A stretch of DNA of 64,000 nucleotides, taken from an uncultured Thermoleophilia bacterium. Lineage in GTDB: Bacteria > Actinomycetota > Thermoleophilia > UBA2241. Positions 1 through 64,000 of the stretch are shown here, piece after piece. The DNA lies in contig CAVOGK010000040.1 in NCBI GenBank assembly GCA_963695395.1, forward strand, positions 17,699 through 81,698, in the 5' to 3' direction. The translations under genes were made by a program, and so were the position numbers. The notes beneath the pieces are model-generated. The model had not been told where the DNA came from. It was given only the letters and a program-made list of their open reading frames with translations, and made no database searches. Each line of letters starts with the position of its first letter. The first letter of the stretch is position 1.

Positions 1-207
1 CCGCCCTGAGCCGGTCAGGATCAGGACGTACTCGCCTCTGCCCACGCGCTCGACCAGGCGCTCGGCGGCCAGCAGCGTGAGCGCCCTGCCCTGGGCCCGG
101 TGCGCGGCCTCGTACAGCGGCAGGATCACGCCCCGGTTCTCGACCCCGCCGCGCTTCATCTCGATGGTGACCAGACGGTCGACGTTCAGTCCGAATGTCT
201 CGGGCAT
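1..207 (-). CDS. Hypothetical protein, N-terminal fragment running off the left edge (possibly DUF4392 / D-glutamate-cyclase-like)
   Basis: Minus-strand ATG at 207 preceded by the purine-rich GGGAAGGGA. Frame stays open to position 1. Translation is MPETFGLNVDRLVTIEMKRGGVENRGVILPLYEAAHRAQGRALTLLAAERLVERVGRGEYVLILTGSG. The family guess is from memory of DUF4392 N-termini only. Confidence 0.45.
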   Translation of the reverse strand, partial: MPETFGLNVDRLVTIEMKRGGVENRGVILPLYEAAHRAQGRALTLLAAERLVERVGRGEYVLILTGSGR

Positions 208-244
208 TCTTGTCCCTTCCCTCGTCGGAGCGGCAGCGCCGGTC

Positions 245-1555
245 CTACGCGAGCTCGTTGTCGATGCTCTCGAGGACCTCGTCGATGATGGCGATGCCCT
301 CGGTCACCTGGCTCTCGGTGATGATCAGCGGCGGGCCGACGAACAGCAGGTTCGCCATGACGTTGGTGCTCAACCCGCGCTCGAGCAGTCGCCGGTGGAC
401 GCTTCCCGCCAGCGCGGGAGACAGAGGCTCCCTGGTCGCGCGGTCGGCGACGAGGTCGAGGCAGAAGAACAGCCCCGTGCCGCGCACGTCGCCCACGCAG
501 CGGCGCCTGGCCTTGACCTCTTCCAGCTGAGGCCTCACCACGTCTCCCAGCCTGCGGGCGTTCTCGATCAGCCCTTCCTCGTGCAGGACGCGGAGCACGG
601 CGCTCGCCGTGCCGCAGGCGAGCGGGTGGGCGCTGTACGTCAGGCCCACGTACAGCATCTCGTGGTCCAGCTTCTCCATGATCCGGTCCGAGACGGCGAC
701 GCAGCCCAGCGGGACGTACCCGCAGGTGAGCCCCTTGGCCATGGTGATCATGTCGGGCACGACGCCGTCGTAGTGGTTGATGGCGAACCACTCACCGGTG
801 CGGCCGAGGCCCACCATCACCTCGTCCAGGATCAGCAAGACGCCGTGCTGGTCGCAGATCTCGCGCAGACGCTCGTAGTAGCCCGCGGGGGGCGCGAAGA
901 ACCCCGCTCCGCCCGTGTGGGTCTCCACCAGCACGGCGGCGACGGTCTTGGGCGACTCCCAGCGGATGATCTCGTCGACGTGCTCCGCGCAGCGCAGGCC
1001 GCAGTCTGGATGCGTCAGCCCGAACGGGCAGCGGTAGCAGAAGGGATCGAGGAAGTGGACGACGCCGGGGATGCCGGGCTCGACCGGCGGGCGGCGGAAG
1101 TCGCCGGTGAGGGTGATGGCGCCGTAGGTGGCCCCGTGATAGGAGCGGTACTTGGCGAGGATCTTGGACTTGCCTGTGTAGGCGCGCGCGATCTTCACGG
1201 CGTTCTCGTTGGCGTCGGCGCCGGCGGTGGTGAAGAAGAAGCGGTCGAGGTCGCCCGGCGTGACCGCGGCGAGGTCCTGGCCAAGCCTGGACCGCGACTC
1301 GCAGGCCCAGTCCGCACGCGCGTAACAGATCTTCTCCGCCTCGTCCTTGATCGCCTGGATCACCATGGGATGCTGGTGGCCGATGGAGAGGTTGACGAGG
1401 CCGGAGGAGAAGTCGAGGTACCGGTTGCCGTCACCGTCCCAGAAGTACACCCCTTCGCCCCGCTCGAGGACCGGGGGCCTGATGTCCGCCTGGACCGACC
1501 AGCTGTGGATGATGTGCCTTCTGTCGAGGGTCTTGATGGCTTCTTGCGACAACAT
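245..1555 (-). CDS. Class-III PLP-dependent aminotransferase (omega-amino acid / taurine:pyruvate-type)
   Basis: 436-aa ORF with typical class-III blocks: GHQHPMVIQAI, FFTTAGADANENAVKIAR, LILDEVMVGLGRTGEWFA and MITMAKGLT (Schiff-base Lys). Confidence 0.9.
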   Translation of the reverse strand: MLSQEAIKTLDRRHIIHSWSVQADIRPPVLERGEGVYFWDGDGNRYLDFSSGLVNLSIGHQHPMVIQAIKDEAEKICYARADWACESRSRLGQDLAAVTPGDLDRFFFTTAGADANENAVKIARAYTGKSKILAKYRSYHGATYGAITLTGDFRRPPVEPGIPGVVHFLDPFCYRCPFGLTHPDCGLRCAEHVDEIIRWESPKTVAAVLVETHTGGAGFFAPPAGYYERLREICDQHGVLLILDEVMVGLGRTGEWFAINHYDGVVPDMITMAKGLTCGYVPLGCVAVSDRIMEKLDHEMLYVGLTYSAHPLACGTASAVLRVLHEEGLIENARRLGDVVRPQLEEVKARRRCVGDVRGTGLFFCLDLVADRATREPLSPALAGSVHRRLLERGLSTNVMANLLFVGPPLIITESQVTEGIAIIDEVLESIDNELA

Positions 1556-1648
1556 GAGGGGCTCCTTGTGTGACCGCTCGGGGTCACTCGGTGAAGTCGA
1601 TCTGGACGCGGTCCCGGACCAGCGTCCGGCGAACCGGAGGCGCGCGGC

Positions 1649-3124
1649 TCACGCCTGTCCGGCGACGAGTCCGGCGATGATCTCCTGGACCTCGGAGCGA
1701 GTCGCATCGGAGACCGGCGGCGGCTCGTGCGCAGCCAGAGCCGCGCGAGCTTGCTCGCGCGCGCGCTCCACGAGATCAGGCTTGGTCTGCCCGCTCCAGG
1801 CGTAGCGCGACTGACGGTCGAACAACCTCGCCTGGGACCGCTCCCGCATGTGCCGCGAGGTGTGCTTGTGGCTGAGGTACTGACCTCCGGGGCCCACCTC
1901 CTCGATCACGTCGAGAGCGAGCTGCTCGTCGGTGAGAGGGATGCCGCCCAGGATCGCGCGGATCATGCGCGCGCAGTCCACGTCGAGCATGAACTTGGCG
2001 TAGTCGAAGGTGAGGCCGAACTCGAGCGCGCCGAGGCCGTTGATGACGTTGGCGCCGGCGAGGGCGGCCAGCAGCCCGTTCATGGCGCCCTCGTAGCCCA
2101 TCTGGGCGTCGGCGACCTTGCTGCCGCTCGGGAACGCCGACACCAGATTAGGGAGGCCGTAGTACTGCGCGAGCTTCGTCGACGCCGCGTCGATCATGCC
2201 CATCTCGGGAGCGCCGTAGGCGTGGTTGCCGGTCTTGAGGTCCATCATGGCGCTCGAGTTGGCGTAGACGACGCGCGTGCCGCGACGCACCAGCTGCGCG
2301 AGGACGAGAGCGCTCAGGAACTCCACGTTGGTGCACACCACGGAGCCGGCCACGGTGACCGGCCCGGTGGCGCCGCCCACGATCGCCGGAGCGCACACGA
2401 TGCCGGCGCCGTCCAGCTTGGCCGACGCGATGGTCATCTCGGCGCAGTCCCTGCCCATCTTGAGCGGGCTCACGGGGGCGACGATGGAGGTGAAGATCGG
2501 CCGGCGCGCGAACTCCGCGGCGCCGCCGACGTGCGCGAAGGCGATGCGGGCGATGGCGGAGAAGTTGGCGGCGTCGCCGGGTCCGATGAAGACATGCTTG
2601 CCGGTGTTGGCGAAGAGAGACTCGGCGTTGAACACCGGGTGGAGGCCCGGCGGCGCGTCCAGGGAGGCGACCGGGCGATGCATCACGCCCACCTCGTCCA
2701 GGCTGTCGCACAGCCGGGTGATGTCCGCGCTGTCCTGCTGGGTCGTCGGCCGCAAGGTACCGTCCGCCAGGTCGACGATCTGGACCAGCTCGCCCATCGG
2801 AGCGAATGTCACGCGGTGGGGGTCCATCGAGTAGTCCGACTCCGGGCTTCTCCCCTTGAGCACCACGGGGCGGGCCGCCGAGCGGATGCACTCCTCGACC
2901 ACGGATGCGGGGACCTTGACCAGAGCATCGGCCCCCTGCCGCTCCACGCGCGCTCCGGCCGACGCGAAGATCTCGAATGCCTCCTCGCTCGCCTCGACGA
3001 CGACGCCGGTGTTCTCGAAGACCTCGAGGCTGGCCTCGTGGAGGCGGTCCAGATCGTCCGGGGTGAACGCACTCAGACCCCAGCCGCTGGTCTCCCACAC
3101 ACCGTCTCTTGGTGACCTGTTCAC
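1649..3124 (-). CDS. MttB-superfamily (trimethylamine-type) substrate:corrinoid methyltransferase, non-pyrrolysine member
   Basis: Uninterrupted 491-aa ORF with full-length resemblance to COG5598/MttB proteins (GANVINGLGALEFGLTFDYAKFMLD, EVGPGGQYLSHKHT). No in-frame TAG. Confidence 0.88.
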   Translation of the reverse strand: MNRSPRDGVWETSGWGLSAFTPDDLDRLHEASLEVFENTGVVVEASEEAFEIFASAGARVERQGADALVKVPASVVEECIRSAARPVVLKGRSPESDYSMDPHRVTFAPMGELVQIVDLADGTLRPTTQQDSADITRLCDSLDEVGVMHRPVASLDAPPGLHPVFNAESLFANTGKHVFIGPGDAANFSAIARIAFAHVGGAAEFARRPIFTSIVAPVSPLKMGRDCAEMTIASAKLDGAGIVCAPAIVGGATGPVTVAGSVVCTNVEFLSALVLAQLVRRGTRVVYANSSAMMDLKTGNHAYGAPEMGMIDAASTKLAQYYGLPNLVSAFPSGSKVADAQMGYEGAMNGLLAALAGANVINGLGALEFGLTFDYAKFMLDVDCARMIRAILGGIPLTDEQLALDVIEEVGPGGQYLSHKHTSRHMRERSQARLFDRQSRYAWSGQTKPDLVERAREQARAALAAHEPPPVSDATRSEVQEIIAGLVAGQA

Positions 3125-3140
3125 AGCACCATCCCGTCAG

Positions 3141-4514
3141 CTAGAACTTGAACCGGACGCCGTATGCGGCCAGGTCCTTGCGAGCCTTGTCGTAGAGTGC
3201 CTGATGCTCGGCGGTGGGTTTCAGGGTCTTCATGTCGTAGCACTCCCAGAACTTGAGCCCCCTGGGCGCCCCGGTCAACTGGTCTTCGTAGTGCGTCATG
3301 ATCTGCTTGACGAGCTGGTCCGCCTCCGCGCGCGTCATTCCCAGCACGGAGTGCGCAACGAGCGAGGACCAGCGCCCGTTCATCGGCGTGATGTGATCCA
3401 TCACGGCGTTGCCCGGCGAGCCGCCGGTGGGTCCTACCGAGCTGCCCGAGACGACGTGCGCGATCACCGGCGCGGCCGCCTCGTAAGGCTGCATCTCGGC
3501 GCCCGGGCCGGAGGCGACCAGCGCCGATATCTGCAGGGGGAAGTGGCTGTTGCGCGAGATCGCCTGGGCGCTGGCGCTCATGCCCCAGATGACCCCCCGG
3601 CTCGTGCTGCACGACGTGCGCATGTCGATGGAGAAGTTCAGCTGGATGGAGCCACGGAAGACGAGCATCGAGTGCAGGTGGTAGGCCACGTTGGCGACGG
3701 CCATGCCCTCGGGGCCGCCGCAGTAGCCGCCCACCATGGGGCACGTCTCCGCGACCACGTGGCCACCCAGGCTGATGACGTAGGCGACCTCGTTCAGCCG
3801 CTCCCAGCTGGCCTTCATCTCGGCCAGCGGCCCGATGTTCCAGCCGTCCGACGGCCGCATGCCGAAGGCGCTGCCGGCGATCTTGCCCGTGTCCGACACG
3901 GCCGTGGCAATAGAGTTCTGCACGGGCATCCCCGGCCGTCCGGCCCGCCGCAGGCCCTCGCGCGTGAGGACCGTGCTCTTGATGCAGGCGAGGATCTCCA
4001 GAGGCGTGCCCGCGCGGACCATCGACCCGTGGTAGTTGGCCAGCGAGGGCGCCGTGACGCCGTCGCCCAGGGGGATCTCGCCGGTGGCTTGCACGAAGGC
4101 CTCGAACACCTCCTCGCTGGAGACGGGCGTGCCGCCCGCCCCCACGTAGCACCAGGGTGGGATCTCGCTCTCGGGTCGCCGGGAGGGGTAGGCCTTGGCG
4201 TCCTTGCCCTCGCCGAACACGGGTCCGCGCGGCGCCGTCGCCAGCGCTTCGCGGATCTCCGCCTCGGTGAACTGGATGATGCGGCTGGTGTCCACGCAGT
4301 AGGTGCCGACCTCCTGGTAGAACTCCAGGCCGGCCCGGAACAGCCGATCGGCGAACTCGTCGTCGGAGGGCACCACGACCTGCGGGTCGTAGCGGATCTC
4401 GTACTTCTTCAGGATCCGGCGCAGCGCGGGAACGAAGACCTTGAGGTCGTAGTCCCTCTCCGGCACCAGAGGGCCGGTCATGGCGCGGTCGACGACTTCC
4501 TCGAAGGAGATCAT
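3141..4514 (-). CDS. MtmB-like (monomethylamine methyltransferase family) protein lacking pyrrolysine
   Basis: Start at MISFEEVV (ATG 4514, ATGA overlap with the upstream stop) gives 457 aa plus stop, about the length I recall for MtmB (~458 aa). Blocks recalled from Methanosarcina MtmB: LFRAGLEFYQEVGTYCVDTSRIIQFTEAEI, AGRPGMPVQ (MtmB has AGRPGMGV-Pyl) and the C-terminal FWECYDMKTLKPTAEHQALYDKARKDL. The ORF-track start at 4619 adds an Arg-rich, non-native-looking leader. Confidence 0.85.
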   Translation of the reverse strand: MISFEEVVDRAMTGPLVPERDYDLKVFVPALRRILKKYEIRYDPQVVVPSDDEFADRLFRAGLEFYQEVGTYCVDTSRIIQFTEAEIREALATAPRGPVFGEGKDAKAYPSRRPESEIPPWCYVGAGGTPVSSEEVFEAFVQATGEIPLGDGVTAPSLANYHGSMVRAGTPLEILACIKSTVLTREGLRRAGRPGMPVQNSIATAVSDTGKIAGSAFGMRPSDGWNIGPLAEMKASWERLNEVAYVISLGGHVVAETCPMVGGYCGGPEGMAVANVAYHLHSMLVFRGSIQLNFSIDMRTSCSTSRGVIWGMSASAQAISRNSHFPLQISALVASGPGAEMQPYEAAAPVIAHVVSGSSVGPTGGSPGNAVMDHITPMNGRWSSLVAHSVLGMTRAEADQLVKQIMTHYEDQLTGAPRGLKFWECYDMKTLKPTAEHQALYDKARKDLAAYGVRFKF

Positions 4515-5186
4515 CGGCCGGCCTCGACAGCCGTCGTGGCCTCCACATGCGCGAGCGCGAGGTCCACGGCGTCCGCCGCCGTCTGCCCGTAGCCGTCGGC
4601 GCCGATCTCCTCGGCCCATCCGGCGGTCGTCGGGCCTCCGCCCACCATCACGTAGTAGTCAGCCCTGCTTCCCCGGGCCTCCAGGTACTGGATGACGTCC
4701 TGCTGCTGCGCCATCGTGGTGGTCATGAGCGCCGAGAGGGCGATGATGTCCGCCTTCGCCTTCTCGGCCGCCTCGACGAACCCGGCCGCCGGTACATCGC
4801 TGCCGAGGTCGATCACCTCGAAGCCCGCCGTCTGCAGCATCGTTGCCACGATGCTCTTGCCGAGGGAGTGCACGTCGCCCTTGACCGAGCCGAGGACGAC
4901 CTTGGCCTTGGCCTCGCCCCCTCGCCCCTGGGCGGCGAGCAGCGGGCCCAGGAGGTCCATGCCCTCCTGCCAAGCGTCGGCTGCCATCATCATCTCGGGC
5001 AGATACACCTCAGAGCGCTGGAACTGCTCGCCGACCTCCCGGAGCCCCGGGATCATGCCGTCGTCCAGGAGAGCGCCGGGGTCCGCGCCTTCGTCCAGCC
5101 CCGCTGGATCAAAGGCCGCACTTCGTCGAACCCCCATCGACGAATGCCGCGCGGATGCGCTCGACGGCGCTGGGCCTGTCAGTCAT
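4511..5186 (-). CDS. B12-binding corrinoid protein (MtmC/MttC/MtgC-like); N-terminal cap split over three frames as assembled
   Basis: DxHxxG...SxL...GG signature: GDVHSLGKS, ALSALMTTT, VMVGGGP. The cap-helix sequence MTDRPSAVERIRAAFVDGG (frame from ATG 5186), FDEVRPLIQRG (second frame) and LDEGADPGALLDDGMIPGL (ORF-track frame) only joins if one base is added in each of the C-runs 5131-5135 and 5099-5102. Confidence 0.8.
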
Positions 5187-5246
5187 CGCAGTCCTCTCGT
5201 GACGCATGCTTGCTTCTCCTCGAGTCGGGGATGTGGGTGGGAGCGA

Positions 5247-5684
5247 TCAGTGGACGTAGGGCACGTGGAGGTTCTCGCTGCCGAAGACCACGAAGGTCTC
5301 GCAGTAGCTCACGCGTTCGACGGTGCTGACCTCGTCGCGGAAGAACTCGAGGAGGCCGAAGTCCGGGGCGAAGAGCACCTGCAGGATCAGGTGGAAGCGC
5401 CCGGTGACCGCCGCCACAGAGATCACGCCGCGCAGAGCGCTGAACTCTTTCGCCTTGGCCATGATGTCCATGGTGTCCAGGCTGACACCGATGTAGACCA
5501 GCTGGTGCTGCGGCAGTCGCCCCGGGTCGACGAGCGCGGTGATCTCCATGCCCCCGTCGTCCAGCAGGGCCTTGGCACGCGAGCGGACGGTGTTCTCCGA
5601 CAGCGAGAGCTCCTGGGCGATCTCGCGGTACGACCTGCGGCCGTCCTTGAGCAAGCGCACGAGCTCCAGGTTCTCTTCCGTCAT
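5247..5684 (-). CDS. Lrp/AsnC-family transcriptional regulator
   Basis: MTEENLELVRLLKDGRRSYREIAQELSLSENTVRSRAKALL is the HTH, followed by an RAM/AsnC_trans_reg-like C-terminal domain. The internal Met at 5684 is preferred over the ORF-track start at 5738. Confidence 0.85.
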   Translation of the reverse strand: MTEENLELVRLLKDGRRSYREIAQELSLSENTVRSRAKALLDDGGMEITALVDPGRLPQHQLVYIGVSLDTMDIMAKAKEFSALRGVISVAAVTGRFHLILQVLFAPDFGLLEFFRDEVSTVERVSYCETFVVFGSENLHVPYVH

Positions 5685-5800
5685 CACCACGCGACCCCCT
5701 GAGACAGCCTTCTGATGAATTCCGCAGTCAAGGTACATTCCAGTTAGCTATCAGTCAACCATCTACCAGAAGATTGCGCGATACAGCATAAGTAAGCCTC
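5685..5800 (-). promoter_or_regulatory. AT-richer upstream region of the AsnC/methyltransferase operon (candidate promoter/operator)
   Basis: Locally AT-enriched tract (ttctgatgaattccgcagtcaaggtacattccagttagctatcagtcaaccatctaccagaagattgcgcgatacagcataagtaag) in otherwise very GC-rich DNA, directly upstream of the first gene. No specific box identified. Confidence 0.25.
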
Positions 5801-5974
5801 ACTCTTGAGTCCACAAGTCTGCGTCCATGGCCCGCCCCGGCGGACGCTCACGGCACCGCATCGCGCTTGCCCTGCGGCATCGCGTGGCCGATCGGGGTGG
5901 GCCCTTCGCGAGACGAGCAATCTGGAAGGTGGCCGCCCGCGAAGGCGCCGGCCTCGAGGAAGCGAGTGGGTCCG

Positions 5975-7260
5975 CTACGACTGGTCGGTGGACGGTCGGC
6001 TCTCTCGCGACAACCCCACCTTCGCCGCACCGACGATGACGCGGACCAGTGCGCCCAGCAGCACGAGGTCGATCAGCATCTGCAGGCTGACGAGGACGCG
6101 CGCCATGTCGGTCCTGGGCGTGATGTCGCCGAAGCCGACGGTGGCGAAGACGGTGATCGCGAAGTAGAGGGCGCCGGTGTGGTCCAGCGGCTCGCTGAAG
6201 GCGCTCGACGACGTGTGAGAGAGTGACAGGTAGATGCTGGCGAACAAGTACAGGAAGAGCGGCACCGCGACGGCGAGCCCCTCGATCGCCTTGAGCCCGG
6301 GCAGATCGGCCTTCAGGATCCGATGGACCTGCCAGGCGACGATGACCAGGAAGACCAGGCAGCCGACCGCGAGGCGCATCAGGGCGGCAGCCCCGCTCAG
6401 CCCTCCGGTCGGCGTGGCGATCTCTTCCGCCCTGTCCCGGGGCCACAGCAGGTACATCGACGCCAGCGCCAGCGCGCAGCCGATCAGCGTGTCGAGCAGC
6501 CGGTGACCCGCCCACGAGCCGATGTCGCCGGCCGGGGCTCCGACGAGCACCACAGCCCCCATCGCCGCCAGCCCGCCCGCAAGCAACGGGTACGGCGGGC
6601 TCAAGGCGAGGGAGAGAAGGACCGCCGCGACGCCGAGGACGATGAGCGCGCGGCCCGGCACGACCTGCGAGAGCACCCCGAGAAGCGCGACCCCGATGAC
6701 GGTCGAGGCGACGCGCGCGAGGGCGACGCTGGCCGAGCTCTTACCCGTCGGCAGGAGGACGACGTAGGCGGCCAGGAAGACCCAAAGGGCGTCGTGGCTG
6801 CCGGAGCGCTGGTAGAGGAACATGCCGATCGCCAGCGGGATCGCGCGGCGCACGCCATCGCGGGCGTGCTCATCAAACGAGCGCACAGAGGACCACATGG
6901 CGCCCCACGGCGCGGGGATCCGCGGCGCGTTCGCCGCGGCCTCGCGGTCCCGCCAGCGAGCCAAGCGTGCCGAGCGCCGCGCCGACGCGCCCGCTGACGG
7001 CCGCGACGGAGGTGAGCACGGCGACTCCCGCCATGGCCAGCGCCGCCAGCCATGGAAGGCCGACGGTCGCGAGCGCGACGAACACCGCGACCACCGCGAC
7101 CACCGCTGTGAAGGAGGCCACGCGCAGGGCGACGCGTGAGGGACCACTGGCTCCGGCGGCGGCGACCAGGGCGCCGGTGACACCGGCGAGCGCGGCGCCG
7201 CGGCGCGGCTCTACCGCGTAGCCGAGCAGACCGCCAGCACAGGCGCCGGCGAGCACGAAG
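5975..7260 (-). CDS. FUSC-like (fusaric-acid-resistance-type) membrane domain fused in frame to a 2-TM K+-channel pore; 5' part in another frame
   Basis: FUSC_2-like segment RRAIPLAIGMFLYQRSGSHDALWVFLAAYVVLLPTGKSS...RVASTVIGVALLG...HRLLDTLIGCALALASMYLLWP, followed by the pore helix and selectivity filter ALYFAITVFATVGFGDITP. Additional N-terminal TM helices (WRLLFFVLAGACAGGLLGYAV...LAALAMAGVAVLTSVAAV) lie in a different frame upstream of ~6950. Start is approximate. Confidence 0.6.
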
Positions 7261-7339
7261 AACAGGAGCCGCCACGCTGCGCAAGGCGCGGCCGTGACCG
7301 CGGCGCCGCGAGATCGCTGGCTCGGCGGCCCCGGGCTCC

Positions 7340-7705
7340 CTACCCGAGCAGCTTGGACTTGGCTGCCCGGAATTCGTCGTCGGTGAGCTTGCCGCTCTCG
7401 TGCAACGCGACGACCTGATCCATCTGCCGCGTCCACTCGGCCTCGATGGGCCCCTGCGACTTCTTCGTCGGGAAGTACGTGGAGAACTCGCCACCATAGG
7501 GCCGCACCATGAGATAGATGAGGCCGCCGATCCAGGGCAGCACGAACAACACGACGATCCACAGCACCCGGGCGAGCGGCGACAGGCCCTTGCGTGACAG
7601 GATGTCCACGAAGAGGTAGATCCAGAGCACCAGCAGACTTAGGCCGAGCATCACCGTCACGAAGCTCCAGAAGTAGTCCCAGAACGTCGCCGCGATCACT
7701 ATCAT
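7340..7705 (-). CDS. Small membrane protein with PLD-N-terminal-like TM hairpin and C-terminal SHOCT domain
   Basis: 121 aa. LWIVVLFVLPWIGGLIYLMVRP resembles the cardiolipin-synthase N-terminal motif. The C-terminal LHESGKLTDDEFRAAKSKLLG is a SHOCT-type motif. Confidence 0.7.
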   Translation of the reverse strand: MIVIAATFWDYFWSFVTVMLGLSLLVLWIYLFVDILSRKGLSPLARVLWIVVLFVLPWIGGLIYLMVRPYGGEFSTYFPTKKSQGPIEAEWTRQMDQVVALHESGKLTDDEFRAAKSKLLG

Positions 7706-7762
7706 GATCCTTCCTCCTCGTTCGTCTCGATCGATAGCCGTACATACCCGCGCGCGAGGCCC

Positions 7763-8083
7763 TTACGCACGCGCCATCCCCAGCAACTCCTTCCGGGTGA
7801 GCCCCGCTGCGTCCAGGAGCTCGGGCGCGGGCTCCTCACCCGTGCGCCGGATGCGCTGCAGGTACCAGCGTGCACGATAGACGAAGTGATAGCGATCGAA
7901 GAGCACCACCAGGATGCTGATGAGGAAGAGGAAGAAGCCGAACAGGGGGAGCGGGACATCTTCGCCGAAGCCCAGGGCATACTCGCCCAAGATGAGGGCG
8001 ACGACCAGGAGGCCGTTGACCGCCAGCATCACGGCGAACTGCGCCGCCAAGGAGGCCAGCTGTGCCCGCGCCGCGCCAGCCAT
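7763..8083 (-). CDS. Hypothetical membrane protein
   Basis: 106-aa ORF with two clear hydrophobic helices and a basic tail. May be the 3' part of one gene together with 8029-8214. Confidence 0.45.
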   Translation of the reverse strand: MAGAARAQLASLAAQFAVMLAVNGLLVVALILGEYALGFGEDVPLPLFGFFLFLISILVVLFDRYHFVYRARWYLQRIRRTGEEPAPELLDAAGLTRKELLGMARA

Positions 8084-8214
8084 TGGCTGATGAGCGCGTT
8101 GACGGTCACGAAGATCGCGACGGCGATGCCGTTGGCCAGCGGGCCGTATCGCACACTGCTCATGAACTGCGTGAAGATCACGCTGATGAGGGCGATCAGC
8201 ACCGCTTTCTCCAC
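8029..8214 (-). CDS. Hypothetical small membrane protein (possibly the 5' part of 7763-8083, separated by a frame break)
   Basis: 61-aa ORF MEKAVLIALISVIFTQFMSSVRYGPLANGIAVAIFVTVNALISQWL, then a non-native Arg/Trp/Pro tail. It overlaps the next ORF by 55 nt in a different frame. Confidence 0.35.
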   Translation of the reverse strand: MEKAVLIALISVIFTQFMSSVRYGPLANGIAVAIFVTVNALISQWLARRGHSWPPWRRSSP

Positions 8215-8381
8215 CGGTGACCAGCCGAGGCGATCCCCGCGGGGGTGCCCGGCAGGCGCTGGTGCTTCGTGCTACAGGGAGACTTCACGGCGGCCTCATG
8301 CGGGAGTGCGCGCCCCGCGCTCCCGGAGTGCCGGCGCTCCCGTAGGGGTCATGGAGGCCCAGGGCGATCGGGGAGGATGGC

Positions 8382-8754
8382 ATGGCCGACGGGAACAAGG
8401 GAGTGCGTATCGGTGTGATCTCCGACACCCACGGCCACCTCGGCCCCTAGGTCCTCCAGGAGTTCGCCGGCGTCGACCACATCATCCACGCCGGTGACAT
8501 CATGGACGCCGCCACTCTCGAGCGGCAAGGTGGAGGGCCTGGGCACACACGACGAACTCGACCTCGTCGTCTACGGCCACGACCACCTGCCCGCAGTCGC
8601 CTGGGTGGACGGTACGCTGTACCTCAACCCGGGGTCGGCGAGTGCGCCGGACTTCGAGGACGACGATCCCACGATCGCGGTCGTCGAGCCGGGGCCCGCG
8701 GGGCCCGGCGTGCGCTTCGTGCGCATCGCGCGACGTGCCGAGGATGGGAGCTGA
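8382..8754 (+). pseudogene. Decayed YfcE/MJ0936-type metallophosphoesterase
   Basis: GGGAGG RBS plus ATG at 8382. N-terminal motifs are VRIGVISDTHGHLGP, then an in-frame TAG (8448-8450), then VLQEFAGVDHIIHAGDIMD. The C-terminal part (DLVVYGHDHLP...LYLNPGSAS) is in another frame. The central GNxD/HGH segment seems to be missing: the total is only ~125 codons. Confidence 0.7.
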
Positions 8755-8805
8755 GTTGATGACGTGGCGCACATCGACGCGGCATAGGCAGGAGAGACTG
8801 CAAGG

Positions 8806-10053
8806 GTGACGGAATACCGGAAGGGAACCACGATGGAACAGTCGACAGTGAAAAACGCGAAGGATCCAGGCGACCCGCCACCCATGTCCGGATCTCCCTC
8901 GGGCGTCACCCAGATCGTCGTCACCACCGGCACCTTGTGGCGGGCCGTGGCCGTCATCCTCGCGACGCTCGCCGTCCTCTGGGCGCTGGACCAGGCACGC
9001 AGCCTCGCGACCATGCTCGTCATCTCGGTGTTCTTCGCCCTGGCGCTGGTGCCCGGCGTGAACCACCTGCACCAGAAGCGCGGCTGGCGGCGCGGCCTCG
9101 CGGTCGGGGTCATCTACCTTGCCGGCATCGTCCTCCTGTTGCTCCTCGTCGTCGTGCTCATCCCGGCGATCGCCACGCTCGGCAAGCAGATCGCCAGCGA
9201 CGGCAGCGGCTGGATGACCAGCCTCGACGGCTGGCTCGCGGACACCCTCGGCTTCCACCTCGTCGGCAGCCAGGCGTACAAGGACGGCGTGGTGACAGTC
9301 GGCGAGGTCCTCCAGCAGTGGGCGGACAAGCTGCTCCCGGCAGCCGGCCAGGCCGTCTCAACCGGCGCCTCGCTCGTCTTCAACATCGCCACGATCGCCC
9401 TGTTCACGTTCTACCTCGCCGCCGACTTCCCGCAGCTGCAGCGCTCGTTCCTCTCGTGGTTCCGGCCGGTCCACCAGGAACGCATGGGCTGGACCATCGA
9501 CCAGTCGGTGGCCGAGGTCGGCGGCTACCTCTACTCGCGGCTGCTGCTCACGCTCATCAACGGCCTCGGCTTCTTCGCCGTCATGGTCGCCGTCGGGGTG
9601 CCCGTCGGCCTGGCGATCCCGCTCGCCGTGTTCGGCGGCTTCGTCTCTGAGTTCATCCCCAGTGTGGGCACCTACATCGGGGCAGCGATCCCTGTGGTGC
9701 TCACGCTGGCACTGCGGGGCGTCGTGCCGGCGCTCATCGTCGTCGGCTACGCGGTGGTCTATCAGCAGATCGAGAACTACTGGCTGAGCCCGCGGATCAG
9801 CGCGAAGACGATGGAGCTCAACGGCGGCCTCGCGTTCGGCGCCGCGCTCGCCGGCGGCGCCCTGTTCGGCCCCATGGGGGCCTTCATGGCGCTGCCCGTC
9901 GCGGCGCTGATCGTCTCGTTCGTCTCGAACTACCGGCACAGCCACGAGGTCGTCTACGTGTCGCGGTACGGCGAACCCCGGGAAGGACAGGACGCCACGG
10001 GTGCTGCTGCAGGGACGGGTGATACCGGGAGCGGAGCCAGCGCGGAAGCCTAG
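8806..10053 (+). CDS. AI-2E family (PerM/UPF0118) transporter
   Basis: 415-aa polytopic ORF with the typical late conserved block FGGFVSEFIPSVGTYIGAAIPVVL...YQQIENYWLSPRI. Confidence 0.85.
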   Translation: MTEYRKGTTMEQSTVKNAKDPGDPPPMSGSPSGVTQIVVTTGTLWRAVAVILATLAVLWALDQARSLATMLVISVFFALALVPGVNHLHQKRGWRRGLAVGVIYLAGIVLLLLLVVVLIPAIATLGKQIASDGSGWMTSLDGWLADTLGFHLVGSQAYKDGVVTVGEVLQQWADKLLPAAGQAVSTGASLVFNIATIALFTFYLAADFPQLQRSFLSWFRPVHQERMGWTIDQSVAEVGGYLYSRLLLTLINGLGFFAVMVAVGVPVGLAIPLAVFGGFVSEFIPSVGTYIGAAIPVVLTLALRGVVPALIVVGYAVVYQQIENYWLSPRISAKTMELNGGLAFGAALAGGALFGPMGAFMALPVAALIVSFVSNYRHSHEVVYVSRYGEPREGQDATGAAAGTGDTGSGASAEA

Positions 10054-10111
10054 GGAAGTCGGCCGCCACGGGCGAAGGCCTGCCGGCGGCCGGCGCTTCG
10101 CGACACAAGGA

Positions 10112-10188
10112 TGGTGGGCCCAGCAGGACTCGAACCTGCGACCGGCCGATTATGAGTCGGCTGCTCTAACCAGCTGAGCTATAGGCCC
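10112..10188 (-). tRNA. tRNA with CAU anticodon (elongator Met or lysidine-modified Ile2)
   Basis: Reverse complement is GGGCCTATAGCTCAGCTGGTTAGAGCAGCCGACTCATAATCGGCCGGTCGCAGGTTCGAGTCCTGCTGGGCCCACCA. It shows a 7-bp acceptor stem, D and T arms, the anticodon loop CT-CAT-AA and an encoded CCA. Confidence 0.88.
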
Positions 10189-10284
10189 ACGGGCGCGGAG
10201 GCGGCGCATGACGGCGGCGCCGGCGCCGCCCAATGATACGCTCTGCGGGACGGAGAGGGCAGTCCGAGACCGGAGAGGTGACGT

Positions 10285-11448
10285 GTGAGCGATCCCGACC
10301 CCGCGCCACACGCTGAACTCACGCCTCGTGAGTGGCGGACGTCCCAGATCATCCGTGTGACGGCGATCGCGACGCTCACCGTCCTCGTCATCGTGGGCAT
10401 GCTTCAGTTCCTCTTCCAGATCCGCACCATCGTGCTGTGGGCGCTCATCGGCGTGATCCTCGCGATCGCGCTGCAGCCCGCGGTCGGCTGGCTGGTGCGC
10501 CACCGCTGGAATCGCATCGTCGCGTCGCTGCTGGTCTCGTTCGCGACGATCGCCGTGCTCGTCGGCATCGTCATCGCCGTCGCGCTGCCCGTGATCCTCC
10601 AGTCGGACGACTTCATCCGCGCCTTGCCCGGGATCCTGGACAGCCTGCTCGGCACCGGGGGGGAGCTCAACTTCCTCGAGACGCGGTTCCACGTGATCGA
10701 GCGGGTCGCCCAGGTGACGCCGGAGCAGGTCACCAAGGTGATCCTCGGCAACCAGGAAACGATCGTCAGCGCCCTGACCAAGGCCGCCACGGTCGTCGCC
10801 GCGACGATCACCATCCTCACCATCATGGTGATGATGCTCATCGAAGGACCGCGCGCCTGGCGCTCGATCCTCGCGGCGATGGTGGTGGACGAGCGCCGCT
10901 GGGCGGAGCGGATCGGCGAGAACTTCCTGCGCGCGACCGGCGGCTACGTGCGCGGCAACCTCGCGATCAGCTTCGTCGCCGGCATCGCTTCGTACGTCGT
11001 GCTCAGGATCCTGGGCGTGCCGTACGCTGAGACGCTCGCGGTGCTCGTCGCCGTGCTGGACGTCATCCCGCTGGTCGGCGCCACCATCGGAGCCATCATC
11101 GTGTGCATCGTCGGCTTCGCCACAGGAGGGGTCGTCGACGGCGTCGTGCTGGTCGTCTTCTTCGTCGTCTACCAGCAGTTCGAGAACAACGTGCTGCAGA
11201 TCATGGTGTACAGCAAGACGGTGGCGCTGAGCCCGCTGATCGTGTTCCTCGCGGCTCTGGTCGGGGCCGCACTCGGGGGGATCGTCGGCGTGCTGCTCGC
11301 AATCCCGCTCACGTCGGCCGGCTGGGTGCTCGCCGGCGACCTCATCGCCCTCCGGCACTCCCGGGCGGAGCGACAAGGCGGACGCAAGTCGATGGTCAAG
11401 GAGCCTCCGCCCGAGTGCGGGCCGGAGGCCGAGGCCGAAGAAGCCTGA
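10285..11448 (+). CDS. AI-2E family (PerM/UPF0118) transporter, second paralogue
   Basis: 387-aa polytopic ORF (GTG start) with LDVIPLVGATIGAIIV...YQQFENNVLQIMVYSK. Confidence 0.85.
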   Translation: MSDPDPAPHAELTPREWRTSQIIRVTAIATLTVLVIVGMLQFLFQIRTIVLWALIGVILAIALQPAVGWLVRHRWNRIVASLLVSFATIAVLVGIVIAVALPVILQSDDFIRALPGILDSLLGTGGELNFLETRFHVIERVAQVTPEQVTKVILGNQETIVSALTKAATVVAATITILTIMVMMLIEGPRAWRSILAAMVVDERRWAERIGENFLRATGGYVRGNLAISFVAGIASYVVLRILGVPYAETLAVLVAVLDVIPLVGATIGAIIVCIVGFATGGVVDGVVLVVFFVVYQQFENNVLQIMVYSKTVALSPLIVFLAALVGAALGGIVGVLLAIPLTSAGWVLAGDLIALRHSRAERQGGRKSMVKEPPPECGPEAEAEEA

Positions 11449-11478
11449 GGGCCGGGGTCGCGTGCGCGGCCCCGGCCC
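11449..11478. terminator. GC-rich hairpin between convergent genes (candidate bidirectional terminator)
   Basis: Perfect 9-bp stem GGGCCGGGG (11449-11457) / CCCCGGCCC (11470-11478) with a 12-nt loop, starting right after the TGA of the AI-2E gene. No U-tract. Confidence 0.3.
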
Positions 11479-11590
11479 GGGCGCTCCGGCGGAGCCGTCT
11501 CTCTCCACCGAAGCAACTGTGCGTGAGACGGGCGGTCGCCGAATGGCGATCCGCGCGCCGGCGAGCGCGAGGCGCACGCCGGCGCGCGCG

Positions 11591-12538
11591 TCACACGCTC
11601 TTCAGGCGCTCGACGAGCGCCGGCACCACCTCGTAGAGGTCGCCGACCAGGCCGTAGTCGGCCATGGCGAAGATCGGCGCCTCCTTGTCCTTGTTGACGG
11701 CGGCGATCAGCTTGGCGCCGGCCACGCCGACGGTGTGCTGGATCTGGCCGGAGACGCCGACGCTCAGGTAGAGGTCCGGCGCCGTCTTGGCGCCGGAGAG
11801 GCCGATGATGCGATCCTCGCCGAGCCATTCGAAGTCGGCGAGGCTCTTGGTGCAGCCGACGACGGCGCCGAGGGCGCCCGCGAGCTCGTCGCCGAGGGCG
11901 AGGTCCTCGCGGGCGTTGAAGCCGCGCCCGACACCGACGATGAGCGGCGCCGCGTCGAGATTGACGTGGTCGCCTTCCTTGGCGCGCCTGTCGACGACCT
12001 TAACCGTCGAGCTGACGTTGAGACTTGGCGTCTGGACCCCTCCCGCCCCGGCCGTCGCGCCCTCGGCGCTGAACGTCTTGGGCATGACGGCGAACACCTT
12101 GACGGGCGTCGCGATCTTCTCGCGCGCCACGGTGGCGCCGCCGAAGGCGTAGCGTGCGGCGACGAGCTCGCCGCCCTCCGCCGCGAGGCTGTTGACGTCG
12201 GAGACGCAGCCCGCGCCGAGCTTCTGCGCCAGCCGCGGCGCCGTCTCCTTGCCGCGGCGCGTCGAACCGACGAGCACGACGCTCGCGCCGGCCTGCTCGG
12301 CGATCTGCGCCAGGCCGGCGGCCACGGCGTCGGCCGGCCAGCCCTCGAAGGCGGCGTCTTCGCTCACGTACACGGTGTCGGCGCCGGCCGCGGCGAGCTC
12401 GCTCGCCGCGGTTCCGGCTCCCGGGCCCAGCGCCACGGCGCTCACGCCGAGGCCGAGGGCCGCACCCAGTTCCTTACCACCGGCGACCAGTTCGCGGGCG
12501 GTATCGAGTCTCTCGCTGTAGACGAGCAGCTCAGCCAT
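11591..12538 (-). CDS. etfA: Electron transfer flavoprotein alpha subunit (FixB-type)
   Basis: Start at MAELLVYSE (ATG 12538), 315 aa. C-terminal FAD-binding block LYLSVGVSGQIQHTVGVAGAKLIAAVNKDKEAPIF. Confidence 0.9.
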   Translation of the reverse strand: MAELLVYSERLDTARELVAGGKELGAALGLGVSAVALGPGAGTAASELAAAGADTVYVSEDAAFEGWPADAVAAGLAQIAEQAGASVVLVGSTRRGKETAPRLAQKLGAGCVSDVNSLAAEGGELVAARYAFGGATVAREKIATPVKVFAVMPKTFSAEGATAGAGGVQTPSLNVSSTVKVVDRRAKEGDHVNLDAAPLIVGVGRGFNAREDLALGDELAGALGAVVGCTKSLADFEWLGEDRIIGLSGAKTAPDLYLSVGVSGQIQHTVGVAGAKLIAAVNKDKEAPIFAMADYGLVGDLYEVVPALVERLKSV

Positions 12539-12540
12539 CG

Positions 12541-13314
12541 TTACCTCCCCAGGACGCCTTCTTTGATGAGGGCGTTGACGAAGGCGTCGGCCTGCTCGGC
12601 CGCGCTCCCGTCGAACAGGATGTGCTTGCGGTCCTGCTCCTCCGCCAGGTTGCTGACGATCTCGCGCACGGGCGCCGGCGCGTCCAGCCCGAGGTCGGCC
12701 AGCGACCACACCTGCAGCGGCTTGCTCTTGGCCTTCATGATCTGCATGAGGCCGGGGATGCGCGGCTCGTTGATCTCGCTGACCACGGTGACGGCCGCCG
12801 GCAGCGGCGCCTCGAGCGTCTCGATCATGTCGTCCATGCTGCGCTCGCAGCGCACCACGCCGTTCGCGGACTCGACCTTGCGCGCGTAGCCGATCTGCGG
12901 CAGGCCGAGCAGCTCGGCGACGCGAGGGCCGACCTGACCGGTGTAGTTGTCGCTCGAGCCCTCGCCGAAGAGCAGCAGGTCGCAGGCGCCGAGCTTCTCG
13001 ACGGCGGCGGCGAGCGCGACGGCCACCGCCGCCTGGTCGGGCTCGGCCAGCGCCGGATCGTCGATGACGACGGCCTCGTCGGCGCCCATGGCGAGCGCGA
13101 CCTTGATGTCTTCGGCCGCCTTGCGGTTGCCCTCGGCGAGGCACAGGGCGACGACCTTGCCGCCCACGGCGTCGCGCAGCACGACGGCCGCCTCGAGGGC
13201 GTTCTTCTCGAGATCGCCGATCTTGTACGGCACGGCCTCGGTGACCGCCTCGCGATTCTTGATGCGGACCATCTGGAGGTCCGGGTTGGTCTTCACGCAG
13301 ACGACGATGTCCAC
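12541..13314 (-). CDS. etfB: Electron transfer flavoprotein beta subunit (FixA-type)
   Basis: 257 aa, MDIVVCVKTNPD...GEGSSDNYTGQVGPRVAELLGLPQ. Two-nt gap to etfA. Confidence 0.9.
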   Translation of the reverse strand: MDIVVCVKTNPDLQMVRIKNREAVTEAVPYKIGDLEKNALEAAVVLRDAVGGKVVALCLAEGNRKAAEDIKVALAMGADEAVVIDDPALAEPDQAAVAVALAAAVEKLGACDLLLFGEGSSDNYTGQVGPRVAELLGLPQIGYARKVESANGVVRCERSMDDMIETLEAPLPAAVTVVSEINEPRIPGLMQIMKAKSKPLQVWSLADLGLDAPAPVREIVSNLAEEQDRKHILFDGSAAEQADAFVNALIKEGVLGR

Positions 13315-13343
13315 GCTTCACCCCTTTCGTCACGGTCGCCCGT

Positions 13344-13625
13344 TCAGCTCATCCGGTACTGGACCCCGAAGGGGCCGCTCGGGTACTTCCACGTGAGGGC
13401 GCGGTGATCGCAGCAGATCATGCAGGTGCCGCACTCGAGGCAGCCCTCCCAGTTGACGGTCATGCGGCCCTGGTCGTCGCGCTCGTAGAGGTCGGCCGGG
13501 CACACGTAGACGCAGGCCTCGTCCTTGCAGACGGCCTTGCACACGTCGGTGTCGATGACGATGTGCGGCTCCTTGTCGAGCTTGAAGACGTCGAGGCCGA
13601 GCTTGGCGTCGATCTTCATCGGCAT
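13344..13625 (-). CDS. fixX: FixX-type ferredoxin-like protein
   Basis: 93 aa, MPMKIDAKLGLDVFKLD...CKAVCKDEACVYVCPADLY...CLECGTCMICC. GGAGG RBS. It is the last 93 codons of the composite 13344-16619 ORF. Confidence 0.85.
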   Translation of the reverse strand: MPMKIDAKLGLDVFKLDKEPHIVIDTDVCKAVCKDEACVYVCPADLYERDDQGRMTVNWEGCLECGTCMICCDHRALTWKYPSGPFGVQYRMS

Positions 13626-13636
13626 GGCTCCTCCCC

Positions 13637-14927
13637 TCAGATCTTCCGCATCGACCAGGCGTCCTTGACGGTCGCCACGTTCATGAAGTCGCGCCTCGCA
13701 CCCCGCCAGGCCTTCTTGAAGAGGCCGGCCTGCGGCCGCTCGTCGATGGTGTAGATGCTCTCGAGCAGCCGAGAGACGGCCTTCGGGTAGTGCGTGAACA
13801 GGCGCGGGTTCTCCATGAAGTTCGGGATGGCGCGCGCCGTCTCGAGGTCCTTGAGCACGAAGCTCTCGCGCAGGGACGCCTCGTAGCTCGCGAGGCCGGC
13901 GGCCGAGAAGTCGCCGGCCGCCTTTGCCCTCTTGACCGCCTCGGCGGCGTAGTAGCCGCTGGCGATGGCGAAGTCCATGCCGCGCACGGTGACGAGAGCG
14001 TTGAGACTGAGCCCGGCGGTGTCGCCGGCGACCAGGTAGCCGTCGCCGGCGAGCCTGGGCACCTGGCTGATGCCGCCCTCCGGGATGGCGTGCGCCGAGT
14101 ACTCGGCGACTGTGCCGCCGGCGACCAGCGGCCGGATCTGGGGCAGCTCCTTGAACTCGTCGAGGAGCTGCCAGCTCTCCGTGCCGTCGCGCCGGCCGCG
14201 CAGCGCCTCCATCCCCACGACCATGCCGAGCGAGATGCTCTCCTTGTTGGTGTAGAGGAAGCCGCCGCCCATCATGCCCCTGGTGCACTCGCCCATGAAG
14301 AGCTGGGCGGCGCCCTCGCCGGGGTTGAGGTGCCAGCGGTCCTCGATCACGCCCGCCGGCAGCTCGATGATCTCCTTGTAGCCGAGCGCGTGGTGCTTCG
14401 CCTGCGGCTCGGCCGCGAGCCCGGCCGCGCTGCTGAGCAGCCGCAGCACGCCCTCGGCGACGATGACGACGCTGCGCGCCGATCTCGTCGCCGCCGGCGC
14501 GGATGCCGATGATGCGGCCGTCCTTGCGCAGCAGCTCGTCGACCTTCATGTTGGGCACGACCATCGCGCCCTTCTCGGTGACCTTCTCGGCGAGCCACTG
14601 GTCGAGCTTGGCGCGCACGACCGTGTAGCTCTGCGGCCGCTCGCCGGTGAACCGGTCCGAGGCGATCTCGACGGTCGTGTGGGCGCCGGGAGCCATCATC
14701 GTGACCAGCTCGCGCGCCACGGGGCGCTCGAAGGGCGCCTCGTCCCACAGCTCCGGGTAGAGGCCGCGGATGGGCTTCACGTACAGGCGCCCGCCGGTGA
14801 CGTTCTTGGCGCCCGAGTAGTCGCCGCGCTCGAGGACCATGACCTCGACGCCGGCCGACGCCAGGCCGTAGGCCGCGGAGAGGCCGGCGAGGCCGCCACC
14901 GACGACGATGCATTCGACTGTTTCCAT
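13637..14927 (-). CDS. fixC: FixC-type ETF:quinone oxidoreductase-like flavoprotein, one frame break as assembled
   Basis: N-terminal METVECIVVGGGLAGLSAAYGLA (FAD fold) in one frame down to GDEIGA. The continuation SVVIVAEGVLRLLSSAAGL...GYLVAGDTAG is in the frame of ORF 13637-14449. The span is 1291 nt, not a multiple of 3, and the break lies at ~14470-14480. Confidence 0.8.
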
Positions 14928-16186
14928 GTGGCGGCCTCCTCCCGGCCTTCGTCGCAATCCTTGAACGGGTTGTGCGTGTCGCCCCACTCGTCGCGGGCGA
15001 TGATGCCGCGCATGATCATCAGGCCGCCCTCGGCGCCGACCTCGTAGCTCATGACGCCGCGGAGCAGCATCTCGAGCGGCGTCTCCTTGGTGTAGCCGAA
15101 GGCGCCGTGGTACATCATCCCGTGGCGGGCGATGTCGTGGCACAGGGCCGGAGCGAGGCACTTGCAGGTGCTGATGACCTTGTTGATCTCCTTGCGGCCG
15201 AACTGACCTGGGCTGGTGTGCTCCTGGCCGATCATCCAGGCGCCGCGCAGCAGGTTCAGCTTGAGCATGTCGAGCTGCATCCAGTCGTCGGCCATCTCGA
15301 AGCTGATGCCCTCGTTCTTGCCCAGCGGCTTGCCGAAGGTCGTGCGCTGCGCGGTGTACTCGCCGCTGATCTCGAGCGCCTTCTCGGCGCCGCCGAGGCA
15401 GGCCGCGACGACGAGCACGCGGGCGGCGTTGAAGCCGTCCATGTTGACGTAGAAGCCCTTGCCCTCTTCGCCGAGGACGTACTTGCGCGGCAGCTCGACG
15501 TCCTTGTAGATCCAGCCGCCGGTGCTGAGGCCCATGCGGCCCATGTCCTTGTACGTGGTGTAGGTGATGCCGTGCAGGTGGGCGGGCACCCAGATGAAGG
15601 TCATGCCCTTGTGACCCTGCGCGGGGTCGGTCTTGACCAGGGTGCAGTGACCGCTCGGCGGACCCCACTTGGCGCACTCCTTCGGGCCGGAGACGTAGGC
15701 CTTCTCGCCGTTCATGACGAAGGCCTGCTTCTCCTCGTTCCACGGGGCGATCGTCTTGATGGCGCCGAGGTCGGAGCCGCCGCCGGGCTCGGTGGTGTTG
15801 ATGCCGGCGAACGCCTTGCCGGCGGCCACGGCCGGGAGCACTTCCTGCTTCAGCTCGTCGGTGCCGTACCGGTTGATGATGTACGACCAGCCGATGGTGA
15901 GCAGCGTGTAGACGGGCGTGCTCATGCTGAGGTCGGCGCGGGCGATCTCGTGCACGGTGATCATCGCGTAGATGAGGCGCTCGTCGTCGGGGAGCGGCAT
16001 GCCGCCGTACTCCTCCGGGATGGTCACGCCGAACATGCCCAGCTCGGCCATGCCGGCGGTGATGTCGTCCGGGATGCCGTCCTCGGCCTCGTCGATGGCG
16101 CGGGCGCGCGGCTCGAGGTTCTTGGTCAGCCACTCGCGGATGGCCTGACGGTACATCTCCTGCTCGGTGGTGTAGCGGAAGTCCAT
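14777..16186 (-). CDS. Acyl-CoA dehydrogenase family protein (3' end uncertain)
   Basis: The ACAD fold is recognisable throughout (AGINTTEPGGGSDLGAIKT, catalytic-base region VMSYEVGAEGG). The last ~50 codons are Ser/Ala/Arg-rich and overlap the fixC start by 151 nt. Confidence 0.82.
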   Translation of the reverse strand: MDFRYTTEQEMYRQAIREWLTKNLEPRARAIDEAEDGIPDDITAGMAELGMFGVTIPEEYGGMPLPDDERLIYAMITVHEIARADLSMSTPVYTLLTIGWSYIINRYGTDELKQEVLPAVAAGKAFAGINTTEPGGGSDLGAIKTIAPWNEEKQAFVMNGEKAYVSGPKECAKWGPPSGHCTLVKTDPAQGHKGMTFIWVPAHLHGITYTTYKDMGRMGLSTGGWIYKDVELPRKYVLGEEGKGFYVNMDGFNAARVLVVAACLGGAEKALEISGEYTAQRTTFGKPLGKNEGISFEMADDWMQLDMLKLNLLRGAWMIGQEHTSPGQFGRKEINKVISTCKCLAPALCHDIARHGMMYHGAFGYTKETPLEMLLRGVMSYEVGAEGGLMIMRGIIARDEWGDTHNPFKDCDEGREEAATWKQSNASSSVAASPASPRPTAWRRPASRSWSSSAATTRAPRTSPAGACT

Positions 16187-16277
16187 GCAGTTCCCTCCTC
16201 AGGGGACCAGTGTTTGCCGTGGTCTCGGGCCGGAGGAGCCGCGAAGCGGCGGGCCCGGCCGGCCTCGGATGTCCCCG

Positions 16278-16321
16278 GAAACGACGAAGACCCCCAGGGA
16301 CGCCGAAGCGCTCGCTGGGGG
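16278..16321 (-). terminator. Candidate intrinsic terminator downstream of the LAL regulator
   Basis: On the minus strand there is a CCCCCAG...CTGGGGG stem (7 bp, 16291-16321) followed by TCTTCGTCGTTTC. Confidence 0.3.
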
Positions 16322-16476
16322 TCCATGACCTGTAGCGCAGGGGGCGGAGACGGCGCCCGGCTGCGGTCATGTGTGCAGCACCGGCAGCATATGCCCGCGC
16401 GGCGCGGGCGCGCAAGTCCCGGCGTTTCGACAAGGTGGAGGAAGATTCGGCCGGCTGTACGACCCGGCGGCCCGGC

Positions 16477-18736
16477 TCAGGCCGGCGGCAGCAGACCGGT
16501 CTCGCGGGCGCGCTGCACCGCGTCGGCACGCGGGGCGACCTGCAGCTTGCGATAGACGCTCTTGAGGTGGGTCTTGACCGTGTTGCGCGACAGGAAGAGC
16601 TGCTCGGCGATCTGCGCATCGGTCAGGTGCGTCGGCAGCAGCTCGAGCACGCGCCGCTCCGCGGGGGTCGGCGGCTCCGCGATCCGGGCCTGTTCGACCG
16701 TCTCGCGCAGCCGCTCGGCGCGGCGCCGCAGGATACCCGCGTCGGGATAGCGCGAGAGCAGCGCCGCAGCCGCCAGAGGCGTGTTCCTCGGCCACGTGCT
16801 GGAGCGCGGACTCGACCGCGACCTCGCCCAGCACGACGTGCGCCAGCAGATCCATCCACGGGTGCGGGACCATCTGCGCGAGGAGTCCGAGGACGGCGGC
16901 GGCATCGCCCGTGTCGCCGCCCTGTCGTGCTCCCAGCTTCGCCCGCGCCAGCAGCATGGGCAGGCAGCGGCGGCTGGTGCCGAACCCGAGTTCGGCCAGG
17001 CGCGCCGAGGCAAGCATCTCGTACTCGCGAGCGGTCTCCCACTCCCTCTCGTCGGCGCTGATGAGCGCGAGATACCCGAGCGCGGCAAGCTGGGCCGACG
17101 GGTTGCAGACCGAGCCCTCGCGCGCGGCGACGGCGAGCGGGTGAAGCGCGCGCTGAGACGACCCGGAGAGCCAGCGCGCCACGCCCAGCGTCAACTGGGC
17201 GTCGGCATGCCAGCTCGTCCCCGGCCGGGTCTCAAGGCTCGCGGCCAGTTCGGCGTCCTCGCGCATCCGGCGCACGCCGTCCGGGGCGATGGTGGCGCGG
17301 AGCAGAGCCTGCGACGAGCGCAGCGAGGCGGCGCCATCGGGCGACGGCGTGTCGTCCATCAAGGCGTCGCACGCCGCCCGGCCCCAGCGCTCGCCGGCGC
17401 TGCCGCCATCGAGTCCCGTGAACATCCACCCGGCGGTGAGGGTCAGCGGCTTGTGTCGCAGCACCTGGCGGTCGTCGAAGGACTCCAGCCAGCGGCGCAC
17501 GGTCTCGGCTTGACCCCGACTCCACACGGCCGGCCAGCTGGCAGACACGACGTCCGCCGCGGCAGTGATATCCCCGGCGGCGAGCAGGTGGTGGACCTGA
17601 CCATCCGGGTCCTCGTGCGCCGCGCACCATCCGGCGACGCGGCGATGCAGATCATCTCGCTCGCCGGGGCGCCGTGACTCGAGCTCGGCCTCCAGCACCT
17701 CGGCGAAGAGATGGTGGTAGCGATAGACGTGGCCGGCGCCGAGCGGCACGACGAAGAGCCCTTCGCGGGCGACTTGAGCGAGACGATCGCCGGCGTCGTC
17801 CAACCCGGTCACCAGCTTGCATGCGGCGGGTGTGAGCGTGGTCAATACCGAGGTCCTGAGGAGGAACTCCTGTACATCGGGGGGCTGCCCATCGAGGACC
17901 TCCGCCGTCAGATACGCGGCGATGTCGCGGTCCCGTCCGCGGAGGCGTGGGAGGAGCTCCTGAAGTGTCGCGCCCTCGGCGGCCAGGCAGACCAGGTGGA
18001 GGCCGGCCGCCCATCCCTCCGTCAGCGAGAGCAGAGAGTCGAGGGTCGCGGGGTCGGGGTCGCAGTCGTGCAGGCCGACGAACTCGACCGTCTCTTCCCG
18101 ACTGAGGGCAAGCTGCTGGGCGCGGAACTCGTTCAGCTCGTTGGCCACGCGTAGACGAGCAAGAGGCAGCGGCGGGTCCGCGCGCGTACCAAGCGCCAGC
18201 TGGGCGCCAGGCGGCAGATTGCGGAGCACGAAGTCGACGGCCTCCCAGCAGCCTCGGCTTCGGAGCAGGTGAGCATCGTCGATCACGAGGATGAACGGGG
18301 AGGCGGCGGCGAGCGCCTCGGCGAGTTGCGGCATCACCTTCTCCCGCAGCGGCGGGATCGCGAGATGCAGCGAAGCCTCTGCATCCGCCCCGACGGGAGC
18401 GATCTCTCCCAGAGTCCGCAGCAGGCAGTTCAGCAGCAGCACGAGGTCGTCGTCCGCGCGATCCAGCTGAATCCACGCTGAGGGGCGTTCGTCGATCTCG
18501 ATCCATTGCCGCAGCAAGGTCGTCTTGCCGGTGCCGGCAGGCGCGCACACGAGGACGAGGGAGCCGTTCGCGGCTTCGAGGGCGTCGAGGAGCGCACGCC
18601 GCGTCAGGCAGCGGGCGTGCGTCCGAGGGGGTTGCAGCTTCGCGGGCAGGTGGGAGGCCGCAGCGCGCGGCGCGGCCCGCCGGCGCTCAGGCGAGCGCTC
18701 AGCGGCACCGCGACCTGGGCCCGTCCCTGCAGCCAC
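16477..18736 (-). CDS. LAL/MalT-type large ATP-binding LuxR-family regulator, one frame break as assembled
   Basis: Walker A APAGTGKTTLL near the N-terminus, then a long TPR-like middle. The GerE/LuxR HTH (ERRVLELLPTHLTDAQIAEQLFLSRNTVKTHLKSVYRKL) is in the frame of ORF 16477-17088. The junction is at ~16775-16790. Confidence 0.75.
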
Positions 18737-18883
18737 CGTGCCCTCCCACGGGCGACCCTCACTGGACTATCAGTCTACGACGCACAACGGCCACCGGCTA
18801 CAAGGAGCGTCGCGATCGCAGTCAGCCGTGGTCGCCGTGCGGCGGCGCCCATTCCGCACCGTTGCGCGCCGCGGCGCGAACGG

Positions 18884-19267
18884 TCAGCCGCGCGGCTCGA
18901 CCACGCCGTCGGGCCGGGCGCTCGGCAGCGGCCCCGCCGCCTCGCCGAGCACCAACGGGCTTTGGTCGACGGCCTCGAAGGCCTTGTGGAGCGCCGAGAC
19001 GAGAGCGCCCTGGGAGTGGCCGCGGTAGCGGTAGCGCACGAGCGCCTCGATCTGTGCCCGCTCGGTGAGGACGTTGTGGCCGAGCAGCAGGCGCTCGAAG
19101 AAGTCGGACGCCGCGGCCATCATCAGCGTGGTGCTGCAGGCGACGACCGCGCCCTCGGCATCGACCTCGATGACGACGCCCACGCGCTTGTACATCGCCT
19201 GGTGGCTCACGTCCTGGGGCAGGCGCGCGTAGCCGGAGAAGAGGAAGGTGCTCGGCTCGCCGGTCAT
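18884..19267 (-). CDS. DUF3870-like small protein
   Basis: 127 aa, FLFSGYARLPQDVSHQAMYKRVGVVIEVDAEGAVVACSTTLMM...RYRGHSQGALVSALHKA. Family recalled from memory. Divergent from the CoA-transferase genes. Confidence 0.55.
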   Translation of the reverse strand: MTGEPSTFLFSGYARLPQDVSHQAMYKRVGVVIEVDAEGAVVACSTTLMMAAASDFFERLLLGHNVLTERAQIEALVRYRYRGHSQGALVSALHKAFEAVDQSPLVLGEAAGPLPSARPDGVVEPRG

Positions 19268-19537
19268 GCCGGGAGCCTACCATATGCGAGCGTGGGCCAA
19301 GCTGGCCGCGGTGCACCCCCGAGCGCGCGGGCGCACACGCAAGCACGGGCTGGCGCCGACGGCACGGCTCTTGCACCCCGGCCGTCCGCGTGTATCATGG
19401 TGCCGCTGCCGCAAGGCCCGGGCCGGCGGCGTTCCCACCGGCCCCTCCGCCAGGCCCTGCTCCCCAGCCGAGACGTACCGTGCTCGCTGGGGCTTCTGCA
19501 TTTAAGGGGGTCCCGCAGACTCGAGGAGGGGACCGCG

Positions 19538-20515
19538 ATGCCAGAGCACAACGGGCTGGACGGCAAGCTGATGAGCGTCGGTGAGGCCGTCGAGCGCTTC
19601 GTCCGCGACGGCGACCAGATCTGTGTCGGCGGGTTCACGATCAACCGCAACCCGATGGCCGTCGCCTACGAGATCGCGCGCCGCCGCATGAAGGACCTGC
19701 ATCTGGTGGCGCACTCCAACGGCCAGGCGCTCGACGTGCTGGTGGGAGCCGGCTGCGTGCGCCGCCTGGACATCGCCTACGGCGGCAACGGCCGCTTCGC
19801 CCCCACCTGTATCCGCTTCCGCAAGGCGGTCGAGCGCGGCGAGATCCTCGTCGAGGACTACACCAACAACATGATGAGCCTGCGCTTCCTCGCCGGCGCG
19901 CTCGGCGTACCGTTCATCCCCAGCAAGTCCGGTCTCGGCACGGACGTGGTCGAGAAGTCCGGCTTTCCGCCCGAGCTGCGCGGCGAAGACGGCATCCCCT
20001 GCGAGAAGGTCATCGTCATCGACGACCCGTTCGGCCACGAAGACGACGAGGTGGTGCTCCTCCCGGCGCTCACGCCGGACGTCTCGATCGTCCACGCCCA
20101 GCAGGTGAGCACCGACGGCACCGTGCGCATCAAGGGACTCACGTTCGCCGATCTGGAGCAGTGCAAGGCCGCGACCAGGGTGATCGTCACCTGCGAGGAG
20201 ATCGTCCCCGAGCACTACCTGCGCCTCGACCCCGACCAGAACGCGCTACCGCCGTTCCTCGTGGACGCGGTGGTGCCGGTGCCCTACGGCGCCCACCCCA
20301 CCGCCTGCCGCTACTTCTACGACTACGACCCGGTGCACCTGAACCACTACAAGACGGTCGCCAGGGATGACGAGCAGTGGGCCGCCTGGCTCGAGGAGTG
20401 GGTGTACGGCGTCGAGAGCTGGGACCACTACCTCGACAAGATCGGCGGCGCGCAGCTCGCGCGGATCCGCGCCAACACCGTCGCCGGCTACGCGCCGGGC
20501 CTGGACCGGAGGTGA
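19538..20515 (+). CDS. CoA-transferase subunit A (glutaconate CoA-transferase GctA-like)
   Basis: GAGGAGGG RBS plus ATG at 19538, 325 aa. LMSVGEAVERFVRDGDQICVGGF...HSNGQALDVLVGAGCV...AYGGNG. Confidence 0.85.
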   Translation: MPEHNGLDGKLMSVGEAVERFVRDGDQICVGGFTINRNPMAVAYEIARRRMKDLHLVAHSNGQALDVLVGAGCVRRLDIAYGGNGRFAPTCIRFRKAVERGEILVEDYTNNMMSLRFLAGALGVPFIPSKSGLGTDVVEKSGFPPELRGEDGIPCEKVIVIDDPFGHEDDEVVLLPALTPDVSIVHAQQVSTDGTVRIKGLTFADLEQCKAATRVIVTCEEIVPEHYLRLDPDQNALPPFLVDAVVPVPYGAHPTACRYFYDYDPVHLNHYKTVARDDEQWAAWLEEWVYGVESWDHYLDKIGGAQLARIRANTVAGYAPGLDRR

Positions 20516-20520
20516 GGGAG

Positions 20521-21279
20521 ATGGAGTACTCACCGCGCGAGATGATGGCGATCGCCGCCGGCCGCTTCATCAAGGACGGCGACGTGCTCTTCGCCGGCAC
20601 CGGCGTGGCGATGCTCGCCGCCACCGTGGCCAAGCGCATCCACGCTCCGCACGCGCACATCTTCTTCGAGACCGGCGGAATCGGGCCGCCGCTCGACGAG
20701 CTGCCGATGGCGGTGGCCGACCCTCGCGTGATGGCGTTCAGCAACCTCAACGCGGGGCTGGTCGAGGCGTTCAGCTACGTCGCCAACCGGCGCCTGCACA
20801 CCATCGCCTTCCTCGGCGCCGCGCAGATCGACAGGTACGGCAACATGAACTCCACGGTGATCGGCGACTACCTGGCGCCCGATGTCCGCTTCAGCGGGAG
20901 CGGCGGCGCCTGTGACGCCGGCTCGCTGGCGAGCGGCTACATCGTCTTCATGCAGCACGGCGTGCAGAAGTTCGTGGAGAGACTCGACTACCTGACCACG
21001 CCGGGCTGGCTCACGGGCGGCGACTCGCGCAGGCACGCCGGCTACCGGCGCGGCGGCCCGATCGCCGTCGTGACCAACCTCTGCGTGCTCAAGTTCGAGG
21101 ACGATACGCACGAGATGTACCTCGCCGAGCGCTACGAGGGCGTGACGCCGGAGCAGGTGCAGGAGAACACCGGATTCGCCCTCGACGTCTCTCGCGCGAC
21201 GGTGGCCACGCCGCCGACCGCGGAGGAGCTGCGCATCCTGCGCGACGACGTCGATCCGCAGCGCCTCATCCTCGGCTGA
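20521..21279 (+). CDS. CoA-transferase subunit B (GctB-like)
   Basis: ATG 5 nt after the subunit A stop. MEYSPREMMAIAAGRFIKDGDVLFAGTGV...FFETGGIG...GAAQIDRYGNMNST. Confidence 0.85.
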   Translation: MEYSPREMMAIAAGRFIKDGDVLFAGTGVAMLAATVAKRIHAPHAHIFFETGGIGPPLDELPMAVADPRVMAFSNLNAGLVEAFSYVANRRLHTIAFLGAAQIDRYGNMNSTVIGDYLAPDVRFSGSGGACDAGSLASGYIVFMQHGVQKFVERLDYLTTPGWLTGGDSRRHAGYRRGGPIAVVTNLCVLKFEDDTHEMYLAERYEGVTPEQVQENTGFALDVSRATVATPPTAEELRILRDDVDPQRLILG

Positions 21280-21374
21280 CGGACCCCTCGCGAGCGGGCG
21301 TCGCTCGAGCGGCGCCGGAAGGAGCAGCCCGCCCGCTCGCACGCGGGCCCGCTCCCTCGTGGGCGGACCCGCCG

Positions 21375-21836
21375 TCAGCTGACGGTCGGCACCCCCAGCC
21401 GCGCGAGGGCTGCCTCCCACTCCCCTGGGTCGTCGACGAGGAACCCGACCTCGGCGCCGTCGTCGAGGACCACCACGACCCGGTGCCGGTGAGCGGCCGC
21501 GGCGTCGCGGCGGCGGTCCTCCATGCGCGCCGCCGTCACGCGCGCGAGCGGCACGCTCAGCCGGTCGCCGGCGATGGGCAGAAAGACGAGGCGGCGATCG
21601 GTGAGGCCGAGCACGCCGCGACCCTTGCCGCGAACGTAGGGCTGGCGCGCGCCCTGGTGCTCGGCGCCGCTCAACGGGATCAGCCACTCCTCGCCGAGGC
21701 GTTCCGCCTCGTCGCGCAGGCCGTCGGCGCGCCCCTCGGCTCGCGAGCCGACCCGTCGCATCGCGATCACGGCGACGACGAGGGTCGCCGCCATGACGCC
21801 GGCGACGACGAGGACCGCGATGAGCGCGCTCGTCAT
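21375..21836 (-). CDS. Hypothetical membrane-anchored protein with a PH/GRAM-like C-terminal domain
   Basis: One N-terminal TM helix (MTSALIAVLVVAGVMAATLVVAVIAM), then RGVLGLTDRRLVFLPIAGDRLSVPLARV. Confidence 0.5.
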   Translation of the reverse strand: MTSALIAVLVVAGVMAATLVVAVIAMRRVGSRAEGRADGLRDEAERLGEEWLIPLSGAEHQGARQPYVRGKGRGVLGLTDRRLVFLPIAGDRLSVPLARVTAARMEDRRRDAAAAHRHRVVVVLDDGAEVGFLVDDPGEWEAALARLGVPTVS

Positions 21837-21900
21837 GGGTGCGACTCCGGAGGCAGAAGGGGCGCCGTGGTCCCGAGGACCGCGGCGCCCCACTGATGAC

Positions 21901-21975
<75 letters not shown>

Positions 21976-22074
21976 CCGTTTCCGGCCGGTGGATTATAGG
22001 CCACCGGCCGCGGCCGGACAAATGCGGCCGCACCGGCAGTGGGCTCGCGGAGGACGCTCCCGCGCCCGGCAGCC

Positions 22075-23523
22075 TCAGTGCCATCGCGGCGCCGTCCACC
22101 ACCCGTGAGGCACGCCGTAGGCCTCCGATCCCACCGCCACGTGGCTTCGCTGACCGCGACGCGCGTCGGCGGTCAGCTTCGCCGTCAGCGCCTCGCGCAG
22201 CTGGTCGAAGCGCGGGCGCCAGTAGCTGTCGTCACCGGGAGCCAGCCCCGCGAGCTCGTGACTCGCCACGACGGCCGTGGCGGCCTCGTGCGCGTCCAGG
22301 TGCTCCTTCCACCACTCCGGATGCTCGATGCGGGTCCCGTACCGTGACGCGGGGGCCGCGACGTCGACCTCGTGCTCACCCGTGGGCATGAACGCCCACG
22401 CCTGCGCGTCGACCGTGACGGAGGTGTCGGTCGCGGCCGTCACGAAGCGCTCCAGCGCATCGAGCGTCTCGCCCGCCGTCTCCGCGGTCTCCCCCGGCTG
22501 GTTGAACGCAAGGCGGGCGCGCGTGACCACACCCTTGGCGTTCAGGTACTCGAGCAACTCCAGGGCGTGGGCGACGGCCTTCTTCGGGTTCGCGGCCTGG
22601 CCGGTGCGGCCGAGGAGCCCGGGCGACAGCGCCCCTACCTCGAGCACGACGCCGATGCGCGCCCGGCAGACCTTGTCGATATCCAGACGCACCAAGGCGT
22701 CCGGGCGTCCGGAGATGGTGAGCGCGAGGTCTCGCCGGTCACCGGCCGCCAGACGGTCCAGCACGGCGCGCCGCCAGCCCGCCTCGTACCCGAAGACCGG
22801 GTCCAGCACCTCGACCTTGCCCGGCCGTAGCGCGGCGACGCGGTCGATCGCCTCGACGGCGACGTCCGGAGGGTAGGCGTGCCAACCGGCGCCGCCCGGA
22901 CGGAGCAGGCACGCCGGCGCGTTGTACGGGCACCCGCGGCTGAGAGACAGTCCGATCTCGGGCAGACCCTCCGCGACGTAGGGGTACGCCGTATAGTCGG
23001 GCAGGTGCTCCGCGTCGAGCGGCAGCGGCGTACCCTCGAGCGAGTGGCAGCCACCGGTCTCGCGCTCGCCGGCGGCGACCTGCCCGGCGAGGGTGACGAC
23101 GGCCGACTCAGCCTCGCCGGCGATCAGCCAGTCGAAGGGGGCGCCCGGATCGTTGAAGTCGTCCGGGCACACCGACACATGATGGCCCTCCACGGCGATC
23201 ACCGCGTCCGGCAGCTGCCGGCGCGCGCGTTCGGCGACCGCCACGGCAGCCGAGTAGTGAAGGGCGGACCAGCAGGAGACCACGACGAGGTCCGCCTCGT
23301 GCTCTGCGAGCAAGCCCTCGGCGATCTGCAGGAAGCTCTCGCGGGCGACGTCGTCGGCCGGGTTGCCCAGCTCCGACTCGAGGTCGAGGACGTCGGTCGC
23401 GTGGCCCGCCCGGCGGAGCTCGGTGAAGAGCTGCACCAACTCGGGCTTGACCTGCGGCCCGTCGGCCCAGCGGCCGCCGTAGAGCGAGCCGGGGAACACC
23501 AGCAGCACGAGCGTCTCCTGCAT
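22075..23523 (-). CDS. B12-binding-domain / radical-SAM-fold protein with a degenerate Cys motif
   Basis: Start at MQETLVLLVFPG (ATG 23523), 482 aa. N-terminal Rossmann-like B12-binding-type domain (DLVVVSCWSALHYSAAVAVAERARRQLPDAVIAVEGHHVS). Where CxxxCxxC is expected the sequence is LSLSRGCPYNAPACLL, which has only two Cys. The upstream part of the 635-aa ORF-track entry overlaps the sigma gene and is not credible. Confidence 0.65.
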   Translation of the reverse strand: MQETLVLLVFPGSLYGGRWADGPQVKPELVQLFTELRRAGHATDVLDLESELGNPADDVARESFLQIAEGLLAEHEADLVVVSCWSALHYSAAVAVAERARRQLPDAVIAVEGHHVSVCPDDFNDPGAPFDWLIAGEAESAVVTLAGQVAAGERETGGCHSLEGTPLPLDAEHLPDYTAYPYVAEGLPEIGLSLSRGCPYNAPACLLRPGGAGWHAYPPDVAVEAIDRVAALRPGKVEVLDPVFGYEAGWRRAVLDRLAAGDRRDLALTISGRPDALVRLDIDKVCRARIGVVLEVGALSPGLLGRTGQAANPKKAVAHALELLEYLNAKGVVTRARLAFNQPGETAETAGETLDALERFVTAATDTSVTVDAQAWAFMPTGEHEVDVAAPASRYGTRIEHPEWWKEHLDAHEAATAVVASHELAGLAPGDDSYWRPRFDQLREALTAKLTADARRGQRSHVAVGSEAYGVPHGWWTAPRWH

Positions 23524-23536
23524 CGCGAGCGAGGTC

Positions 23537-24673
<1,137 letters not shown>

Positions 24674-24863
24674 TGACTCGTTCAGCTCCTTGGTTGCAGC
24701 GGTACGGGGAGCGGGTGGCGCTGTCCTGCCCCGCTCCCGCCTCCGCGTTCGTCGTCGTGGTCGTGGCCGGCAACCGTTGCCGGATGGTCCTCTCGCGCGC
24801 CTTTCGGCTCGATCAGCGGTGTGCCTGCGGCACCCCGCTCGCTCGTCGATCCGCCCGCAGCGC

Positions 24864-25996
<1,133 letters not shown>

Positions 25997-26000
<4 letters not shown>

Positions 26001-27820
26001 CGCTCTTCGGTGTCGTCGTCGACCGGGATGGCGCGGAGCGCTTCGCGCAGGCTCCGTCGTACCGACTCGAGCCTCGCCAGCTCCTCACCCTGCCTCCCAG
26101 CTTCGTCAGTCTTCATCGTGACCTTGAGCCGCGCGATGAGTCGGCCCACCTGCGCCTCCTGGAGACGCAGGAACAACTCCTTGATGACGGTCGCGGTGAA
26201 CCGCTCCCGCCCGGCCCGCACGATCACCTCGGCGAACGCCTCGGCGCCGTCGCCCGCGGGCCCGAACGCCTCCGCCGATTGCGGGGTATTCCCCGCCTCA
26301 TCGGCGGTCAATCTCGCCTTGACACGACGGAGCGCGGCGCGCGTCTCCGCCGTGGCGAAGAAGCCCTCGTCGACGCCCGCGAGCGCCTCCCGTCCGGGCC
26401 CGGGCTGCGCCAGGCAGCCGGCCAGGAACCTGACCTCGAGCTCGTGGGCGCCGCCTGAAGCGACCGCGGGTCCACCGCCCCGCGAAGGCGTGCGCTCGCT
26501 GCCGGCAGCACCCGTGACGGGGCGTCCGCTGCCGGAGAGCAGGTAGCGCACGCTCTCCGCGGAGAGCTGCAGCTTGTCAGCGACATACCGCAGCTCGTCG
26601 TCGCGTTCCATCGGCGTCGCTGCTTCGGAGAGGACCTCCCTGAGTCGCGCGAACGCGCGTGCCCTTCCGTCGGGCTTGTCGAGGTCGTGAGTAGCGAGCG
26701 CCAAGCGGACGTGGAATTGTAGCAGCGTCTGCGCCTCGGCGGCAAGCGCGCGGAACCCGTCTCCCCCAGCCCCGGCGAGGACGAAGTCGGCCGGGTCCAG
26801 ACCGTCGGGAACGCGCACGACGTGCAGCGAGAGATTCATGCGACGACCGAGCGAGAGCGCACGCTGCATGGCGCCGATACCGGCCGCGTCGGCGTCGAAG
26901 CACAGGTAGAGGTTGCGCGTGAGGCGCGAGAGGCGGCCCAGCTGCTGCTCCGTGAGGGCCGTCCCCATGCTCGCGACCACGTTGGCGACGCCCGCCTGAG
27001 CGAGGGCCAGGACGTCGGTGTAGCCCTCGACGACGTAGACGCGGTCGTCCCGGCGGGCGGCATCCTTTGCCTTGTCCAGGCCGAACAGAGCCTCGCTCTT
27101 GTGGTAGAGCGAGGTCTCCGGCGAGTTGAGGTACTTGGGCTTCTCGTCGCCGAGGGTGCGAGCGCCGAAGCCCAGCGTGCGCCCGCGCTCGTCGCCGAGC
27201 GGGAACATGATGCGCCCGCGGAAGCGGTCGTACGGGCGGCCGCTCTTGCCGGGGATCACGAGTCCGGCGTCGAGGAGGTCCTGGTCGCTGAAGCCGGTCT
27301 TGAGGGCGGCATCGCGCAGCGTGCCCCAGCCGGGCCTGCTGAAGCCGACGTGAAAGGCGCGGCAGGTCTCGTCCAGGAGGCCGCGCCCCGCGAGGTAGTC
27401 GCGGGCGGGCGCGGCTGCGGGAGCGTCCCAGAGGACGCGCTCGAAGTAGTCCCCAGCCTTCGCGAGCACCGCCCTCAGGCGCTCGCGGCGCCGGCGCTCA
27501 GCGTCGCCGCGGGCGCTCGACTCCTCGTACTCGAGCATGATCCCGTACTTGTCCGCGAGGTACTCGACGGCCTCGGGAAAATCCATGTTCTCCTTGGCCA
27601 TGACGAAGCCGATGAGATTGCCGCCGGCGCCGCAGCCGAAGCAGTAGTACAGCTTCTCGCCGGGGTTCACCGAGAACGACGGCGTGCGCTCCTCGTGGAA
27701 GGGGCAGCGGCCGCTGAAGTTGGCGCCGGCCTTCTTGAGGTCGGTGTACTGGCCGACGACCTCGACCATGTCGGCGGCGGCGACCACCTGCTCGATGCTG
27801 CTCTGCGCGATGAGGGCCAC
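25997..27820 (-). CDS. dnaG: DNA primase
   Basis: 607 aa, GTG start. CHC2 zinc finger [31 protein letters not shown], and a TOPRIM block [13 protein letters not shown]. Confidence 0.92.
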
Positions 27821-27821
27821 G

Positions 27822-28253
27822 TCAGCGTCCCCCGTCGTTGCGGGCGTCGTGCGCGGCGCGGTCGCGCCGCCGGCGCGCCTCGCGCTGCTCGCGGCGGCGC
27901 AGCGCCTCGATGGTCGCCTGCTGCTCGGCGGCCACGACCCGCATGGTGGCTCCCGTGCGGCGGCGCTCCTTCTTGCCGGGGCGCGGTGAGCGTTCGTGAG
28001 GCTGCCACGTGTAGCCGATGTGGTCGAACGACCACACGAGCAGGACGGTGAGCGCCGTCATCCACGCCAGGTAGAAGAGGGCGAAGAGAGCCCACGCCTC
28101 GGGCGTCGTCGTGTCTTTGGCCGGGGGAGCGCCCCAGGGCTGGATCTGCGGCAGACGCAGCCAGCCGAGGCCGAACGTGACGACGGCGGGCACGACGGCC
28201 AGGATGAGCAGGCCGACGGTGACGAGCACGATCAGCAGCCGGCGACGGTCCAC
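27822..28253 (-). CDS. Hypothetical small membrane protein with a basic coiled C-terminus
   Basis: GTG at 28253 about 10 nt after GGAGG. Two TM helices (LLIVLVTVGLLILAVVPAVV, ALFALFYLAWMTALTVLLVW), then an Arg/Glu-rich tail. Stop is 1 nt before the dnaG start. Confidence 0.5.
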   Translation of the reverse strand: MDRRRLLIVLVTVGLLILAVVPAVVTFGLGWLRLPQIQPWGAPPAKDTTTPEAWALFALFYLAWMTALTVLLVWSFDHIGYTWQPHERSPRPGKKERRRTGATMRVVAAEQQATIEALRRREQREARRRRDRAAHDARNDGGR

Positions 28254-28257
28254 CGCG

Positions 28258-28869
28258 TCAGGCCTCCGGTGTGAGAGAACGAGCCATGAGCATCTCGTCA
28301 TGATACTTGTCGCCGCGGCGGTACTGTGCGTGCCGCAGCCCTTCGCGCACGAAGCGGTGGCGCTCGTAGAACGCGATGGCGCCGGCGTTCTCCGGAAAGA
28401 CGCCGAGGACGGCGCGCAGATACCCTGCCGTCGCCGCCCACCGGAGGGCCGCCTCCAGGAGCGCGCCGCCGGCGCCCACGCCGCGGCAGCCGGCGGCCAC
28501 CGACATGCCGAGCCAGGCGACGTGCGCCGAGGCCGGATTGGCGTCGGGCCACAACCCGAGGTTGCCCACAAGATCGCCGCCGCACTCGGCGACGAGGAAG
28601 AGCCCGCGCGGCGACGCCGTGGCGTCGGCGATGCGCCGCCGCCAGTCGCCCGACTTGGCCTCGCCCGGCTGCAGGATCAGCGTCACCTGCGGCTCGCCGG
28701 CGACCGCGTCGAGGATTCGCGTCACCCGGGGCGCGTCGCGCCTGCGGGCGTCCCGCAGGCGAAGCGCCCGCCCGTCGGCGAGCCTCACCTCGATCTCTCG
28801 TCCCAGCTTGGCCACGGGGTGGCCTCCCCCGCCCGGTGAGCGAGAAGCGCCGGCCCGGGCCCGCCTCAC
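28258..28869 (-). CDS. GNAT-family N-acetyltransferase
   Basis: Acetyl-CoA-binding block MSVAAGCRGVGAGGALLEAAL...AIAFYERHRF. Start is uncertain (28869 or an internal GTG at ~28815). Confidence 0.72.
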   Translation of the reverse strand: MRRARAGASRSPGGGGHPVAKLGREIEVRLADGRALRLRDARRRDAPRVTRILDAVAGEPQVTLILQPGEAKSGDWRRRIADATASPRGLFLVAECGGDLVGNLGLWPDANPASAHVAWLGMSVAAGCRGVGAGGALLEAALRWAATAGYLRAVLGVFPENAGAIAFYERHRFVREGLRHAQYRRGDKYHDEMLMARSLTPEA

Positions 28870-28905
28870 GAGGTGCCCGGGCCGGCGCCCGTCGATTGCT
28901 GTGGT

Positions 28906-31633
<2,728 letters not shown>

Positions 31634-31710
31634 CCTGATTGCCTCCCCTGGCATCTTGGTCCGCCGTGTCGCGGCGGTCGCGTGGGATGTTGGACGGGAC
31701 TCCTGTGGGG

Positions 31711-33882
31711 TCACGCCTGCGCGAGCGGCAGGCGGCTGAACTCTCCGATGCGGCCGATGAGGCCGGCGACCGCGGCGAGTTGTGCGAGCCGGTTGGCGCG
31801 CACGGCCTCGTCGAGATCCATGACGAGGACGGCTTCGAAGTAGCGGTCGACGGCCGGCCGCAGGCCGGCCGCGGCCTCGACGGCGCTCTCCAGGTCGAGG
31901 TCGTCGAGGGCCTCGCGCAGCGGCCCGAGCGTCGCTTCGAAGGCCGCCGCCAGCTCGCGTTCGGCGTCGTCGGCGAACAGAGACGGGTCGACGGGTCGCG
32001 ACCCGGCGTCCGGATCCTTGGCCGCCAGCGCCGCGCAGCGGTTGTAGGCGGTGACGGCGTCGTCGAAGACCTTGCGGCCGGCCATGGCCGCGAACGCACG
32101 TGCCCTCGCGGCAAGAGCCGGAAGGTCCCCGGCCGGCGCCGCCATGGCGGCCTCGACGCTGGGGAAGGGAAGGCCCTCGTCGAGCAACAGCACCTGCAGG
32201 CGCTCGCGCACGAACGCCGCCGTCTCGTCGACGATGGCGGCGCGGCGCGCTTGATCCAGCCCTTCGATGCCCTGCAGCTCGAACTGATCGACCGCCGAGG
32301 CGAGCAGACCGGCGAGCGGGAAGCGCAGACCGTACTCGAGCGCGATGCGCACGATGCCCATGGCCGCGCGCCGCAGCCCGTAGGGGTCGCGCGAGCCGGA
32401 CGGCTTCTGGCCGGCGACCCAGGCGCCGGCGATGTTGTCGGCCTTGTCGGCGACGGCAAGGAGGGCGCCGGCGACCGTGCCCGGCAACGGAGCCGTCGCC
32501 GAGAGCGGCCGATAGTGCTCGCCGACGGCGCGGGCCACCGCGCCGCCGAGGCCGCCGGCCTCGGCGTAGAACCCGCCCATGATGCCTTGCAGCACCGGGA
32601 ACTCGATCACGACCTGGCTCACGAGGTCGGCCTTGGCGAGACGGGCGGCTGCCCGCAGCGTCTCGTCGAGGGCGCCGGACGAGCCGTTGCCGCCGGAGGA
32701 GGCGTCCGCGGCGCCCGGACCGGACGCCAGGCCGGCGACCAGACCGCCGAGCCGCGTTGCCTTGTCGGCGAGCGAGCCCAGCTTCTCGTGGAAGACGACC
32801 GAGTCGAGCCGGTCGGCCATGGCCGGCAGTCCCTCGGCGAGGTCTCGGTCGTAGGCGAACTCGGCGTCGTCGAGGCGGCCGTCGAGCACGCGCTCGTTGC
32901 CGCGCGTGACCAGTGGCGCCGCCGCCGGGTCGCCGTTGGAGACGTAGAGGAACGCAGGGAGCAGCCCGCCGGCGGAGTCGCGCACCGGGAAGTACCGCTG
33001 GTGGCTCTGCATGGCGGTCACGAGGACCTCGTCCGGCAGCCGCAGGTGCCGCTCGGCGAAGGAGCCACGCGCCACGCTCGGCCACTCGGCGAGGTAGACA
33101 GCCTCGGCGAGCACGTCGCCGGGGTCGGACCACTCGCCGCCCAGCTCGGCCGCGACCGCGTCGAGACCCTCGGTGATGAGCCGGCGGCGCTCAGTCTGCG
33201 AGACCACGACTCTCTGGTCCCGGAGCAGGCGCTCGTACTCGTCCGCCGCGGTGATCGCGACGGGGCCGCCGAGGACGCGGTGCCCTTGCGACAGCTCGCC
33301 GAGCGGGAGACCGTAGAAGGATCCGCTCAGGGTCTCGGCGTCCAGCTTGGCGACCAGCCAGCGGATGGGGCGCGAGAAGCGCAGGTAGTCGCTCGCGTCC
33401 TCCGGCCTGGCCCCCCAGCGCATGCCGCGCGGAATCTGCAGTCCGCTGATGAGGCGGGCGACGAGCTCGGGCAGCACAGCGCGCGCCGCTCGGCGCTCGG
33501 CCTCCACCCGGACCATGGCGAACTCGGTGCCGTCGACGACTTCCCGGCGCACGTCCTCGGGACCGGCGCCGCGGGAGCGCGCGAATCCGGCACCCGCTTT
33601 GGTGAGCGTGCCGTCGCCGGCAAAGGCGATCTCGGCCTTGGGCCCGCGGAAGTCCTGGACCTTGGGCAATTGCTGCGCCGGAACGCCGTGAGCAAGCACG
33701 GCGATGCGTCGCGGCGAGACCACGACCATGGCCTCCGCACCGTCCTCGAGAAGGCGCTCCTCACCGAGCAACCCCAGCGCGAGGCCGGGCTTCTCCGGGG
33801 TGCCCTGGAGCTGACGGATGACCGACTCGCAGACCTTGTACGGCAGCTCCTCGCAGCCGATCTCGACCAGAAGGCTGCTCAT
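31711..33882 (-). CDS. glyS: Glycine--tRNA ligase beta subunit
   Basis: Start at [14 protein letters not shown] (ATG 33882, ATGA overlap with the glyQ stop), 723 aa. Typical HQRYFPV block, with no frame break seen. Confidence 0.9.
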
Positions 33883-34805
33883 CCCTCTCCCCCACGCCCG
33901 TCGCCGACGACCTCGAGATAGAGGCCGGCGACCTTGCGCGCGAGGTCGCGCACGCGGGCGATGTGGGCGGTGCGGTCGGTGACGCTGATCACGCCGCGCG
34001 CGTCGAGCATGTTGAAGGCGTGGCTGCACTTGAGCACGTGGTCGTAGGCCGGGATCGGCAGGCGCGCGTCGATGCAGCGCAGCGCCTCCGCCTCGTACTC
34101 ACGGAAGTGCCGATAGAGCATCTCGGTGTCGGCGACCTCGAAGTTGTAGTGGCTGAACTCGCGCTCGTTCTCCTTGTAGACGTCGCCGTAGGTGACCACG
34201 TGTTCCACGCCGTCCTCTTCCCAGCGCGACCACACCAGGTCGTACATGCTGTCCACGCCCTGCAGGTACATCGCCAGTCGCTCGAGCCCGTAGGTGAGCT
34301 CGATGGTGATGGGATCGAGGTCGAAGCCGCCGAGCTGCTGGAAGTAGGTGAACTGGGTGGCCTCCATGCCGTCGACCCAGACCTCCCAGCCCTGGCCCCA
34401 GGCGCCGAGCGTGGGGCCTTCCCAGTTGTCCTCGACGAAGCGCACGTCATGCTCGGCAAGGACGATTCCGAGGGCCTCGAGCGAGCGCAGGTACACATCC
34501 TGGATGTCGGCGGGTGACGGCTTGATGACCACCTGGTACTGATAGTAGTGGCCGGCACGATACGGGTTCTCACCGTAGCGCCCGTCGGCGGGACGCATGG
34601 ACGGCTCGACGTAGGCCGCTCGCCAGGGACGCGCGTCGAGGCAGCGCAGGAAGGTGGCGGGATTGAAGGTGCCGGCCCCGACCTCGGTGTGGTACGGCTG
34701 GACGACGACGCAACCCTGACCCTCCCAGAAGGCCTGCAGACGACCGATGATCTGCTGGAACGTGGGAGTCACGGACGAGGCTGCGGTCGGGGCGTGGTCG
34801 GTCAC
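33879..34805 (-). CDS. glyQ: Glycine--tRNA ligase alpha subunit
   Basis: [42 protein letters not shown] and the rest of the GlyQ fold. GTG at 34805 after AAAGGA is preferred over the ORF-track ATG at 34898. Confidence 0.9.
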
Positions 34806-35106
34806 GGGTCCTTTCGGTCGGAAGCGCGATTCTAACAGGGCCGACCAGAACTGAACAATCGCCGCGAGCGAGGGCGCCGGACCTGCCGCACCGGCCATTG
34901 GAGCGCCTGCTCCGACGGACGACCCGTGCGTGGTGTCGCGCCGTCGGGGTACAGTCCGGACTTGCCGGCCGGCTGAGCGATCAGGGTGCCGGCCAGGGTG
35001 GCGCGACGGCGACGCGAACGCTCGATCTCGGCCGGCGCCTCCGCTCGCAGAGGCGGCGAATCGATCCGCAGAAGCGCCTCGTCGGTCCGCACGTATGCCA
35101 CCGCCA

Positions 35107-35838
35107 TCAGCCGCGCGCGATGCGCACCGCCCTGAGGCGCGATCCCGTGTGGTACGCGTACAGCTGATGTACGTCGCGGAGCGCCTCGCCGGCAGCCTCG
35201 GAGGGGGGCAGCCGGCGCAGCTCCGCCAGGGGCAGCGCCACCGCGGCGAGGAGCGCCTCGACCGCCTCCGGCGTGATCGGCACGGCCTCGCCGACGCAGT
35301 CCCCGCAGATGAGCCCGCCGCGGGCGGCCGAGAAGCCCAGGGCGCGCTCCCCCGACCCGCAGGCCGCGCAGTGCTCCAGCACCGGCAGATAGCCCGCCTC
35401 GTAGAGCAGCTTCAGCAGTGCGCCGAGCACGAGCGGAGATTCCAGAGCGCGGCCGGAGAGCCCCTGGTCAAGCTCACGTAGCGTGTTGCGCAACAGCGCG
35501 AACACGCGCTCCTCGGGCTCGTGCTCCGGGGTGAGGCCGGCGGCGGCCTCGCAGACGATCGCCGCCGCCGTCAGCGCCTCGCGGTCGGCGCGCAGCCGCA
35601 CGAACACGTCGACGAGTTGCGCCTGGGTGACCGTGTACAGGGACCTCCCGGGATGGAGCACGAGGTCGCACACGTTGAACGGCTCCAGCCGGCCGCCCCA
35701 GCGGGAGGTCGTCTTGCGCACGCCCTTGACCACGGCGTCCACACGGCCGAGCTCCCGCGTGAAGAGCCGGACGATACGGTCGGCCTCCCCCAGGGGGCGC
35801 GAGCTCAGAACGACGGCGCGAGCCTTCTCGGCGCGCAC
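35107..35838 (-). CDS. recO: DNA repair protein RecO
   Basis: [37 protein letters not shown] (OB fold), and the zinc motif CAACGSGE...[11 protein letters not shown] at 35838 just after the prmC stop; an alternative GTG is at 35853. Confidence 0.8.
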
Positions 35839-35839
35839 G

Positions 35840-36748
35840 TCAGCGCTCGTCACTCGCGCCGCGGCGGCGCGCGTAGACCACGCGCGGGATGCCGGCGAGG
35901 TCGCCGCGCGCCTCCGGCGCCTCGAACGCGCCGGCGGCGCGAATGATCGCGGCGACGTCCCGGGCCTGACCGGCGCCGACCTCGAGCGCGAGCGTACCCC
36001 CGGCGCGCAGCAGCAGGGCGGCGCCGGGAATGAGGCGGCGATAGACGTCGAGACCGTCGAGCCCTCCGAAGAGCGCGAGCCGTGGCTCGTAGTCACGCAC
36101 GTTGGGCTCCAGCGCCTCGTACTCCGCGGCCGGGATGTACGGTGGGTTGGAGACGATCAGGTCGAACGTCCGCAGGGCGACGTCGGCGAAGAGATCGGAG
36201 AGGATGAATTCGACGCGGCGCTGAAAGCCGAGCCGAGCCGCGTTGCGGCGCGCCACCGCCAGCGCCTCCTGGTCGACGTCGGTCGCGACGACACGCACGA
36301 AGGGGTCCTCGGCGGCCAGCGCCAGCGCGACGCAGCCCGAGCCGGTACCGACATCCAGAGCGAGCGGCTCGCCCTCCGGCCCCGGGCCCGCGAGCGGAAT
36401 GGCGGCGAGCGCTTCCAGGGCGACGTCGACAAGTGTCTCGGTGTCCGCGCGCGGGATGAGCACGGCGGGCGTCACCGCGACGTCGATGGTGCGAAACGCG
36501 CGAAAGCCGAGGATGTAGGCGACCGGCTCACGCGCCTCTCGCCGCGTCAGCAGGCTCTCGAAGCGCGCGGCTTCGCCGGTGTCCAGGGTACGTCCGGGCT
36601 CACGGAGAAGCTCGGCGCGCGGGCAGTCCAGCGTGCGTGCGAGCAGCAGCTCCGCATCGAGACGCGGCGAGCGCGACCCGCTTGCCCGCAGCCGCTGCAC
36701 GGCCGCGCGAAGCGCGTCACCCACGCTCGCCGGCACGGCCACGGTCAC
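35840..36748 (-). CDS. prmC: Release-factor glutamine N5-methyltransferase
   Basis: 302 aa. SAM motif LDVGTGSGCVALAL and catalytic IVSNPPYI. Overlaps the prfA stop by 4 nt. Confidence 0.88.
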   Translation of the reverse strand: MTVAVPASVGDALRAAVQRLRASGSRSPRLDAELLLARTLDCPRAELLREPGRTLDTGEAARFESLLTRREAREPVAYILGFRAFRTIDVAVTPAVLIPRADTETLVDVALEALAAIPLAGPGPEGEPLALDVGTGSGCVALALAAEDPFVRVVATDVDQEALAVARRNAARLGFQRRVEFILSDLFADVALRTFDLIVSNPPYIPAAEYEALEPNVRDYEPRLALFGGLDGLDVYRRLIPGAALLLRAGGTLALEVGAGQARDVAAIIRAAGAFEAPEARGDLAGIPRVVYARRRGASDER

Positions 36749-37830
36749 TCGCCGCCGGCCGCCGCCAGCTGCTTGCGCCGGTCCTCGGCGGCGAGGGCCT
36801 CGGTGAACTCGTCGAGATCGCCCTCCATCACCTCGGCGATGCGATGGCTGGTGAGCCCGATGCGGTGGTCGCTCACCCGGTTCTGCTGGAAGTTGTACGT
36901 GCGGATCTTCTGCGAGCGGTCGCCGCTGCCGACCATGCTGCGCCGCGCCGCTCCCCGCACGGCGTCCTGCTTGGCCTGCTCGAGCTCGAAGAGCCGGGCG
37001 CGCAGAATGCGCATCGCCTTGTCCTTGTTCTGCAACTGGCTCTTCTCGTCCTGGCAGCTCACCGACACGCCGGTGAGCACGTGGGTGATGCGCACCGCGG
37101 AGTCGGTGGTGTTGACGCTCTGGCCGCCGGGACCGCGAGCGCGGAAGATGTCGATGCGCAGATCGTTCGGGTGGAGGTCGACCTCGATGTCCTCGGCCTC
37201 CGGCAGGACGGCGACCGTGGCGGTGGAGGTGTGGATGCGCCCGGCGGCCTCGGTGACCGGCACGCGCTGGACGCGATGCACGCCACCCTCGTACTTGAGC
37301 ATCGAGAAGGCCCCCTGGCCCTTGACCTCCAGGGTGAGTTCCTTGTAGCCACCGTCGTCGTTCTCGTTGGCGGAGAGGATCTCGACCTCGAACCCCTTGG
37401 CCTGGGCGTAGCGCGTGTACAGGCGCGCCAGCTCGCCGGCGAAGATGCAGGCCTCGTTGCCGCCGGTGCCGGCGCGGATCTCAATGATCACGTCCTTGCC
37501 GTCGTTGGGGTCGCGCGTGAGCATGCGCACGCGGATCTCCTCGCTGAGCTCGTCCAGCCGGTGGCGGCCCTCGATGAGCTCTTCCTGGGCGAACTCCCGC
37601 ATCTCCGCGTCGGAGGAGTCGTCGCCGAGCAGGCCTTCGGCGTCGGCGACCGTCGTCTCGGCCTCGCGGTACCGCTGCGTCAGCTCGTGCACGCCCTGCA
37701 GTTCGGCGTGAGCGCGTGCGGCGTCCACGTAGCTCGCGCGATCGCCGAGCACCTCGGGGTCGACGAGCTGAGCGGTGAGCTCGTCGTAGGAACGTTCTAT
37801 CTCACTGATGAGGTCGTCGATCGTGGCCAT
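36745..37830 (-). CDS. prfA: Peptide chain release factor 1
   Basis: 361 aa. The PVT tripeptide ([13 protein letters not shown]) occupies the RF1 PxT anticodon-motif position, and the GGQ motif is [21 protein letters not shown]. Confidence 0.93.
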
Positions 37831-37839
37831 GCGGCTAGC

Positions 37840-38793
37840 TTACGCCATGACCTCCACGCCCTTCACCGGCGGGCGGTCCTGCGGCTCGAGCTCGATGATC
37901 TTGTCGAGCGCGGCGATGGCCACCTCGACCTGGGCGCTGTCCGGCGGCTTGGTGGTCATCCACTGCAGCGCCAGGCCGGGCGCCATGATGACGCGAACGA
38001 CCTTGCTGCTCTCGTGGCGTCCAGCCCAGCGGATGATCTCGTAGCTGATGCCGGCGATGAGGGGGACCAGGATGATGCGGCTGAGGATGAGCAGGTACCA
38101 GACCGGCCGGCCGACGAGCGCGAACACGAAGATCGAGACGACCAGGACGACGAGCAGGAAGGAGGTGCCGCAGCGCAGGTGCAGCGTCTTGTACTTCTCG
38201 ACGTTGGCCACCGTGAGCTCCTCGCCGTGCTCGAGGGCGTGGATGCTCATGTGCTCCGCGCCGTGGTACTCGAACACGCGGCGCAGGTCCTTGATCTGGG
38301 TGATGATGGCGAGGTAGGCGAGGAAGATGCCGACGCGGACGCAGCCCTCGACGAGCCAGAAGACGAAGCCGTCGCCGAGCCAGCGCTCCATGAGGCCGGT
38401 GAGGAAGAGCGGCGCGATGAAGAACAGGCCGATCGCGAAGGCGAAGGCGATGATGAGCGTGACACCGATCTCCTTCTTGCCGAGCTTCTCCTCCTCTTCG
38501 CCGAGCGACTCGTTGGCGGAGATGGTGAGCGCGCGGACGCCGATCGCCAGCGACTCGACGAGGGCGACGACGCCGCGCACGATCGGCAGCTTGAGGACCG
38601 GATACCGCTTCATCCAGCTCTCGAGCGGCCAATGATGCAGGCCGATGGTCTCGTCCGGCCGGCGCACGGCGAGCGACCACCAGTCGACGCCCCGCATCAT
38701 GACGCCCTCGATCACGGCCTGTCCGCCGACCTGCGCGCGGCGCGCGGCCAGGGCGGGCAGGACGAGGGCGATGAGGGCAAGGCGTCGGGTCAT
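37840..38793 (-). CDS. DUF1385 (YqhQ-like) membrane protein
   Basis: 317 aa. GGQAVIEGVMMRG, EYHGAEHMSIHALEHG, LHLRCGTSFLL. Confidence 0.85.
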   Translation of the reverse strand: MTRRLALIALVLPALAARRAQVGGQAVIEGVMMRGVDWWSLAVRRPDETIGLHHWPLESWMKRYPVLKLPIVRGVVALVESLAIGVRALTISANESLGEEEEKLGKKEIGVTLIIAFAFAIGLFFIAPLFLTGLMERWLGDGFVFWLVEGCVRVGIFLAYLAIITQIKDLRRVFEYHGAEHMSIHALEHGEELTVANVEKYKTLHLRCGTSFLLVVLVVSIFVFALVGRPVWYLLILSRIILVPLIAGISYEIIRWAGRHESSKVVRVIMAPGLALQWMTTKPPDSAQVEVAIAALDKIIELEPQDRPPVKGVEVMA

Positions 38794-38829
38794 GTCACGA
38801 GAGCATGTCGGGGGCCGCGCGACCGGGAC

Positions 38830-39564
38830 TCAGCCGCGCGCGGCCGGCCCGTCGACGTCCTCGGGCTTGTAGGGCTTGCCGCAGGTCATCTTGCCCTCAG
38901 GGCAATCGCCGTAGAGGCATCCGGGTCCGCTGCCCTCGAACAGGTTGGGCGCCAGGTCTTTGACCATGCCGCGCATCTGCCAGGCGAGGTCGCGGATCTC
39001 CCACTGGGCACGGTTGCAGCAGCGCACGTGGAAGAAGTGACGCAGCTCACGCGCGTTCATCGTGACGACGATCTTGGTCTCGGCCGCGTTGGGCAGCACG
39101 AAGCGGGCGTCCTCCTGGACGCTCTCCCGCGTGCGGCCCTCGGCCAGGCCGAGTGCGACGAGTTTGTCGTAGGCGAGGCGCGCGTCGTCCATGGCTTTGA
39201 GGAAGACCGCCTGAGCCTCTCCGTGTCCGGCGATGCTTGGCGGCACGATGAAGCTGTCACCCTCGCCGAAGTTGACGTAGCGCTGCGACTGCTGGTTGTA
39301 GCTGGCGACGCGGTGCCGGACCAACTGATGGGTGCAGGCGCGGCTGACGCCGTCCACCGCGAAGCTGAAGGTGGCGTGCTCGAGCGCCGAGTGGTGGCCG
39401 CTGCGCACCAGGATGCGTACCAGCTTGGCGACGTCCTCGTCGCTCATCTCCTGCTTGAGGTCGGCTGCGGAAACGGGCGCGTAGCAGAGCCGACCCGCGA
39501 TCGCGACGGCGCGATCAGGATCGGGGGTGTGCTGGAGAAGACTGACGCGGAGCTCGGCGCTCAT
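38830..39564 (-). CDS. thyX: Flavin-dependent thymidylate synthase
   Basis: 244 aa. ThyX motif QLVRHRVASYNQQSQRY. Confidence 0.9.
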   Translation of the reverse strand: MSAELRVSLLQHTPDPDRAVAIAGRLCYAPVSAADLKQEMSDEDVAKLVRILVRSGHHSALEHATFSFAVDGVSRACTHQLVRHRVASYNQQSQRYVNFGEGDSFIVPPSIAGHGEAQAVFLKAMDDARLAYDKLVALGLAEGRTRESVQEDARFVLPNAAETKIVVTMNARELRHFFHVRCCNRAQWEIRDLAWQMRGMVKDLAPNLFEGSGPGCLYGDCPEGKMTCGKPYKPEDVDGPAARG

Positions 39565-39574
39565 CGCTGCCCCG

Positions 39575-39880
39575 TCAGGACTCGGTCGTCTCGGCCTCGG
39601 CGGGTGCGGCCTCGGCGGCGACGGCCACAGGCTCGGGCTTCGGAGCCTCGGCCTTCGGCTGCTTCTTGGGAGCCGGCTCGGCCACCTTCTCCATGCGCCG
39701 CTTGAAGCGGTCCACGCGGCCGCCCGAGTCCACGAGCTTCTGCTTGCCCGTGTAGAACGGGTGGCACTGGGAGCAGAGTTCGACGTGCAACTCCTTCTGG
39801 GTGCTGCGCGTGGTGAATGTGTTGCCGCAGCTGCAGTGGACGGTCGCCTCTTGGTACTGCGGGTGGATGTCCTTCTTCAT
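39575..39880 (-). CDS. rpmE: 50S ribosomal protein L31 (Zn-ribbon type) with an Ala/Pro/Glu/Lys-rich C-terminal extension
   Basis: [27 protein letters not shown]...[27 protein letters not shown], followed by ~35 extra residues. Confidence 0.92.
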
Positions 39881-40099
39881 CTCGAACGGATCCCTTCTGG
39901 GAGCAAACCCGGTGCTGACGCGAACGGCCTCGAGGGCCGAAGCGGGATGATACCACGAACCGGCGAGCCGCTTCGAATCCTTCCCTCTGTCAAACGCGCT
40001 TCACGCGCACGGTGCGCGACCTGTATATTGTCTGGCGCTCGCGTGCACGCGCGAGGACGGCGGGGCGCCCCGCCGTGAACAAGGATGGAGGCCCTCGGG

Positions 40100-41114
40100 A
40101 TGCCGGACATGCTCGCCCACTACCTCGTCGCCGAAGAGGCCGCACGGCGGCTGGAGGGCGACGGCGCGGCGCGCCTCGTCGCCGGTGCCTGGGATGCGTA
40201 CAAGGTGGGCGCCCAAGGCCCCGACGTGTTCTTCTACGCGAACCTCCTGCGCCGGCGCGGGCGTCCGGACCTCGCCCACCTCACGCACCGGCACCGGATG
40301 AGCGCGGCCTTTCGCAGCCTGCTGAGCCGGGCCGCGGCGCTGCCGGCGGGCGAGCGCCAGGTCGCTCTCGCCTTCGTCGCCGGCTACGCCGCGCACCTGT
40401 GCCTGGACGCCGAGGCGCACCCGTGGGTGCTCTACTGGACCGGCGACATCACGGAAGGGGCCGACGCGGAGGTCAGGGCTGCAGGCGTTTCGCCGTCACG
40501 GGGTGCTTGAGGCGTCGATCGACGTCATCCTGCGCCAGGAGCAGGGCGGCGGCCCCGACTGGCTGCGCAGACGGCGCCTCCTGCGCCTCCCCGCGCCGCA
40601 GAGGAAGATCGTCGCGGGACTGCTGAGCGCCATGCTCCGGGATGTCTTCGACGTGAAGTTCTCGCCGGAGGAGGGCCGCGCCGCCTTCCGCACCATGGAC
40701 CGCGTCTACGGGACGATGTCCGATCCGCGCGCCTTCCCGACCCGGCTGCTCGCCACCGCCGCGCCGCTCGATCGACCGCAACGGGGTGGTGCGCACGCAG
40801 ATCTACCCCGAGACGCCGTCGCCGGTCGCCGCGAGCCTCGTCGCCGACGCGGCGTCGCTGGTACTACCCCTCTGTGCCCGAGCGAGCCGCGGACGACGAC
40901 GTTCCGCGAGATCTTCGAGGCGGCGACGGCCGAGACCGCCGCCTGCCTCCAGGCGATCGCCGCGTGGGCCGACGGCGACGGGACCATCGAGGACGCCCTG
41001 GAGGTCATCGGCGACCGCAGCATGGTCACCGGTGTGGCCTGCGACGACCCGCGGCCGCGGGTCGCGTTCGCGCCCGACCGCGACATCATCTGGGGAGACG
41101 GGACGCCGGCGTGA
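40100..41114 (+). pseudogene. Zinc-dependent phospholipase C-family protein, about three frame breaks as assembled
   Basis: GGAGG plus ATG at 40100. MPDMLAHYLVAEEA...GAQGPDVFFY...GYAAHLCLDAEAHPWV in one frame; LQAFRRHGVLEASIDVIL... in the next (break ~40475-40485); then a VVRTQIYPETPSPVAASLVADAASLV segment in a third frame (~40770-40885) before returning to FREIFEAATAETAACLQAI. Confidence 0.55.
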
Positions 41115-41129
41115 CCGCCGGCAACGCCG

Positions 41130-42808
<1,679 letters not shown>

Positions 42809-43167
42809 GGGCTCCCGGGACTCCTGACATCAGCCCTGCGAGGCGGTGCGCCACAAGGGGGAGATGCCGTACGAGTAGGTGGATCGTGCGATGGAAGACG
42901 GAGTCCGTGCGGGCTCCGCGTCTGAGTATGTCATACCACGCAAGAGACTCCAAGTGTCCTCGTTGTCAAGAGGTGGGTCGGACTCTCGCTCCGTGACGCG
43001 CTGCCGTCGCGGCCGCAGGGACAGCGGAGGGAATCTCCGGGCCGTCGTCGCCGCGTACGCGGCGGTAGTGGCGAGCGGCTCGGGGATGTGCCTACTCTAT
43101 CGGATGATCGCGCGGGAACTGAAGCCCGCGTCGCGAAGCGGCCGGCCGGCGCTCGGCGGGAACGGCA

Positions 43168-44151
43168 TCAGTCCGGCTCCTCCTCGGCCGCCGGCCACCC
43201 TCCCGCCAAGGGCTCCACGTCGCCGGCCGGCGCCTCGGCAGAGACGCCCTCGTCTTCCACGCGCTGCAGGATCATCCCCAGCACCGCGCTCAGATTATCT
43301 TCGAGGCTGGGGCTGTCGATGACCGGGACGCCGAGCTCCTGAGCCCGCCCCACCATGTACTTCTGGATGCGGCGGATGTCGGCGAAGTGCTCCAGGTAGC
43401 GGCGCAGAGGGCGGATGCCGCCCGTCTCCCACTCGCGCACCGTGAAGTTGCCGCGATGCCGCTGTTTGTCGGCCACCGCGAGCATGAACTCGAGCACGAT
43501 CGCCTCGCCCCAGCGCGACCGGTCGAGATAGCCGGGTACCAGGTGAACGCCCTCGACGACCATCCGCTGCGCCTCCGCTATGCCACGTGCGATCAGCGCC
43601 TCGATGCCCACGGAGACCGCCTTGGTCTGTTCGATGAACCCCATCTTGCTCAGGTCGGTCTCTCGCGGCATCGGCACGCGTACCGCCGAGGCCGCGTCGA
43701 ACGAAGAGGTGTGGATGGCGGGCATGAGCTCGGGGGCGAAGAAGGCGCGCATCGTCTGCCGAACCATGTCAGTGCCGATCACCCGGGTGATGCCGAGTCG
43801 ATGCGCGAGTTGGGTGGCGAGCGTGCTCTTGCCGACGCCGGTGGCGCCCCCGATGAGCACGATGAGGGGCGTCTCCAGGCGACGGAGCTTCTGCCACTGG
43901 TCGAACCGCGCGATCAGGACGTCGCCCTGCTCGCGGCCGAGCTGGTCACGGGCGATCTCGAGCAGATCGGCCATGGTGAGGGCCGCCGGCCCGCGGCGCC
44001 GCAGGCGCCGCTCCACGGCGGCCGCAACGTTGTACGCGCGTTCGGGCGCGAGCCCCGTGGACATGAGCGTCTGCGCCATGAGCCCCTTGCTGAACGGAGC
44101 CTCGTCGCCCTCGTCGATGAGTGGGGTGTCGCCGTAGTCGGTCACGGTCAC
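43168..44151 (-). CDS. 2-phosphoglycerate kinase (COG2074 family)
   Basis: 327 aa, GTG start overlapping the cpgS TGA (GTGA). N-terminal PFSKGLMAQTLMSTGLAPERAYNVAAAVE (ATP-cone-like) and P-loop LIGGATGVGKSTLATQLAHRLGI. Confidence 0.8.
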   Translation of the reverse strand: MTVTDYGDTPLIDEGDEAPFSKGLMAQTLMSTGLAPERAYNVAAAVERRLRRRGPAALTMADLLEIARDQLGREQGDVLIARFDQWQKLRRLETPLIVLIGGATGVGKSTLATQLAHRLGITRVIGTDMVRQTMRAFFAPELMPAIHTSSFDAASAVRVPMPRETDLSKMGFIEQTKAVSVGIEALIARGIAEAQRMVVEGVHLVPGYLDRSRWGEAIVLEFMLAVADKQRHRGNFTVREWETGGIRPLRRYLEHFADIRRIQKYMVGRAQELGVPVIDSPSLEDNLSAVLGMILQRVEDEGVSAEAPAGDVEPLAGGWPAAEEEPD

Positions 44152-45605
44152 TCCGGGGCCGCGGGTCCGTCGCCGGGCGCCGCGCCGGTCCGAGTCGCGA
44201 AGCGCTCCCGGGCAAGCGCGGCGAGGCGGTCCACGGCGGCGGCGAGGTCACCGCTCAGCGCTACGGGTTCGTTGTCGCAGAAGACCAGCTCGCGGCCGGC
44301 GGCGGCCGCGCCCTCGGCGACGACGTCGACGGCCGCGGCCTTGATCTCGGTGAGGAAGACGTCGGCCTCGGCGGCGGCGCGGTCGACCGCGGCCGCGAGA
44401 CGGCGACGGTCGGCGAGGTCGCACGAGACCAGGACGACCTCGGCGCCGTGGTCCTCCTCGAGCGACGCGGCGAGCTGCGCCGCCGCGCCCTCCGGCGCCG
44501 TCGTGAAGAAGGCCACGCGACGGCCACGGACGGGCTTGGACGGCCGGGGCCGGAACACCGTGGGGATCACCTCGATGCCGGGCCGCACGGCCTTCACCGC
44601 GGCGATGAGCGCCCCGACGTCCCCGGGCTCCGCGAACGGGAGCTCGCACTGCGTCAGCACCAGGATGTCGCTGAGCAGGAGCCGGTACGTCCCGAGGTAG
44701 CCGGCGACGTAGTCGACCGGCTGACCGGCACCGGCCACGCAGACCGTGGCGTCGGCCAGCACCGGCGGCACCACGGCCCCGCTGCCCTCGATCACGGCGA
44801 GCGCGGCGCCGCTCTCCTCGACCAGCGGGACCGCCTCGCGCACGTTGTCGTCGAAGGGGGCGCCGGCGAGCCCGCCGCCGCAGCGCCGGCACCCGATGGC
44901 GGTCACCCCCGCGAGCACCGCGTCCTCGTAGCAGTCGCTGGCGGCGTGCCGCCCGGCGCGGGAGGCGGCGAGCAGCTCGGCCGGGCCGAGCCCGTCGCCG
45001 CCGCGGATCAGCTCCGGCTCCGGCGGGCCGCCGCGACCCATCGCCACGATGACGACGCCGCCGTCCGTCCGCAGGGCGGCGTCGAGGCGGCGCGTGAGCC
45101 AGCCGCTCACGGCCGTCTTGCCGACACGCTTGCCGGTGCCGATCACGCCGAGCGAGGGCACGGCGGCCAGACGCGCGAAGGCTTGCGGCCGCACGTCGGT
45201 GTCGGCGGCCACGTAGCCGGCGCCCTCGGCCAGCGCCGCGCTCATGAGCAGAAAGCGCTCGCGGTAGCCGACGACCGGCTCGTCCGAGAGGTCGATGAGG
45301 ACCTCGGCGCGCGCCGCGCGCAGCGCGGCGCGCACGCCTTCGAGGACCTCATGCGCGGACGCCGATCGCGGCTCGACGGCATGGAGTCGCGGGAGCCCTA
45401 CCTCGGCGGCCAAGGCGGCCAGACCGGCGGCGGACCCGCCGCGGTCGGACGCGGCGTCGGGCGCGAAGCCCGGCGCAGCCGCGTCGCCCACGCGCAGCTT
45501 CTCGCGCCCGCCCGCGAAGATTCCTGCCCGCACGTCGTACGCACCACCGAGCCCCGCGACCGCGGCGGCGACCACGGGCGGGTAGTGCTCGCCGTCGATG
45601 AGCAC
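44148..45605 (-). CDS. cpgS: Cyclic 2,3-diphosphoglycerate synthetase-like protein
   Basis: N-terminal LIDGEHYPPVV, P-loop GVIGTGKRVGKTAVS, ~485 aa. Family recalled from the Methanothermus/Methanopyrus enzymes. The start (GTG 45605) is approximate; the ORF-track N-terminus overlaps the upstream gene. Confidence 0.72.
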   Translation of the reverse strand: MLIDGEHYPPVVAAAVAGLGGAYDVRAGIFAGGREKLRVGDAAAPGFAPDAASDRGGSAAGLAALAAEVGLPRLHAVEPRSASAHEVLEGVRAALRAARAEVLIDLSDEPVVGYRERFLLMSAALAEGAGYVAADTDVRPQAFARLAAVPSLGVIGTGKRVGKTAVSGWLTRRLDAALRTDGGVVIVAMGRGGPPEPELIRGGDGLGPAELLAASRAGRHAASDCYEDAVLAGVTAIGCRRCGGGLAGAPFDDNVREAVPLVEESGAALAVIEGSGAVVPPVLADATVCVAGAGQPVDYVAGYLGTYRLLLSDILVLTQCELPFAEPGDVGALIAAVKAVRPGIEVIPTVFRPRPSKPVRGRRVAFFTTAPEGAAAQLAASLEEDHGAEVVLVSCDLADRRRLAAAVDRAAAEADVFLTEIKAAAVDVVAEGAAAAGRELVFCDNEPVALSGDLAAAVDRLAALARERFATRTGAAPGDGPAAPE

Positions 45606-45628
45606 GACGGCGCGTGGCAGGCGGGCGC

Positions 45629-46411
45629 CTATCGACTCTCTCCCTGAGGAACAGGGCAGATGTACTTGTCGAAGGACGCCGTCGAGGGAACGAAGTCGAG
45701 AAGCGTCTCCTCGCCGTGGAAGGGGTACTTGCGGGCCACCTGCACGCGGTCGTCCTCGATGCGGATGAGGTTGTAGCACGCCTTGGTGTAGCCCCGCAGG
45801 CGCAGTGAGCTGCAGGTCCCGGCGTTGACCACGAACAGGTGCTCAAGTCGCCAGGCGTACGGGACGTGCTTGTGCCCGGACAGCACGAGATTGACGCCGC
45901 ACTCCTGCAGGACCTCGAGCAGGTCGCCCGCATCGTAGACGATGTTGCGCTCGCGGCCCGTGCCGGGGACGGGGAGCAGATGGTGGTGGAGCATGAAGAC
46001 GCGGAAGGCGGCAGGGCGCGAATACTCCTCGCGCAGCCAGTCGTACTGCGCTCGGCCGATCTGCCCGTGGTCCAGGTCCGGCTCGGTCGAGTCGACGGCG
46101 ACGATGACGACGTCGTCCAGTTGCAGCGTCTGCCAGCGCGGGCCGATGAGCTCCTCGAAGTGCACGTACCCGACGTTGCGCGCGTCGTGGTTGCCGGGGA
46201 TGACGACCATCGGCGCCTGGATGCGCGCGAGGTGTTCCTTCGCCGTCACGTAGTCCTGGCGGAAGCCCATCTCGGTGAGGTCGCCGGTGCAGAGGACCAC
46301 GTCCGGCTCGAGCTCGTTGAGCTCTACGACGACGCGGTCCATCAGGCTCGGGACGAAATAGGGGGAGCCGGCGTGGATATCGCTGATGTGGGCGATGGTG
46401 AGCTCGGTCAT
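45629..46411 (-). CDS. Calcineurin-like metallophosphoesterase
   Basis: 260 aa. ISDIHAG, CTGDLTE, IPGNHD, MLHHH, SGHKH motif series. Confidence 0.82.
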   Translation of the reverse strand: MTELTIAHISDIHAGSPYFVPSLMDRVVVELNELEPDVVLCTGDLTEMGFRQDYVTAKEHLARIQAPMVVIPGNHDARNVGYVHFEELIGPRWQTLQLDDVVIVAVDSTEPDLDHGQIGRAQYDWLREEYSRPAAFRVFMLHHHLLPVPGTGRERNIVYDAGDLLEVLQECGVNLVLSGHKHVPYAWRLEHLFVVNAGTCSSLRLRGYTKACYNLIRIEDDRVQVARKYPFHGEETLLDFVPSTASFDKYICPVPQGESR

Positions 46412-46443
46412 CGTGCACGTCCCCCCGGTCGCTCAGGTGCGTG

Positions 46444-48664
46444 TCACTCTACCACCACGATACGGCCGGGACCCTGCTTGTCGAGCACCGAGAAGCTGGT
46501 CTGCGCGCCCTCGCGACGGAAGCGCAGGCGCATGGACGTGCGGCCGACCCGCAGATTGCTGAGCGTCACCTCTCCGAGCCAACGGGGCAGTACCGGATTG
46601 TGCACGTAGACGATGTTCTCCTCGGCCTGCGCATAGATCCCCAGCATCGATTGCAGGACCAGGAAGAGCGCCGCGGACGAGTTGGCGTCGGGCGAACAGG
46701 CCATGGGAAACGAGACCGGCCGGTCAGTCGACTGCCGCGTGAAGCCGCAGAAGGTCTCCGGCAGGCGCGCGTACTCGTGCGCGGTCGCCGCTTCGACGAG
46801 ACCCCACGCCAGGCGATTCGCCTCCTGCGCGTAGCCGTGCTTCATCAGGCCGTTGGCGATGAGAGCCGTGTCGAACGGCCACACGCTGCCGTTGTAGAAG
46901 CTCACGGGGTTGTAGGAGGCCGCTTGCTTGCTCAGCGTGCGCACGCCCCAGCCGGTGAACAGGTCCGGCGCCATGAGGCGCTCCACGACGGCGGGCACGT
47001 GCTCTTGGGCGACGATGCGCGACCAGAGGGCGTGACCGATCGTCGACGAGACAGGACGAACCTGACGCTTGTCGCGGTCGAGCGCCATCGCGTAGAACCC
47101 CTCGTCCTCCATCCAGAAACGCTCGTTGAACGCGGTCTTGAGGCGGGTCGCGTCTTGCGACAGCCGCTCCGCGCGCTCCACGTCGCCGAGCTGCCCGTAG
47201 ACCGCGGCGAGCCGGCGTTTGGCGTAGTACACGTAGCCCTGGGACTCGGCCAGCGCCACGGGACCCTCGACCGGCGTGCCGTCGGCGTGCTGGACGGCGT
47301 CGGTGGAGTCGCGCCACCCCTGGTTGCGGAGACCGACCCGGGAACGGCGTTCATACTCGACGAAGCCATCGCCGTCGGGATCGCCGGGACCGTCGACCCA
47401 GCGGAGGGCGGCGTCGACAGCCGAGGAGCGCAGCTCGAACGCATCCAGGTCGCCCGTCCACACCGCGAGCTCGGCGACCAGGAGCAGCCAGAGTGCCGTC
47501 GCGTCGATAGAGCCGAAGTACGGCGTGTGCGGTACAGCGCGCAGGCCGGCCAGCTCCCCACGCCGCAGCTCATGCATGATCTTGCCCGGCTCCTCCTCTC
47601 TGAACGCGTTGTCCTGCGTGCCCTGGCGGCGGGCGAGGAACGACGACCGCGGCCTGCGCCCAGCGGAGGTCCAGGAGCAGCGTCTCGAGACCGACGAAGG
47701 CCATCTCCCGGCCGAACGGCGCCACGAACCAGGGCACGCCGGCCAGCGGGACGCGCTCCCCGTCGACGACGGTCGAGAGCATGCGCAGGTCCTGCTGGCC
47801 GCGCCGCAGCGCACGATTGACCTGCTCGTTGTCGGTGAAGATGTCGGTGGCGCCGGACTCCCAGCGCTCGTGGTCGCGGCGAAGAGAGCCGAGGCGAGCG
47901 TTGAACTCGCCACCGATCTCACCCGGCGCCTCGGGGCCCACCACCTGCACGTCGTAGCGGATGACCGCGCGCTCACCGGGCGGGAGATGCAGGCGGAAGC
48001 GCGCCCGACCCTGCTTGATCGACTCCGGCCTGTCGTGGAACCGGATGATCGTCTGGCGGGCCACGTCGTCGAGGCCCAGATAGGACAGGGTGAGCGTCCC
48101 GTCGCTCACCTGTGGCGCGACGCGCGCGCCGCGCCGCCGGCGCCGGCTGCCGCGGACCTCGAACAGATCGGCGAAGTCGGCGTCGAAGTGCAGGTCGACG
48201 ACCAGGTCGACGTGCCGGTCGTGGTGGTTTCGCACCCGCAGCAGCTCGTAGAGGCGGTCGCCCACGAAGCGCGTGCGCCGCACGTGCACGCTCGCCTGCG
48301 GCAGCGTGCGCCCGTCCGCGGTGCGCGCCTCGAGGTTGGTCAGCTCGACCGTCGCGGCGTACCCGCGGTCGGCGCTGGCGCTGAGCAGCACCGGCTGACG
48401 GCCCGCGACGGTCAACTCATGCCGGCTCAGGTATCTCGTGTCGCGGTAGTACAGCCCGAGGGCCGAGTTCTCGACGCCGGGCACCTGGCCGAGCTCGTCG
48501 GAGTAGAGGAAGAGGTCGCCTTCCTTGACGGTGAGACGGGACGCGCGGCCTCCGCTCATCACGTAGCGTTCGGCACTCGTCGTGACGACGGGCTCACCCA
48601 CGGCGCGATCCCGTGCGGCGGACGGACGCTCTGGCTGTTCCTGAGACCCGCTCATCGCGGTCAC
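46444..48664 (-). CDS. Amylo-alpha-1,6-glucosidase / glycogen-debranching-type enzyme (GDE_N + GDE_C), one frame break as assembled
   Basis: N-terminal domain in ORF 47570-48664 (FLYSDELGQV...GLYYRDTRYLS...AGVPWFVAPFGR). Catalytic (alpha/alpha)6 domain in ORF 46444-47976 (EEPGKIMHELRRGE...NQGWRDS...GWGVRTLS...YNPVSFYNGSVWPFD). The span is 2221 nt, with the break at ~47638-47648. Confidence 0.8.
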
Positions 48665-48723
48665 GCCTCCCCGGCTCGTGCGTTGCCGGCGAGCGCCGGA
48701 GCGCCGACGCCGCCGGCGGATTC

Positions 48724-49911
48724 TTACCCCGTCGCCTCGAGGAACAGCCGCATGAGGGCCGGACCATCCGGGACGAAGAGACCGGTCGCGGCCGCCTGCG
48801 ACTCGCCGAAGGCCATCGCGCCGCCCCCGCCGGAGCCTGGCGCCGACTCGCTGATGACGAAGGGCACCGGGCCCGGGGCGTGCGTGCGCGTGCGCAACGG
48901 CGTGAGGTGGTCCGGGACGACCAGTACCGCCGGCCGCTCGTGTGCTTCGAGGATCGGCGCGAGCACCTCCGCGTCCACGCGCTCGATGGCTCTGACCTTC
49001 TCGCGCAGGTCGCCCATGTGCCCGGCCTCGTCTGGAGCCTCCACGTGCACCCAGACGAGGTCGTGATCGGCGAGCGCCGCCACCGCGGCGCGCGCCTTGG
49101 CGCCGTAGTCGGTGTCGAGGTCACCCGTCGCGCCGGGCACGTCGAGGACGTCAAAGCCGGCCAGGCCGCCGATCCCGCGCACGAGGTCCACGGCCCCGAC
49201 GACGGCTCCGCTGAGGCCGTACAGGTCCTTGAATCGCGGCATGGCCGGCGCCGTACCCTCGCCCCAGAACCACGCGCTCGTGCCGGGGCGGACGCGCGCC
49301 AGCACCGCGTCGGCACGCGCCTGGAGGTCGTTCAGGACGGCGGCCGGTGAGCCCGTCGCCACGATGCCGTCGGGGCTGGCGGCGACACCGGGCAGGTAGC
49401 CGGCGACCGGCTGATCGAGGATGTCGTGCGGCGGCGTGCAGGCCACGGTCTCGCCGCCACGCCAGACGAAGAGGTGCCGGTAGCTCACGCCCGTGTGGAA
49501 CTCGAAGGGCCCGCCGCCCAGTTCGGCCTCGAGGGCCTCCACGCAGCGGCGAGCCTCCTCGGTGCCCACGTGGCCGCCGGTGTGGTCCGTCATGATCCCG
49601 CCGGTCACGGTCACCAGGTTCAGCCGGTACGAGACGTCACCAGGCGCCAGCTCGACGCCGATGCTCGCCGCCTCGAGCGGGCTGCGACCGGAGAACACCA
49701 TGGTCGGGTCGTAGCCGAGGACGGCGAGGTTGGCGCAGTCGCTGCCCGGGGCCATGCCCTCGGGCACCGTGCGCACGAGCCCGACGACGCCGCCGCGGGC
49801 GAGGCCGTCCATGACGGGGGTCCGGGCCTCCTCGAGCGGCGTCCGGCCGCCCAGCGCAGCCTGCGGCTCGTCGGCCATGCCGTCGGGGACCAGAAGTACT
49901 CGCTTGCGCAT
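48724..49911 (-). CDS. apgM: Archaeal-type cofactor-independent phosphoglycerate mutase-like metalloenzyme
   Basis: Start at MRKRVLLVPDGMADEP. TPVMDGLA, PGSDCANLAVLGYDP, GRSPLEAASIGV, VHVEAPDEAGH. The exact substrate is ambiguous (see findings). Confidence 0.8.
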   Translation of the reverse strand: MRKRVLLVPDGMADEPQAALGGRTPLEEARTPVMDGLARGGVVGLVRTVPEGMAPGSDCANLAVLGYDPTMVFSGRSPLEAASIGVELAPGDVSYRLNLVTVTGGIMTDHTGGHVGTEEARRCVEALEAELGGGPFEFHTGVSYRHLFVWRGGETVACTPPHDILDQPVAGYLPGVAASPDGIVATGSPAAVLNDLQARADAVLARVRPGTSAWFWGEGTAPAMPRFKDLYGLSGAVVGAVDLVRGIGGLAGFDVLDVPGATGDLDTDYGAKARAAVAALADHDLVWVHVEAPDEAGHMGDLREKVRAIERVDAEVLAPILEAHERPAVLVVPDHLTPLRTRTHAPGPVPFVISESAPGSGGGGAMAFGESQAAATGLFVPDGPALMRLFLEATG

Positions 49912-49960
49912 CAGACCCTCCTCCCGGGCGGGCATGCACACCCGGCTTGCGGGCGGTCGC

Positions 49961-51163
49961 TCATCCGGCGCCGCCCAGCACCATCAGGGGCAGACCGGCG
50001 AGACCGTCGTACTTGGGCCGGTAGCGCTCGGTGTCGTAGCAGCGCGCGACGTCGACGACCTTCTTGGTGGCGACGACCTCGTCGATCGGCACCGAGCCGT
50101 AGCTGCCGTCACGCAGCGCGACCATGCGACCGGTCTCGCCCTTCAGGATCATGTCCACGGCGAGGTTGCCGTAGGCGGTCGGCACGATGCAGTCGATCGC
50201 GTCCGGGGCGCCGCTGCGCACGAGGTACCCGAGGTTCATGCTGATCATGTCGATCTTCTTGCCGCCGTTGAACTGCGGCGCGAGCTCCTTGACGCGGGCG
50301 CTCACGCGCTGGCCGATGCCGCCGAGCTTGGCGTGGCCGTACTGGTCCTTCTCCCCGCCCATGAACACCATCTCGCCGCCGGCCGGCATGGCGCCCTCGC
50401 TGACGATGCAGACCGAGTAGCCCTCCGGACGGCCGTTGCGGTCGGCGACCAGGAGCTCGGTGAGCTTCTCGACGTCGAACTCGTGCTCCGGGATCAGGCA
50501 GCGGTCGGCTGCGCCGGCGAACGTCGGCAACAGCGCCGTGAAGCCGGCGTAGCGGCCGAAGACCTCGAGCACGACGATGCGCTCGTGCGAGCCGGCGGAG
50601 CTGGTCACCTGGCGAGCCATCTCGATGGTCCGGTTGACGCAGGTCCCGAAGCCCATGCAGTAGTCGGTGCCGGGCACGTCGTTGTCCATCGTCTTGGGGA
50701 TGGCGACCACGGGGAAGCCCCGGCGGCCGAGTTCGACGCCGTAGCTCAGCGTGTCGTCGCCGCCGGCCGGCACCAGGTAGTCGATGCCGAGATATTCGAG
50801 GTTGGCGACGACCTCGTCGGTCAGGTCGTTCTTCTCCGCCGTGTACTTGTCCTTGAGGTGCGCGGGCACGTCCTTTGCCGGCACCGCGCTCGGGCGCGTG
50901 CGCGACGAGTGCAGGAACGTGCCGCCGGAGTACGCGTACCGCTCCACCAGCTCGCGCGTCAGCGGCAGCACCCACTCGCTGTTGTCGGCGCCGTCTTCGC
51001 GCTTCAGCTCGACGAGCCCGGCCCAGCCACGGCGGATGCCGACGACCTCGAACCCCTCGCTCAGGGCGCGCAGCGTGACGCCGCGGATCGCCTGGTTGAG
51101 CCCGGGGATGTCGCCGCCACCGGTGAGGATGCCGATACGGCCCTTGGTGCTCGCGCTCATCAT
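49961..51163 (-). CDS. pfp: 6-phosphofructokinase, PPi-dependent-type signature
   Basis: GGAG RBS plus ATGATG at 51163. GILTGGGDIPGLN, PAGGDDTLSYG (Asp where ATP-PFKs have Gly) and IPKTMDND (Lys where ATP-PFKs have Gly). Confidence 0.83.
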   Translation of the reverse strand: MMSASTKGRIGILTGGGDIPGLNQAIRGVTLRALSEGFEVVGIRRGWAGLVELKREDGADNSEWVLPLTRELVERYAYSGGTFLHSSRTRPSAVPAKDVPAHLKDKYTAEKNDLTDEVVANLEYLGIDYLVPAGGDDTLSYGVELGRRGFPVVAIPKTMDNDVPGTDYCMGFGTCVNRTIEMARQVTSSAGSHERIVVLEVFGRYAGFTALLPTFAGAADRCLIPEHEFDVEKLTELLVADRNGRPEGYSVCIVSEGAMPAGGEMVFMGGEKDQYGHAKLGGIGQRVSARVKELAPQFNGGKKIDMISMNLGYLVRSGAPDAIDCIVPTAYGNLAVDMILKGETGRMVALRDGSYGSVPIDEVVATKKVVDVARCYDTERYRPKYDGLAGLPLMVLGGAG

Positions 51164-51239
51164 GTCTCCTCTTCTCTGGGCGCCGCGGAGCGGTGATCCT
51201 CCGCTGCCCCGCTCGATAGCTTGCTTGCGACGGCTGTTC

Positions 51240-52517
51240 TCAGGAGTCTCCCTCGACGCGGATGACGGCAGGGTCACCGTGCACGTCGGGCAGCGCGCCG
51301 ATCTGGTCGAGGGCGGCGAAGAACTGCGCCTCGCGGACGGGGTGGAGCAGCAGGACGAGCTCGGCTTCGTCGCCGCCGCCCTCCTGGACCATCGAATGGA
51401 TGCTGACGCCGTGGTCGCCGAACAGCGCGCTCACCTTGGCGAGCACGCCCGGCTGATCATTCACCCTCAACCTGAGGTAGAACCGCGAGACCATGTCGGC
51501 GTCGGGGAACAGCGGGACGTCCTTGTAGCAGAGGCAGTTCTGCACGAAGCTGCCCTTCACTGTGTTGACCACCGAGATGACGTCCCCGATGACCGCGGAC
51601 GCCGTCGGGACACTGCCGGCGCCGGGGCCGAAGAGCATGATCTCGTCGAAGGCGTCGCTCTTCAGGAACACGGCGTTGTAGGCGCCGGCGACGCCGGCCA
51701 GCGGGTGCGCCTTGGGGAGGAACGCGGGGTACACGCGCACGTTCATGCGCCCGTCGATGAGCTTGGCGACGCCGAGGAGCTTCGCGGCCAGACCCAGCCG
51801 GGCGCCGTGGGCGATGTCGGCCGGCGTGACCTTGGTGATGCCCTCGTACGGCACGTCGTCCAGGCCGGTGCGGCTGTGGAAGGCGATGGAGCTGAGGATC
51901 GCCATCTTGGCGGCTGCGTCCTTGCCGCCCACGTCCTCGGTGGGGTCGGCCTCGGCGTACCCGAGGCGCTGGGCGTCCTTGAGCACGTCGTCGTAGCCGG
52001 CGCCCGACTCGGCCATCGCGCTCAGCATGTAGTTGGTCGTACCGTTGACGATGCCGAAGACCGTGTTGACCTCGGCGGCGACCAGCGACTCGCGCAGGAC
52101 CTTGATGACGGGGACGGCGCCGACGGCGCTCGCCTCGAAGCGAAGGTGCACGCCGCTCTCCTCCGCGACGGCGAACAGCTCGGCGCCGTGCTGCGCGAGG
52201 AGCTGCTTGTTGGCCGTCACCACGTGCTTGCCGGCCTTGAGGGCGCGGAGCTGAAAGTCCAGCGCCGCGCCCACCCCGCCGATCAGCTCGATGACGATCT
52301 GGATCTCGGGATCCTCGAGGATGTCCTCGAACCGCGTCGTGACGAGCGCCGGGGCGAGGTCCGGATGACTGAAGGAGGGATCCTTCTCGAGGACCCGCCT
52401 CAGGACGACCTCCTTGCCGGTGGCGAGCGTGATGTCGTCGGCGTTCTTCTCGAGCAGCTTGCCCACGCCGGATCCGACGGTGCCGTACCCAAGGAGTCCG
52501 ATGCCTATCGTGTCCAC
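51240..52517 (-). CDS. hom: Homoserine dehydrogenase with C-terminal ACT domain
   Basis: 425 aa. GLLGYGTVGSGV, VVTANK, EASAVGAVPVI, NGTTNYML, and the ACT-like FYLRLRVNDQPGVLAKV. Confidence 0.9.
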   Translation of the reverse strand: MDTIGIGLLGYGTVGSGVGKLLEKNADDITLATGKEVVLRRVLEKDPSFSHPDLAPALVTTRFEDILEDPEIQIVIELIGGVGAALDFQLRALKAGKHVVTANKQLLAQHGAELFAVAEESGVHLRFEASAVGAVPVIKVLRESLVAAEVNTVFGIVNGTTNYMLSAMAESGAGYDDVLKDAQRLGYAEADPTEDVGGKDAAAKMAILSSIAFHSRTGLDDVPYEGITKVTPADIAHGARLGLAAKLLGVAKLIDGRMNVRVYPAFLPKAHPLAGVAGAYNAVFLKSDAFDEIMLFGPGAGSVPTASAVIGDVISVVNTVKGSFVQNCLCYKDVPLFPDADMVSRFYLRLRVNDQPGVLAKVSALFGDHGVSIHSMVQEGGGDEAELVLLLHPVREAQFFAALDQIGALPDVHGDPAVIRVEGDS

Positions 52518-52545
52518 TGTCGTGCCCTCCGTCGTCGCGGGGTCG

Positions 52546-53865
52546 TCACTGGCCGAGCGGCCGCTGCAGACGCAGCACGTCGTCCCAGGTCTCTCGTTCG
52601 ATGATGACGCGCGCCCGGCCGTCGCCGACCATGACCACGGCCGGGCGCGGCTGCGCGTTGTAGTTGTTGGCCATCGCGTAGCCGTAGGCGCCGGTGCTCG
52701 GCGTCACGAGGATATCGCCGGGCTCAGGCGGCGCGACGTAGACGTCGCGCACGAGCACGTCGCCGGACTCGCAGTGCTTGCCGGCGACGGTGACGACATC
52801 TGTCGCCGGCACCTCCGCCTTGTTCGCCAGCATCGCCTCGTACTTCGAGTCGTAGAGCATCGGGCGCAGGTTGTCGCTCATCCCCCCGTCCACGGCCACA
52901 TAGGTGCGCACGCCGGGGATGACCTTGACCGTGCCGACGGTGTACGCGGTCACCGCCGCCTTGCCGGCGATGCTGCGTCCCGGCTCGACGAAGAGCTTGG
53001 GCATCTCCATGTCGTGCTTCTCGGCGCCGGCGCGCACCGCGTCGACCGCGATCTCGGCGAAGTCCGCGATCGAGCTGGGCTGGTCCGCCTCGGTGTAGCG
53101 GATGCCGAGGCCGCCGCCGATGTTGAAGATGCAGCAGGCAAAGCCAAAGTCGCGGCGCCACTCGTCGAGCGCGATGAACAGCACCTCGACCTCGCGGCGG
53201 TACGAGTCGAGCGCGAAGATCTGCGAGCCGATGTGCGCGTGGACGCCGACCAGCCGCAGGTGGGGCGCGTCCCTGAGGCGGCGCACGGCCTCCTGCGCCA
53301 GCCCGTCGGCCAGCCCGAAGCCGAACTTGCTGTCCTGCTGGCCGGTCTGGATGAAGTCGTGCGTGTTGGGGCGCACGCCCGGTGTGACGCGCACCAGCAC
53401 ATCCTGGACGCGGCCCCGCACTGCGGCCGCCGCCTCGAGCCGCTCGATCTCTTCGAAGGAGTCGACGACGAAGTGGCCGATGCCGGCGTCGAGGCCCGCC
53501 TCGATCTCGACCGCCGACTTGTTGTTGCCGTGGAAGTAGACGCGCTGCGGCGGGAACCCGGCGGCGCGGGCGGCCGCCAGCTCGCCGCCGGTGGCGACGT
53601 CGAGAGAGAGGTCCTCCTGCGCGACCAGCTCCGCCATCGCGCGGCAGCTGAACGCCTTGCTCGCGTAGACGATCTCGTAGAGGTCGGTACGCGCGCCGAA
53701 CGCCGCGTGGTAGGCGCGGCATTGGTCGCGCAGCGTCTGCTCGTCGTAGATGAAGAGCGGCGTGCCGAACTCGCGCGCCAGTTCGACGACGTCGCAGCCG
53801 CCGATCTCGAGGTGGCCGGCGGCGTTGTGCACGGTGGTGTGCGGGTAGATGAGCGTGTGCGTCAC
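52546..53865 (-). CDS. lysA: Diaminopimelate decarboxylase
   Basis: 439 aa. YASKAF (PLP Lys), HAHIGSQ, NIGGGLG, EPGRSI, CESGD. Confidence 0.92.
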   Translation of the reverse strand: MTHTLIYPHTTVHNAAGHLEIGGCDVVELAREFGTPLFIYDEQTLRDQCRAYHAAFGARTDLYEIVYASKAFSCRAMAELVAQEDLSLDVATGGELAAARAAGFPPQRVYFHGNNKSAVEIEAGLDAGIGHFVVDSFEEIERLEAAAAVRGRVQDVLVRVTPGVRPNTHDFIQTGQQDSKFGFGLADGLAQEAVRRLRDAPHLRLVGVHAHIGSQIFALDSYRREVEVLFIALDEWRRDFGFACCIFNIGGGLGIRYTEADQPSSIADFAEIAVDAVRAGAEKHDMEMPKLFVEPGRSIAGKAAVTAYTVGTVKVIPGVRTYVAVDGGMSDNLRPMLYDSKYEAMLANKAEVPATDVVTVAGKHCESGDVLVRDVYVAPPEPGDILVTPSTGAYGYAMANNYNAQPRPAVVMVGDGRARVIIERETWDDVLRLQRPLGQ

Positions 53866-54099
53866 GGCGGCAATCCTACCATCAGGATTCCTGTGCCCGG
53901 CGTGACGTCAGCCGTGCGTAGCCGGCCGGACTCCCCGCGGGGACACCGGACGCACATCGAGCGCGAGCAGACGCCGGCTGACACGGGAATCATCGGGCCG
54001 CGTCGCCGCGCTGACTCCCCTTCGCCCGGCGCTGCCCGTGGTCGCGACTCAGTTGCGGCGGGCGCACCGAAGTGCGACGGAGGGCCGCCGCCGCAGTCG

Positions 54100-54528
54100 T
54101 CAAGCAGGCGGCGGCACCACCAGCACCGGGACCGGGCTCCGCTGGATGACGCCGAAGGCCGTCGAACCCAGCAGCAGCCCCCTGATCCTGCCCTCGCCAC
54201 TGGAGCCGACGACGATGAGGTCCGCGTCACGCTCCTCGGCCAGGCTGACGAGTGCCTGCACGGGGGCAAGCGGCACCGCCACGGCCTCCATGAGCTGGCA
54301 GGCGTCACCACAGCCGTCCATCACTTTGCGCATGCCCAGCTCGCAGGCTGCGCGCGTCTCTTCCCATCTGAATTCCTGCTCGGGAACGCGCCGCGGCGCG
54401 TAGTTCGGGGCCAGGCCGCTCGCGACTACGATGCGGCCGTCGAACTTCTTGGCCATCACGACCGCCGCGTCGAGGGCCGCTTTAGAGGCTTCCGAGTCGT
54501 CGAAACCGACGATGATCGTGTATGCCAT
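54100..54528 (-). CDS. Universal stress protein (UspA family)
   Basis: 142 aa. MAYTIIVGFDDSEASKAAL...DLIVVGSSGEGRIRGLLLGSTAFGVIQRSPVPVLVV. Confidence 0.85.
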   Translation of the reverse strand: MAYTIIVGFDDSEASKAALDAAVVMAKKFDGRIVVASGLAPNYAPRRVPEQEFRWEETRAACELGMRKVMDGCGDACQLMEAVAVPLAPVQALVSLAEERDADLIVVGSSGEGRIRGLLLGSTAFGVIQRSPVPVLVVPPPA

Positions 54529-54674
54529 GACTGGTTCCTCCTTCGTTCAGGTCGCACGCAACGGTCCATATGGACCGCCGCGTGCTCTTGACACGTGCTC
54601 GACACTACCGCTCTTCCCGTTCGGCGCCCCGACCTGACACTCGCGGGCGCTCACGGCGAACCCAGATCGATACG

Positions 54675-55469
54675 TCACCTGTCGCACAGGAACGCCCGCA
54701 CGACCGCGGTGAACGCGTGGGGGTCCTCGACATAGGGCATGTGACCCGCCCCCTCAAACACGTACAGCTCCGCGCCCTGGATGTGATCGGCGATCTGCTC
54801 TGCACAACGCGGAGGCGTGCAGATGTCGAGCGACCCCACCGTGACCAGGGTCGGGCACTCGATGCGGTGGAGCCTGTCTCGGGTGTCGTGGGTCAGCAGA
54901 GCCTCGGCCGACCTGCAGAACGCATCGACCGATTGGGCGTGAGGGTTCGCGACTGCGTCTGCCGCCCAGTCGTCGATCGTGCCTTCATCGTAGATGCGTG
55001 GCGCCAGGAACCAGACGTTGACGGCCACGAAGAAGTCATGCGGCGTAGGGGCGGCGCGGGCCAGCATCTGCCAGCCGCGGACCTCTTCCTGGAAGTGGCG
55101 ATCACTCACGCACCAGGTACCGTGCAGCACCAGCGTGCTCACCAGGTCGGGGTAGCGGAGCGCGAGTTCCTGGGCGATCGCTCCACCCATGGACGACCCT
55201 ACGACATGGGCCCGGGGGATGCCCAACACCTTCATCAGAGCCGCGGCATCCTCCGCGAACTGCGCGATGCTGTACTCCCCGTCGGGAGTCGAAGAGCGAC
55301 CGACTGCGCGGTTGTCGAACGTCGTGACGCGGTACGAATCGCTGAGCTCGGCAGCCTGCTCTGCCCAGCATGAGCCCTCGTCCGCGAGGCCGGCGATGAA
55401 GAGGACATCGGGGCCGTGACCGACTTGATCGACCCAGAGGTCGAGGTTCCCGATAGAGATCAAGGTCAT
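54675..55469 (-). CDS. Alpha/beta-fold hydrolase
   Basis: Start at MTLISIGN (ATG 55469). Nucleophile elbow VVGSSMGG, HGP oxyanion-type GHGPDVLFIAG, and C-terminal GAGHMPYVE. Confidence 0.8.
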   Translation of the reverse strand: MTLISIGNLDLWVDQVGHGPDVLFIAGLADEGSCWAEQAAELSDSYRVTTFDNRAVGRSSTPDGEYSIAQFAEDAAALMKVLGIPRAHVVGSSMGGAIAQELALRYPDLVSTLVLHGTWCVSDRHFQEEVRGWQMLARAAPTPHDFFVAVNVWFLAPRIYDEGTIDDWAADAVANPHAQSVDAFCRSAEALLTHDTRDRLHRIECPTLVTVGSLDICTPPRCAEQIADHIQGAELYVFEGAGHMPYVEDPHAFTAVVRAFLCDR

Positions 55470-55534
55470 AGCAAGACACCCCTTCCCGGCATCACGGCCA
55501 CAACAGCCTCGTCGATCGGCCCGACATCCTCCTC

Positions 55535-56557
55535 TCAGTACTTCGCGAGCGCGCAGGTCTCGATCATGGTTCGCACGTTCTCGATCGGCGTCTCGACACC
55601 GATGTCGCACCCGCCGGCTACGACGAATCCACCCCCTTCCCAGCCCTTGTCGATGCACTCCTCTGTGTCTCGGCGGACCTTCTCCGGACTGCCCATGAGC
55701 AGCGTGTCCGAGGGATCCACGTTCCCGATCAGGCAGATCGAGTCGCCGATCGCCTCCTTGACGAGCGCCACGTCGGCCGCGTAGTCGAAGGTGAAGGCTG
55801 CCGGCGCGATCTCCTTCACGTACGGGAGTATCTTCGTCGTGTCGCCGCAGACGTGGAGGATCGGCTTCAGTCCCAATTCCTTCACAGCTGCGCTCACACG
55901 CTTGGTCGAAGGCATCGCGAATCTGGCGAAATGTTTGGGCGAGACGACCGATCCGGAGGCGGACGGGTCGCAGATGGTCAGCCCGTGGACTCCGAGCGAC
56001 GCGTAGAGCCTCACCTCATCGATGACCACCTCGGTAGCGAAGTCCAGGAGCTCGTCGACCGCGTCCGGGCGATTGTAGAGGTCCGTCATGAGCTCGCTGA
56101 CTCCTCGCAGGTAGCTCGCCAGCGTGAACGGGGACGGGATGGTGGCGTAACAGAAGACTTCTTCCGCGAACTCTCTGAGCAGGATCTCGGCGCTGATCAC
56201 CGTGGCTTCAACCCGCTGGTCGGCTGTCCGATCGACGGCGCGCAGCCTGTCGACGTCCACGCCCGAGCTGAGCACGTGCTCCACGACGATGGGCTGGCCC
56301 GAGTCGGTGATCCTCGACCTGCACCCGAGCAAGTCGATGTTCATGATCCAGTCCCATACGACCTCGATGGCGTCGAACGGGCAGTCTCTCTGCGCCTCGG
56401 CGATCGCCTGGGCAGCCTTCTGGGGCTCGGCCAGGGAGGTGGGAATGGTCACCCCGAAGGCATCAAGCGCCCAGAAGCCCTGGAACGGCGGCGCCACCGG
56501 TACCTGGTCTGGGCGGTCGAGCGCCAGCGCCGTCTCGAATCTCTGTCGTCCATTCAT
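55535..56557 (-). CDS. URO-D-fold (MtaA/MtbA/CmuA-N/O-demethylase-type) corrinoid methyltransferase, copy 1
   Basis: GGGAG RBS plus ATG at 56557, 340 aa. MNGRQRFETALALDRPDQVPVAP...ICDPSASGSVVSPKHF...ILHVCGDTT...IGNVDP. Confidence 0.78.
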   Translation of the reverse strand: MNGRQRFETALALDRPDQVPVAPPFQGFWALDAFGVTIPTSLAEPQKAAQAIAEAQRDCPFDAIEVVWDWIMNIDLLGCRSRITDSGQPIVVEHVLSSGVDVDRLRAVDRTADQRVEATVISAEILLREFAEEVFCYATIPSPFTLASYLRGVSELMTDLYNRPDAVDELLDFATEVVIDEVRLYASLGVHGLTICDPSASGSVVSPKHFARFAMPSTKRVSAAVKELGLKPILHVCGDTTKILPYVKEIAPAAFTFDYAADVALVKEAIGDSICLIGNVDPSDTLLMGSPEKVRRDTEECIDKGWEGGGFVVAGGCDIGVETPIENVRTMIETCALAKY

Positions 56558-56639
56558 GCGTACTCCCTCGCGTTCACTGGACTTGGGGGCGGCCGCGTCG
56601 CGACCTTCAGACTCACACCCCGCGACGGGCCAAGGCCGG

Positions 56640-57296
56640 CTACATGCGCCGAAGCGACCCGACCATCTTGATGGCTTCAGAGACCGCGTTCGTGGGATTG
56701 TCCGCGTAGCCGTCCGCGCCGAACATGTCCGCGATCTCGCCGGTGACGGGAGCGCCACCGATCAGGATCTTCACGTCCGGGTTCTTCTCCCGCAGCGTCA
56801 CGATGGCCTTCTTCATGCCCAGCATGGTCGTGGTCATCATCGCCGAGAGCGCCACGATGTCCGCGTTGGTGGATATCTGCTTCTCGACGAATTCGTCGAT
56901 GGGCACATCGGAGCCCAGGTCGTGGACGGTGAAACCCGCGACCTCGAACATCATCTTGACGAGGTTCTTGCCGATGTCGTGGACGTCGCCCTCCACGACC
57001 CCGATGACCACCTCGCCCCTGACGGTCTCGCGACCTGTCATGTCGACGTGGGGCCTCAGGATGTCGAGGCCTGCATAGAGTGCATCGGCGCTCATGAGGA
57101 CCTCGGGCACGAAGTACTCCTGAGAGTCGAAGAGTTCGCCGACGACCTCCATCCCGGCGGCAAGACCGTCGAGAATCGCCGTGTAGGCGTCGTAGTTCTC
57201 GTCGACGACGGCCTGGGCCGCCGCTCTCACCTTGTCCTCGTCGAAGTCGATGACGCCCTGCTTCATGTCGGCGAGCAACTGATCCATGTCAGACAT
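56640..57296 (-). CDS. B12-binding corrinoid protein
   Basis: 218 aa. Cap helices, then GVVEGDVHDIGKNLV (DxHxxG), ALSAMMTTT and ILIGGAPV. Confidence 0.88.
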   Translation of the reverse strand: MSDMDQLLADMKQGVIDFDEDKVRAAAQAVVDENYDAYTAILDGLAAGMEVVGELFDSQEYFVPEVLMSADALYAGLDILRPHVDMTGRETVRGEVVIGVVEGDVHDIGKNLVKMMFEVAGFTVHDLGSDVPIDEFVEKQISTNADIVALSAMMTTTMLGMKKAIVTLREKNPDVKILIGGAPVTGEIADMFGADGYADNPTNAVSEAIKMVGSLRRM

Positions 57297-57384
57297 ATGG
57301 TCCTCCTGTCCGCCTGAGCCTCCGAGCCGGAGGCCCGGCTGAAGCTCCTCCCTGGCGGTTGATCGGTTGATTCCTTTGCGCCCG

Positions 57385-58413
57385 TCAGGCCTTGTGTCGT
57401 GGCGTCATCGCCTCGGTCGCGACGACCCACTCCCTGAGGTTCTCCACCGGCGTGTCGGGCCAGATGTCGCATCCCGGCCACACGGAGTCCACGTAGGGGG
57501 CGACCTCCGCCACGGCTTCACGTACGCCCTCGGGTGTGCCCTGGGAGAAGACTTCCCACGGATGCACGTTGCCGAGGATGACTGCTTCGGGGCCCAGCTT
57601 CTCGCGGCTGAGGGCGATCGTGTTCTTCTGGTCGACCGACACCGCATCGGCGCCGAGAGCCGCCATGTCTTCGATGATCATGTCCGTGCTGCCGCAGATG
57701 TGGTACACCGTCGGCAGGTCCCAAGTCGCGAGGATCCGCTCCGAGTAGCTCTTGATCAGCTTCTTGAACGAGCGAGGGGACAACACATCGGAAGTCGCGC
57801 CCATCTCGCGCAAGACCATGTAGTCCGCACCGGCGTCGATGTAGATCCTGGACTCCTGGATCAGGGCTTCTGTGAACTTCTCGAGCAACTCGGCCGCCCT
57901 CGCGGGCTCCTTGAGCGTGGTCTTGAGGGCCTCGTTGAGGTCCATGCTCTGGCCCGACAACGTGAAGGGCCCGAGGACCCACGAGCCGACCGCGACGTCG
58001 TCCCCGTAGCGCTCCTTGAGCTTCCTGATCGCCTCCGCCACCACGGGCACCCGCCCGGCGCTCGACCAGTCCTCCGGCATCCTGATATCGGAGGCCTCGT
58101 GGACGTACTTGTCCCGGAGCGTCGGATACAGGATGTCCTCCGAGTGCGGGTAGGTGTTGAGGGTCGCGCCGAGCGCTTCAGCGGTGACGCCCATGTCGAA
58201 GGGCACGTTGACCGAGGCCGTCCCGATGAGCTCGTGTGTGGCGGAAGCGGCGTCCGCCATCTCCTGCGCGTCGAGGTGGACGTGGGCGAAGCGCAGGTCG
58301 TACTTCTCCAGGCCCGCCACGACGACGTTGCCGAAACCGCTGAACGCCGGAACCTTGTCCACCGGCAGACCCTTGATGATGTTGAGTGCGCGTTCCTTGC
58401 TCGTCATTGTCAT
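57385..58413 (-). CDS. URO-D-fold corrinoid methyltransferase, copy 2
   Basis: 342 aa. MTSKERALNIIKGLPVDKVPAF...YMVLREMGATSDVLSPRSF...VYHICGST...LGNVHP. Confidence 0.78.
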   Translation of the reverse strand: MTMTSKERALNIIKGLPVDKVPAFSGFGNVVVAGLEKYDLRFAHVHLDAQEMADAASATHELIGTASVNVPFDMGVTAEALGATLNTYPHSEDILYPTLRDKYVHEASDIRMPEDWSSAGRVPVVAEAIRKLKERYGDDVAVGSWVLGPFTLSGQSMDLNEALKTTLKEPARAAELLEKFTEALIQESRIYIDAGADYMVLREMGATSDVLSPRSFKKLIKSYSERILATWDLPTVYHICGSTDMIIEDMAALGADAVSVDQKNTIALSREKLGPEAVILGNVHPWEVFSQGTPEGVREAVAEVAPYVDSVWPGCDIWPDTPVENLREWVVATEAMTPRHKA

Positions 58414-58492
58414 GCGTTCACTCCTCGATTCAAGATGATCGGCCGGCCTGGCGCGCAGTCCCGCGTCGCGACCCGCTCCCGGCTCCGCGTAG

Positions 58493-59452
58493 TCACTTCT
58501 CGCCCTTCAACGTCTTGACGAAGTCCGGGAACAGCCTGCACACGGGCGCCAGTTCGTTCTCCGTCAACTCGCCGGTCTCGGCATAGTGCATGGTCGAGAC
58601 CATCGTGTGAGCGGCTGCGACGGCCGGAAAGACGTGGTCGTTGCCCCACATCGGGCCGCTGAAGATGAAGTCGCCCCACAGCGCGATCGTCGCCGCGTGA
58701 GTCGCGGCGTCGACGGCGGCGAACGCGGCCTCGCCCCAGGTGTCCAGGTTCTCCTTCCACACCGATTTCTGCCACATGTACGTGCCGTTGGCGGAAGCCG
58801 CTCCCGCCGGGAGGCCGTACTTCTCTTTCACCAGCCGGTTGGAGAGAGCGCAGATACCGGTGGAGGGCAGGTTCATCACTGAAGTGTCGACCAGGATACT
58901 TTCGAAATTGCCGGGCGCAAGCTTGGGGAGCATGTCGTCCAGGGCCGACATGCGACCGCTGGGGAGCTGGTCGACCATGTCCATCACCACAGCGCAGACG
59001 TGTTTGACGCCGAGTTCCCGGATCTGCTCGACCTCGGCGGACACGTCGGGGCTCCAGACAGTCACGGAGTTGTAGAGCATCCGGTCCAGAAGGCCCAGCT
59101 CGGCAACGTAGCGTGTGGCCTCGATGCGCGGCTCGAGCTTCCACATGTCGATGGCGAACGGGATGTCAGTCGTCTCGACGTAGAAGTCCACGTACGCCTT
59201 CATCTCGTCGGCGGAGTTGGCCACCATGGCCACGATCACCGGCATACCCGTCAGTTCGGAGAGCACTTCCAGGCGCCTGATCTGCTCGGTCGCCATCGTC
59301 TTGTCGAACAGACGCTTCTGACGGCTTTCCACACAGGGGTCGCCCTTCTGGAAGAGCGACGGCATGACCAACGGCGGGTTGACGCCCGGCTGCCCGCCGA
59401 CCTTGACCTTCCCGATCGAGAAGACCTGCTGCTCCTTGTCAAATGTGAACAT
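58493..59452 (-). CDS. MtrH/CmuB-like methyl-tetrahydrofolate (pterin):corrinoid methyltransferase
   Basis: Start at MFTFDKEQQVFSIGKVKVGGQPGVNPPLV (compare the MtrH N-terminus MF.FDKEQ....G.KFGGQPGE), 319 aa. Confidence 0.83.
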   Translation of the reverse strand: MFTFDKEQQVFSIGKVKVGGQPGVNPPLVMPSLFQKGDPCVESRQKRLFDKTMATEQIRRLEVLSELTGMPVIVAMVANSADEMKAYVDFYVETTDIPFAIDMWKLEPRIEATRYVAELGLLDRMLYNSVTVWSPDVSAEVEQIRELGVKHVCAVVMDMVDQLPSGRMSALDDMLPKLAPGNFESILVDTSVMNLPSTGICALSNRLVKEKYGLPAGAASANGTYMWQKSVWKENLDTWGEAAFAAVDAATHAATIALWGDFIFSGPMWGNDHVFPAVAAAHTMVSTMHYAETGELTENELAPVCRLFPDFVKTLKGEK

Positions 59453-59489
59453 GCACTCACCCTTCGTCAGGTTCTGAGCCCGGCAGGAA

Positions 59490-61475
59490 TCATTCCGACT
59501 TGACGAGGCCGGCGAGACCTTCGGCCGCCAGGACCGAGGCAAGGTTCGCGAACTCGTCCTTCATGTGTGGGATATGCATCGCGCGTGCGAAGTCGTTCTG
59601 GAACGTGGGCTCGACGGAGAGCTCGACGTACTCGATCTTCCGGGCCCAGTAGTCCGCCTCGAGACGCTTCTCCGCGTCCAGAAGCGCCATGCGCGCACCG
59701 TCGCCGGCGGCATTGCCCACCGCGAACACCTTGTCCACGGGAACGTCGGGGAACATGCCGATCACCAGAGACTCCTCGCGGTCGATGAAAGACCCGAAGG
59801 CGCCGGCCAGCACGACCCGATCCAGGGCGTCGTAGCCCAGCTTCTTCATCATGATCTTCGCGCCGGCGTACATGGCCCCCTTGGCCAACTGCACGGCCCG
59901 CACGTCCCCGATCGTCATGGTGACGTCGCGCCCGATGGACGTCTCTTCGGCCCACGCGAGGACGAACTCGTCCCCTCCTTCGCCCTTGCGCACCCGCGGG
60001 CTGTCGATGTCCTTGTGGAACCTGCCGGACTTCTCGATGATGCCAGCCTTGAACAGCTCGGCGACGCCGTCGATGATGCCCGAGCCGCAGATGCCCTTGA
60101 CGCCGATCTCCTCGGGCGCCATCTCGTCACTCCAATTGTCGTTGCCGATGATCTTGTAGCGAGGTTCCTTGGTCTCCGGGTTGATGTAGATCTTCTCGAT
60201 GGCCCCCGGAGCCGCCCGCATCCCGAAGTTGATCTGGGCTCCTTCGAACGCGGGGCCCGTGGCGCAGGACGAGGAGATCAGGCGGTCCTTGTTGCCCATG
60301 ATGAGCTCGCCGTTCGTGCCGATATCGATGATCAGCTGGCGGTCTGCGCGCTTCCAGGGTTCTTCCGCGATGAGCACGCCGACGTTGTCGGCGCCGACGA
60401 AACCGGCTTCGTTCGGCAGCACGAACACGTTGGCGCCCGGGCAGAACTCCAGGCCGAGGTCGCGCGCCTTGATGTTGATCGAGTGGTGGAGCGACGGGGC
60501 ATACGGGGCCATGCCCAGGTTCTCGGGATAGATGCCGAGGAAGCAGTGGTGCATCGCTGTGTTGAAGACGATGGCCAGCTCGAGGATGTCCTCGTTGGTG
60601 TGACCCGCCGCGACCGCCACTCGGGCGGCGAGCGTGTTGACGCCCTCGATGATCGCGGCCTGGAGCTTGTCGATGCCGTCATCGTGGGACATCGCGTAGG
60701 TGATGCGGCTCATGACGTCCTCGCCGTACGGCACCTGCGGATTCATCATGGAGTCGTAACCGATGACCTCGCCGCTCTCGAGATCACACAGGTAGGCGGC
60801 CACGGACGTCGTGCCCACGTCGACCGCGAGTCCGATGCTCCGCTCGAGCTTGCCGGGCGCGACGCGCACGATCTCCGCTGCCGGGCCACCGGTCCAGATC
60901 GAGACCGACACCTTCCAGTCCCCCGTGCGGAGCGTGTCGGCGAGGCCCACCAGGACCCTGTAGTCGAGAATGGGGCGCTCGAGGCCGTGTTGCGCCTTCA
61001 AGGCGTCGCACAACCGCTCGTAGTCGCCCAGCGGGTCGTGCAGCGTGGGCGGGATCATCTCGACGTAGTACGTGCGCACCGAAGGGTTGACGTTGATCTT
61101 GCGATCGGTCACCGCCTTGCGCACGACCTGCCCGCCGACGCGCGCCTCCTCGGGAACGAAGACCACCAGGTCCCCGTGCACCTCGGCCACGCAGGCCAGT
61201 CGATAGCCCTCGGCCTGGCGCTCGGTCGTGAAGAACTTGTCCTCCACCGGCTTGTGTCCAGAGACGTGGGTGGGCGACGACACGACGCCGAACTTCTCGA
61301 AGATGCCGTCTTCGATGCGGACCTTGCACTTGCCGCACGTGCGCTTCTCGCCGCAGACCGCTTCGATGTCGACGCCGAGCTCGCGGCTGGCGTCCAGGAT
61401 CGACTTCCCGTCCTCGATCTGACCGCGGCTGCCGGACGGCTGGAAGATCACCATATGCGTCTTGTTGTCACTCAA
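59490..61475 (-). CDS. RACo-type ATP-dependent reductive activator of corrinoid proteins (2Fe-2S ferredoxin + ASKHA ATPase, DUF4445)
   Basis: 661 aa. N-terminal plant-type ferredoxin CGEKRTCGKCKV...LAC, and ASKHA phosphate motifs LAVDVGTTSVAAY and IIDIGTNGELIMG. The start overlaps the upstream stop by 8 nt. Confidence 0.85.
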   Translation of the reverse strand: MSDNKTHMVIFQPSGSRGQIEDGKSILDASRELGVDIEAVCGEKRTCGKCKVRIEDGIFEKFGVVSSPTHVSGHKPVEDKFFTTERQAEGYRLACVAEVHGDLVVFVPEEARVGGQVVRKAVTDRKINVNPSVRTYYVEMIPPTLHDPLGDYERLCDALKAQHGLERPILDYRVLVGLADTLRTGDWKVSVSIWTGGPAAEIVRVAPGKLERSIGLAVDVGTTSVAAYLCDLESGEVIGYDSMMNPQVPYGEDVMSRITYAMSHDDGIDKLQAAIIEGVNTLAARVAVAAGHTNEDILELAIVFNTAMHHCFLGIYPENLGMAPYAPSLHHSINIKARDLGLEFCPGANVFVLPNEAGFVGADNVGVLIAEEPWKRADRQLIIDIGTNGELIMGNKDRLISSSCATGPAFEGAQINFGMRAAPGAIEKIYINPETKEPRYKIIGNDNWSDEMAPEEIGVKGICGSGIIDGVAELFKAGIIEKSGRFHKDIDSPRVRKGEGGDEFVLAWAEETSIGRDVTMTIGDVRAVQLAKGAMYAGAKIMMKKLGYDALDRVVLAGAFGSFIDREESLVIGMFPDVPVDKVFAVGNAAGDGARMALLDAEKRLEADYWARKIEYVELSVEPTFQNDFARAMHIPHMKDEFANLASVLAAEGLAGLVKSE

Positions 61476-63571
61476 TCGTAGCCTCCCCTTGCCGGGCTCG
61501 TGCCTGCTGCGTCAGGACCTCCGCGAGATCGAGGACCGCAAAGGCCTCGCCTCTGTCCTTGGCGCCGTCCGAGAGCATGGTCATGCAATAGGGGCACGCG
61601 GTGGCGACGGTGTTCACCGCGGCCTCGACGGCCTCCTCGGTCCTCATGTGGTTGATGCGCTTGCCCTCGGGTTCCTCGAGGAAGACGCGGCCGCCGCCGC
61701 CGCCGCAGCAGAATGACTGCGCGCGGGCGCGAGGCAACTCCACGAGATCGAGGCCGGATACGGACTGGAGCACCTCTCTGGGCTGCTCGTAGATGTCCTC
61801 ATAGCGGCCCAGGTAGCAGGAGTCGTGGTACGCGATGCGTCCGAGGTCTCGCGACGCGGTCCTCGCGGCCAATCGTCCTTCCCGGAGCAGTCGGGCCAGC
61901 AACTCAGAGTGATGGACCACCTCGTAGTCTCGTTCCCCGTACTCATGCTTGAGGACGCGGTAGCAGTGGGGGCACGTGGCCACGACGTGTGCCGCCCCCG
62001 TCGCGGCGATGGCCGCCGAGTTGTCCTCGGCCAACGACTGGAACAGGAACTCGTTGCCCAGACGGCGGGCCGGGTCGCCACAGCACTTCTCGTCCGTACC
62101 AAGCGTGGTGAACGGCACGCCCGCCTCCTCGAGGAGGGCGGTGAACGCACGCGCCACCTGCTGGTTCCTCTTGTCGAAGGCGCCGGCGCATCCGACCCAG
62201 TACAGCCAGGTCTCGCTCACGGCGTCCCGCCTTCCGGCCCCGCAGCGACGGTGGGATCCGAGGGCGCGTCCACGCCGCCGGGGGAGCCGGCGGCCCATGC
62301 TCCCTGTCCGCCCAGCCGATGCCCCATGGGTTGTAGTTGGTCTCGATGTTGCGCAGGGCGAGCTGTCCCTCGGAGGGGATGGCCCCGGCGATCATGACGA
62401 GGAATTGACGCAACTCCACGAGCAGAGGGGCGTGCTCTATGTACACAGGGCACGCCTGTGCGCAGGCGCCGCACGTGGTGCACGCCCAGATCACGTTGTG
62501 CTCGATGGAACTCGGTCCCGAGGCCTCGGCGCCAACCTGAGCCCCGTCACCGGGGGCCTCCGGCTCGGCGTCTTTCGAGCGGGTCCCCAGCCGCCAGGTG
62601 AGCTGCGCGTCCTCGAGCCAGCGCCGCAGGTCGAGGACCACCTGCTTGGGAGTCAGGGCCTTGCCCGAAGCGTATGCGGGGCAGACATCCTGACACCGAC
62701 CGCAGCGCGTGCACGCCTCGAGCGCCAGGCGCGCCCGTCTGTCCAGCTCCGCCACGTCCCCGAGACCGTAGAGCTCCTTGGTCTCGTCGTTGAAGTCGAT
62801 TGCCGCGATCCTGCCCTTCCACGTGCGGTCCGCCGCGCTCATCTGGTTGGCCGGTGCCGTGGCGAGGTGCAGGAGCTTGGTGAACGGGACGATGGCGATC
62901 AGCACACAGGCGGTCAGCAGGTGGAACCACCAGAGCACCTGGTAGGTCACCTCGAGTGAGTCGGGGGACAGACCCGAGAACAACGCCGATAGAGCCCACC
63001 CCACGGGGCTCCAGAGCTCCCATTCGTCGGGGACGGCGGCCATGCGGATGCCCTCGAGCATGAACCCGACGGCGAGCACCACCAGGAGGGCGCCGAGGAC
63101 GACCAGGTCGTCGGGGCGGTTGTCCAGCCGGCTCGGCCGGATCAGATAACGGCGGACCATCGCCATGACCACGCCGATGACTGCCGCGAGGCCGAGCGCG
63201 TCCAGCGCCAGTGAGAGCCAGAGGTAGAAGTCACCCTGAAAGACCGGCAACCCAAGGTCAGCCTTCAACAGCACCATGAGCGTTCCGAAGGCCAGGACCA
63301 GCATGCCCCACAGGATGAACAGGTGCATGAGACTGGCGTAGAGGTCGGTCCAGAAGCGTCGCTGCAGGAATCCGTCGACGATGAGCGCGCGCGCGCGGCC
63401 CCAGCCCGACGACGCCAGAGCGCCACTCGCCCCGAGACGGATCAGGCGCACCCGTGCCCACATGCCGTAGAGGAACACGGCAGTCGCAAGCACCGCGGGC
63501 ACGTACAGCCATTCGTGCCCGGGAATCGCCCAGTAGATCTCTCGCGTGACCACTGACGCCTCTCCCACCAC
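61468..63571 (-). CDS. EtfD/HdrD-like membrane-bound Fe-S oxidoreductase (TM domain + 2x[4Fe-4S] + two CCG domains), two frame breaks as assembled
   Basis: GTG at 63571. About 5-6 TM helices. CTRCGRCQDVCP and CTTCGACAQACP. After NPWGIGWADRE the reading moves through a short third-frame piece (AWAAGSPGGVDAPSDPTVAAGPEGG) into ORF 61468-62298, which carries WLYWVGCAG, EKCCGDP, ATCPHC, SFCCGGGGG and ACPYC. Confidence 0.78.
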
Positions 63572-63575
63572 GCCG

Positions 63576-64000
63576 CTAGCTCTCCTCGTTCATGCGTCGC
63601 AGCTCAGCGGCGAGCGCCGGAGCCAGCTTGTACAGGTCGCCGACCAGCGTGTAGTCGGCCTCTTCGCACATGGGGCAGTCCGGATCCTTGTTGATGGCGA
63701 CGATCACGCGTGACGAGCCCATGCCGGCGAAGTGCTGGATCGCTCCGGAGATCCCGCAGGCGACATAGAGATTGGGCGAGACGGCCTTGCCCGTCTGCCC
63801 GACCTGGTGATCGACGCTGATCCACCCGGAATCCACGGCGACGCGGGACGCACCGACGGCTCCGCCCAGGGCATCCGCCAGTTCCTCGATCACCGCGAAC
63901 CCCTGCGCGTCACCGAGGCCGCGGCCGCCCGAAACGATGATCTCCGCCTCTTGGAGGCTCACACGACCGCCAGTCTTGACCGACGTCTCCACGACCGTCG
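63576..64000 (-). CDS. etfA: Electron transfer flavoprotein alpha subunit, C-terminal part (gene continues past the right edge)
   Basis: [10 protein letters not shown]...[11 protein letters not shown]...[41 protein letters not shown]. Stop is 4 nt before the EtfD-like start. Confidence 0.85.

Follow-up and report, generated by a model that had tools for sequence, protein, structure and literature searches.

The left part of the window, by which we mean the whole analysed stretch of 64,000 nucleotides, may represent the promoter-proximal portion of an operon through which a Thermoleophilia-like soil actinobacterium, as yet uncultured, would break down a methylated amine, an assignment that we put at about even odds. 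The operon suggests an anaerobic route by which methyl groups would be stripped off a methylated amine and the remainder consumed. We propose, with a probability of roughly 0.5, that this route is a pyrrolysine-independent, stepwise N-demethylation of a dimethylated omega-amine that passes the methyl groups to one shared corrinoid protein, after which deamination would give an aldehyde for oxidation.

Gene content and layout of the operon

The ORF list places six co-directional genes on the minus strand of positions 1-5738 (third-position GC 0.87-0.93), in the order AsnC regulator, corrinoid protein, MtmB-like protein, MttB-like protein, class-III aminotransferase and the start of a DUF4392 gene. 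The original prediction had described these six genes, and the spacing it gave is also correct: the corrinoid and MtmB-like genes overlap by 4 nt (4511-4514), and the subsequent gaps are 16, 93 and 37 nt. The AsnC-to-corrinoid gap is 109 nt. Tight packing is accompanied by ribosome-binding sites, with an AAGGAG preceding the aminotransferase gene. The features considered here are as follows:

5247..5738, minus strand: AsnC/Lrp-family transcriptional regulator (Pfam HTH_AsnC-type 32.2 bits, AsnC_trans_reg 25.3 bits)
4511..5137, minus strand: corrinoid (B12-binding) methyl-carrier protein, 208 aa (PF02310 98.6 bits, PF02607 46.6 bits)
3141..4514, minus strand: non-pyrrolysine MtmB-family methyltransferase, 457 aa (PF05369 302.4 bits, cut-off 25)
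3918..3920, minus strand: CAG codon of Gln199 in the MtmB-like protein, equivalent of Methanosarcina barkeri MtmB Pyl202 (alignment to 1L2Q)
1649..3124, minus strand: non-pyrrolysine MttB-family methyltransferase (PF06253 298.7 bits)
2129..2131, minus strand: CCG codon of Pro332 in the MttB-like protein, equivalent of M. barkeri MttB Pyl334 (alignment to 7XCL)
245..1555, minus strand: class-III PLP aminotransferase, 436 aa, NCBIfam PRK06062 (PF00202 303.1 bits)
1..207, minus strand: first 69 codons of a DUF4392 / D-glutamate-cyclase-like_C gene, partial (68 of 69 residues identical to L001:12758-13789)
58493..59542, minus strand: MtrH/MtgA-like methyltransferase (PF02007 153.6 bits; NF002142 293.9 bits, cut-off 287; MtgA 143 bits)
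59490..61475, minus strand: RACo-type reductive activator, 2Fe-2S plus ASKHA ATPase (RACo_C_ter 316.7, Raco_middle 174.2, RACo_linker 77.8, Fer2 34.6 bits)

The maximal AsnC/Lrp ORF encodes 163 aa; an ATG at 5684, which would give 145 aa, is the probable start on comparison with the orthologue on contig L001, likewise of 145 aa. This gene is kept in the closest relatives only (L001 and L002, at least 96% identical), and an AT-richer stretch (5740-5830) lies upstream of it. The start of the MttB-like gene is ambiguous between GTG codons at 3124 (491 aa) and 3100 (483 aa). A 100% identical database protein, P0121, has the 483 aa of the latter start, which would widen the gap between the MtmB-like and MttB-like genes to 40 nt. 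Scans for consensus promoters and terminators found nothing above shuffle expectation, and the operon boundaries are thus not directly visible.

The corrinoid gene is the only one in the operon, as had been stated. Its product has a DxHxxG motif (D-V-H-S-L-G), and its best NCBIfam matches (MtgC, TIGR02370 and MtbC) each score below their own cut-offs. The aminotransferase passes the PRK06062 model (535.8 bits, cut-off 472), and its best PDB match is the taurine:2-oxoglutarate aminotransferase Toa (6JIX, 348.7 bits, 40% identity; runner-up 266), which itself passes PRK06062 with 520.6 bits; against the PbfA ammonia-lyase model it scores about 300 bits, below that model's cut-off. The full-length relative of the partial ORF, L001:12758-13789, scores 167 bits with PF14336. 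Among solved structures the DUF4392 protein comes closest to TON_0340, a probable Mn-dependent phosphatase (PMC5132392); the match is weak, at 52 bits and in the C-terminal half only.

Two methyltransferases without pyrrolysine

By family, the MtmB-like protein is presumed to be a substrate:Co(I)-corrinoid methyltransferase (MT1) and the MttB-like protein a second MT1. The predicted family memberships are borne out by the Pfam scores listed above and, for the MtmB-like protein, by an AlphaFold model (pLDDT 92.9) that Foldseek superposes on M. barkeri MtmB (1NTH) with a TM score of 0.94, an rmsd of 1.9 Å and 28% identity; its match to PDB 1L2Q/1NTH has an E value of 6e-54 across residues 7-453.

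Each of the two reading frames runs without interruption and can be aligned over its whole length with its pyrrolysine-containing counterpart. Neither has an in-frame TAG, although TAG is the stop codon of the MtmB-like and aminotransferase genes, and Pfam searches with about 50 ORFs of the window turned up no gene of pyl type; both absences had been noted at the outset. At the position of Pyl202, Gln occurs in 7 of 101 family members, all from the window clade, and Met in 59. Pro332 is invariant among 24 clade representatives (24/24, at least 61% identity), and its codon is matched, in frame, by the UAG of the Rfam PYLIS_3 model. Each of these two residues is clade-specific.

The MttB-like protein lacks the substrate-binding residues Y97, R312, H348 and F356 of MtgB. 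The equivalent of Arg312 binds the acidic group of the substrate and is conserved in all characterised non-Pyl MttB members (PMC13080624), so that its absence argues against an acidic betaine, by exclusion rather than by positive identification.

Conserved synteny, the proposed pathway and its rivals

Comparison of gene neighbourhoods revealed the same gene order elsewhere. The order MtmB-like, MttB-like, class-III aminotransferase, DUF4392, PLP enzyme and aldehyde:ferredoxin oxidoreductase (AFOR) recurs on seven other contigs (L001, L003, L080, L081, L085 and two JGI contigs), each showing it as far as it reaches, with identities of 61-96% (61-94% for the MttB-like proteins). Such an arrangement is beyond chance. 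Because the longer order recurs, we conclude that the operon runs past the left edge of the window; the six genes first described stand, but beyond them lie the rest of DUF4392 and the genes for the PLP enzyme and AFOR, and after these either a URO-D gene or one for a HOGA1-like aldolase. In L001, L081 and L085 the PLP enzyme after DUF4392 is MJ0158-like, and the aldolase is closest to human HOGA1, a glyoxylate-plus-pyruvate aldolase (268 bits).

An analogous module is found in Chloroflexi, where a corrinoid gene and an MtmB-like gene are joined by a second MtmB-like paralogue, in place of the MttB-like gene, and then by the aminotransferase and/or AFOR; both of the latter are present in L007/L086 and L013. 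The two Chloroflexi paralogues form separate orthologous subclades, and the aminotransferases of the actinobacterial and Chloroflexi versions all pass PRK06062 (529-556 bits). Among 57 surveyed loci with at least 6 kb of flank, a corrinoid gene lay within 1 kb in 42, a second MT1 was present in 27, a class-III aminotransferase lay within 5 kb in 10, and seven had both a second MT1 and the aminotransferase. The pairing of MtmB-like and MttB-like genes that had drawn attention to the locus is real but not unique, being found in 13 of the 57. A 53%-identical MttB-like homologue sits with an aminotransferase, an aldehyde dehydrogenase and a DAO/GCV_T oxidative demethylase, and is an aerobic-style version of the same pathway logic.

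From this gene content we infer the catalytic steps, their direction, the substrate and the recruitment of distant partners. Two TIM-barrel enzymes from unrelated B12-dependent families, the MtmB-like and the MttB-like one, would each pass one N-methyl group to the operon's single corrinoid protein in its Co(I) state, and the methyl-Co(III) protein would be unloaded onto tetrahydrofolate by a methyltransferase from elsewhere, with a RACo-type activase holding the corrinoid reduced. The fully demethylated primary amine would then be converted to an aldehyde by the class-III PLP enzyme, and the aldehyde to an acid by the tungsten/molybdenum AFOR encoded downstream, past the window edge. With two methyltransferase genes to one corrinoid gene, the simplest fit is a substrate with a dimethylamino group (a tertiary amine), and either enzyme could act first. 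With low confidence, we favour an N-methylated 2-aminoethyl compound of the taurine, ethanolamine-phosphate/sulfate or choline type.

Candidates for the missing steps had been placed at 55.5-61.5 kb. These genes do exist: the MtrH/MtgA-like gene at 58.5 kb is a possible candidate for methyl-corrinoid:tetrahydrofolate transfer (MT2), and the RACo gene at 59.5 kb, whose product scores 497 bits as AcsV-like, might reactivate the operon's Co(II) corrinoid. However, the MtrH/MtgA-like gene is 53 kb from the operon, and the cluster is separate and self-contained, with its own corrinoid protein (56640-57296, 43% identical to that of the operon) and two MtaA-like methyltransferases. In the relatives examined, no MT2 or activase genes lie in or beside the operon, except for the URO-D gene in L085.

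Stepwise demethylation has real comparative support in the synteny, the parallel Chloroflexi module and the single aminotransferase subfamily, and MtqB sets a precedent for activity of a pyrrolysine-free MtmB homologue (PMC13044021). Against it, the DUF4392, MJ0158-like PLP and HOGA1-like genes have no explained part in the pathway, and a quaternary amine would need three demethylations from an operon with only two MT1 genes. Pyrrolysine is thought to be necessary for activating non-quaternary methylamines. All characterised non-Pyl members of both families (MtgB, MtcB, MtpB, MtyB, MthB and MtqB) remove one methyl group from quaternary amines (PMC13080624, PMC12155760, PMC13044021), so that there would be no precedent for demethylation as far as the primary amine. 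By that precedent, each methyltransferase could take one methyl off a quaternary amine, acting on two different substrates or on one as far as the tertiary amine, while the aminotransferase and AFOR would act either on a metabolite unrelated to it or on a separate, primary amino group within the methylated molecule, which could for instance be a diamine or amino acid methylated at one nitrogen. The Thermoleophilia loci L014 and L017, where a non-Pyl MtmB-like gene adjoins genuine Pyl-type mttB genes, recall the conversion of tetramethylammonium to trimethylamine and its further demethylation, and Opp/Dpp-type transporter genes recurring nearby hint at amino-acid-like or peptide-like substrates. 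We nevertheless regard this alternative as unlikely: a recurring unit in which two MT1 genes accompany each corrinoid gene and lead directly into a PRK06062 aminotransferase and AFOR occurs in two phyla and is most simply read as yielding a primary amine from a dimethylamino group, and the MttB-like protein has neither the arginine for the acidic group of known betaines nor the aromatic pair of MtgB.

A variant that refines stepwise demethylation rather than truly opposing it takes the class-III PLP enzyme for a lyase resembling phosphoethanolamine phospho-lyase or the ammonia-lyase PbfA. In parallel with the use of phosphocholine through MthB/MthK, the pathway would then process a 2-aminoethyl compound that carries a phosphate or sulfate group (phosphocholine or choline-O-sulfate, for instance), with DUF4392 as a metal-dependent phosphatase. 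The probable activity of TON_0340, the 2-aminoethanesulfonate used by the closest characterised aminotransferase relative, the sub-cut-off PbfA score, a sulfatase gene after the operon in L085, a HOGA1-like aldolase that would suit a C2 skeleton, and the demethylation of phosphocholine, not choline, by E. limosum (PMC12155760) all speak for it; the weakness of the TON_0340 match, the distance of PbfA from the top model, an operon without a kinase gene and the absence from the MttB-like protein of the Arg conserved in MthB make it improbable. Corrinoid methyl transfer is reversible in principle, and the aldehyde might instead be aminated and the amine N-methylated twice from methyl-corrinoid, but no computed result points in the biosynthetic direction and to our knowledge no corrinoid-protein-dependent N-methylation pathway exists; linkage to AFOR, and in the aerobic-style relative to aldehyde dehydrogenase and oxidative demethylase, is catabolic throughout, and we consider biosynthesis very improbable. 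Adjacency by chance without joint function, for which the lack of promoter and terminator signals above shuffle expectation speaks, is effectively refuted by the conserved order at identities from 96% down to 61%, together with the 4-nt overlap and short gaps.

Relationship to characterised systems

With M. barkeri MtmB the window protein shares its Pfam family and full-length fold (453 aligned columns), and differs in having Gln199 for Pyl202. A functional precedent is MtqB of Methanococcoides methylutens Q3c. This MtmB homologue, which lacks pyrrolysine, transfers methyl groups from tetramethylammonium and choline to cob(I)alamin and shows trace activity on monomethylamine (PMC13044021, March 2026); the earlier view, that no substrate had been assigned to any non-Pyl relative of MtmB, is therefore outdated. 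Compared by published description, both are PF05369 proteins without pyrrolysine whose genes adjoin that of a corrinoid protein. MtqB/MtqC, however, is an archaeal, methanogenic system with a single MT1 and quaternary substrates, passing the methyl group to coenzyme M via MtbA, whereas the window system is bacterial, pairs with an MttB-like MT1 and continues into an aminotransferase and AFOR; its clade has Gln in place of the pyrrolysine, a position at which most non-Pyl relatives carry Met.

The MttB-like protein is closer to MttB (7XCL, 251 bits, 34% identity) than to MtgB (211 bits, 29% identity). Like MttB, it has Gly at the equivalents of MtgB Y97 and F356, its clade adjoins the Pyl clade in a neighbour-joining tree, and its TIGR02369 score is a near miss (507 bits, cut-off 525). 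It differs from Pyl-type MttB, including that of the L014 and L017 genomes, in its invariant Pro, and the S-D-x-K after the Pyl position is S-G-S-K. The non-Pyl enzymes MtgB (glycine betaine), MtcB (carnitine), MtpB (proline betaine), MtyB (gamma-butyrobetaine) and MthB (phosphocholine) (PMC13080624, PMC12155760) belong to the same superfamily and use a small corrinoid protein, for which the window operon also has a gene, and a tetrahydrofolate methyltransferase; their operons carry the gene for the latter, which that of the window lacks, and none is linked to an aminotransferase.

Toa of Bifidobacterium kashiwanohense belongs with the window aminotransferase in PRK06062 and aligns over its full length, with an 80-bit margin over other PDB entries. 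Toa acts in taurine nitrogen assimilation alongside sulfoacetaldehyde reductase; the window enzyme comes after two corrinoid methyltransferases and before AFOR. Finally, the 55.5-61.5 kb cluster resembles in gene content the Type 1 mlp clusters of Kountz and Balskus (PMC10418091), which are characteristically without the MtrH/MtgA-like methyltransferase of the window cluster and share with it two MtaA/CmuA-like URO-D methyltransferases, a corrinoid protein and a RACE/RACo activase.

Gene content and conservation of the operon

Open reading frames (ORFs) filtered by third-position GC and scanned with Pfam place six genes within positions 1-5738 of the window (G+C 69%), all on the minus strand, which agrees with the co-directional set originally predicted from the sequence alone.

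Genes of the operon, in order of transcription (Pfam scores in bits)
5247-5738, minus strand: AsnC/Lrp regulator, probable start 5684 (PF13404, 32.2 against a cut-off of 27; PF01037, 25.3 against 25)
4511-5137, minus strand: corrinoid protein (B12-binding_2, PF02607, 46.6; B12-binding, PF02310, 98.6)
3141-4514, minus strand: MtmB-family gene (PF05369, 302.4)
1649-3124, minus strand: MTTB-family gene (PF06253, 298.7)
245-1555, minus strand: class-III aminotransferase (303.1)
1-207, minus strand: partial ORF, N-terminus of a DUF4392 (D-glutamate-cyclase-like_C) protein; a relative's protein agrees with it at 68 of 69 residues

The predicted spacing was reproduced as well: one 4-nt overlap is followed by gaps of 16, 93 and 37 nt. 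In addition, the AsnC and corrinoid genes are 109 nt apart. Both the AsnC-type helix-turn-helix and the ligand-binding RAM domain of the regulator pass their cut-offs, PF01037 only at the borderline. Because a database protein 100% identical to the MttB-like product (P0121) has 483 aa, this gene may start instead at a GTG at 3100. Shine-Dalgarno-like sequences lie upstream of the aminotransferase and DUF4392 starts, and a TAG stop codon terminates two of the operon genes. Scans of 1-6200 returned no promoter-like and two terminator-like sites; since these counts are not above those of shuffles and the genome has such a high G+C content, we give them no weight for operon boundaries. Beside the operon, AT skew reaches +0.27 in the 2-kb bin 6001-8000, compared with roughly -0.2 to +0.1 elsewhere; this bin holds an FUSC_2/ion-channel fusion gene (5975-7183) and a gene for a small PLDc_N membrane protein (7340-7705).

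The corrinoid protein joins a B12-binding_2 cap to a B12-binding Rossmann domain that carries the His-on motif DxHxxG as D-V-H-S-L-G, and it scores near but below the NCBIfam cut-offs of TIGR02370 (198.8 against 215.3), MtgC (200.9 against 310) and MtbC (197.9 against 350), too low to place it in one particular subfamily. The aminotransferase passes NCBIfam PRK06062 with 535.8 against a cut-off of 472, as do the Bifidobacterium taurine:2-oxoglutarate aminotransferase Toa (520.6) and the methyltransferase-linked aminotransferases of both module versions, actinobacterial and Chloroflexi (529-556). Toa (PDB 6JIX) is its best PDB match by 80 bits, at 40% identity, a level that does not fix the substrate.

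The closest relatives of this DNA are uncultured Actinomycetes/Thermoleophilia MAG contigs. Exact-match searches with the MtmB-like protein and with P0121 led to no recorded contig, and the DNA to the left of the window is inferred from relatives 81-96% identical. A genome-neighbourhood comparison of MtmB-like genes, proposed with the original prediction, found the operon order again on related contigs. In locus L001 (MtmB-like protein 96% identical), tiny intergenic distances separate genes for AsnC, corrinoid protein, MtmB-like, MttB-like, aminotransferase, DUF4392, a 424-aa PLP enzyme, an aldehyde:ferredoxin oxidoreductase (AFOR) and a DHDPS-family aldolase. The PLP enzyme is MJ0158-like (TIGR03576, 216 bits; PDB 2AEU, 126 bits), and the best solved relative of the aldolase is human 4-hydroxy-2-oxoglutarate aldolase (HOGA1, 268 bits), whose known substrates are glyoxylate and pyruvate. 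The order, or the part of it within the contig, is kept on L081, L085, L080, L003 and two JGI contigs, whose MtmB-like proteins (where the sequence is in hand) are 80-84% and MttB-like proteins 61-71% identical to those of the window; L085 has a URO-D methyltransferase and a sulfatase in place of the aldolase, and outside the closest relatives the AsnC gene is missing. The operon is conserved and extends past the left edge of the window. More widely, 57 genome loci with flanks of 6 kb or more were surveyed: a corrinoid gene lies within 1 kb in 42, a second substrate:corrinoid methyltransferase (MT1) gene occurs in 27 (16 a second MtmB-like gene, 13 an MttB-like gene within 5 kb), and a class-III aminotransferase lies within 5 kb in 10, seven of which also have the second MT1.

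Several neighbourhoods deserve mention in their own right. An MttB-like homologue 53% identical to ours, with His at the pyrrolysine column, lies on the JGI contig of protein P0149 and in L083 with a class-III aminotransferase, an aldehyde dehydrogenase, a dimethylglycine-oxidase-like oxidative demethylase (DAO/FAO_M/GCV_T), two alcohol dehydrogenases, a URO-D protein and a DRL_cat/SAF protein. In L086, too, the Chloroflexi module has a DRL_cat/SAF gene behind it. L085 carries at 1-6012 a divergent second system with a corrinoid protein, an MtmB-like protein (36% identical), an amidohydrolase, a three-subunit xanthine-dehydrogenase-family enzyme and GntR regulators, and in L017 xanthine-dehydrogenase-family genes lie upstream of the MtmB-like gene; another MtmB-like clade may thus demethylate methylpurines or other N-methylated heterocycles. 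Genes for ABC transporters of the Opp/Dpp type (SBP_bac_5, BPD_transp_1/OppC_N, oligo_HPY ATPases) are found repeatedly beside these methyltransferase genes, in L082, L017, L085 and the JGI contigs of P0143 and P0149, which suggests that the substrate taken up resembles an amino acid, a peptide or an opine. The window operon itself has no transporter gene.

The two methyltransferases and their pyrrolysine columns

Profile searches place both methyltransferases in the families to which they had been assigned. Residues 6-452 of the MtmB-like protein match positions 5-449 of the 450-position PF05369 profile, scoring 302.4 bits against a cut-off of 25, and M. barkeri MtmB aligns to residues 7-453 (E 6e-54). 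In Foldseek, its AlphaFold model (pLDDT 92.9) superposes on M. barkeri MtmB (1NTH) with TM 0.94, rmsd 1.9 A, E 1e-41 and 28% identity, and the protein is predicted to have the same TIM-barrel fold. The only low-confidence blocks of the model are residues 201-210 and 361-370 (mean pLDDT 67 and 63), the former taking in the loop right after Gln199, the pyrrolysine-equivalent residue. For the MttB-like protein, residues 19-484 match positions 33-493 of the 500-position PF06253 profile (298.7 bits, cut-off 25); it aligns to M. barkeri MttB (7XCL) with 251 bits and to the glycine betaine enzyme MtgB with 211, and falls just short of the trimethylamine methyltransferase equivalog TIGR02369 (507 against 525 bits).

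Neither ORF contains an in-frame TAG, as had been stated. The column of pyrrolysine (Pyl) 202 in M. barkeri MtmB is occupied by CAG (Gln199) and that of Pyl334 in MttB by CCG (Pro332), both in uninterrupted frames, and the predicted absence of pyl genes from the window holds for the approximately 50 ORFs scanned with Pfam. Of 101 MtmB-like sequences drawn from 85 related loci, 59 have Met as the Pyl-equivalent residue, and Gln is confined to the seven sequences of the window clade (at least 68% identical). Pro is found in 24 of 24 MttB-like representatives at least 61% identical to ours, and the next clade (43-53% identical) has His. In neighbour-joining (NJ) trees, the MtmB-like window clade lies among bacterial sequences, far from Pyl-MtmB, and the Pro and His MttB-like clades are sisters whose group adjoins the genuine Pyl-MttB clade, far from MtgB. 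On these trees both methyltransferases fall into distinct, uncharacterised clades. The MtmB family is a small one, with about 1,080 clusters at the 50% identity level, and pyrrolysine is missing from most of the members sampled here.

The statement that no non-Pyl MtmB relative has an assigned substrate is now outdated. MtqB, a non-Pyl MtmB homologue from Methanococcoides methylutens Q3c, demethylates tetramethylammonium and choline, with trace activity on monomethylamine, and is the only non-Pyl MtmB member with a known function, published in 2026 (PMC13044021). When Asgard-type homologues were used to seed a profile search, its best 120 matches included no Methanococcoides protein.

Within the MttB-like gene, the Rfam model of the mttB pyrrolysine insertion sequence (RF02510, PYLIS_3) matches 2131-2032 on the minus strand over its full length, with 43.3 bits against a gathering score of 38, and the UAG of the model aligns in frame with the CCG codon of Pro332. 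The modelled base pairs are few and two are non-standard. Because the stretch folds no better than its shuffles (z -1.13), we attribute the match to coding-sequence homology. It was considered as a functional recoding signal or a relic, and function was rejected in view of the UAG-to-CCG change, the non-standard pairs and the ordinary folding. Similar weak matches occur in non-Pyl homologues of L001 (CCG) and L083 (CAT); the Rfam model can therefore exceed its own threshold on pyrrolysine-free genes.

Two other Thermoleophilia MAGs, L014 and L017, give PYLIS_3 scores of 74-79 bits, and since these matches begin at real in-frame TAG codons (L014:14580-14582, L014:18982-18984 and L017:14656-14658; context ..WVAGL*GDSKVVDAQSGHEK..), both carry genuine Pyl-type mttB. 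These genes adjoin a corrinoid gene and an MtmB-like gene of the non-Pyl, Met type, and L017 also holds nearby an Orn/Arg/DAP-type decarboxylase and two SBP_bac_5 genes; pyl genes were not found within 10 kb in L017. Our literature search found no paper linking pyrrolysine to Thermoleophilia.

A parallel module in Chloroflexi and a second corrinoid cluster

In Chloroflexi MAGs a corrinoid gene is followed by an MtmB-like gene, a second MtmB-like paralogue, and then an aminotransferase, an AFOR, or both. Both are present in L007/L086, where the unit of corrinoid and two methyltransferase genes is duplicated, and in L013; L008 has the aminotransferase and L015 the AFOR, and in L028 class-III aminotransferases adjoin MtmB-like pairs. 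The corrinoid-adjacent and aminotransferase-adjacent MtmB-like copies form two separate subclades in the NJ tree, from which it follows that in the window clade an MttB-like gene takes the place of the second MtmB paralogue.

The operon here and seven related contigs lack a methyl-corrinoid:THF (or thiol) methyltransferase (MT2) and an activase, apart from the URO-D gene in L085. Candidates for both had been predicted elsewhere in the window, and they do exist, as an MtrH-family gene and a full reductive activator of corrinoid proteins (RACo).

Genes of the second cluster
59490-61475, minus strand: full RACo activase
58493-59542, minus strand: MtrH/MtgA-like methyltransferase (MtrH-family model, 293.9 against 287)
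57385-58413, minus strand: URO-D methyltransferase, MtaA/CmuA-like
56640-57296, minus strand: second corrinoid protein, 43% identical to that of the operon
55535-56758, minus strand: URO-D methyltransferase, MtaA/CmuA-like

This cluster (55535-61475) is a complete, self-contained corrinoid methyltransferase system in its own right, and resembles mlp clusters (PMC10418091), from which it differs in holding an MtrH-like gene. Its MT2 and activase candidates are 53 kb from the operon, which thus presents less than a full set of MT1, corrinoid protein, MT2 and activase. Homologues of the window MtrH, RACo and URO-D genes are almost absent from the related loci searched and were not found beside the operon in relatives, which leaves no ground for claiming that the two clusters have a conserved link; service of the operon in trans by the MtrH-like protein and RACo is plausible, if unsupported.

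An alpha/beta hydrolase gene (54675-55658) precedes the cluster. Three genes lie upstream of RACo, likewise on the minus strand. They encode a CCG-domain protein (61468-62298), a membrane protein of NarI-like type that carries 4Fe-4S domains (61943-63571) and whose ORF overlaps that of the CCG-domain protein in a different frame, and part of ETF alpha (63576-63998). Together they could form an electron-input module, and the CCG/NarI-like overlap may reflect a fused HdrD-like gene or a frameshift. Core chromosomal genes occupy the middle of the window: two RpoD-like sigma factors, DnaG, GlyQS, RF1, ThyX and Rho. The sigma genes are of primary type, each with regions 1.1, 1.2, 2, 3 and 4, and stand in tandem (23537-26084, minus strand) directly downstream of dnaG (25997-28057). 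A long high-GC3 ORF (22075-24057, minus strand), whose listed extent runs into the 3' portion of the first sigma-factor ORF, has a weak B12-binding match (37.1 bits) and no other Pfam domain. tRNA-Met (10112-10188) and tRNA-Asn (21901-21975) are backed by both ARAGORN and Rfam; a 92-nt ARAGORN tRNA-Cys (43971-44062, plus strand), inside a high-GC3 minus-strand ORF (43168-44247) and not at the Rfam tRNA gathering score, is probably a false call.

Proposed pathway and relation to known systems

From what was found directly, namely gene content, family and fold, the absence of pyrrolysine, clade-specific residues and synteny, we infer a pathway of stepwise demethylation to a primary amine followed by deamination and oxidation, to which we assign a probability of about one half. 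Each of the two MT1 enzymes would pass a single N-methyl group to the corrinoid protein they share, in its Co(I) state; methyl-Co(III) would be discharged to tetrahydrofolate by an MT2 encoded elsewhere, and Co(II) repaired by a RACo-type activase. The primary amine product would be converted to an aldehyde by the PRK06062 enzyme, and the aldehyde oxidised by AFOR with ferredoxin as acceptor. The actinobacterial and the Chloroflexi versions both have two MT1 genes for each corrinoid gene, a ratio that a dimethylamino substrate would fit most simply. That the non-Pyl MtmB and MttB jointly take a tertiary amine via the secondary to the primary amine on one corrinoid protein is a proposal we make tentatively. 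As to the substrate, the aminotransferase is Toa-like and the aldolase HOGA1-like, the DUF4392 protein weakly resembles a probable Mn-phosphatase (PMC5132392), and L085 has a sulfatase. These features point weakly to an N-methylated 2-aminoethyl compound of the taurine, ethanolamine-phosphate/sulfate or choline type, a low-confidence candidate. Hydroxyproline betaine and N-methylated ornithine or lysine were not adopted, as nothing discriminates in their favour. Carnitine-type and butyrobetaine-type betaines were also set aside, being disfavoured by the missing equivalent of MtgB Arg312, a residue reported to be conserved in every characterised non-Pyl MttB member and to bind the acidic substrates of these enzymes (PMC13080624). 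The interpretation offered originally is supported in part: both families, the absence of pyrrolysine and the MT2 and activase candidates hold, and it is the statement on MtmB substrates that has not lasted.

It is also conceivable that the action of each MT1 is limited to a quaternary amine and that the aminotransferase works on a different amino group or a different metabolite. The characterised non-Pyl MttB members (MtgB, MtcB, MtpB, MtyB and MthB) provide the precedent, removing one methyl from a quaternary amine (PMC13080624; PMC12155760), and Thermoleophilia loci in which a non-Pyl MtmB-like gene lies beside true Pyl-type mttB speak for it too. None of the five characterised enzymes is linked to a transaminase. 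We consider quaternary-only action unlikely. A PLP enzyme acting as a lyase, with a route via phosphorylated or sulfated intermediates, would refine stepwise demethylation rather than replace it and has a slim chance of being correct, while operation in the biosynthetic direction is very improbable. Chance adjacency of the genes is effectively excluded by their conserved synteny.

To our knowledge, pyrrolysine is currently thought necessary for demethylating any amine that is not already a quaternary ammonium compound. If stepwise demethylation is correct, this requirement would not hold, and Gln and Pro at the former Pyl sites would mark clade-specific adaptation, with Gln199 and Pro332 as two sequence markers for mutagenesis and annotation. 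Methyl groups would enter C1 metabolism and the carbon skeleton would pass to the transaminase and AFOR, in a widespread anaerobic route of complete N-demethylation in soil and sediment Actinomycetota and Chloroflexota. Such a route would be an unrecognised anaerobic sink, in soils and sediments, for methylated amines, which are precursors of trimethylamine and methane. For an entire branch of the MtmB family, the operon and its Chloroflexi counterparts offer a concrete hypothesis open to testing, in which paired methyltransferases on one carrier bring a methylated amine down to the primary amine for deamination and oxidation.

Literature searches found no paper on the combination of MtmB, aminotransferase and AFOR seen here, and nothing relevant on a corrinoid methyltransferase with N-methyltaurine. 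The operon is a variant within the known corrinoid-dependent methylamine methyltransferase systems, and the current gene names, monomethylamine and trimethylamine methyltransferase, are almost certainly wrong for these genes. In contrast to monomethylamine methyltransferase proper, which is defined by UAG/Pyl at 202, the MtmB-like protein has no such residue, and unlike trimethylamine methyltransferase proper, the MttB-like protein is under the TIGR02369 cut-off and has Pro332 in place of Pyl334. MtgB binds the acidic group of glycine betaine through Arg312 and His348 and the cation through cation-pi contacts with Tyr97 and Phe356 (PMC13080624); of these four residues, taken to define the MtgB type, the MttB-like protein keeps none (Leu, Asn, Gly and Gly, the Asn position falling in a gap of the MAFFT alignment). 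MtqB (ACT9XH_RS04775), finally, has a conserved Met/Cys/aromatic pocket; at the Pyl-equivalent position, Gln in the window clade stands in the place of the Met found in most relatives.

Follow-up and report, generated by a model that had tools for sequence, protein, structure and literature searches.

The window, a stretch of 64,000 nucleotides from a Thermoleophilia-like actinobacterium, encodes a protein of the MtmB family (PF05369) that is almost certainly a pyrrolysine-free methyltransferase with glutamine at the site occupied by pyrrolysine (Pyl) in Methanosarcina barkeri MtmB. The glutamine very probably arose within one clade as a replacement of methionine rather than of a UAG codon. 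Together with a proposed pathway for the operon, these elements form the explanation that we consider reasonably likely overall, a judgement that blends parts of different strength.

The gene and the codon at the pyrrolysine position

The gene lies on the minus strand at 3141..4514, starts at an ATG (4514), ends at a TAG (3141-3143) and specifies 457 residues. The Pfam profile PF05369 (MtmB) covered the protein over positions 5-449 of 450 with an E value of 7e-90, a sequence match far above chance. When the PDB was searched with phmmer, the protein matched M. barkeri MtmB1 only (1L2Q/1NTH and 1TV2; E ~6e-54, 29% identity). The motif AGRPGMPV (residues 191-198; 3921..3944, minus strand) includes AGRPG, which is common to the whole MtmB family and anchors the alignment; on the N-terminal side the pairing is gapless over many residues. 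The peptide AGRPGMPV-Q-NSIATAV, in which residues 191-199 correspond to 3918-3944, was paired without gaps with AGRPGMGV-X-GPETSLS of MtmB1, where X is residue 202, pyrrolysine, designated Pyl202 in the literature (PMC9842639). The residue in question, Gln199, is encoded by a CAG codon at 3918..3920 on the minus strand (CTG on the plus strand) and also fell in the Pyl column in two independent MAFFT alignments. A preliminary description of this DNA had assigned the glutamine to the Pyl position and had given the MtmB motif as AGRPGMGV-Pyl-GPE with the number 202; the assignment was confirmed, and the motif and number agree with the PDB sequence.

The AlphaFold2 model of the protein, built with 116 sequences, had a pLDDT of 94.1 and a pTM of 0.94, and residues 198-199 formed a β-strand of the barrel. 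Comparison of the model with 1L2Q, 1NTH and 1TV2 by Foldseek gave a TM score of 0.94 and an rmsd of 1.7-1.8 Å over 453 columns, so that the superposition suggested in the preliminary description supports the location of Gln199 at the Pyl202 position. The same CAG was present in nine independent metagenome assemblies, which rules out a sequencing or assembly error and with it the TAG that the preliminary description had named as the observation that could overturn its assignment.

An in-frame UAG at the Pyl202 position is what defines a Pyl-dependent MtmB (EC 2.1.1.248), and the codon here is CAG. The protein has the full-length PF05369 domain, the sense codon in the Pyl202 column and the adjacent gene for a corrinoid protein with a DxHxxG motif that together characterize a Pyl-free MtmB homologue. 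None of the NCBIfam profiles provided a family or an equivalog for the protein. The exact sequence had no record in the look-up, the nearest stand-in being P0001, which is 96% identical, and public records of the cluster members read 'monomethylamine:corrinoid methyltransferase', a name that was transferred from PF05369 and over-reads the homology.

TAG is an ordinary stop codon in this DNA. It terminates the MtmB-like gene in the window, in the Thermoleophilia orthologues L002-L005 and in the Anaerolineae orthologue L006; in two others the stop codon is TAA. TAG likewise stops the downstream aminotransferase gene, and 6 of the 27 likely genes of the window end in it. An RF1 with the PVT motif is encoded in the window. 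A search of the entire 64 kb for tRNA-Pyl found none, and the PYLIS families had no match to the MtmB-like gene at E <= 1. Within these 64 kb, the use of TAG as a stop, the RF1 and the lack of tRNA-Pyl hint, though not decisively, at a genome devoid of the Pyl machinery (pylT, pylS, pylBCD).

Origin and retention of the glutamine

The survey of the Pyl column across homologues that the preliminary description had suggested was carried out at three depths. In the 120 database homologues nearest to the window protein, which span 49-96% identity, the residue was Met in 105, Gln in 9, Leu in 4, Phe in 1 and Thr in 1, and every one of the Gln sequences shared 68% identity or more with that protein. 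Codons were read from 112 homologues at 80 GTDB genome loci: ATG occurred 79 times and CAG 11 times, the remainder included codons for Leu, Cys, Val, Phe, Gly and His, and TAG was found in none of the 112. Nine of the 11 CAG codons belonged to the window's own clade, and the Met of the sister groups was always ATG at these loci. Three distant Gln sequences (Bathyarchaeia/Acidoferrum), one of them with CAA, had a different motif. Finally, in 148 representatives of clusters formed at 50% identity, the column held 19 types of residue (Leu 28, Val 15, Gly 15, Ile 14, Met 9 and Gln 2 among them), while the preceding AGRPG stayed conserved. By these counts the Pyl column is a hypervariable position of the kind that would set specificity, with Met dominant in the subfamily to which the window protein belongs.

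A simple neighbour-joining tree was rooted on MtmB1, the single Pyl-MtmB in it; true Pyl-MtmBs are split at the TAG by gene callers. In this tree the Gln sequences (the window protein, P0001, P0003-P0007 and P0009) formed one monophyletic clade with the Leu-bearing P0002 nested within it. The clade consists of Thermoleophilia and some Anaerolineae, and its successive sister groups, of 13, 77, 5 and 12 sequences, carry Met almost throughout. Since the Gln clade is nested inside Met-bearing sisters, parsimony places Met (ATG) in the ancestor, and the step from ATG to CAG takes two nucleotide changes. Gln199 is thus very probably a derived, clade-specific residue that replaced Met rather than UAG. 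As far back as the sampling reaches, the lineage appears to have been Pyl-free, in keeping with the ancestral Pyl-free state that the preliminary description had entertained as one of two possibilities.

The other possibility, to which the preliminary description had been led by the single transition that separates CAG from TAG, was that the glutamine descended directly from a Pyl-encoding mtmB by fixation of UAG to CAG. It could be added that the neighbouring MttB-like gene is near true Pyl-MttB (507 versus 525 bits, see below) and retains a PYLIS_3-like stretch, so that the operon has some relationship to Pyl-type genes. However, the outgroups in succession carry ATG, the column is hypervariable across the family, the identity to Pyl-MtmB is only 29% and the MtmB-like gene itself lacks a PYLIS match. 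Moreover, CAG accounts for 12 of the 13 Gln codons of the gene and for 91% of those in the window; because it is the default Gln codon here, its nearness to TAG is uninformative, and direct descent from UAG is very improbable. It is more improbable still, to the point where it can practically be discounted, that the protein is an inactive relic, that its gene is a pseudogene or that codon 199 was misassembled. Nothing except the absence of the archetype's catalytic residue speaks for this, whereas dN/dS was 0.09-0.13 against seven orthologues, in all of which the 457-codon frame is intact, the identical CAG recurs in the nine assemblies, the AlphaFold2 model is of high confidence and the gene is translationally coupled with that of the corrinoid protein. 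The CAG was retained even at dS > 1, and the substitution pattern indicates a gene that is under purifying selection and functional.

The Gln clade was set apart from the otherwise conserved consensus of the Met clade at 16 positions: L109Y, F123Y, A129T, Y144T, A150G, S152G, I153V, M199Q, L219M, L261V, P295S, H297D, an inserted G361, E362P, K368G and P380G. Active sites of TIM barrels are formed at the strands or just after them. Roughly half of the approximately 16 substitutions (8-9) were on or just past the strands predicted by the AlphaFold2 model that were considered, namely 122-125, 152-154, 198-199, 252-257, 290-293 and ~359-360; those on or beside strands include F123Y, S152G, I153V, M199Q, L261V, P295S, H297D and the changes at 361-362. 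Their placement at the barrel strands suggests that the substrate pocket was remodelled and that the specificity may have changed relative to the Met clade.

The operon and a proposed pathway

The operon, all of it on the minus strand of a window with a G+C content of 69.5%, is headed by a regulator of the AsnC/Lrp type (5247..5738) that is conserved in the Thermoleophilia relatives, and no cobalamin riboswitch was found upstream. The regulator is followed by the gene for the cognate corrinoid protein (4511..5137), which has B12-binding_2 and B12-binding domains and the cobalt-ligand motif DxHxxG in the form DVHSLG (4859-4876). The corrinoid relatives are called at 219 residues, so that the true start of the window gene may be slightly upstream. 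Its stop codon overlaps the start codon of the MtmB-like gene at 4514 (ATGA). The next gene, 16 nt downstream of the MtmB-like gene, encodes a methyltransferase of the MttB superfamily (1649..3124; 491 residues) that is likewise Pyl-free: the residue aligned with Pyl334 of M. barkeri MttB (7XCL) is Pro332, encoded by CCG at 2129-2131. The protein scored 507 bits on TIGR02369, just below the cut-off of 525, and is close to true MttB. The Rfam family PYLIS_3, the pyrrolysine insertion sequence of mttB, matched 2032..2131 on the minus strand, in frame and without gaps, starting exactly at the CCG that takes the place of UAG; the match was read as homology of the coding sequence to true mttB, and probably does not represent a working element. 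The last gene of the operon within the window encodes a class-III (omega) aminotransferase (245..1555), the best solved relative of which is taurine:2-oxoglutarate aminotransferase (6JIX; 349 bits versus 266 for the next), at an identity, read from the alignment, of only ~45%.

In the relatives the operon runs on with genes for a GLUCM-like protein, a PLP enzyme of the MJ0158 family, an aldehyde:ferredoxin oxidoreductase (AFOR), a DHDPS-family protein and a CCG/Fe-S protein. The nearest relatives are Thermoleophilia MAGs (93-97% identity), and orthologues with 80-82% identity occur in Anaerolineae MAGs with a G+C content of 58-59%, which suggests transfer between phyla. The module of corrinoid protein, Gln-type MtmB-like protein and MttB-like protein is present at most loci of the Gln clade (L001-L006, L008 and L083-L085), the exceptions being L007, which ends at a contig edge, and L009, where no corrinoid gene was detected. 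Of the 80 loci in total, 60 have a corrinoid gene on the same strand no more than 500 nt away, 23 have an MttB-like gene and 9 have AFOR, in place of which some loci encode an aldehyde dehydrogenase. A class-III aminotransferase was encoded at 27 of the 80 loci, in bacterial and archaeal phyla, and at 11 of the 25 that had at least 5 kb of flanking sequence on both sides, often preceding AFOR or an aldehyde dehydrogenase. An Anaerolineales MAG, for example, has the gene order corrinoid-MtmB-MtmB-corrinoid-MtmB-MtmB-aminotransferase-AFOR, and a Chloroflexota MAG has corrinoid-MtmB-Aldedh-aminotransferase-PALP. Not all of these co-occurrences are meaningful, since the class-III gene near the operon at L083 is part of a haem operon. 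A CutC-like glycyl radical enzyme encoded near the operon in two relatives was considered as a link from choline to trimethylamine; it scored 742 bits against a CutC cut-off of 1050, occupies no fixed place and is missing from the window and all other loci, so it was dropped from the system.

In MtmB the imine of pyrrolysine makes a covalent adduct with methylammonium and offers its methyl group to Co(I). Glutamine has no electrophilic pyrroline imine, and this chemistry cannot operate in the window protein, as the preliminary description had maintained. Its further claim, that the substrate or the mechanism must therefore differ, holds in part: the protein cannot follow the MtmB mechanism unchanged and a substrate other than monomethylamine is likely, but the latter is not proven, given the low monomethylamine activity of the Pyl-free MtqB (PMC13044021). 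The Pyl-free relatives in the MttB family, like MtqB, act on substrates in which the nitrogen carries a positive charge from the outset (PMC13044021, PMC12155760). The MtmB-like enzyme would act as MT1 and methylate, in its Co(I) state, the corrinoid protein whose gene directly precedes its own. As donor it would use an N-methylated amine that has no need of a Pyl adduct, one in which a larger backbone bears a quaternary or protonated methylammonium group, and not free monomethylamine, and Gln199 would line the pocket as a hydrogen-bonding, substrate-binding residue rather than serve as a catalyst. The MttB-like enzyme may then take another methyl group off the same compound, onto the same corrinoid protein, after which the resulting primary amine would be deaminated by the class-III aminotransferase of the operon and the aldehyde oxidized by the AFOR that is encoded further down the operon in the relatives. 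Two methyltransferases cannot strip a trimethylammonium group fully unless one of them acts twice. This sequence of demethylation, transamination and aldehyde oxidation is taken solely from the gene neighbourhood, and we put it forward tentatively, as somewhat short of an even chance. The operon encodes no methylcorrinoid:THF/CoM methyltransferase (MT2), and neither an MT2 nor a RamA-type activase was found within 10 kb of it in any Thermoleophilia relative; the genes seen thus include no methyl sink, which counts against the pathway.

Two other roles for the MtmB-like protein have to be weighed against that of an MT1 acting on a larger N-methylated amine. One is that the protein is itself the MT2: the corrinoid protein would receive a methyl group from a quaternary amine through the MttB-like enzyme, and the MtmB-like protein would hand the methyl group of methyl-Co(III) on to an acceptor. 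Such a division of labour would account for two methyltransferases of different families that share one corrinoid protein in a tight operon where a classical MT2 gene is not nearby, and the non-Pyl MtmB-superfamily protein that is induced by dichloromethane in 'Candidatus Formimonas warabiya' was termed a likely MTII by its authors (PMC9768040). It is nevertheless improbable, since many relatives have the corrinoid and MtmB-like genes but no MttB-like gene (e.g. L082), some operons carry two or four MtmB-like paralogues, and the characterized members MtmB and MtqB are both MT1 enzymes (PMC13044021). The other role is the one given by the public annotation of the cluster members, that of a true monomethylamine:corrinoid methyltransferase for which pyrrolysine is dispensable. 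There is precedent in MtqB, which is active on monomethylamine (11 nmol/min/mg) but slower than on choline (42 nmol/min/mg) (PMC13044021). The annotation is, however, a transfer by homology to PF05369 with no NCBIfam equivalog match behind it, and an omega-aminotransferase and an aldehyde oxidoreductase as conserved partners imply that the product is an organic amine and not ammonia; we regard this reading as more doubtful than a role as MT2.

If the MtmB-like enzyme is an MT1 of the proposed pathway, our best guess for the substrate is an N-methylated taurine or another N-methylated omega-amino acid. The taurines are candidates because the best solved relative of the aminotransferase is a taurine:2-oxoglutarate aminotransferase, but N-methylated GABA, β-alanine or similar compounds fit equally well. 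A literature search on N-methyltaurine and corrinoid-dependent demethylation returned no paper that mentions N-methyltaurine. In its most specific form the proposal is that the Gln-type MtmB and Pro-type MttB homologues share the corrinoid protein and demethylate a di- or trimethylated omega-amine, possibly an N-methylated taurine, to a primary amine, which a Toa-like aminotransferase and then an aldehyde oxidoreductase of the tungsten type would process. This version is speculative and, as a whole, rather unlikely. If true, soil Thermoleophilia and Anaerolineae would possess an anaerobic catabolic route that has not been described before, and MtmB-type demethylation of a secondary or tertiary, i.e. 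non-quaternary, amine would proceed without pyrrolysine, which bears on the question of why pyrrolysine is needed.

Comparison with known systems

The family to which the window protein belongs is large, 1081 clusters at 50% identity being matched in the family search at E <= 1e-3, and Pyl-free homologues are its majority. Databases call these homologues 'monomethylamine methyltransferase', and only one of them has a known substrate. The Pyl-free MtmB homologues are thus already known and largely uncharacterized, and the window protein is a member of a new subclade and not a new kind of system. What it adds is a Gln variant that is probably a derived state tied to a fixed module of MtmB-like, MttB-like and corrinoid proteins, in a subfamily that is linked repeatedly to omega-aminotransferases and aldehyde-oxidizing enzymes; this linkage provides a lead to the substrates, namely N-methylated amines with a backbone that can be transaminated. 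It also carries a warning, in that such genes in metagenomes should not be taken as signs that methylamine is used or pyrrolysine decoded.

The window protein shares with M. barkeri MtmB1 (1L2Q, 1NTH, 1TV2) the PF05369 domain, the TIM barrel, the AGRPGM motif and an adjacent gene for a cognate corrinoid protein. It differs in its low identity and in having Gln (CAG) where MtmB has the UAG-encoded Pyl202; moreover, in its bacterial host TAG is a stop codon, also for the MtmB-like gene, and its operon contains MttB-like and aminotransferase genes instead of genes of the mtmC, mtmP and mtbA type.

The only characterized Pyl-free MtmB homologue is MtqB of Methanococcoides methylutens Q3c, which demethylates tetramethylammonium and choline and whose function, published in 2026, was the first to be described for this class (PMC13044021). 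Its conserved pocket residues are Met, Cys and aromatics (PMC13044021). Like the window protein, MtqB belongs to the Pyl-free MtmB family and has its own corrinoid protein, and it is an MT1 active on amines for which no Pyl adduct is needed. By description, however, it is archaeal, branches near the Pyl-MtmBs and feeds the methylation of CoM, whereas the context here consists of an MttB-like protein, an aminotransferase and AFOR. A methylcorrinoid:CoM methyltransferase of the MtqA/MtbA type was found neither in the operon nor within 10 kb in the relatives, and the host is bacterial.

A parallel is provided by the Pyl-free members of the MttB superfamily (MtgB, MtpB, MtcB, MtyB and MthB), which also belong to a family that was first defined by a Pyl enzyme but in which many members have a sense codon at the Pyl site, and which transfer methyl groups from quaternary amines to a corrinoid protein (PMC13044021, PMC12155760, PMC8604678). 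A gene of this superfamily is the immediate neighbour of the MtmB-like gene here. However, the MttB superfamily has no significant sequence similarity to MtmB, and its Pyl site is located elsewhere in the structure (PMC9842639).

That bacteria have Pyl-free proteins of the MtmB family was recognized earlier, when Ga0180325_111810 of 'Candidatus Formimonas warabiya' DCMF, a non-Pyl member of the MtmB superfamily, was reported in 2022 as the most induced protein on dichloromethane (PMC9768040). By its authors' account it has ~30% identity to other members, and by description its physiological context differs from that of the window protein, with which it has in common that it is bacterial, Pyl-free and of the MtmB family (PMC9768040).

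The MttB-like neighbour and PYLIS_3

The Rfam model PYLIS_3, which represents the mttB pyrrolysine insertion sequence, matched positions 2032-2131 of the window on the reverse strand, within the Pyl-free MttB-like gene of the operon (1649-3124, reverse strand). The full model was covered, with a score of 43.3 bits against a gathering threshold of 38, and the first position of the match coincided exactly with the CCG codon of Pro332, which replaces the UAG of a true mttB. Because the match was in frame and without gaps, its likely source is homology to the coding sequence of Pyl-MttB, not a functioning insertion element. Nevertheless, it does show that the MttB-like neighbour is unusually near the genuine Pyl-MttB proteins. 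The protein scored 507 bits with TIGR02369, for which the cut-off is 525.

The aminotransferase and a glycyl radical enzyme in two relatives

The top solved relative of the class-III aminotransferase of the operon (245-1555, reverse strand) was by far taurine:2-oxoglutarate aminotransferase (PDB 6JIX), with 349 bits vs 266 for the next. The protein also passed the cut-off of PRK06062, an NCBIfam subfamily to which no function is assigned by name.

In two Thermoleophilia MAGs, genes for a glycyl radical enzyme and the activase that belongs to it were located no more than 10 kb from the operon (locus L084, 20435-21374; locus L085, 742-4352). Their placement is not conserved. The enzyme resembled choline TMA-lyase most, at 742 bits, well under the CutC cut-off of 1050. 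Its gene was found neither in the window nor in any of the other loci.

Other genes of the window

ARAGORN called a 92 nt tRNA-Cys at 43971-44062 on the forward strand and placed its anticodon at position 31. No match to the Rfam tRNA model reached the gathering score there, the segment falls within overlapping long ORFs, and the call is probably a false positive. A peptide chain release factor gene (36745-37839, reverse strand), of the RF1 type by its PVT and GGQ motifs, adjoined a DUF1385 gene and thyX.

Two neighbouring full-length sigma-70 paralogues of the primary type, with regions 1.1 to 4, were encoded at 23537-24931 and 24864-26084 on the reverse strand, with dnaG (25997-28057) directly upstream. 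A reverse-strand cluster at 11591-16198 encoded both ETF subunits, alpha and beta, together with an ETF-QO-like protein and an acyl-CoA dehydrogenase. Two AI-2E family transporter genes (8788-10053 and 10282-11448) flanked a tRNA-Met.

MtmB-like genes in other lineages

In six Desulfobacterales loci (L024, L026, L028, L029, L033 and L034), the MtmB-like and corrinoid genes had a creatinase/M24-like gene nearby (at 8087-9280 in L029, for instance), a neighbourhood that hints at creatine- or sarcosine-type substrates for this subclade. Many loci of Chloroflexota, Desulfobacterota and Bathyarchaeia (L017/L081, L046, L050 and others) carried two to four tandem MtmB-like paralogues each, much as the MttB superfamily is known to have expanded.

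Follow-up and report, generated by a model that had tools for sequence, protein, structure and literature searches.

Does an ETF with its membrane oxidoreductase supply the electrons for corrinoid reactivation when the two are encoded side by side? The question is raised by a 64,000-nt stretch of DNA, here called the window, from an uncultured Thermoleophilia bacterium (GCA_963695395.1, contig CAVOGK010000040.1), which was analysed by ORF listing and Pfam scan. All genes between positions 54675 and 64000 lie on the minus strand, and genes for ETF and an EtfD-like oxidoreductase run into those of a RACo-type activase and a set of corrinoid methyltransferase components (Table 1).

Gene order and the components of the locus

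Table 1. Predicted genes of the ETF-RACo region, in order of transcription (window coordinates).
Feature	Coordinates	Strand	Pfam evidence
3′ part of etfA (ETF alpha subunit, FAD-binding domain)	63576..64000	-	ETF_alpha 2e-36
EtfD-like membrane subunit, NarI-like TM + 2x[4Fe-4S]	62217..63571	-	Nitrate_red_gam 1e-10, Fer4_10 1e-11
CCG subunit of split EtfD-like oxidoreductase, two CCG domains, HdrD/TfrB/GlpC-like	61468..62220	-	CCG 9e-37
RACo-type ATP-dependent corrinoid reductive activase	59490..61475	-	Fer2, RACo_linker, Raco_middle, RACo_C_ter (1e-94)
MtrH-family methyltransferase	58493..59452	-	MtrH 9e-45
MtaA/CmuA-family (URO-D fold) methyltransferase, copy 2	57385..58413	-	URO-D 2e-56
Corrinoid (B12-binding) methyl-carrier protein	56640..57296	-	B12-binding_2 + B12-binding
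MtaA/CmuA-family (URO-D fold) methyltransferase, copy 1	55535..56557	-	URO-D 7e-64
alpha/beta-fold hydrolase, last gene of string	54675..55469	-	Abhydrolase_1 6e-30

The first-pass annotation had described a string of seven genes, of which the order and spacings hold; every gap and overlap it gave was reproduced with the starts of the ORF listing. The etfA gene runs on past the window edge, and only its 3′ portion is present. Its stop lies 4 nt before the EtfD start, or 22 nt if translation begins at the GTG at 63553, which is equivalent to the start called in the membrane subunit of a related locus (L001). The TGA stop of the CCG gene overlaps the TTG start of RACo by 8 nt, leaving zero intergenic space at the EtfD/RACo junction, and a Shine-Dalgarno sequence (GGGGAGG) is located 6 nt upstream of this TTG. 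Gaps of 37, 79, 88, 82 and 65 nt then separate RACo, the MtrH-like gene, URO-D copy 2, the corrinoid protein, URO-D copy 1 and the hydrolase.

The part of the string that did not stand is the single EtfD-like gene, which is in fact two genes, one for a membrane NarI-like/2x[4Fe-4S] subunit and one for a CCG subunit. In the related loci L001, L002 and L003 the two are encoded separately and overlap by 4 nt; the membrane-subunit orthologues there are intact (442-444 aa) and the CCG-subunit orthologues are 249-251 aa long. In L011, tblastn places matches to both subunits at identical coordinates. The best NCBIfam match of the L001 CCG orthologue is TfrB, far under cutoff. Two frame breaks had been noted in this region. 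The one at ~62220 is the natural GTGA boundary between the two subunits, where the TGA at 62219-62217 overlaps the GTG at 62220-62218. The other is a real 1-nt indel: alignment to L001 shows a deletion near 62300 (GAC AGG G-A GCA TGG, where relatives read D-R-A-A-W), ~27 codons before the native stop of the membrane subunit. Since a FixC-like gene at ~14450 of the window is likewise frameshifted, assembly indels are a plausible cause.

RACo itself consists of an N-terminal [2Fe-2S] ferredoxin domain, a linker, a middle domain and an ASKHA ATPase domain; it scores 497 bits with the NCBIfam AcsV-like model, under the cutoff of 800, and its homologues in Thermoleophilia are 72-91% identical. The MtrH-like protein exceeds the cutoff of an NCBIfam MtrH-family subfamily (294 against 287 bits) and matches MtrH (PDB 8z9u, 3e-43) and Desulfitobacterium hafniense MtgA (PDB 6sj8, 4e-34), and is likely a methyl-corrinoid:tetrahydrofolate methyltransferase (MT2; MtoA/MtgA/CmuB-like). 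URO-D copy 2 falls short of the NCBIfam cutoffs for mtaA_cmuA (212 bits, cutoff 235) and PRK06252 (230 bits, cutoff 244), matches MtaA (PDB 4ay7, 3e-45) and adjoins RACo/MtrH in most of 87 loci, as part of a widespread RACo-MtrH-UROD-CP core. URO-D copy 1 (mtaA_cmuA, 213 bits) matches MtaA at 2e-24 and the chloromethane methyltransferase CdmB at 1e-9, and is likely the substrate-specific MT1. The corrinoid protein scores 198 bits with pyl_corrinoid and 182 bits with an MtgC-like model, and the terminal hydrolase resembles PcaD/3-oxoadipate enol-lactonase, with an NCBIfam PcaD score of 150 bits, under the cutoff of 256.

Conservation and separability of the two modules

A block of ACAD-EtfB-EtfA-membrane FeS-CCG-RACo with overlapping junctions is found in the window and in L001, L002, L003 and L011, whose RACo proteins are 74-90% identical to that of the window. 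The linkage thus recurs in four related Thermoleophilia loci, and this repetition of the same junctions indicates that the arrangement is more than chance. In the related loci the string continues upstream with etfB and a divergent gene of the acyl-CoA dehydrogenase type (ACAD), and an APC permease and a TetR regulator precede the block in L001, L002 and L011. The EtfA fragment of the window shares 79% nucleotide identity with the EtfA gene of L001, which encodes the complete 328-aa protein and lies behind EtfB and ACAD. In a neighbour-joining tree, the RACo proteins of the five ETF-linked loci form one clade, which points to a single fusion event of two modules. A literature search retrieved no paper describing an ETF-RACo linkage, in agreement with the first-pass annotation, which was aware of none.

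In all five ETF-linked loci the CCG-RACo junction is kept, with reshuffling of the methyltransferase genes that follow it. By tblastn, the MtrH-like tetrahydrofolate methyltransferase is missing from L002, L003 and L011, the hydrolase is present in L001, L002 and L011 (that of L001 being 71-73% identical to the other two) and absent from L003, and relatives of URO-D copy 1 in the other ETF-linked loci are 50-52% identical. A junction that stays constant despite such reshuffling would also fit a direct partnership.

Each module also occurs apart from the other. The RACo-led methyltransferase module, of the Mto/O-demethylase type, is found without ETF in about 80 genomes, and among 80 species-representative loci the ETF block is next to RACo in one and missing from that position in 79. 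Loci where RACo is accompanied by at least part of the set MtrH, URO-D and corrinoid protein, but by no adjacent same-strand ETF, occur in other Thermoleophilia, Chloroflexota, Dehalococcoidia, Nitrospirota, Deltaproteobacteria and archaea. A QueG/RDH-like Fer4 gene carried by sister clusters in Thermoleophilia and Nitrospirota is absent from the ETF-linked loci, so ETF/EtfD could have replaced another redox partner. Independently, the Nitrospirota RACo clusters carry a membrane module of NarI-like and HdrD-like proteins immediately downstream of RACo, and one of them (L072) has an ORF between the two that is FolD-like as judged from its sequence. The closest RACo relatives (91% identity), from six samples (L174-L179), have undergone a ~8.1-kb deletion that removed everything from TetR through three-quarters of the CCG gene; a 58-codon CCG remnant (the last ~180 nt) is kept in frame upstream of RACo, and the RACo-MtrH-UROD-CP-UROD string is intact. 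The corrinoid protein of L001 is 95% identical to that of L174 and 83% identical to that of L004, a non-ETF Thermoleophilia locus.

Conversely, L092 (ACAD 71% identical) combines a permease, two GS-like genes flanking ACAD, Fe-ADH, EtfB, EtfA, a fused EtfD and GntR, in the order permease, GS-like, ACAD, GS-like, Fe-ADH, EtfB, EtfA, EtfD, GntR, with neither RACo nor methyltransferase at the locus, and L093 (ACAD 62% identical) reads transporter, SDR, ACAD, EtfB, EtfA. The EtfB proteins of both share the motif AIDDA[MLA]GEV with the RACo-linked EtfB. Among 80 further EtfD-like metagenome loci, EtfBA is next door in eight and RACo in none. The ACAD of the RACo-linked operon is divergent, with a best PDB E-value of 1e-25, and has Leu in place of the conserved Glu of the IYEGT motif of Bcd-type enzymes (1buc, 5ol2), their catalytic base.

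Electron flow and transcription

The reading to which we give moderate preference is that two separable modules have fused, in a lineage-specific event, to form a single inducible catabolic operon, in which ETF/EtfD would drain dehydrogenase electrons to quinone. The region in the window would be the downstream two-thirds of a long operon from one Thermoleophilia sub-lineage. Its first module (TetR, APC-family permease, divergent ACAD, EtfB, EtfA and the two-subunit EtfD-like membrane Fe-S/CCG oxidoreductase) is predicted to form a dehydrogenase-ETF-menaquinone electron sink, with ETF taking electrons from ACAD and handing them to quinone via EtfD. The second is a four-component system for corrinoid methyl transfer, led by RACo and of the Mto/O-demethylase type. 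In it, one or two MtaA/CmuA-family enzymes would move the methyl group of a putative O-, S- or halide-methyl substrate to the Co(I) corrinoid protein, and the MtrH-like enzyme would pass it to tetrahydrofolate. RACo would spend ATP and a single electron on restoring corrinoid that has lapsed into the Co(II) state, this rare electron probably coming from a general cellular donor and not specifically from ETF, and the PcaD-like hydrolase would close the operon. Both modules presumably act on one and the same methylated compound, imported and probably containing nitrogen. What counts against this reading is that no CoA ligase/transferase, hydratase or thiolase gene is present in the operon and that the ACAD has Leu at the Bcd-type Glu position, as well as the constancy of the CCG-RACo junction and the missing QueG/RDH-like gene.

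The first-pass annotation had instead proposed a dedicated supply. In such a route, electrons from ACAD, or from the quinol pool with EtfD reversed, would pass by way of ETF or the Fe-S clusters of EtfD to the [2Fe-2S] domain of RACo for the ATP-dependent reduction of Co(II) to Co(I). We consider this unlikely, although the CCG-RACo overlap that persists while downstream genes are rearranged, the absence of the QueG/RDH-like gene and the independent Nitrospirota modules all speak for it, and a trickle of electrons would be enough because reactivation is rare. Against it, canonical ETF couples are far more positive than about -330 mV. The potential of the activase cluster is about -330 mV; a point in favour of a supply by ETF is that no physiological donor has been established for RACo-type activases, "e.g. 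ferredoxin or flavodoxin" being all that is suggested (PMC6739815). Bifurcating ETFs carry DGDT[A/G]Q with a 100% conserved Thr (PMC8958531), while the RACo-linked EtfB reads IDDAMGE, and a low-potential output is thus not predicted. A better low-potential source is the FixABCX-like ETF at 11.6-16.2 kb of the window, in which EtfB retains Thr, Gly and Gln from the bifurcating motif. The ETF subtype linked to RACo also serves ACAD/EtfD modules without RACo, none of the 80 EtfD-like loci carries RACo and 79 of the 80 RACo loci lack an adjoining ETF block, and the L174-L179 relatives dropped the ETF block with RACo and the methyltransferase genes intact. The RACo ferredoxin domain has no clade-specific change except at one position. 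The divergent ACAD, permease and TetR just upstream point to an ordinary electron donor for the ETF, and the proposal of a dedicated supply is therefore not borne out.

The alternative offered alongside it, a sink for methyl-group oxidation that passes methyl-tetrahydrofolate electrons through ETF/EtfD to the quinone pool, appears highly improbable. Oxidation of methyl-tetrahydrofolate (about -200 mV) would be favourable with menaquinone as acceptor, and the FolD-like ORF of L072 would suit such a route, but the Thermoleophilia operons and their flanks have no gene for methylene-tetrahydrofolate reductase, FolD or formate-tetrahydrofolate ligase, and the operon contains no other C1-oxidation gene either. 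The immediate upstream neighbour of etfB encodes an ACAD-family protein and not a methylene-tetrahydrofolate reductase, and three of the ETF-linked loci lack the MtrH-like enzyme.

The favoured fusion supposes that the ETF and RACo-methyltransferase genes are co-transcribed. The one-operon packing first suggested for them is supported by the gapless EtfD/RACo junction and by a scan of 54-64 kb that gave no promoter- or terminator-like sites, using an E. coli-type consensus that is weak in a high-GC actinobacterium. Two adjacent units transcribed independently, with the RACo-methyltransferase promoter inside the CCG 3′ end and the overlap as a relic of compaction, seem quite unlikely. The CCG remnant retained ahead of the persisting RACo operon in L174-L179 would agree with this, since sequences for RACo expression may lie there; yet a stop and a start that overlap by 8 nt, with the Shine-Dalgarno lying within the preceding gene, usually mark translational coupling on a single mRNA. 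All five loci keep the junction, and the same scan argues for a single unit.

Comparison with known systems

In cobalamin-dependent methionine synthase, flavodoxin or methionine synthase reductase gives the single electron that rescues Co(II) cobalamin. This flavoprotein donor is a functional analogy for a supply by ETF, but there the uphill step is driven by S-adenosylmethionine methylation and not by an ASKHA ATPase, the donors are of flavodoxin type, and the proteins are not homologous to those described here. FixABCX/EtfABCX, which also joins an ETF to a membrane-associated quinone reductase, is a known low-potential electron route in respiring bacteria, for nitrogenase or ferredoxin (PMC8958531, PMC10734219), and is the type of electron generation that a dedicated supply would need. 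The ETF-RACo locus differs in having neither FixC nor FixX, an EtfD of a different family and an EtfB without DGDT[A/G]Q.

The CmuAB and CdmBCA chloromethane systems and the MtgABC glycine-betaine system share with the second module an MT1 of the MtaA/CmuA or MttB family, a corrinoid protein or domain and an MtrH-like methyl-corrinoid:tetrahydrofolate methyltransferase, as reflected in the PDB matches to MtgA (6sj8) and CdmB (9rui). The match to CdmB is a weak one (1e-9), scores with the NCBIfam models for MtgA and MtgC fall far short of the cutoffs, and none of the three has an ETF linkage.

The first module resembles the ACAD-EtfBA-EtfD/DUF224 clusters of mycobacteria, syntrophs and Desulfitobacterium, in which etfB, etfA and the gene for a membrane Fe-S protein come after ACAD, the membrane protein combining a NarI-like domain with a 4Fe-4S dicluster and two CCG domains. 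Mycobacterium tuberculosis EtfD (Rv0338c) and Syntrophomonas wolfei Swol_0696-0698 belong to ETF:menaquinone oxidoreductase modules of this kind. An ACAD-EtfBA-DUF224 cluster is also present in D. hafniense (ACL20883-20886; PMC9888536). Here, two overlapping genes encode EtfD, the divergent ACAD has its Leu at the Bcd-type Glu position, and RACo adjoins the module without a gap.

The second module has the same parts list as MtoABCD and the O-demethylases (Methermicoccus shengliensis Mto, Acetobacterium dehalogenans Odm and D. hafniense). MtoABCD comprises an MtrH-like MT2, MT1 paralogues in the MtaA/MtsA/CmuA phylogeny, a corrinoid protein and an activase whose N-terminal domain is of the 2Fe-2S type (PMC8630106). 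The RACo-type activase with its N-terminal 2Fe-2S domain corresponds to MtoD/AE, the MtrH-like protein to MtoA, the two MT1-type paralogues (here MtaA/CmuA, URO-D fold) to MtoB1/B2 and the ~22-kDa corrinoid protein to MtoC. The host here is a high-GC Thermoleophilia MAG and the upstream transporter is an APC amino-acid-type permease instead of an MFS aromatic transporter, while the 5′ fusion to ACAD-EtfBA-EtfD sets this locus apart from all described Mto/O-demethylase systems.

Gene organization and the corrinoid methyl-transfer module

From 54.6 kb to the window edge, every credible gene found by ORF listing and Pfam search lies on the minus strand (see table). The first-pass annotation had measured 4 nt between etfA and the EtfD-like gene, an 8-nt overlap of the latter with RACo, and then gaps of 37, 79, 88, 82, and 65 nt, and all of these spacings were reproduced. 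A GGGGAGG Shine-Dalgarno sequence sits 6 nt 5′ of the RACo TTG start, within the end of the CCG gene, and the corrinoid protein gene is three genes downstream of RACo. A scan of 54–64 kb found no sigma-70-like promoter or intrinsic-terminator-like site, a result counted as uninformative because the consensus was of the E. coli type, applied here to a 65–70% GC actinobacterium. The methyltransferase/RACo part (window 54500–61500) has a GC content of 0.63–0.65 compared to 0.69–0.74 in the flanking housekeeping genes, which fits a module with its own evolutionary history.

Features of the window and of related RACo loci
Feature	Sequence	Positions	Strand	Remark
etfA, 3′ end	window	63576–64000	-	
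NarI-like/2x[4Fe-4S] membrane protein	window	start 63571	-	
Two-CCG-domain protein	window	end 61468	-	
RACo-type activase, complete	window	59490–61475	-	four RACo Pfam domains
MtrH-family methyltransferase	window	58493–59452	-	
MtaA/CmuA-family (URO-D fold) methyltransferase, copy 2	window	57385–58413	-	
B12-binding corrinoid protein	window	56640–57296	-	
MtaA/CmuA-family methyltransferase, copy 1	window	55535–56557	-	
Alpha/beta hydrolase	window	54675–55469	-	
ACAD, FixABCX-like set	window	14777–16186	-	
FixC-like ETF-QO	window	break near 14450	-	split by frameshift
FixX-like ferredoxin	window	~13344–13630	-	
EtfB, FixABCX-like set	window	12541–13314	-	
EtfA, FixABCX-like set	window	11591–~12540	-	
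Corrinoid protein, second set	window	4511–5182	-	
MtmB-family gene, second set	window	3144–4658	-	
MttB-family gene, second set	window	1652–3136	-	
Class-III aminotransferase, second set	window	248–1648	-	
QueG/RDH-like gene	L004	14897–15595		also in L012, L013, and Nitrospirota loci
QueG/RDH-like gene	L008	20251–20922		

RACo is a protein of 661 aa with matches, in order, to Pfam Fer2 (2e-8), RACo_linker (5e-22), Raco_middle (2e-51), and RACo_C_ter (1e-94), an architecture of an N-terminal [2Fe-2S] ferredoxin domain, a linker, a middle domain, and a C-terminal ASKHA ATPase domain. Four cysteines are invariant in the RACo alignment, C41, C47, and C50 of the ferredoxin domain and C95. The protein scores 497 bits against the NCBIfam AcsV model NF040756, which has a cutoff of 800, and is best described as a putative activase of the PF14574 family and not as a CoFeSP-specific AcsV. 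A Cys-containing protein of ~105 aa with no NCBIfam match lies directly beside RACo in Chloroflexota, Dehalococcoidia, and Nitrospirota (L019:9628–9936, L020, L025, L072:12024–12344, and others), and was not found in Thermoleophilia.

The MtrH-like protein scores above the NCBIfam cutoff for an MtrH-family subfamily, and its PDB matches include MtrH and MtgA, a methyl-corrinoid:THF methyltransferase. The two URO-D proteins score 213 (copy 1) and 212 (copy 2) for the mtaA/cmuA subfamily, which has a cutoff of 235, and the top structural relative of both is MtaA. All four components are encoded together: an MtaA/CmuA-family methyltransferase that would load the corrinoid protein (MT1), the corrinoid protein itself, an MtrH-like methyltransferase that would act on tetrahydrofolate (MT2), and the activase. 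A second corrinoid methyl-transfer set, of the methylamine or quaternary-amine type, lies on the minus strand at 248–5182. Since neither an activase nor an MT2 was found beside it, this set may also be served by the RACo and MtrH-like proteins encoded 50 kb away.

The ETF block, its dehydrogenase-like protein, and a two-subunit EtfD-like protein

RACo homologues 72–91% identical to that of the window came from Thermoleophilia MAGs. In three contigs (L001, L002, and L003, with RACo identities of 90, 80, and 74%) and one species-representative genome (L011, 75%), the block directly upstream of RACo, on the same strand, encodes an acyl-CoA-dehydrogenase-like protein (ACAD), EtfB, EtfA, a membrane Fe-S protein, and a CCG protein, with the CCG gene overlapping RACo by 4–11 nt. 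Conservation of the ETF-EtfD-RACo order in relatives, which the first-pass annotation had proposed to check, is thus seen in these four loci. The ACAD is 439–440 aa long, apart from a truncated call of 295 aa in L003, and a TetR regulator and an APC-family permease lie further upstream in L001, L002, and L011. Synteny between L001 and the window reaches through Usp, lysA, hom, and pfk. Because the ACAD gene precedes EtfB in these relatives, the ETF has an obvious electron donor, which lay beyond the view of the first-pass annotation.

The etfB gene of the window lies past its edge, so its motif was taken from orthologues, the L001 ETF region having 79% DNA identity to the window. Bifurcating (group 2) EtfB proteins carry D-G-[D/E]-T-[A/G]-Q, a motif that binds the second, bifurcating FAD and has a 100% conserved Thr, while canonical (group 1) proteins carry D-D-D-x-N-Q around the AMP site, with the Asn 98% conserved (PMC8958531). 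The zipper reads IDDAMGE in L001, L002, L003, and L011, and D-D-A-M-G-E fails both signatures, with Gly for Asn and Glu for Gln relative to the canonical one. Judged by this motif, the ETF beside RACo is predicted to fit neither well-studied group. The PDB matches of EtfB are a tie of CarD with the non-bifurcating W3A1 ETF. The four top PDB matches of EtfA are bifurcating ETFs (6fah, 7koe, 5ol2, and 4kpu), which led us to consider a bifurcating, Fix-like role, rejected on account of the EtfB motif. The window also holds a FixABCX/EtfABCX-type system (11591–16186, minus strand), so the RACo-adjacent ETF is not the sole ETF in the cell. The EtfB of this system reads SDNYTGQVGP, in which three residues of the bifurcating signature (Thr, Gly, and Gln) are retained.

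A closer look at the ACAD (L001:4664–5986, orthologous to the gene that would follow immediately past the window edge) shows all three Pfam ACAD domains and a best PDB E-value of 1e-25, with scores for the NCBIfam equivalogs that are all far under cutoff. The protein reads ‘LWLGG’, with Leu, where the Bcd-type structures 1buc and 5ol2 have ‘IYEGT’ with a conserved Glu, which we take to be the catalytic base. The alternative IVD-type position is presumably a Lys flanked by Glu-Asp, in an alignment made without any IVD sequence. No CoA ligase or transferase gene was found in the operon, and the ACAD may be something other than a classical acyl-CoA dehydrogenase. Distant homologues (41–46% identity, from a MAG, Desulfobacteraceae, and Bathyarchaeia) have nothing in common in their gene context and gave no substrate clue.

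The EtfD-like protein is encoded by two genes in L001–L003, a 442–444-aa membrane/Fe-S subunit and a 249–251-aa CCG subunit overlapping by 4 nt, and both subunits have tblastn matches in L011 at the same coordinates. The subunit boundary in the window is a TGA at 62219–62217 that overlaps a GTG at 62220–62218. The first-pass annotation had noted frame breaks at ~62220 and ~62300 that might mark a pseudogene, and we judged both by alignment to L001 (79% DNA identity) and by the gene calls in L001–L003. The break at ~62220 is no lesion, since L001–L003 show the same two-gene boundary, and the pseudogene reading was dropped for this natural junction of overlapping genes. The break at ~62300 is real, with one base missing in ‘GAC AGG G-A GCA TGG’, where relatives read D-R-A-A-W; it lies ~27 codons ahead of the membrane-subunit stop, in a tail of poor conservation. 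As the FixC-like gene of the window is also frameshifted, and related MAG contigs such as L003 hold several split genes, an assembly indel at ~62300 is at least as likely as pseudogenisation. Pseudogene-like breaks in MAGs are best compared with relatives before they are believed.

The membrane subunit contains a NarI-like domain (Pfam Nitrate_red_gam, 1e-10, residues 88–242), and its L001 orthologue matches NCBIfam narI (6e-10). The 4Fe-4S dicluster and two CCG domains are all present, but not in one polypeptide, in the window, L001, L002, and L003; the fused EtfD of L092, a locus with an ACAD/ETF module and no RACo, has 672 aa. The EtfD-like genes lie directly 3′ of etfA in five of five ETF-linked loci, and the pair is a putative two-subunit variant, predicted to work like EtfD.

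Distribution of the two halves and natural deletion of the ETF block

A RACo alignment was used to search a genome set with a single representative of each GTDB species, and the best 80 loci, along with seven earlier ones, were annotated by tblastn with the L001 proteins. A core of RACo, MtrH, UROD, and corrinoid protein is widespread, being present in Thermoleophilia, Chloroflexota, Dehalococcoidia, Nitrospirota, Deltaproteobacteria, and archaea. Among these annotated loci, L001, L002, L003, and L011 alone have ACAD-ETF-EtfD upstream of RACo, and the block is absent from the other Thermoleophilia (L004/5, L008–L010, L012–L014, and L062). Since the five ETF-linked RACo proteins, including that of the window, form one clade in a neighbour-joining tree, the linkage points to a probable single fusion event.

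The EtfD-like half also occurs apart from RACo. A metagenome scan with the CCG subunit, which samples the wider EtfD-like family and not the close clade (80 loci among the matches listed, 42–52% identical), found etfBA adjoining in 8 loci and RACo or a methyltransferase nearby in none of the 80. L092 (ACAD 71% identical) has the order permease, GS-like, ACAD, GS-like, Fe-ADH, EtfB, EtfA, fused EtfD, and GntR, while L093 (62%) has transporter, SDR, ACAD, EtfB, and EtfA; the EtfB of both carries the same motif as the RACo-linked EtfB. At L092:2541–13641, this ACAD/ETF/EtfD subtype is thus accompanied by an APC permease, two glutamine-synthetase-like genes of the gamma-glutamylation type, and Fe-ADH, a context which suggests that relatives use the module to break down amines or amino alcohols.

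A QueG/reductive-dehalogenase-like 2x[4Fe-4S] protein of ~220 aa is regular in RACo clusters without ETF. Neither the five ETF-linked loci nor the 64-kb window as a whole contains it, so this protein and the ETF block show complementary distributions. Clusters in Nitrospirota (L072:4767–17983, L060:4403–16983, and ~20 similar loci) have the order UROD, a 169-aa gene, MtrH, UROD, corrinoid protein, QueG/RDH-like Fer4, and RACo, followed by a 106-aa Cys-rich protein, sometimes a FolD-like gene, a NarI-like membrane protein, and an HdrD/DsrK-like CCG protein. Here a membrane Fe-S/CCG module has been paired with RACo independently. The tail of these clusters holds ORFs that, judged by their N-termini, resemble cysteate synthase and sulfopyruvate decarboxylase and would be similar to genes of coenzyme M biosynthesis.

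The RACo proteins nearest to that of the window (P0003 and kin, 91% identical) lie on contigs L174–L179, from six different samples, in the order DUF1638, 3HCDH, CobO, an 83-aa ORF, RACo, MtrH, UROD, corrinoid protein, and UROD. No TetR, permease, ACAD, ETF, or EtfD gene was found on these contigs. The 83-aa ORF (L174:4241–4492, and likewise in L175–L179) overlaps the RACo start and ends in the last 58 codons of CCG, with 71% aa identity, while DNA homology of the upstream part stops at L001 1692 and resumes at 9816, within the CCG gene. Based on this remnant and homology break, L174–L179 descend from an ETF-linked ancestor that lost ~8.1 kb by deletion. The RACo and methyltransferase genes are intact as far as the contigs extend, and the RACo system evidently persists without adjoining ETF/EtfD. 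That the in-frame 3′ remnant of CCG and its overlap with RACo are kept in six samples hints that RACo expression depends on this stretch, via translational coupling or a promoter.

Electron supply and comparison with known systems

The best-supported reading of the operon is a fusion of two separable modules. In the first, an ACAD-like flavoprotein would oxidise a compound, probably nitrogen-containing, imported by the permease, and electrons would then reach menaquinone by way of ETF and the two-subunit EtfD. In the second, an O-, S-, or halide-methyl substrate would give up its methyl groups to the corrinoid protein, from which tetrahydrofolate would receive them, while RACo would spend ATP to repair oxidised corrinoid. 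Given the common operon, regulator, and permease, we infer that one compound is handled by both.

The first-pass annotation had proposed that ETF/EtfD supplies RACo with electrons, and in its fuller form this view makes the pair the physiological reductant source of RACo in this clade, with its electrons coming from the ACAD-like dehydrogenase or, in reverse flow, from quinol. The donor for RACo-type activases is given only as ‘e.g. ferredoxin or flavodoxin’ (PMC6739815), and full-text searches found no paper that connects ETF to RACo or to corrinoid activation and none on these systems in Thermoleophilia. The invariant RACo/CCG junction across ETF-linked loci would agree with such a supply, as would the absence there of the QueG/RDH-like Fer4 gene of sister clusters and the Nitrospirota pairing. 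However, the EtfB motif is non-bifurcating, the activase cluster has a potential of ~-330 mV (PMC6739815), RACo-free modules use the same ETF subtype, and the natural deletion variants keep the RACo system without ETF/EtfD. RACo itself lacks a co-evolution signal: ETF-clade-specific residues were sought in its ferredoxin domain as the mark of a co-evolved docking surface, but of only 7 such positions in the protein just one falls in the N-terminal domain, and no segmental identity switch indicated recombination within the protein. The FixABCX-like set at 11.6–16.2 kb is, by its motif, a better candidate for low-potential electrons than the RACo-linked ETF. With its EtfB type, the RACo-free modules, and the deletion variants against it, the supply of RACo by ETF/EtfD is not supported, and we consider it improbable.

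If true, such a supply would be the first dedicated electron-donor system identified for a RACo-type corrinoid reactivase, and would show how respirers without low-potential ferredoxin generators sustain corrinoid methyltransferases, whose upkeep in non-fermentative, probably respiring bacteria is little explored. The locus is a clonable, testable candidate with natural variants, ‘with’ (window and L001) and ‘without’ (L174–L179).

Under the fusion reading, Mto/O-demethylase-type systems are common in uncultured Thermoleophilia and can be drawn into larger operons for respiratory catabolism, beside a divergent ACAD/ETF/two-subunit EtfD module. With the MtoABCD components described in PMC8630106 as the reference, the parts list of MtoABCD/O-demethylase systems matches the methyl-transfer module of the window. 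The other module is of the ACAD-EtfBA-DUF224/EtfD kind already described (PMC9888536), sharing its domains and etfBA adjacency with EtfD/DUF224-type ETF:menaquinone oxidoreductases but differing by the gene split. Each half is thus a known kind of system, and what is new here is that the two are fused, that EtfD is split, and that the ACAD is divergent.
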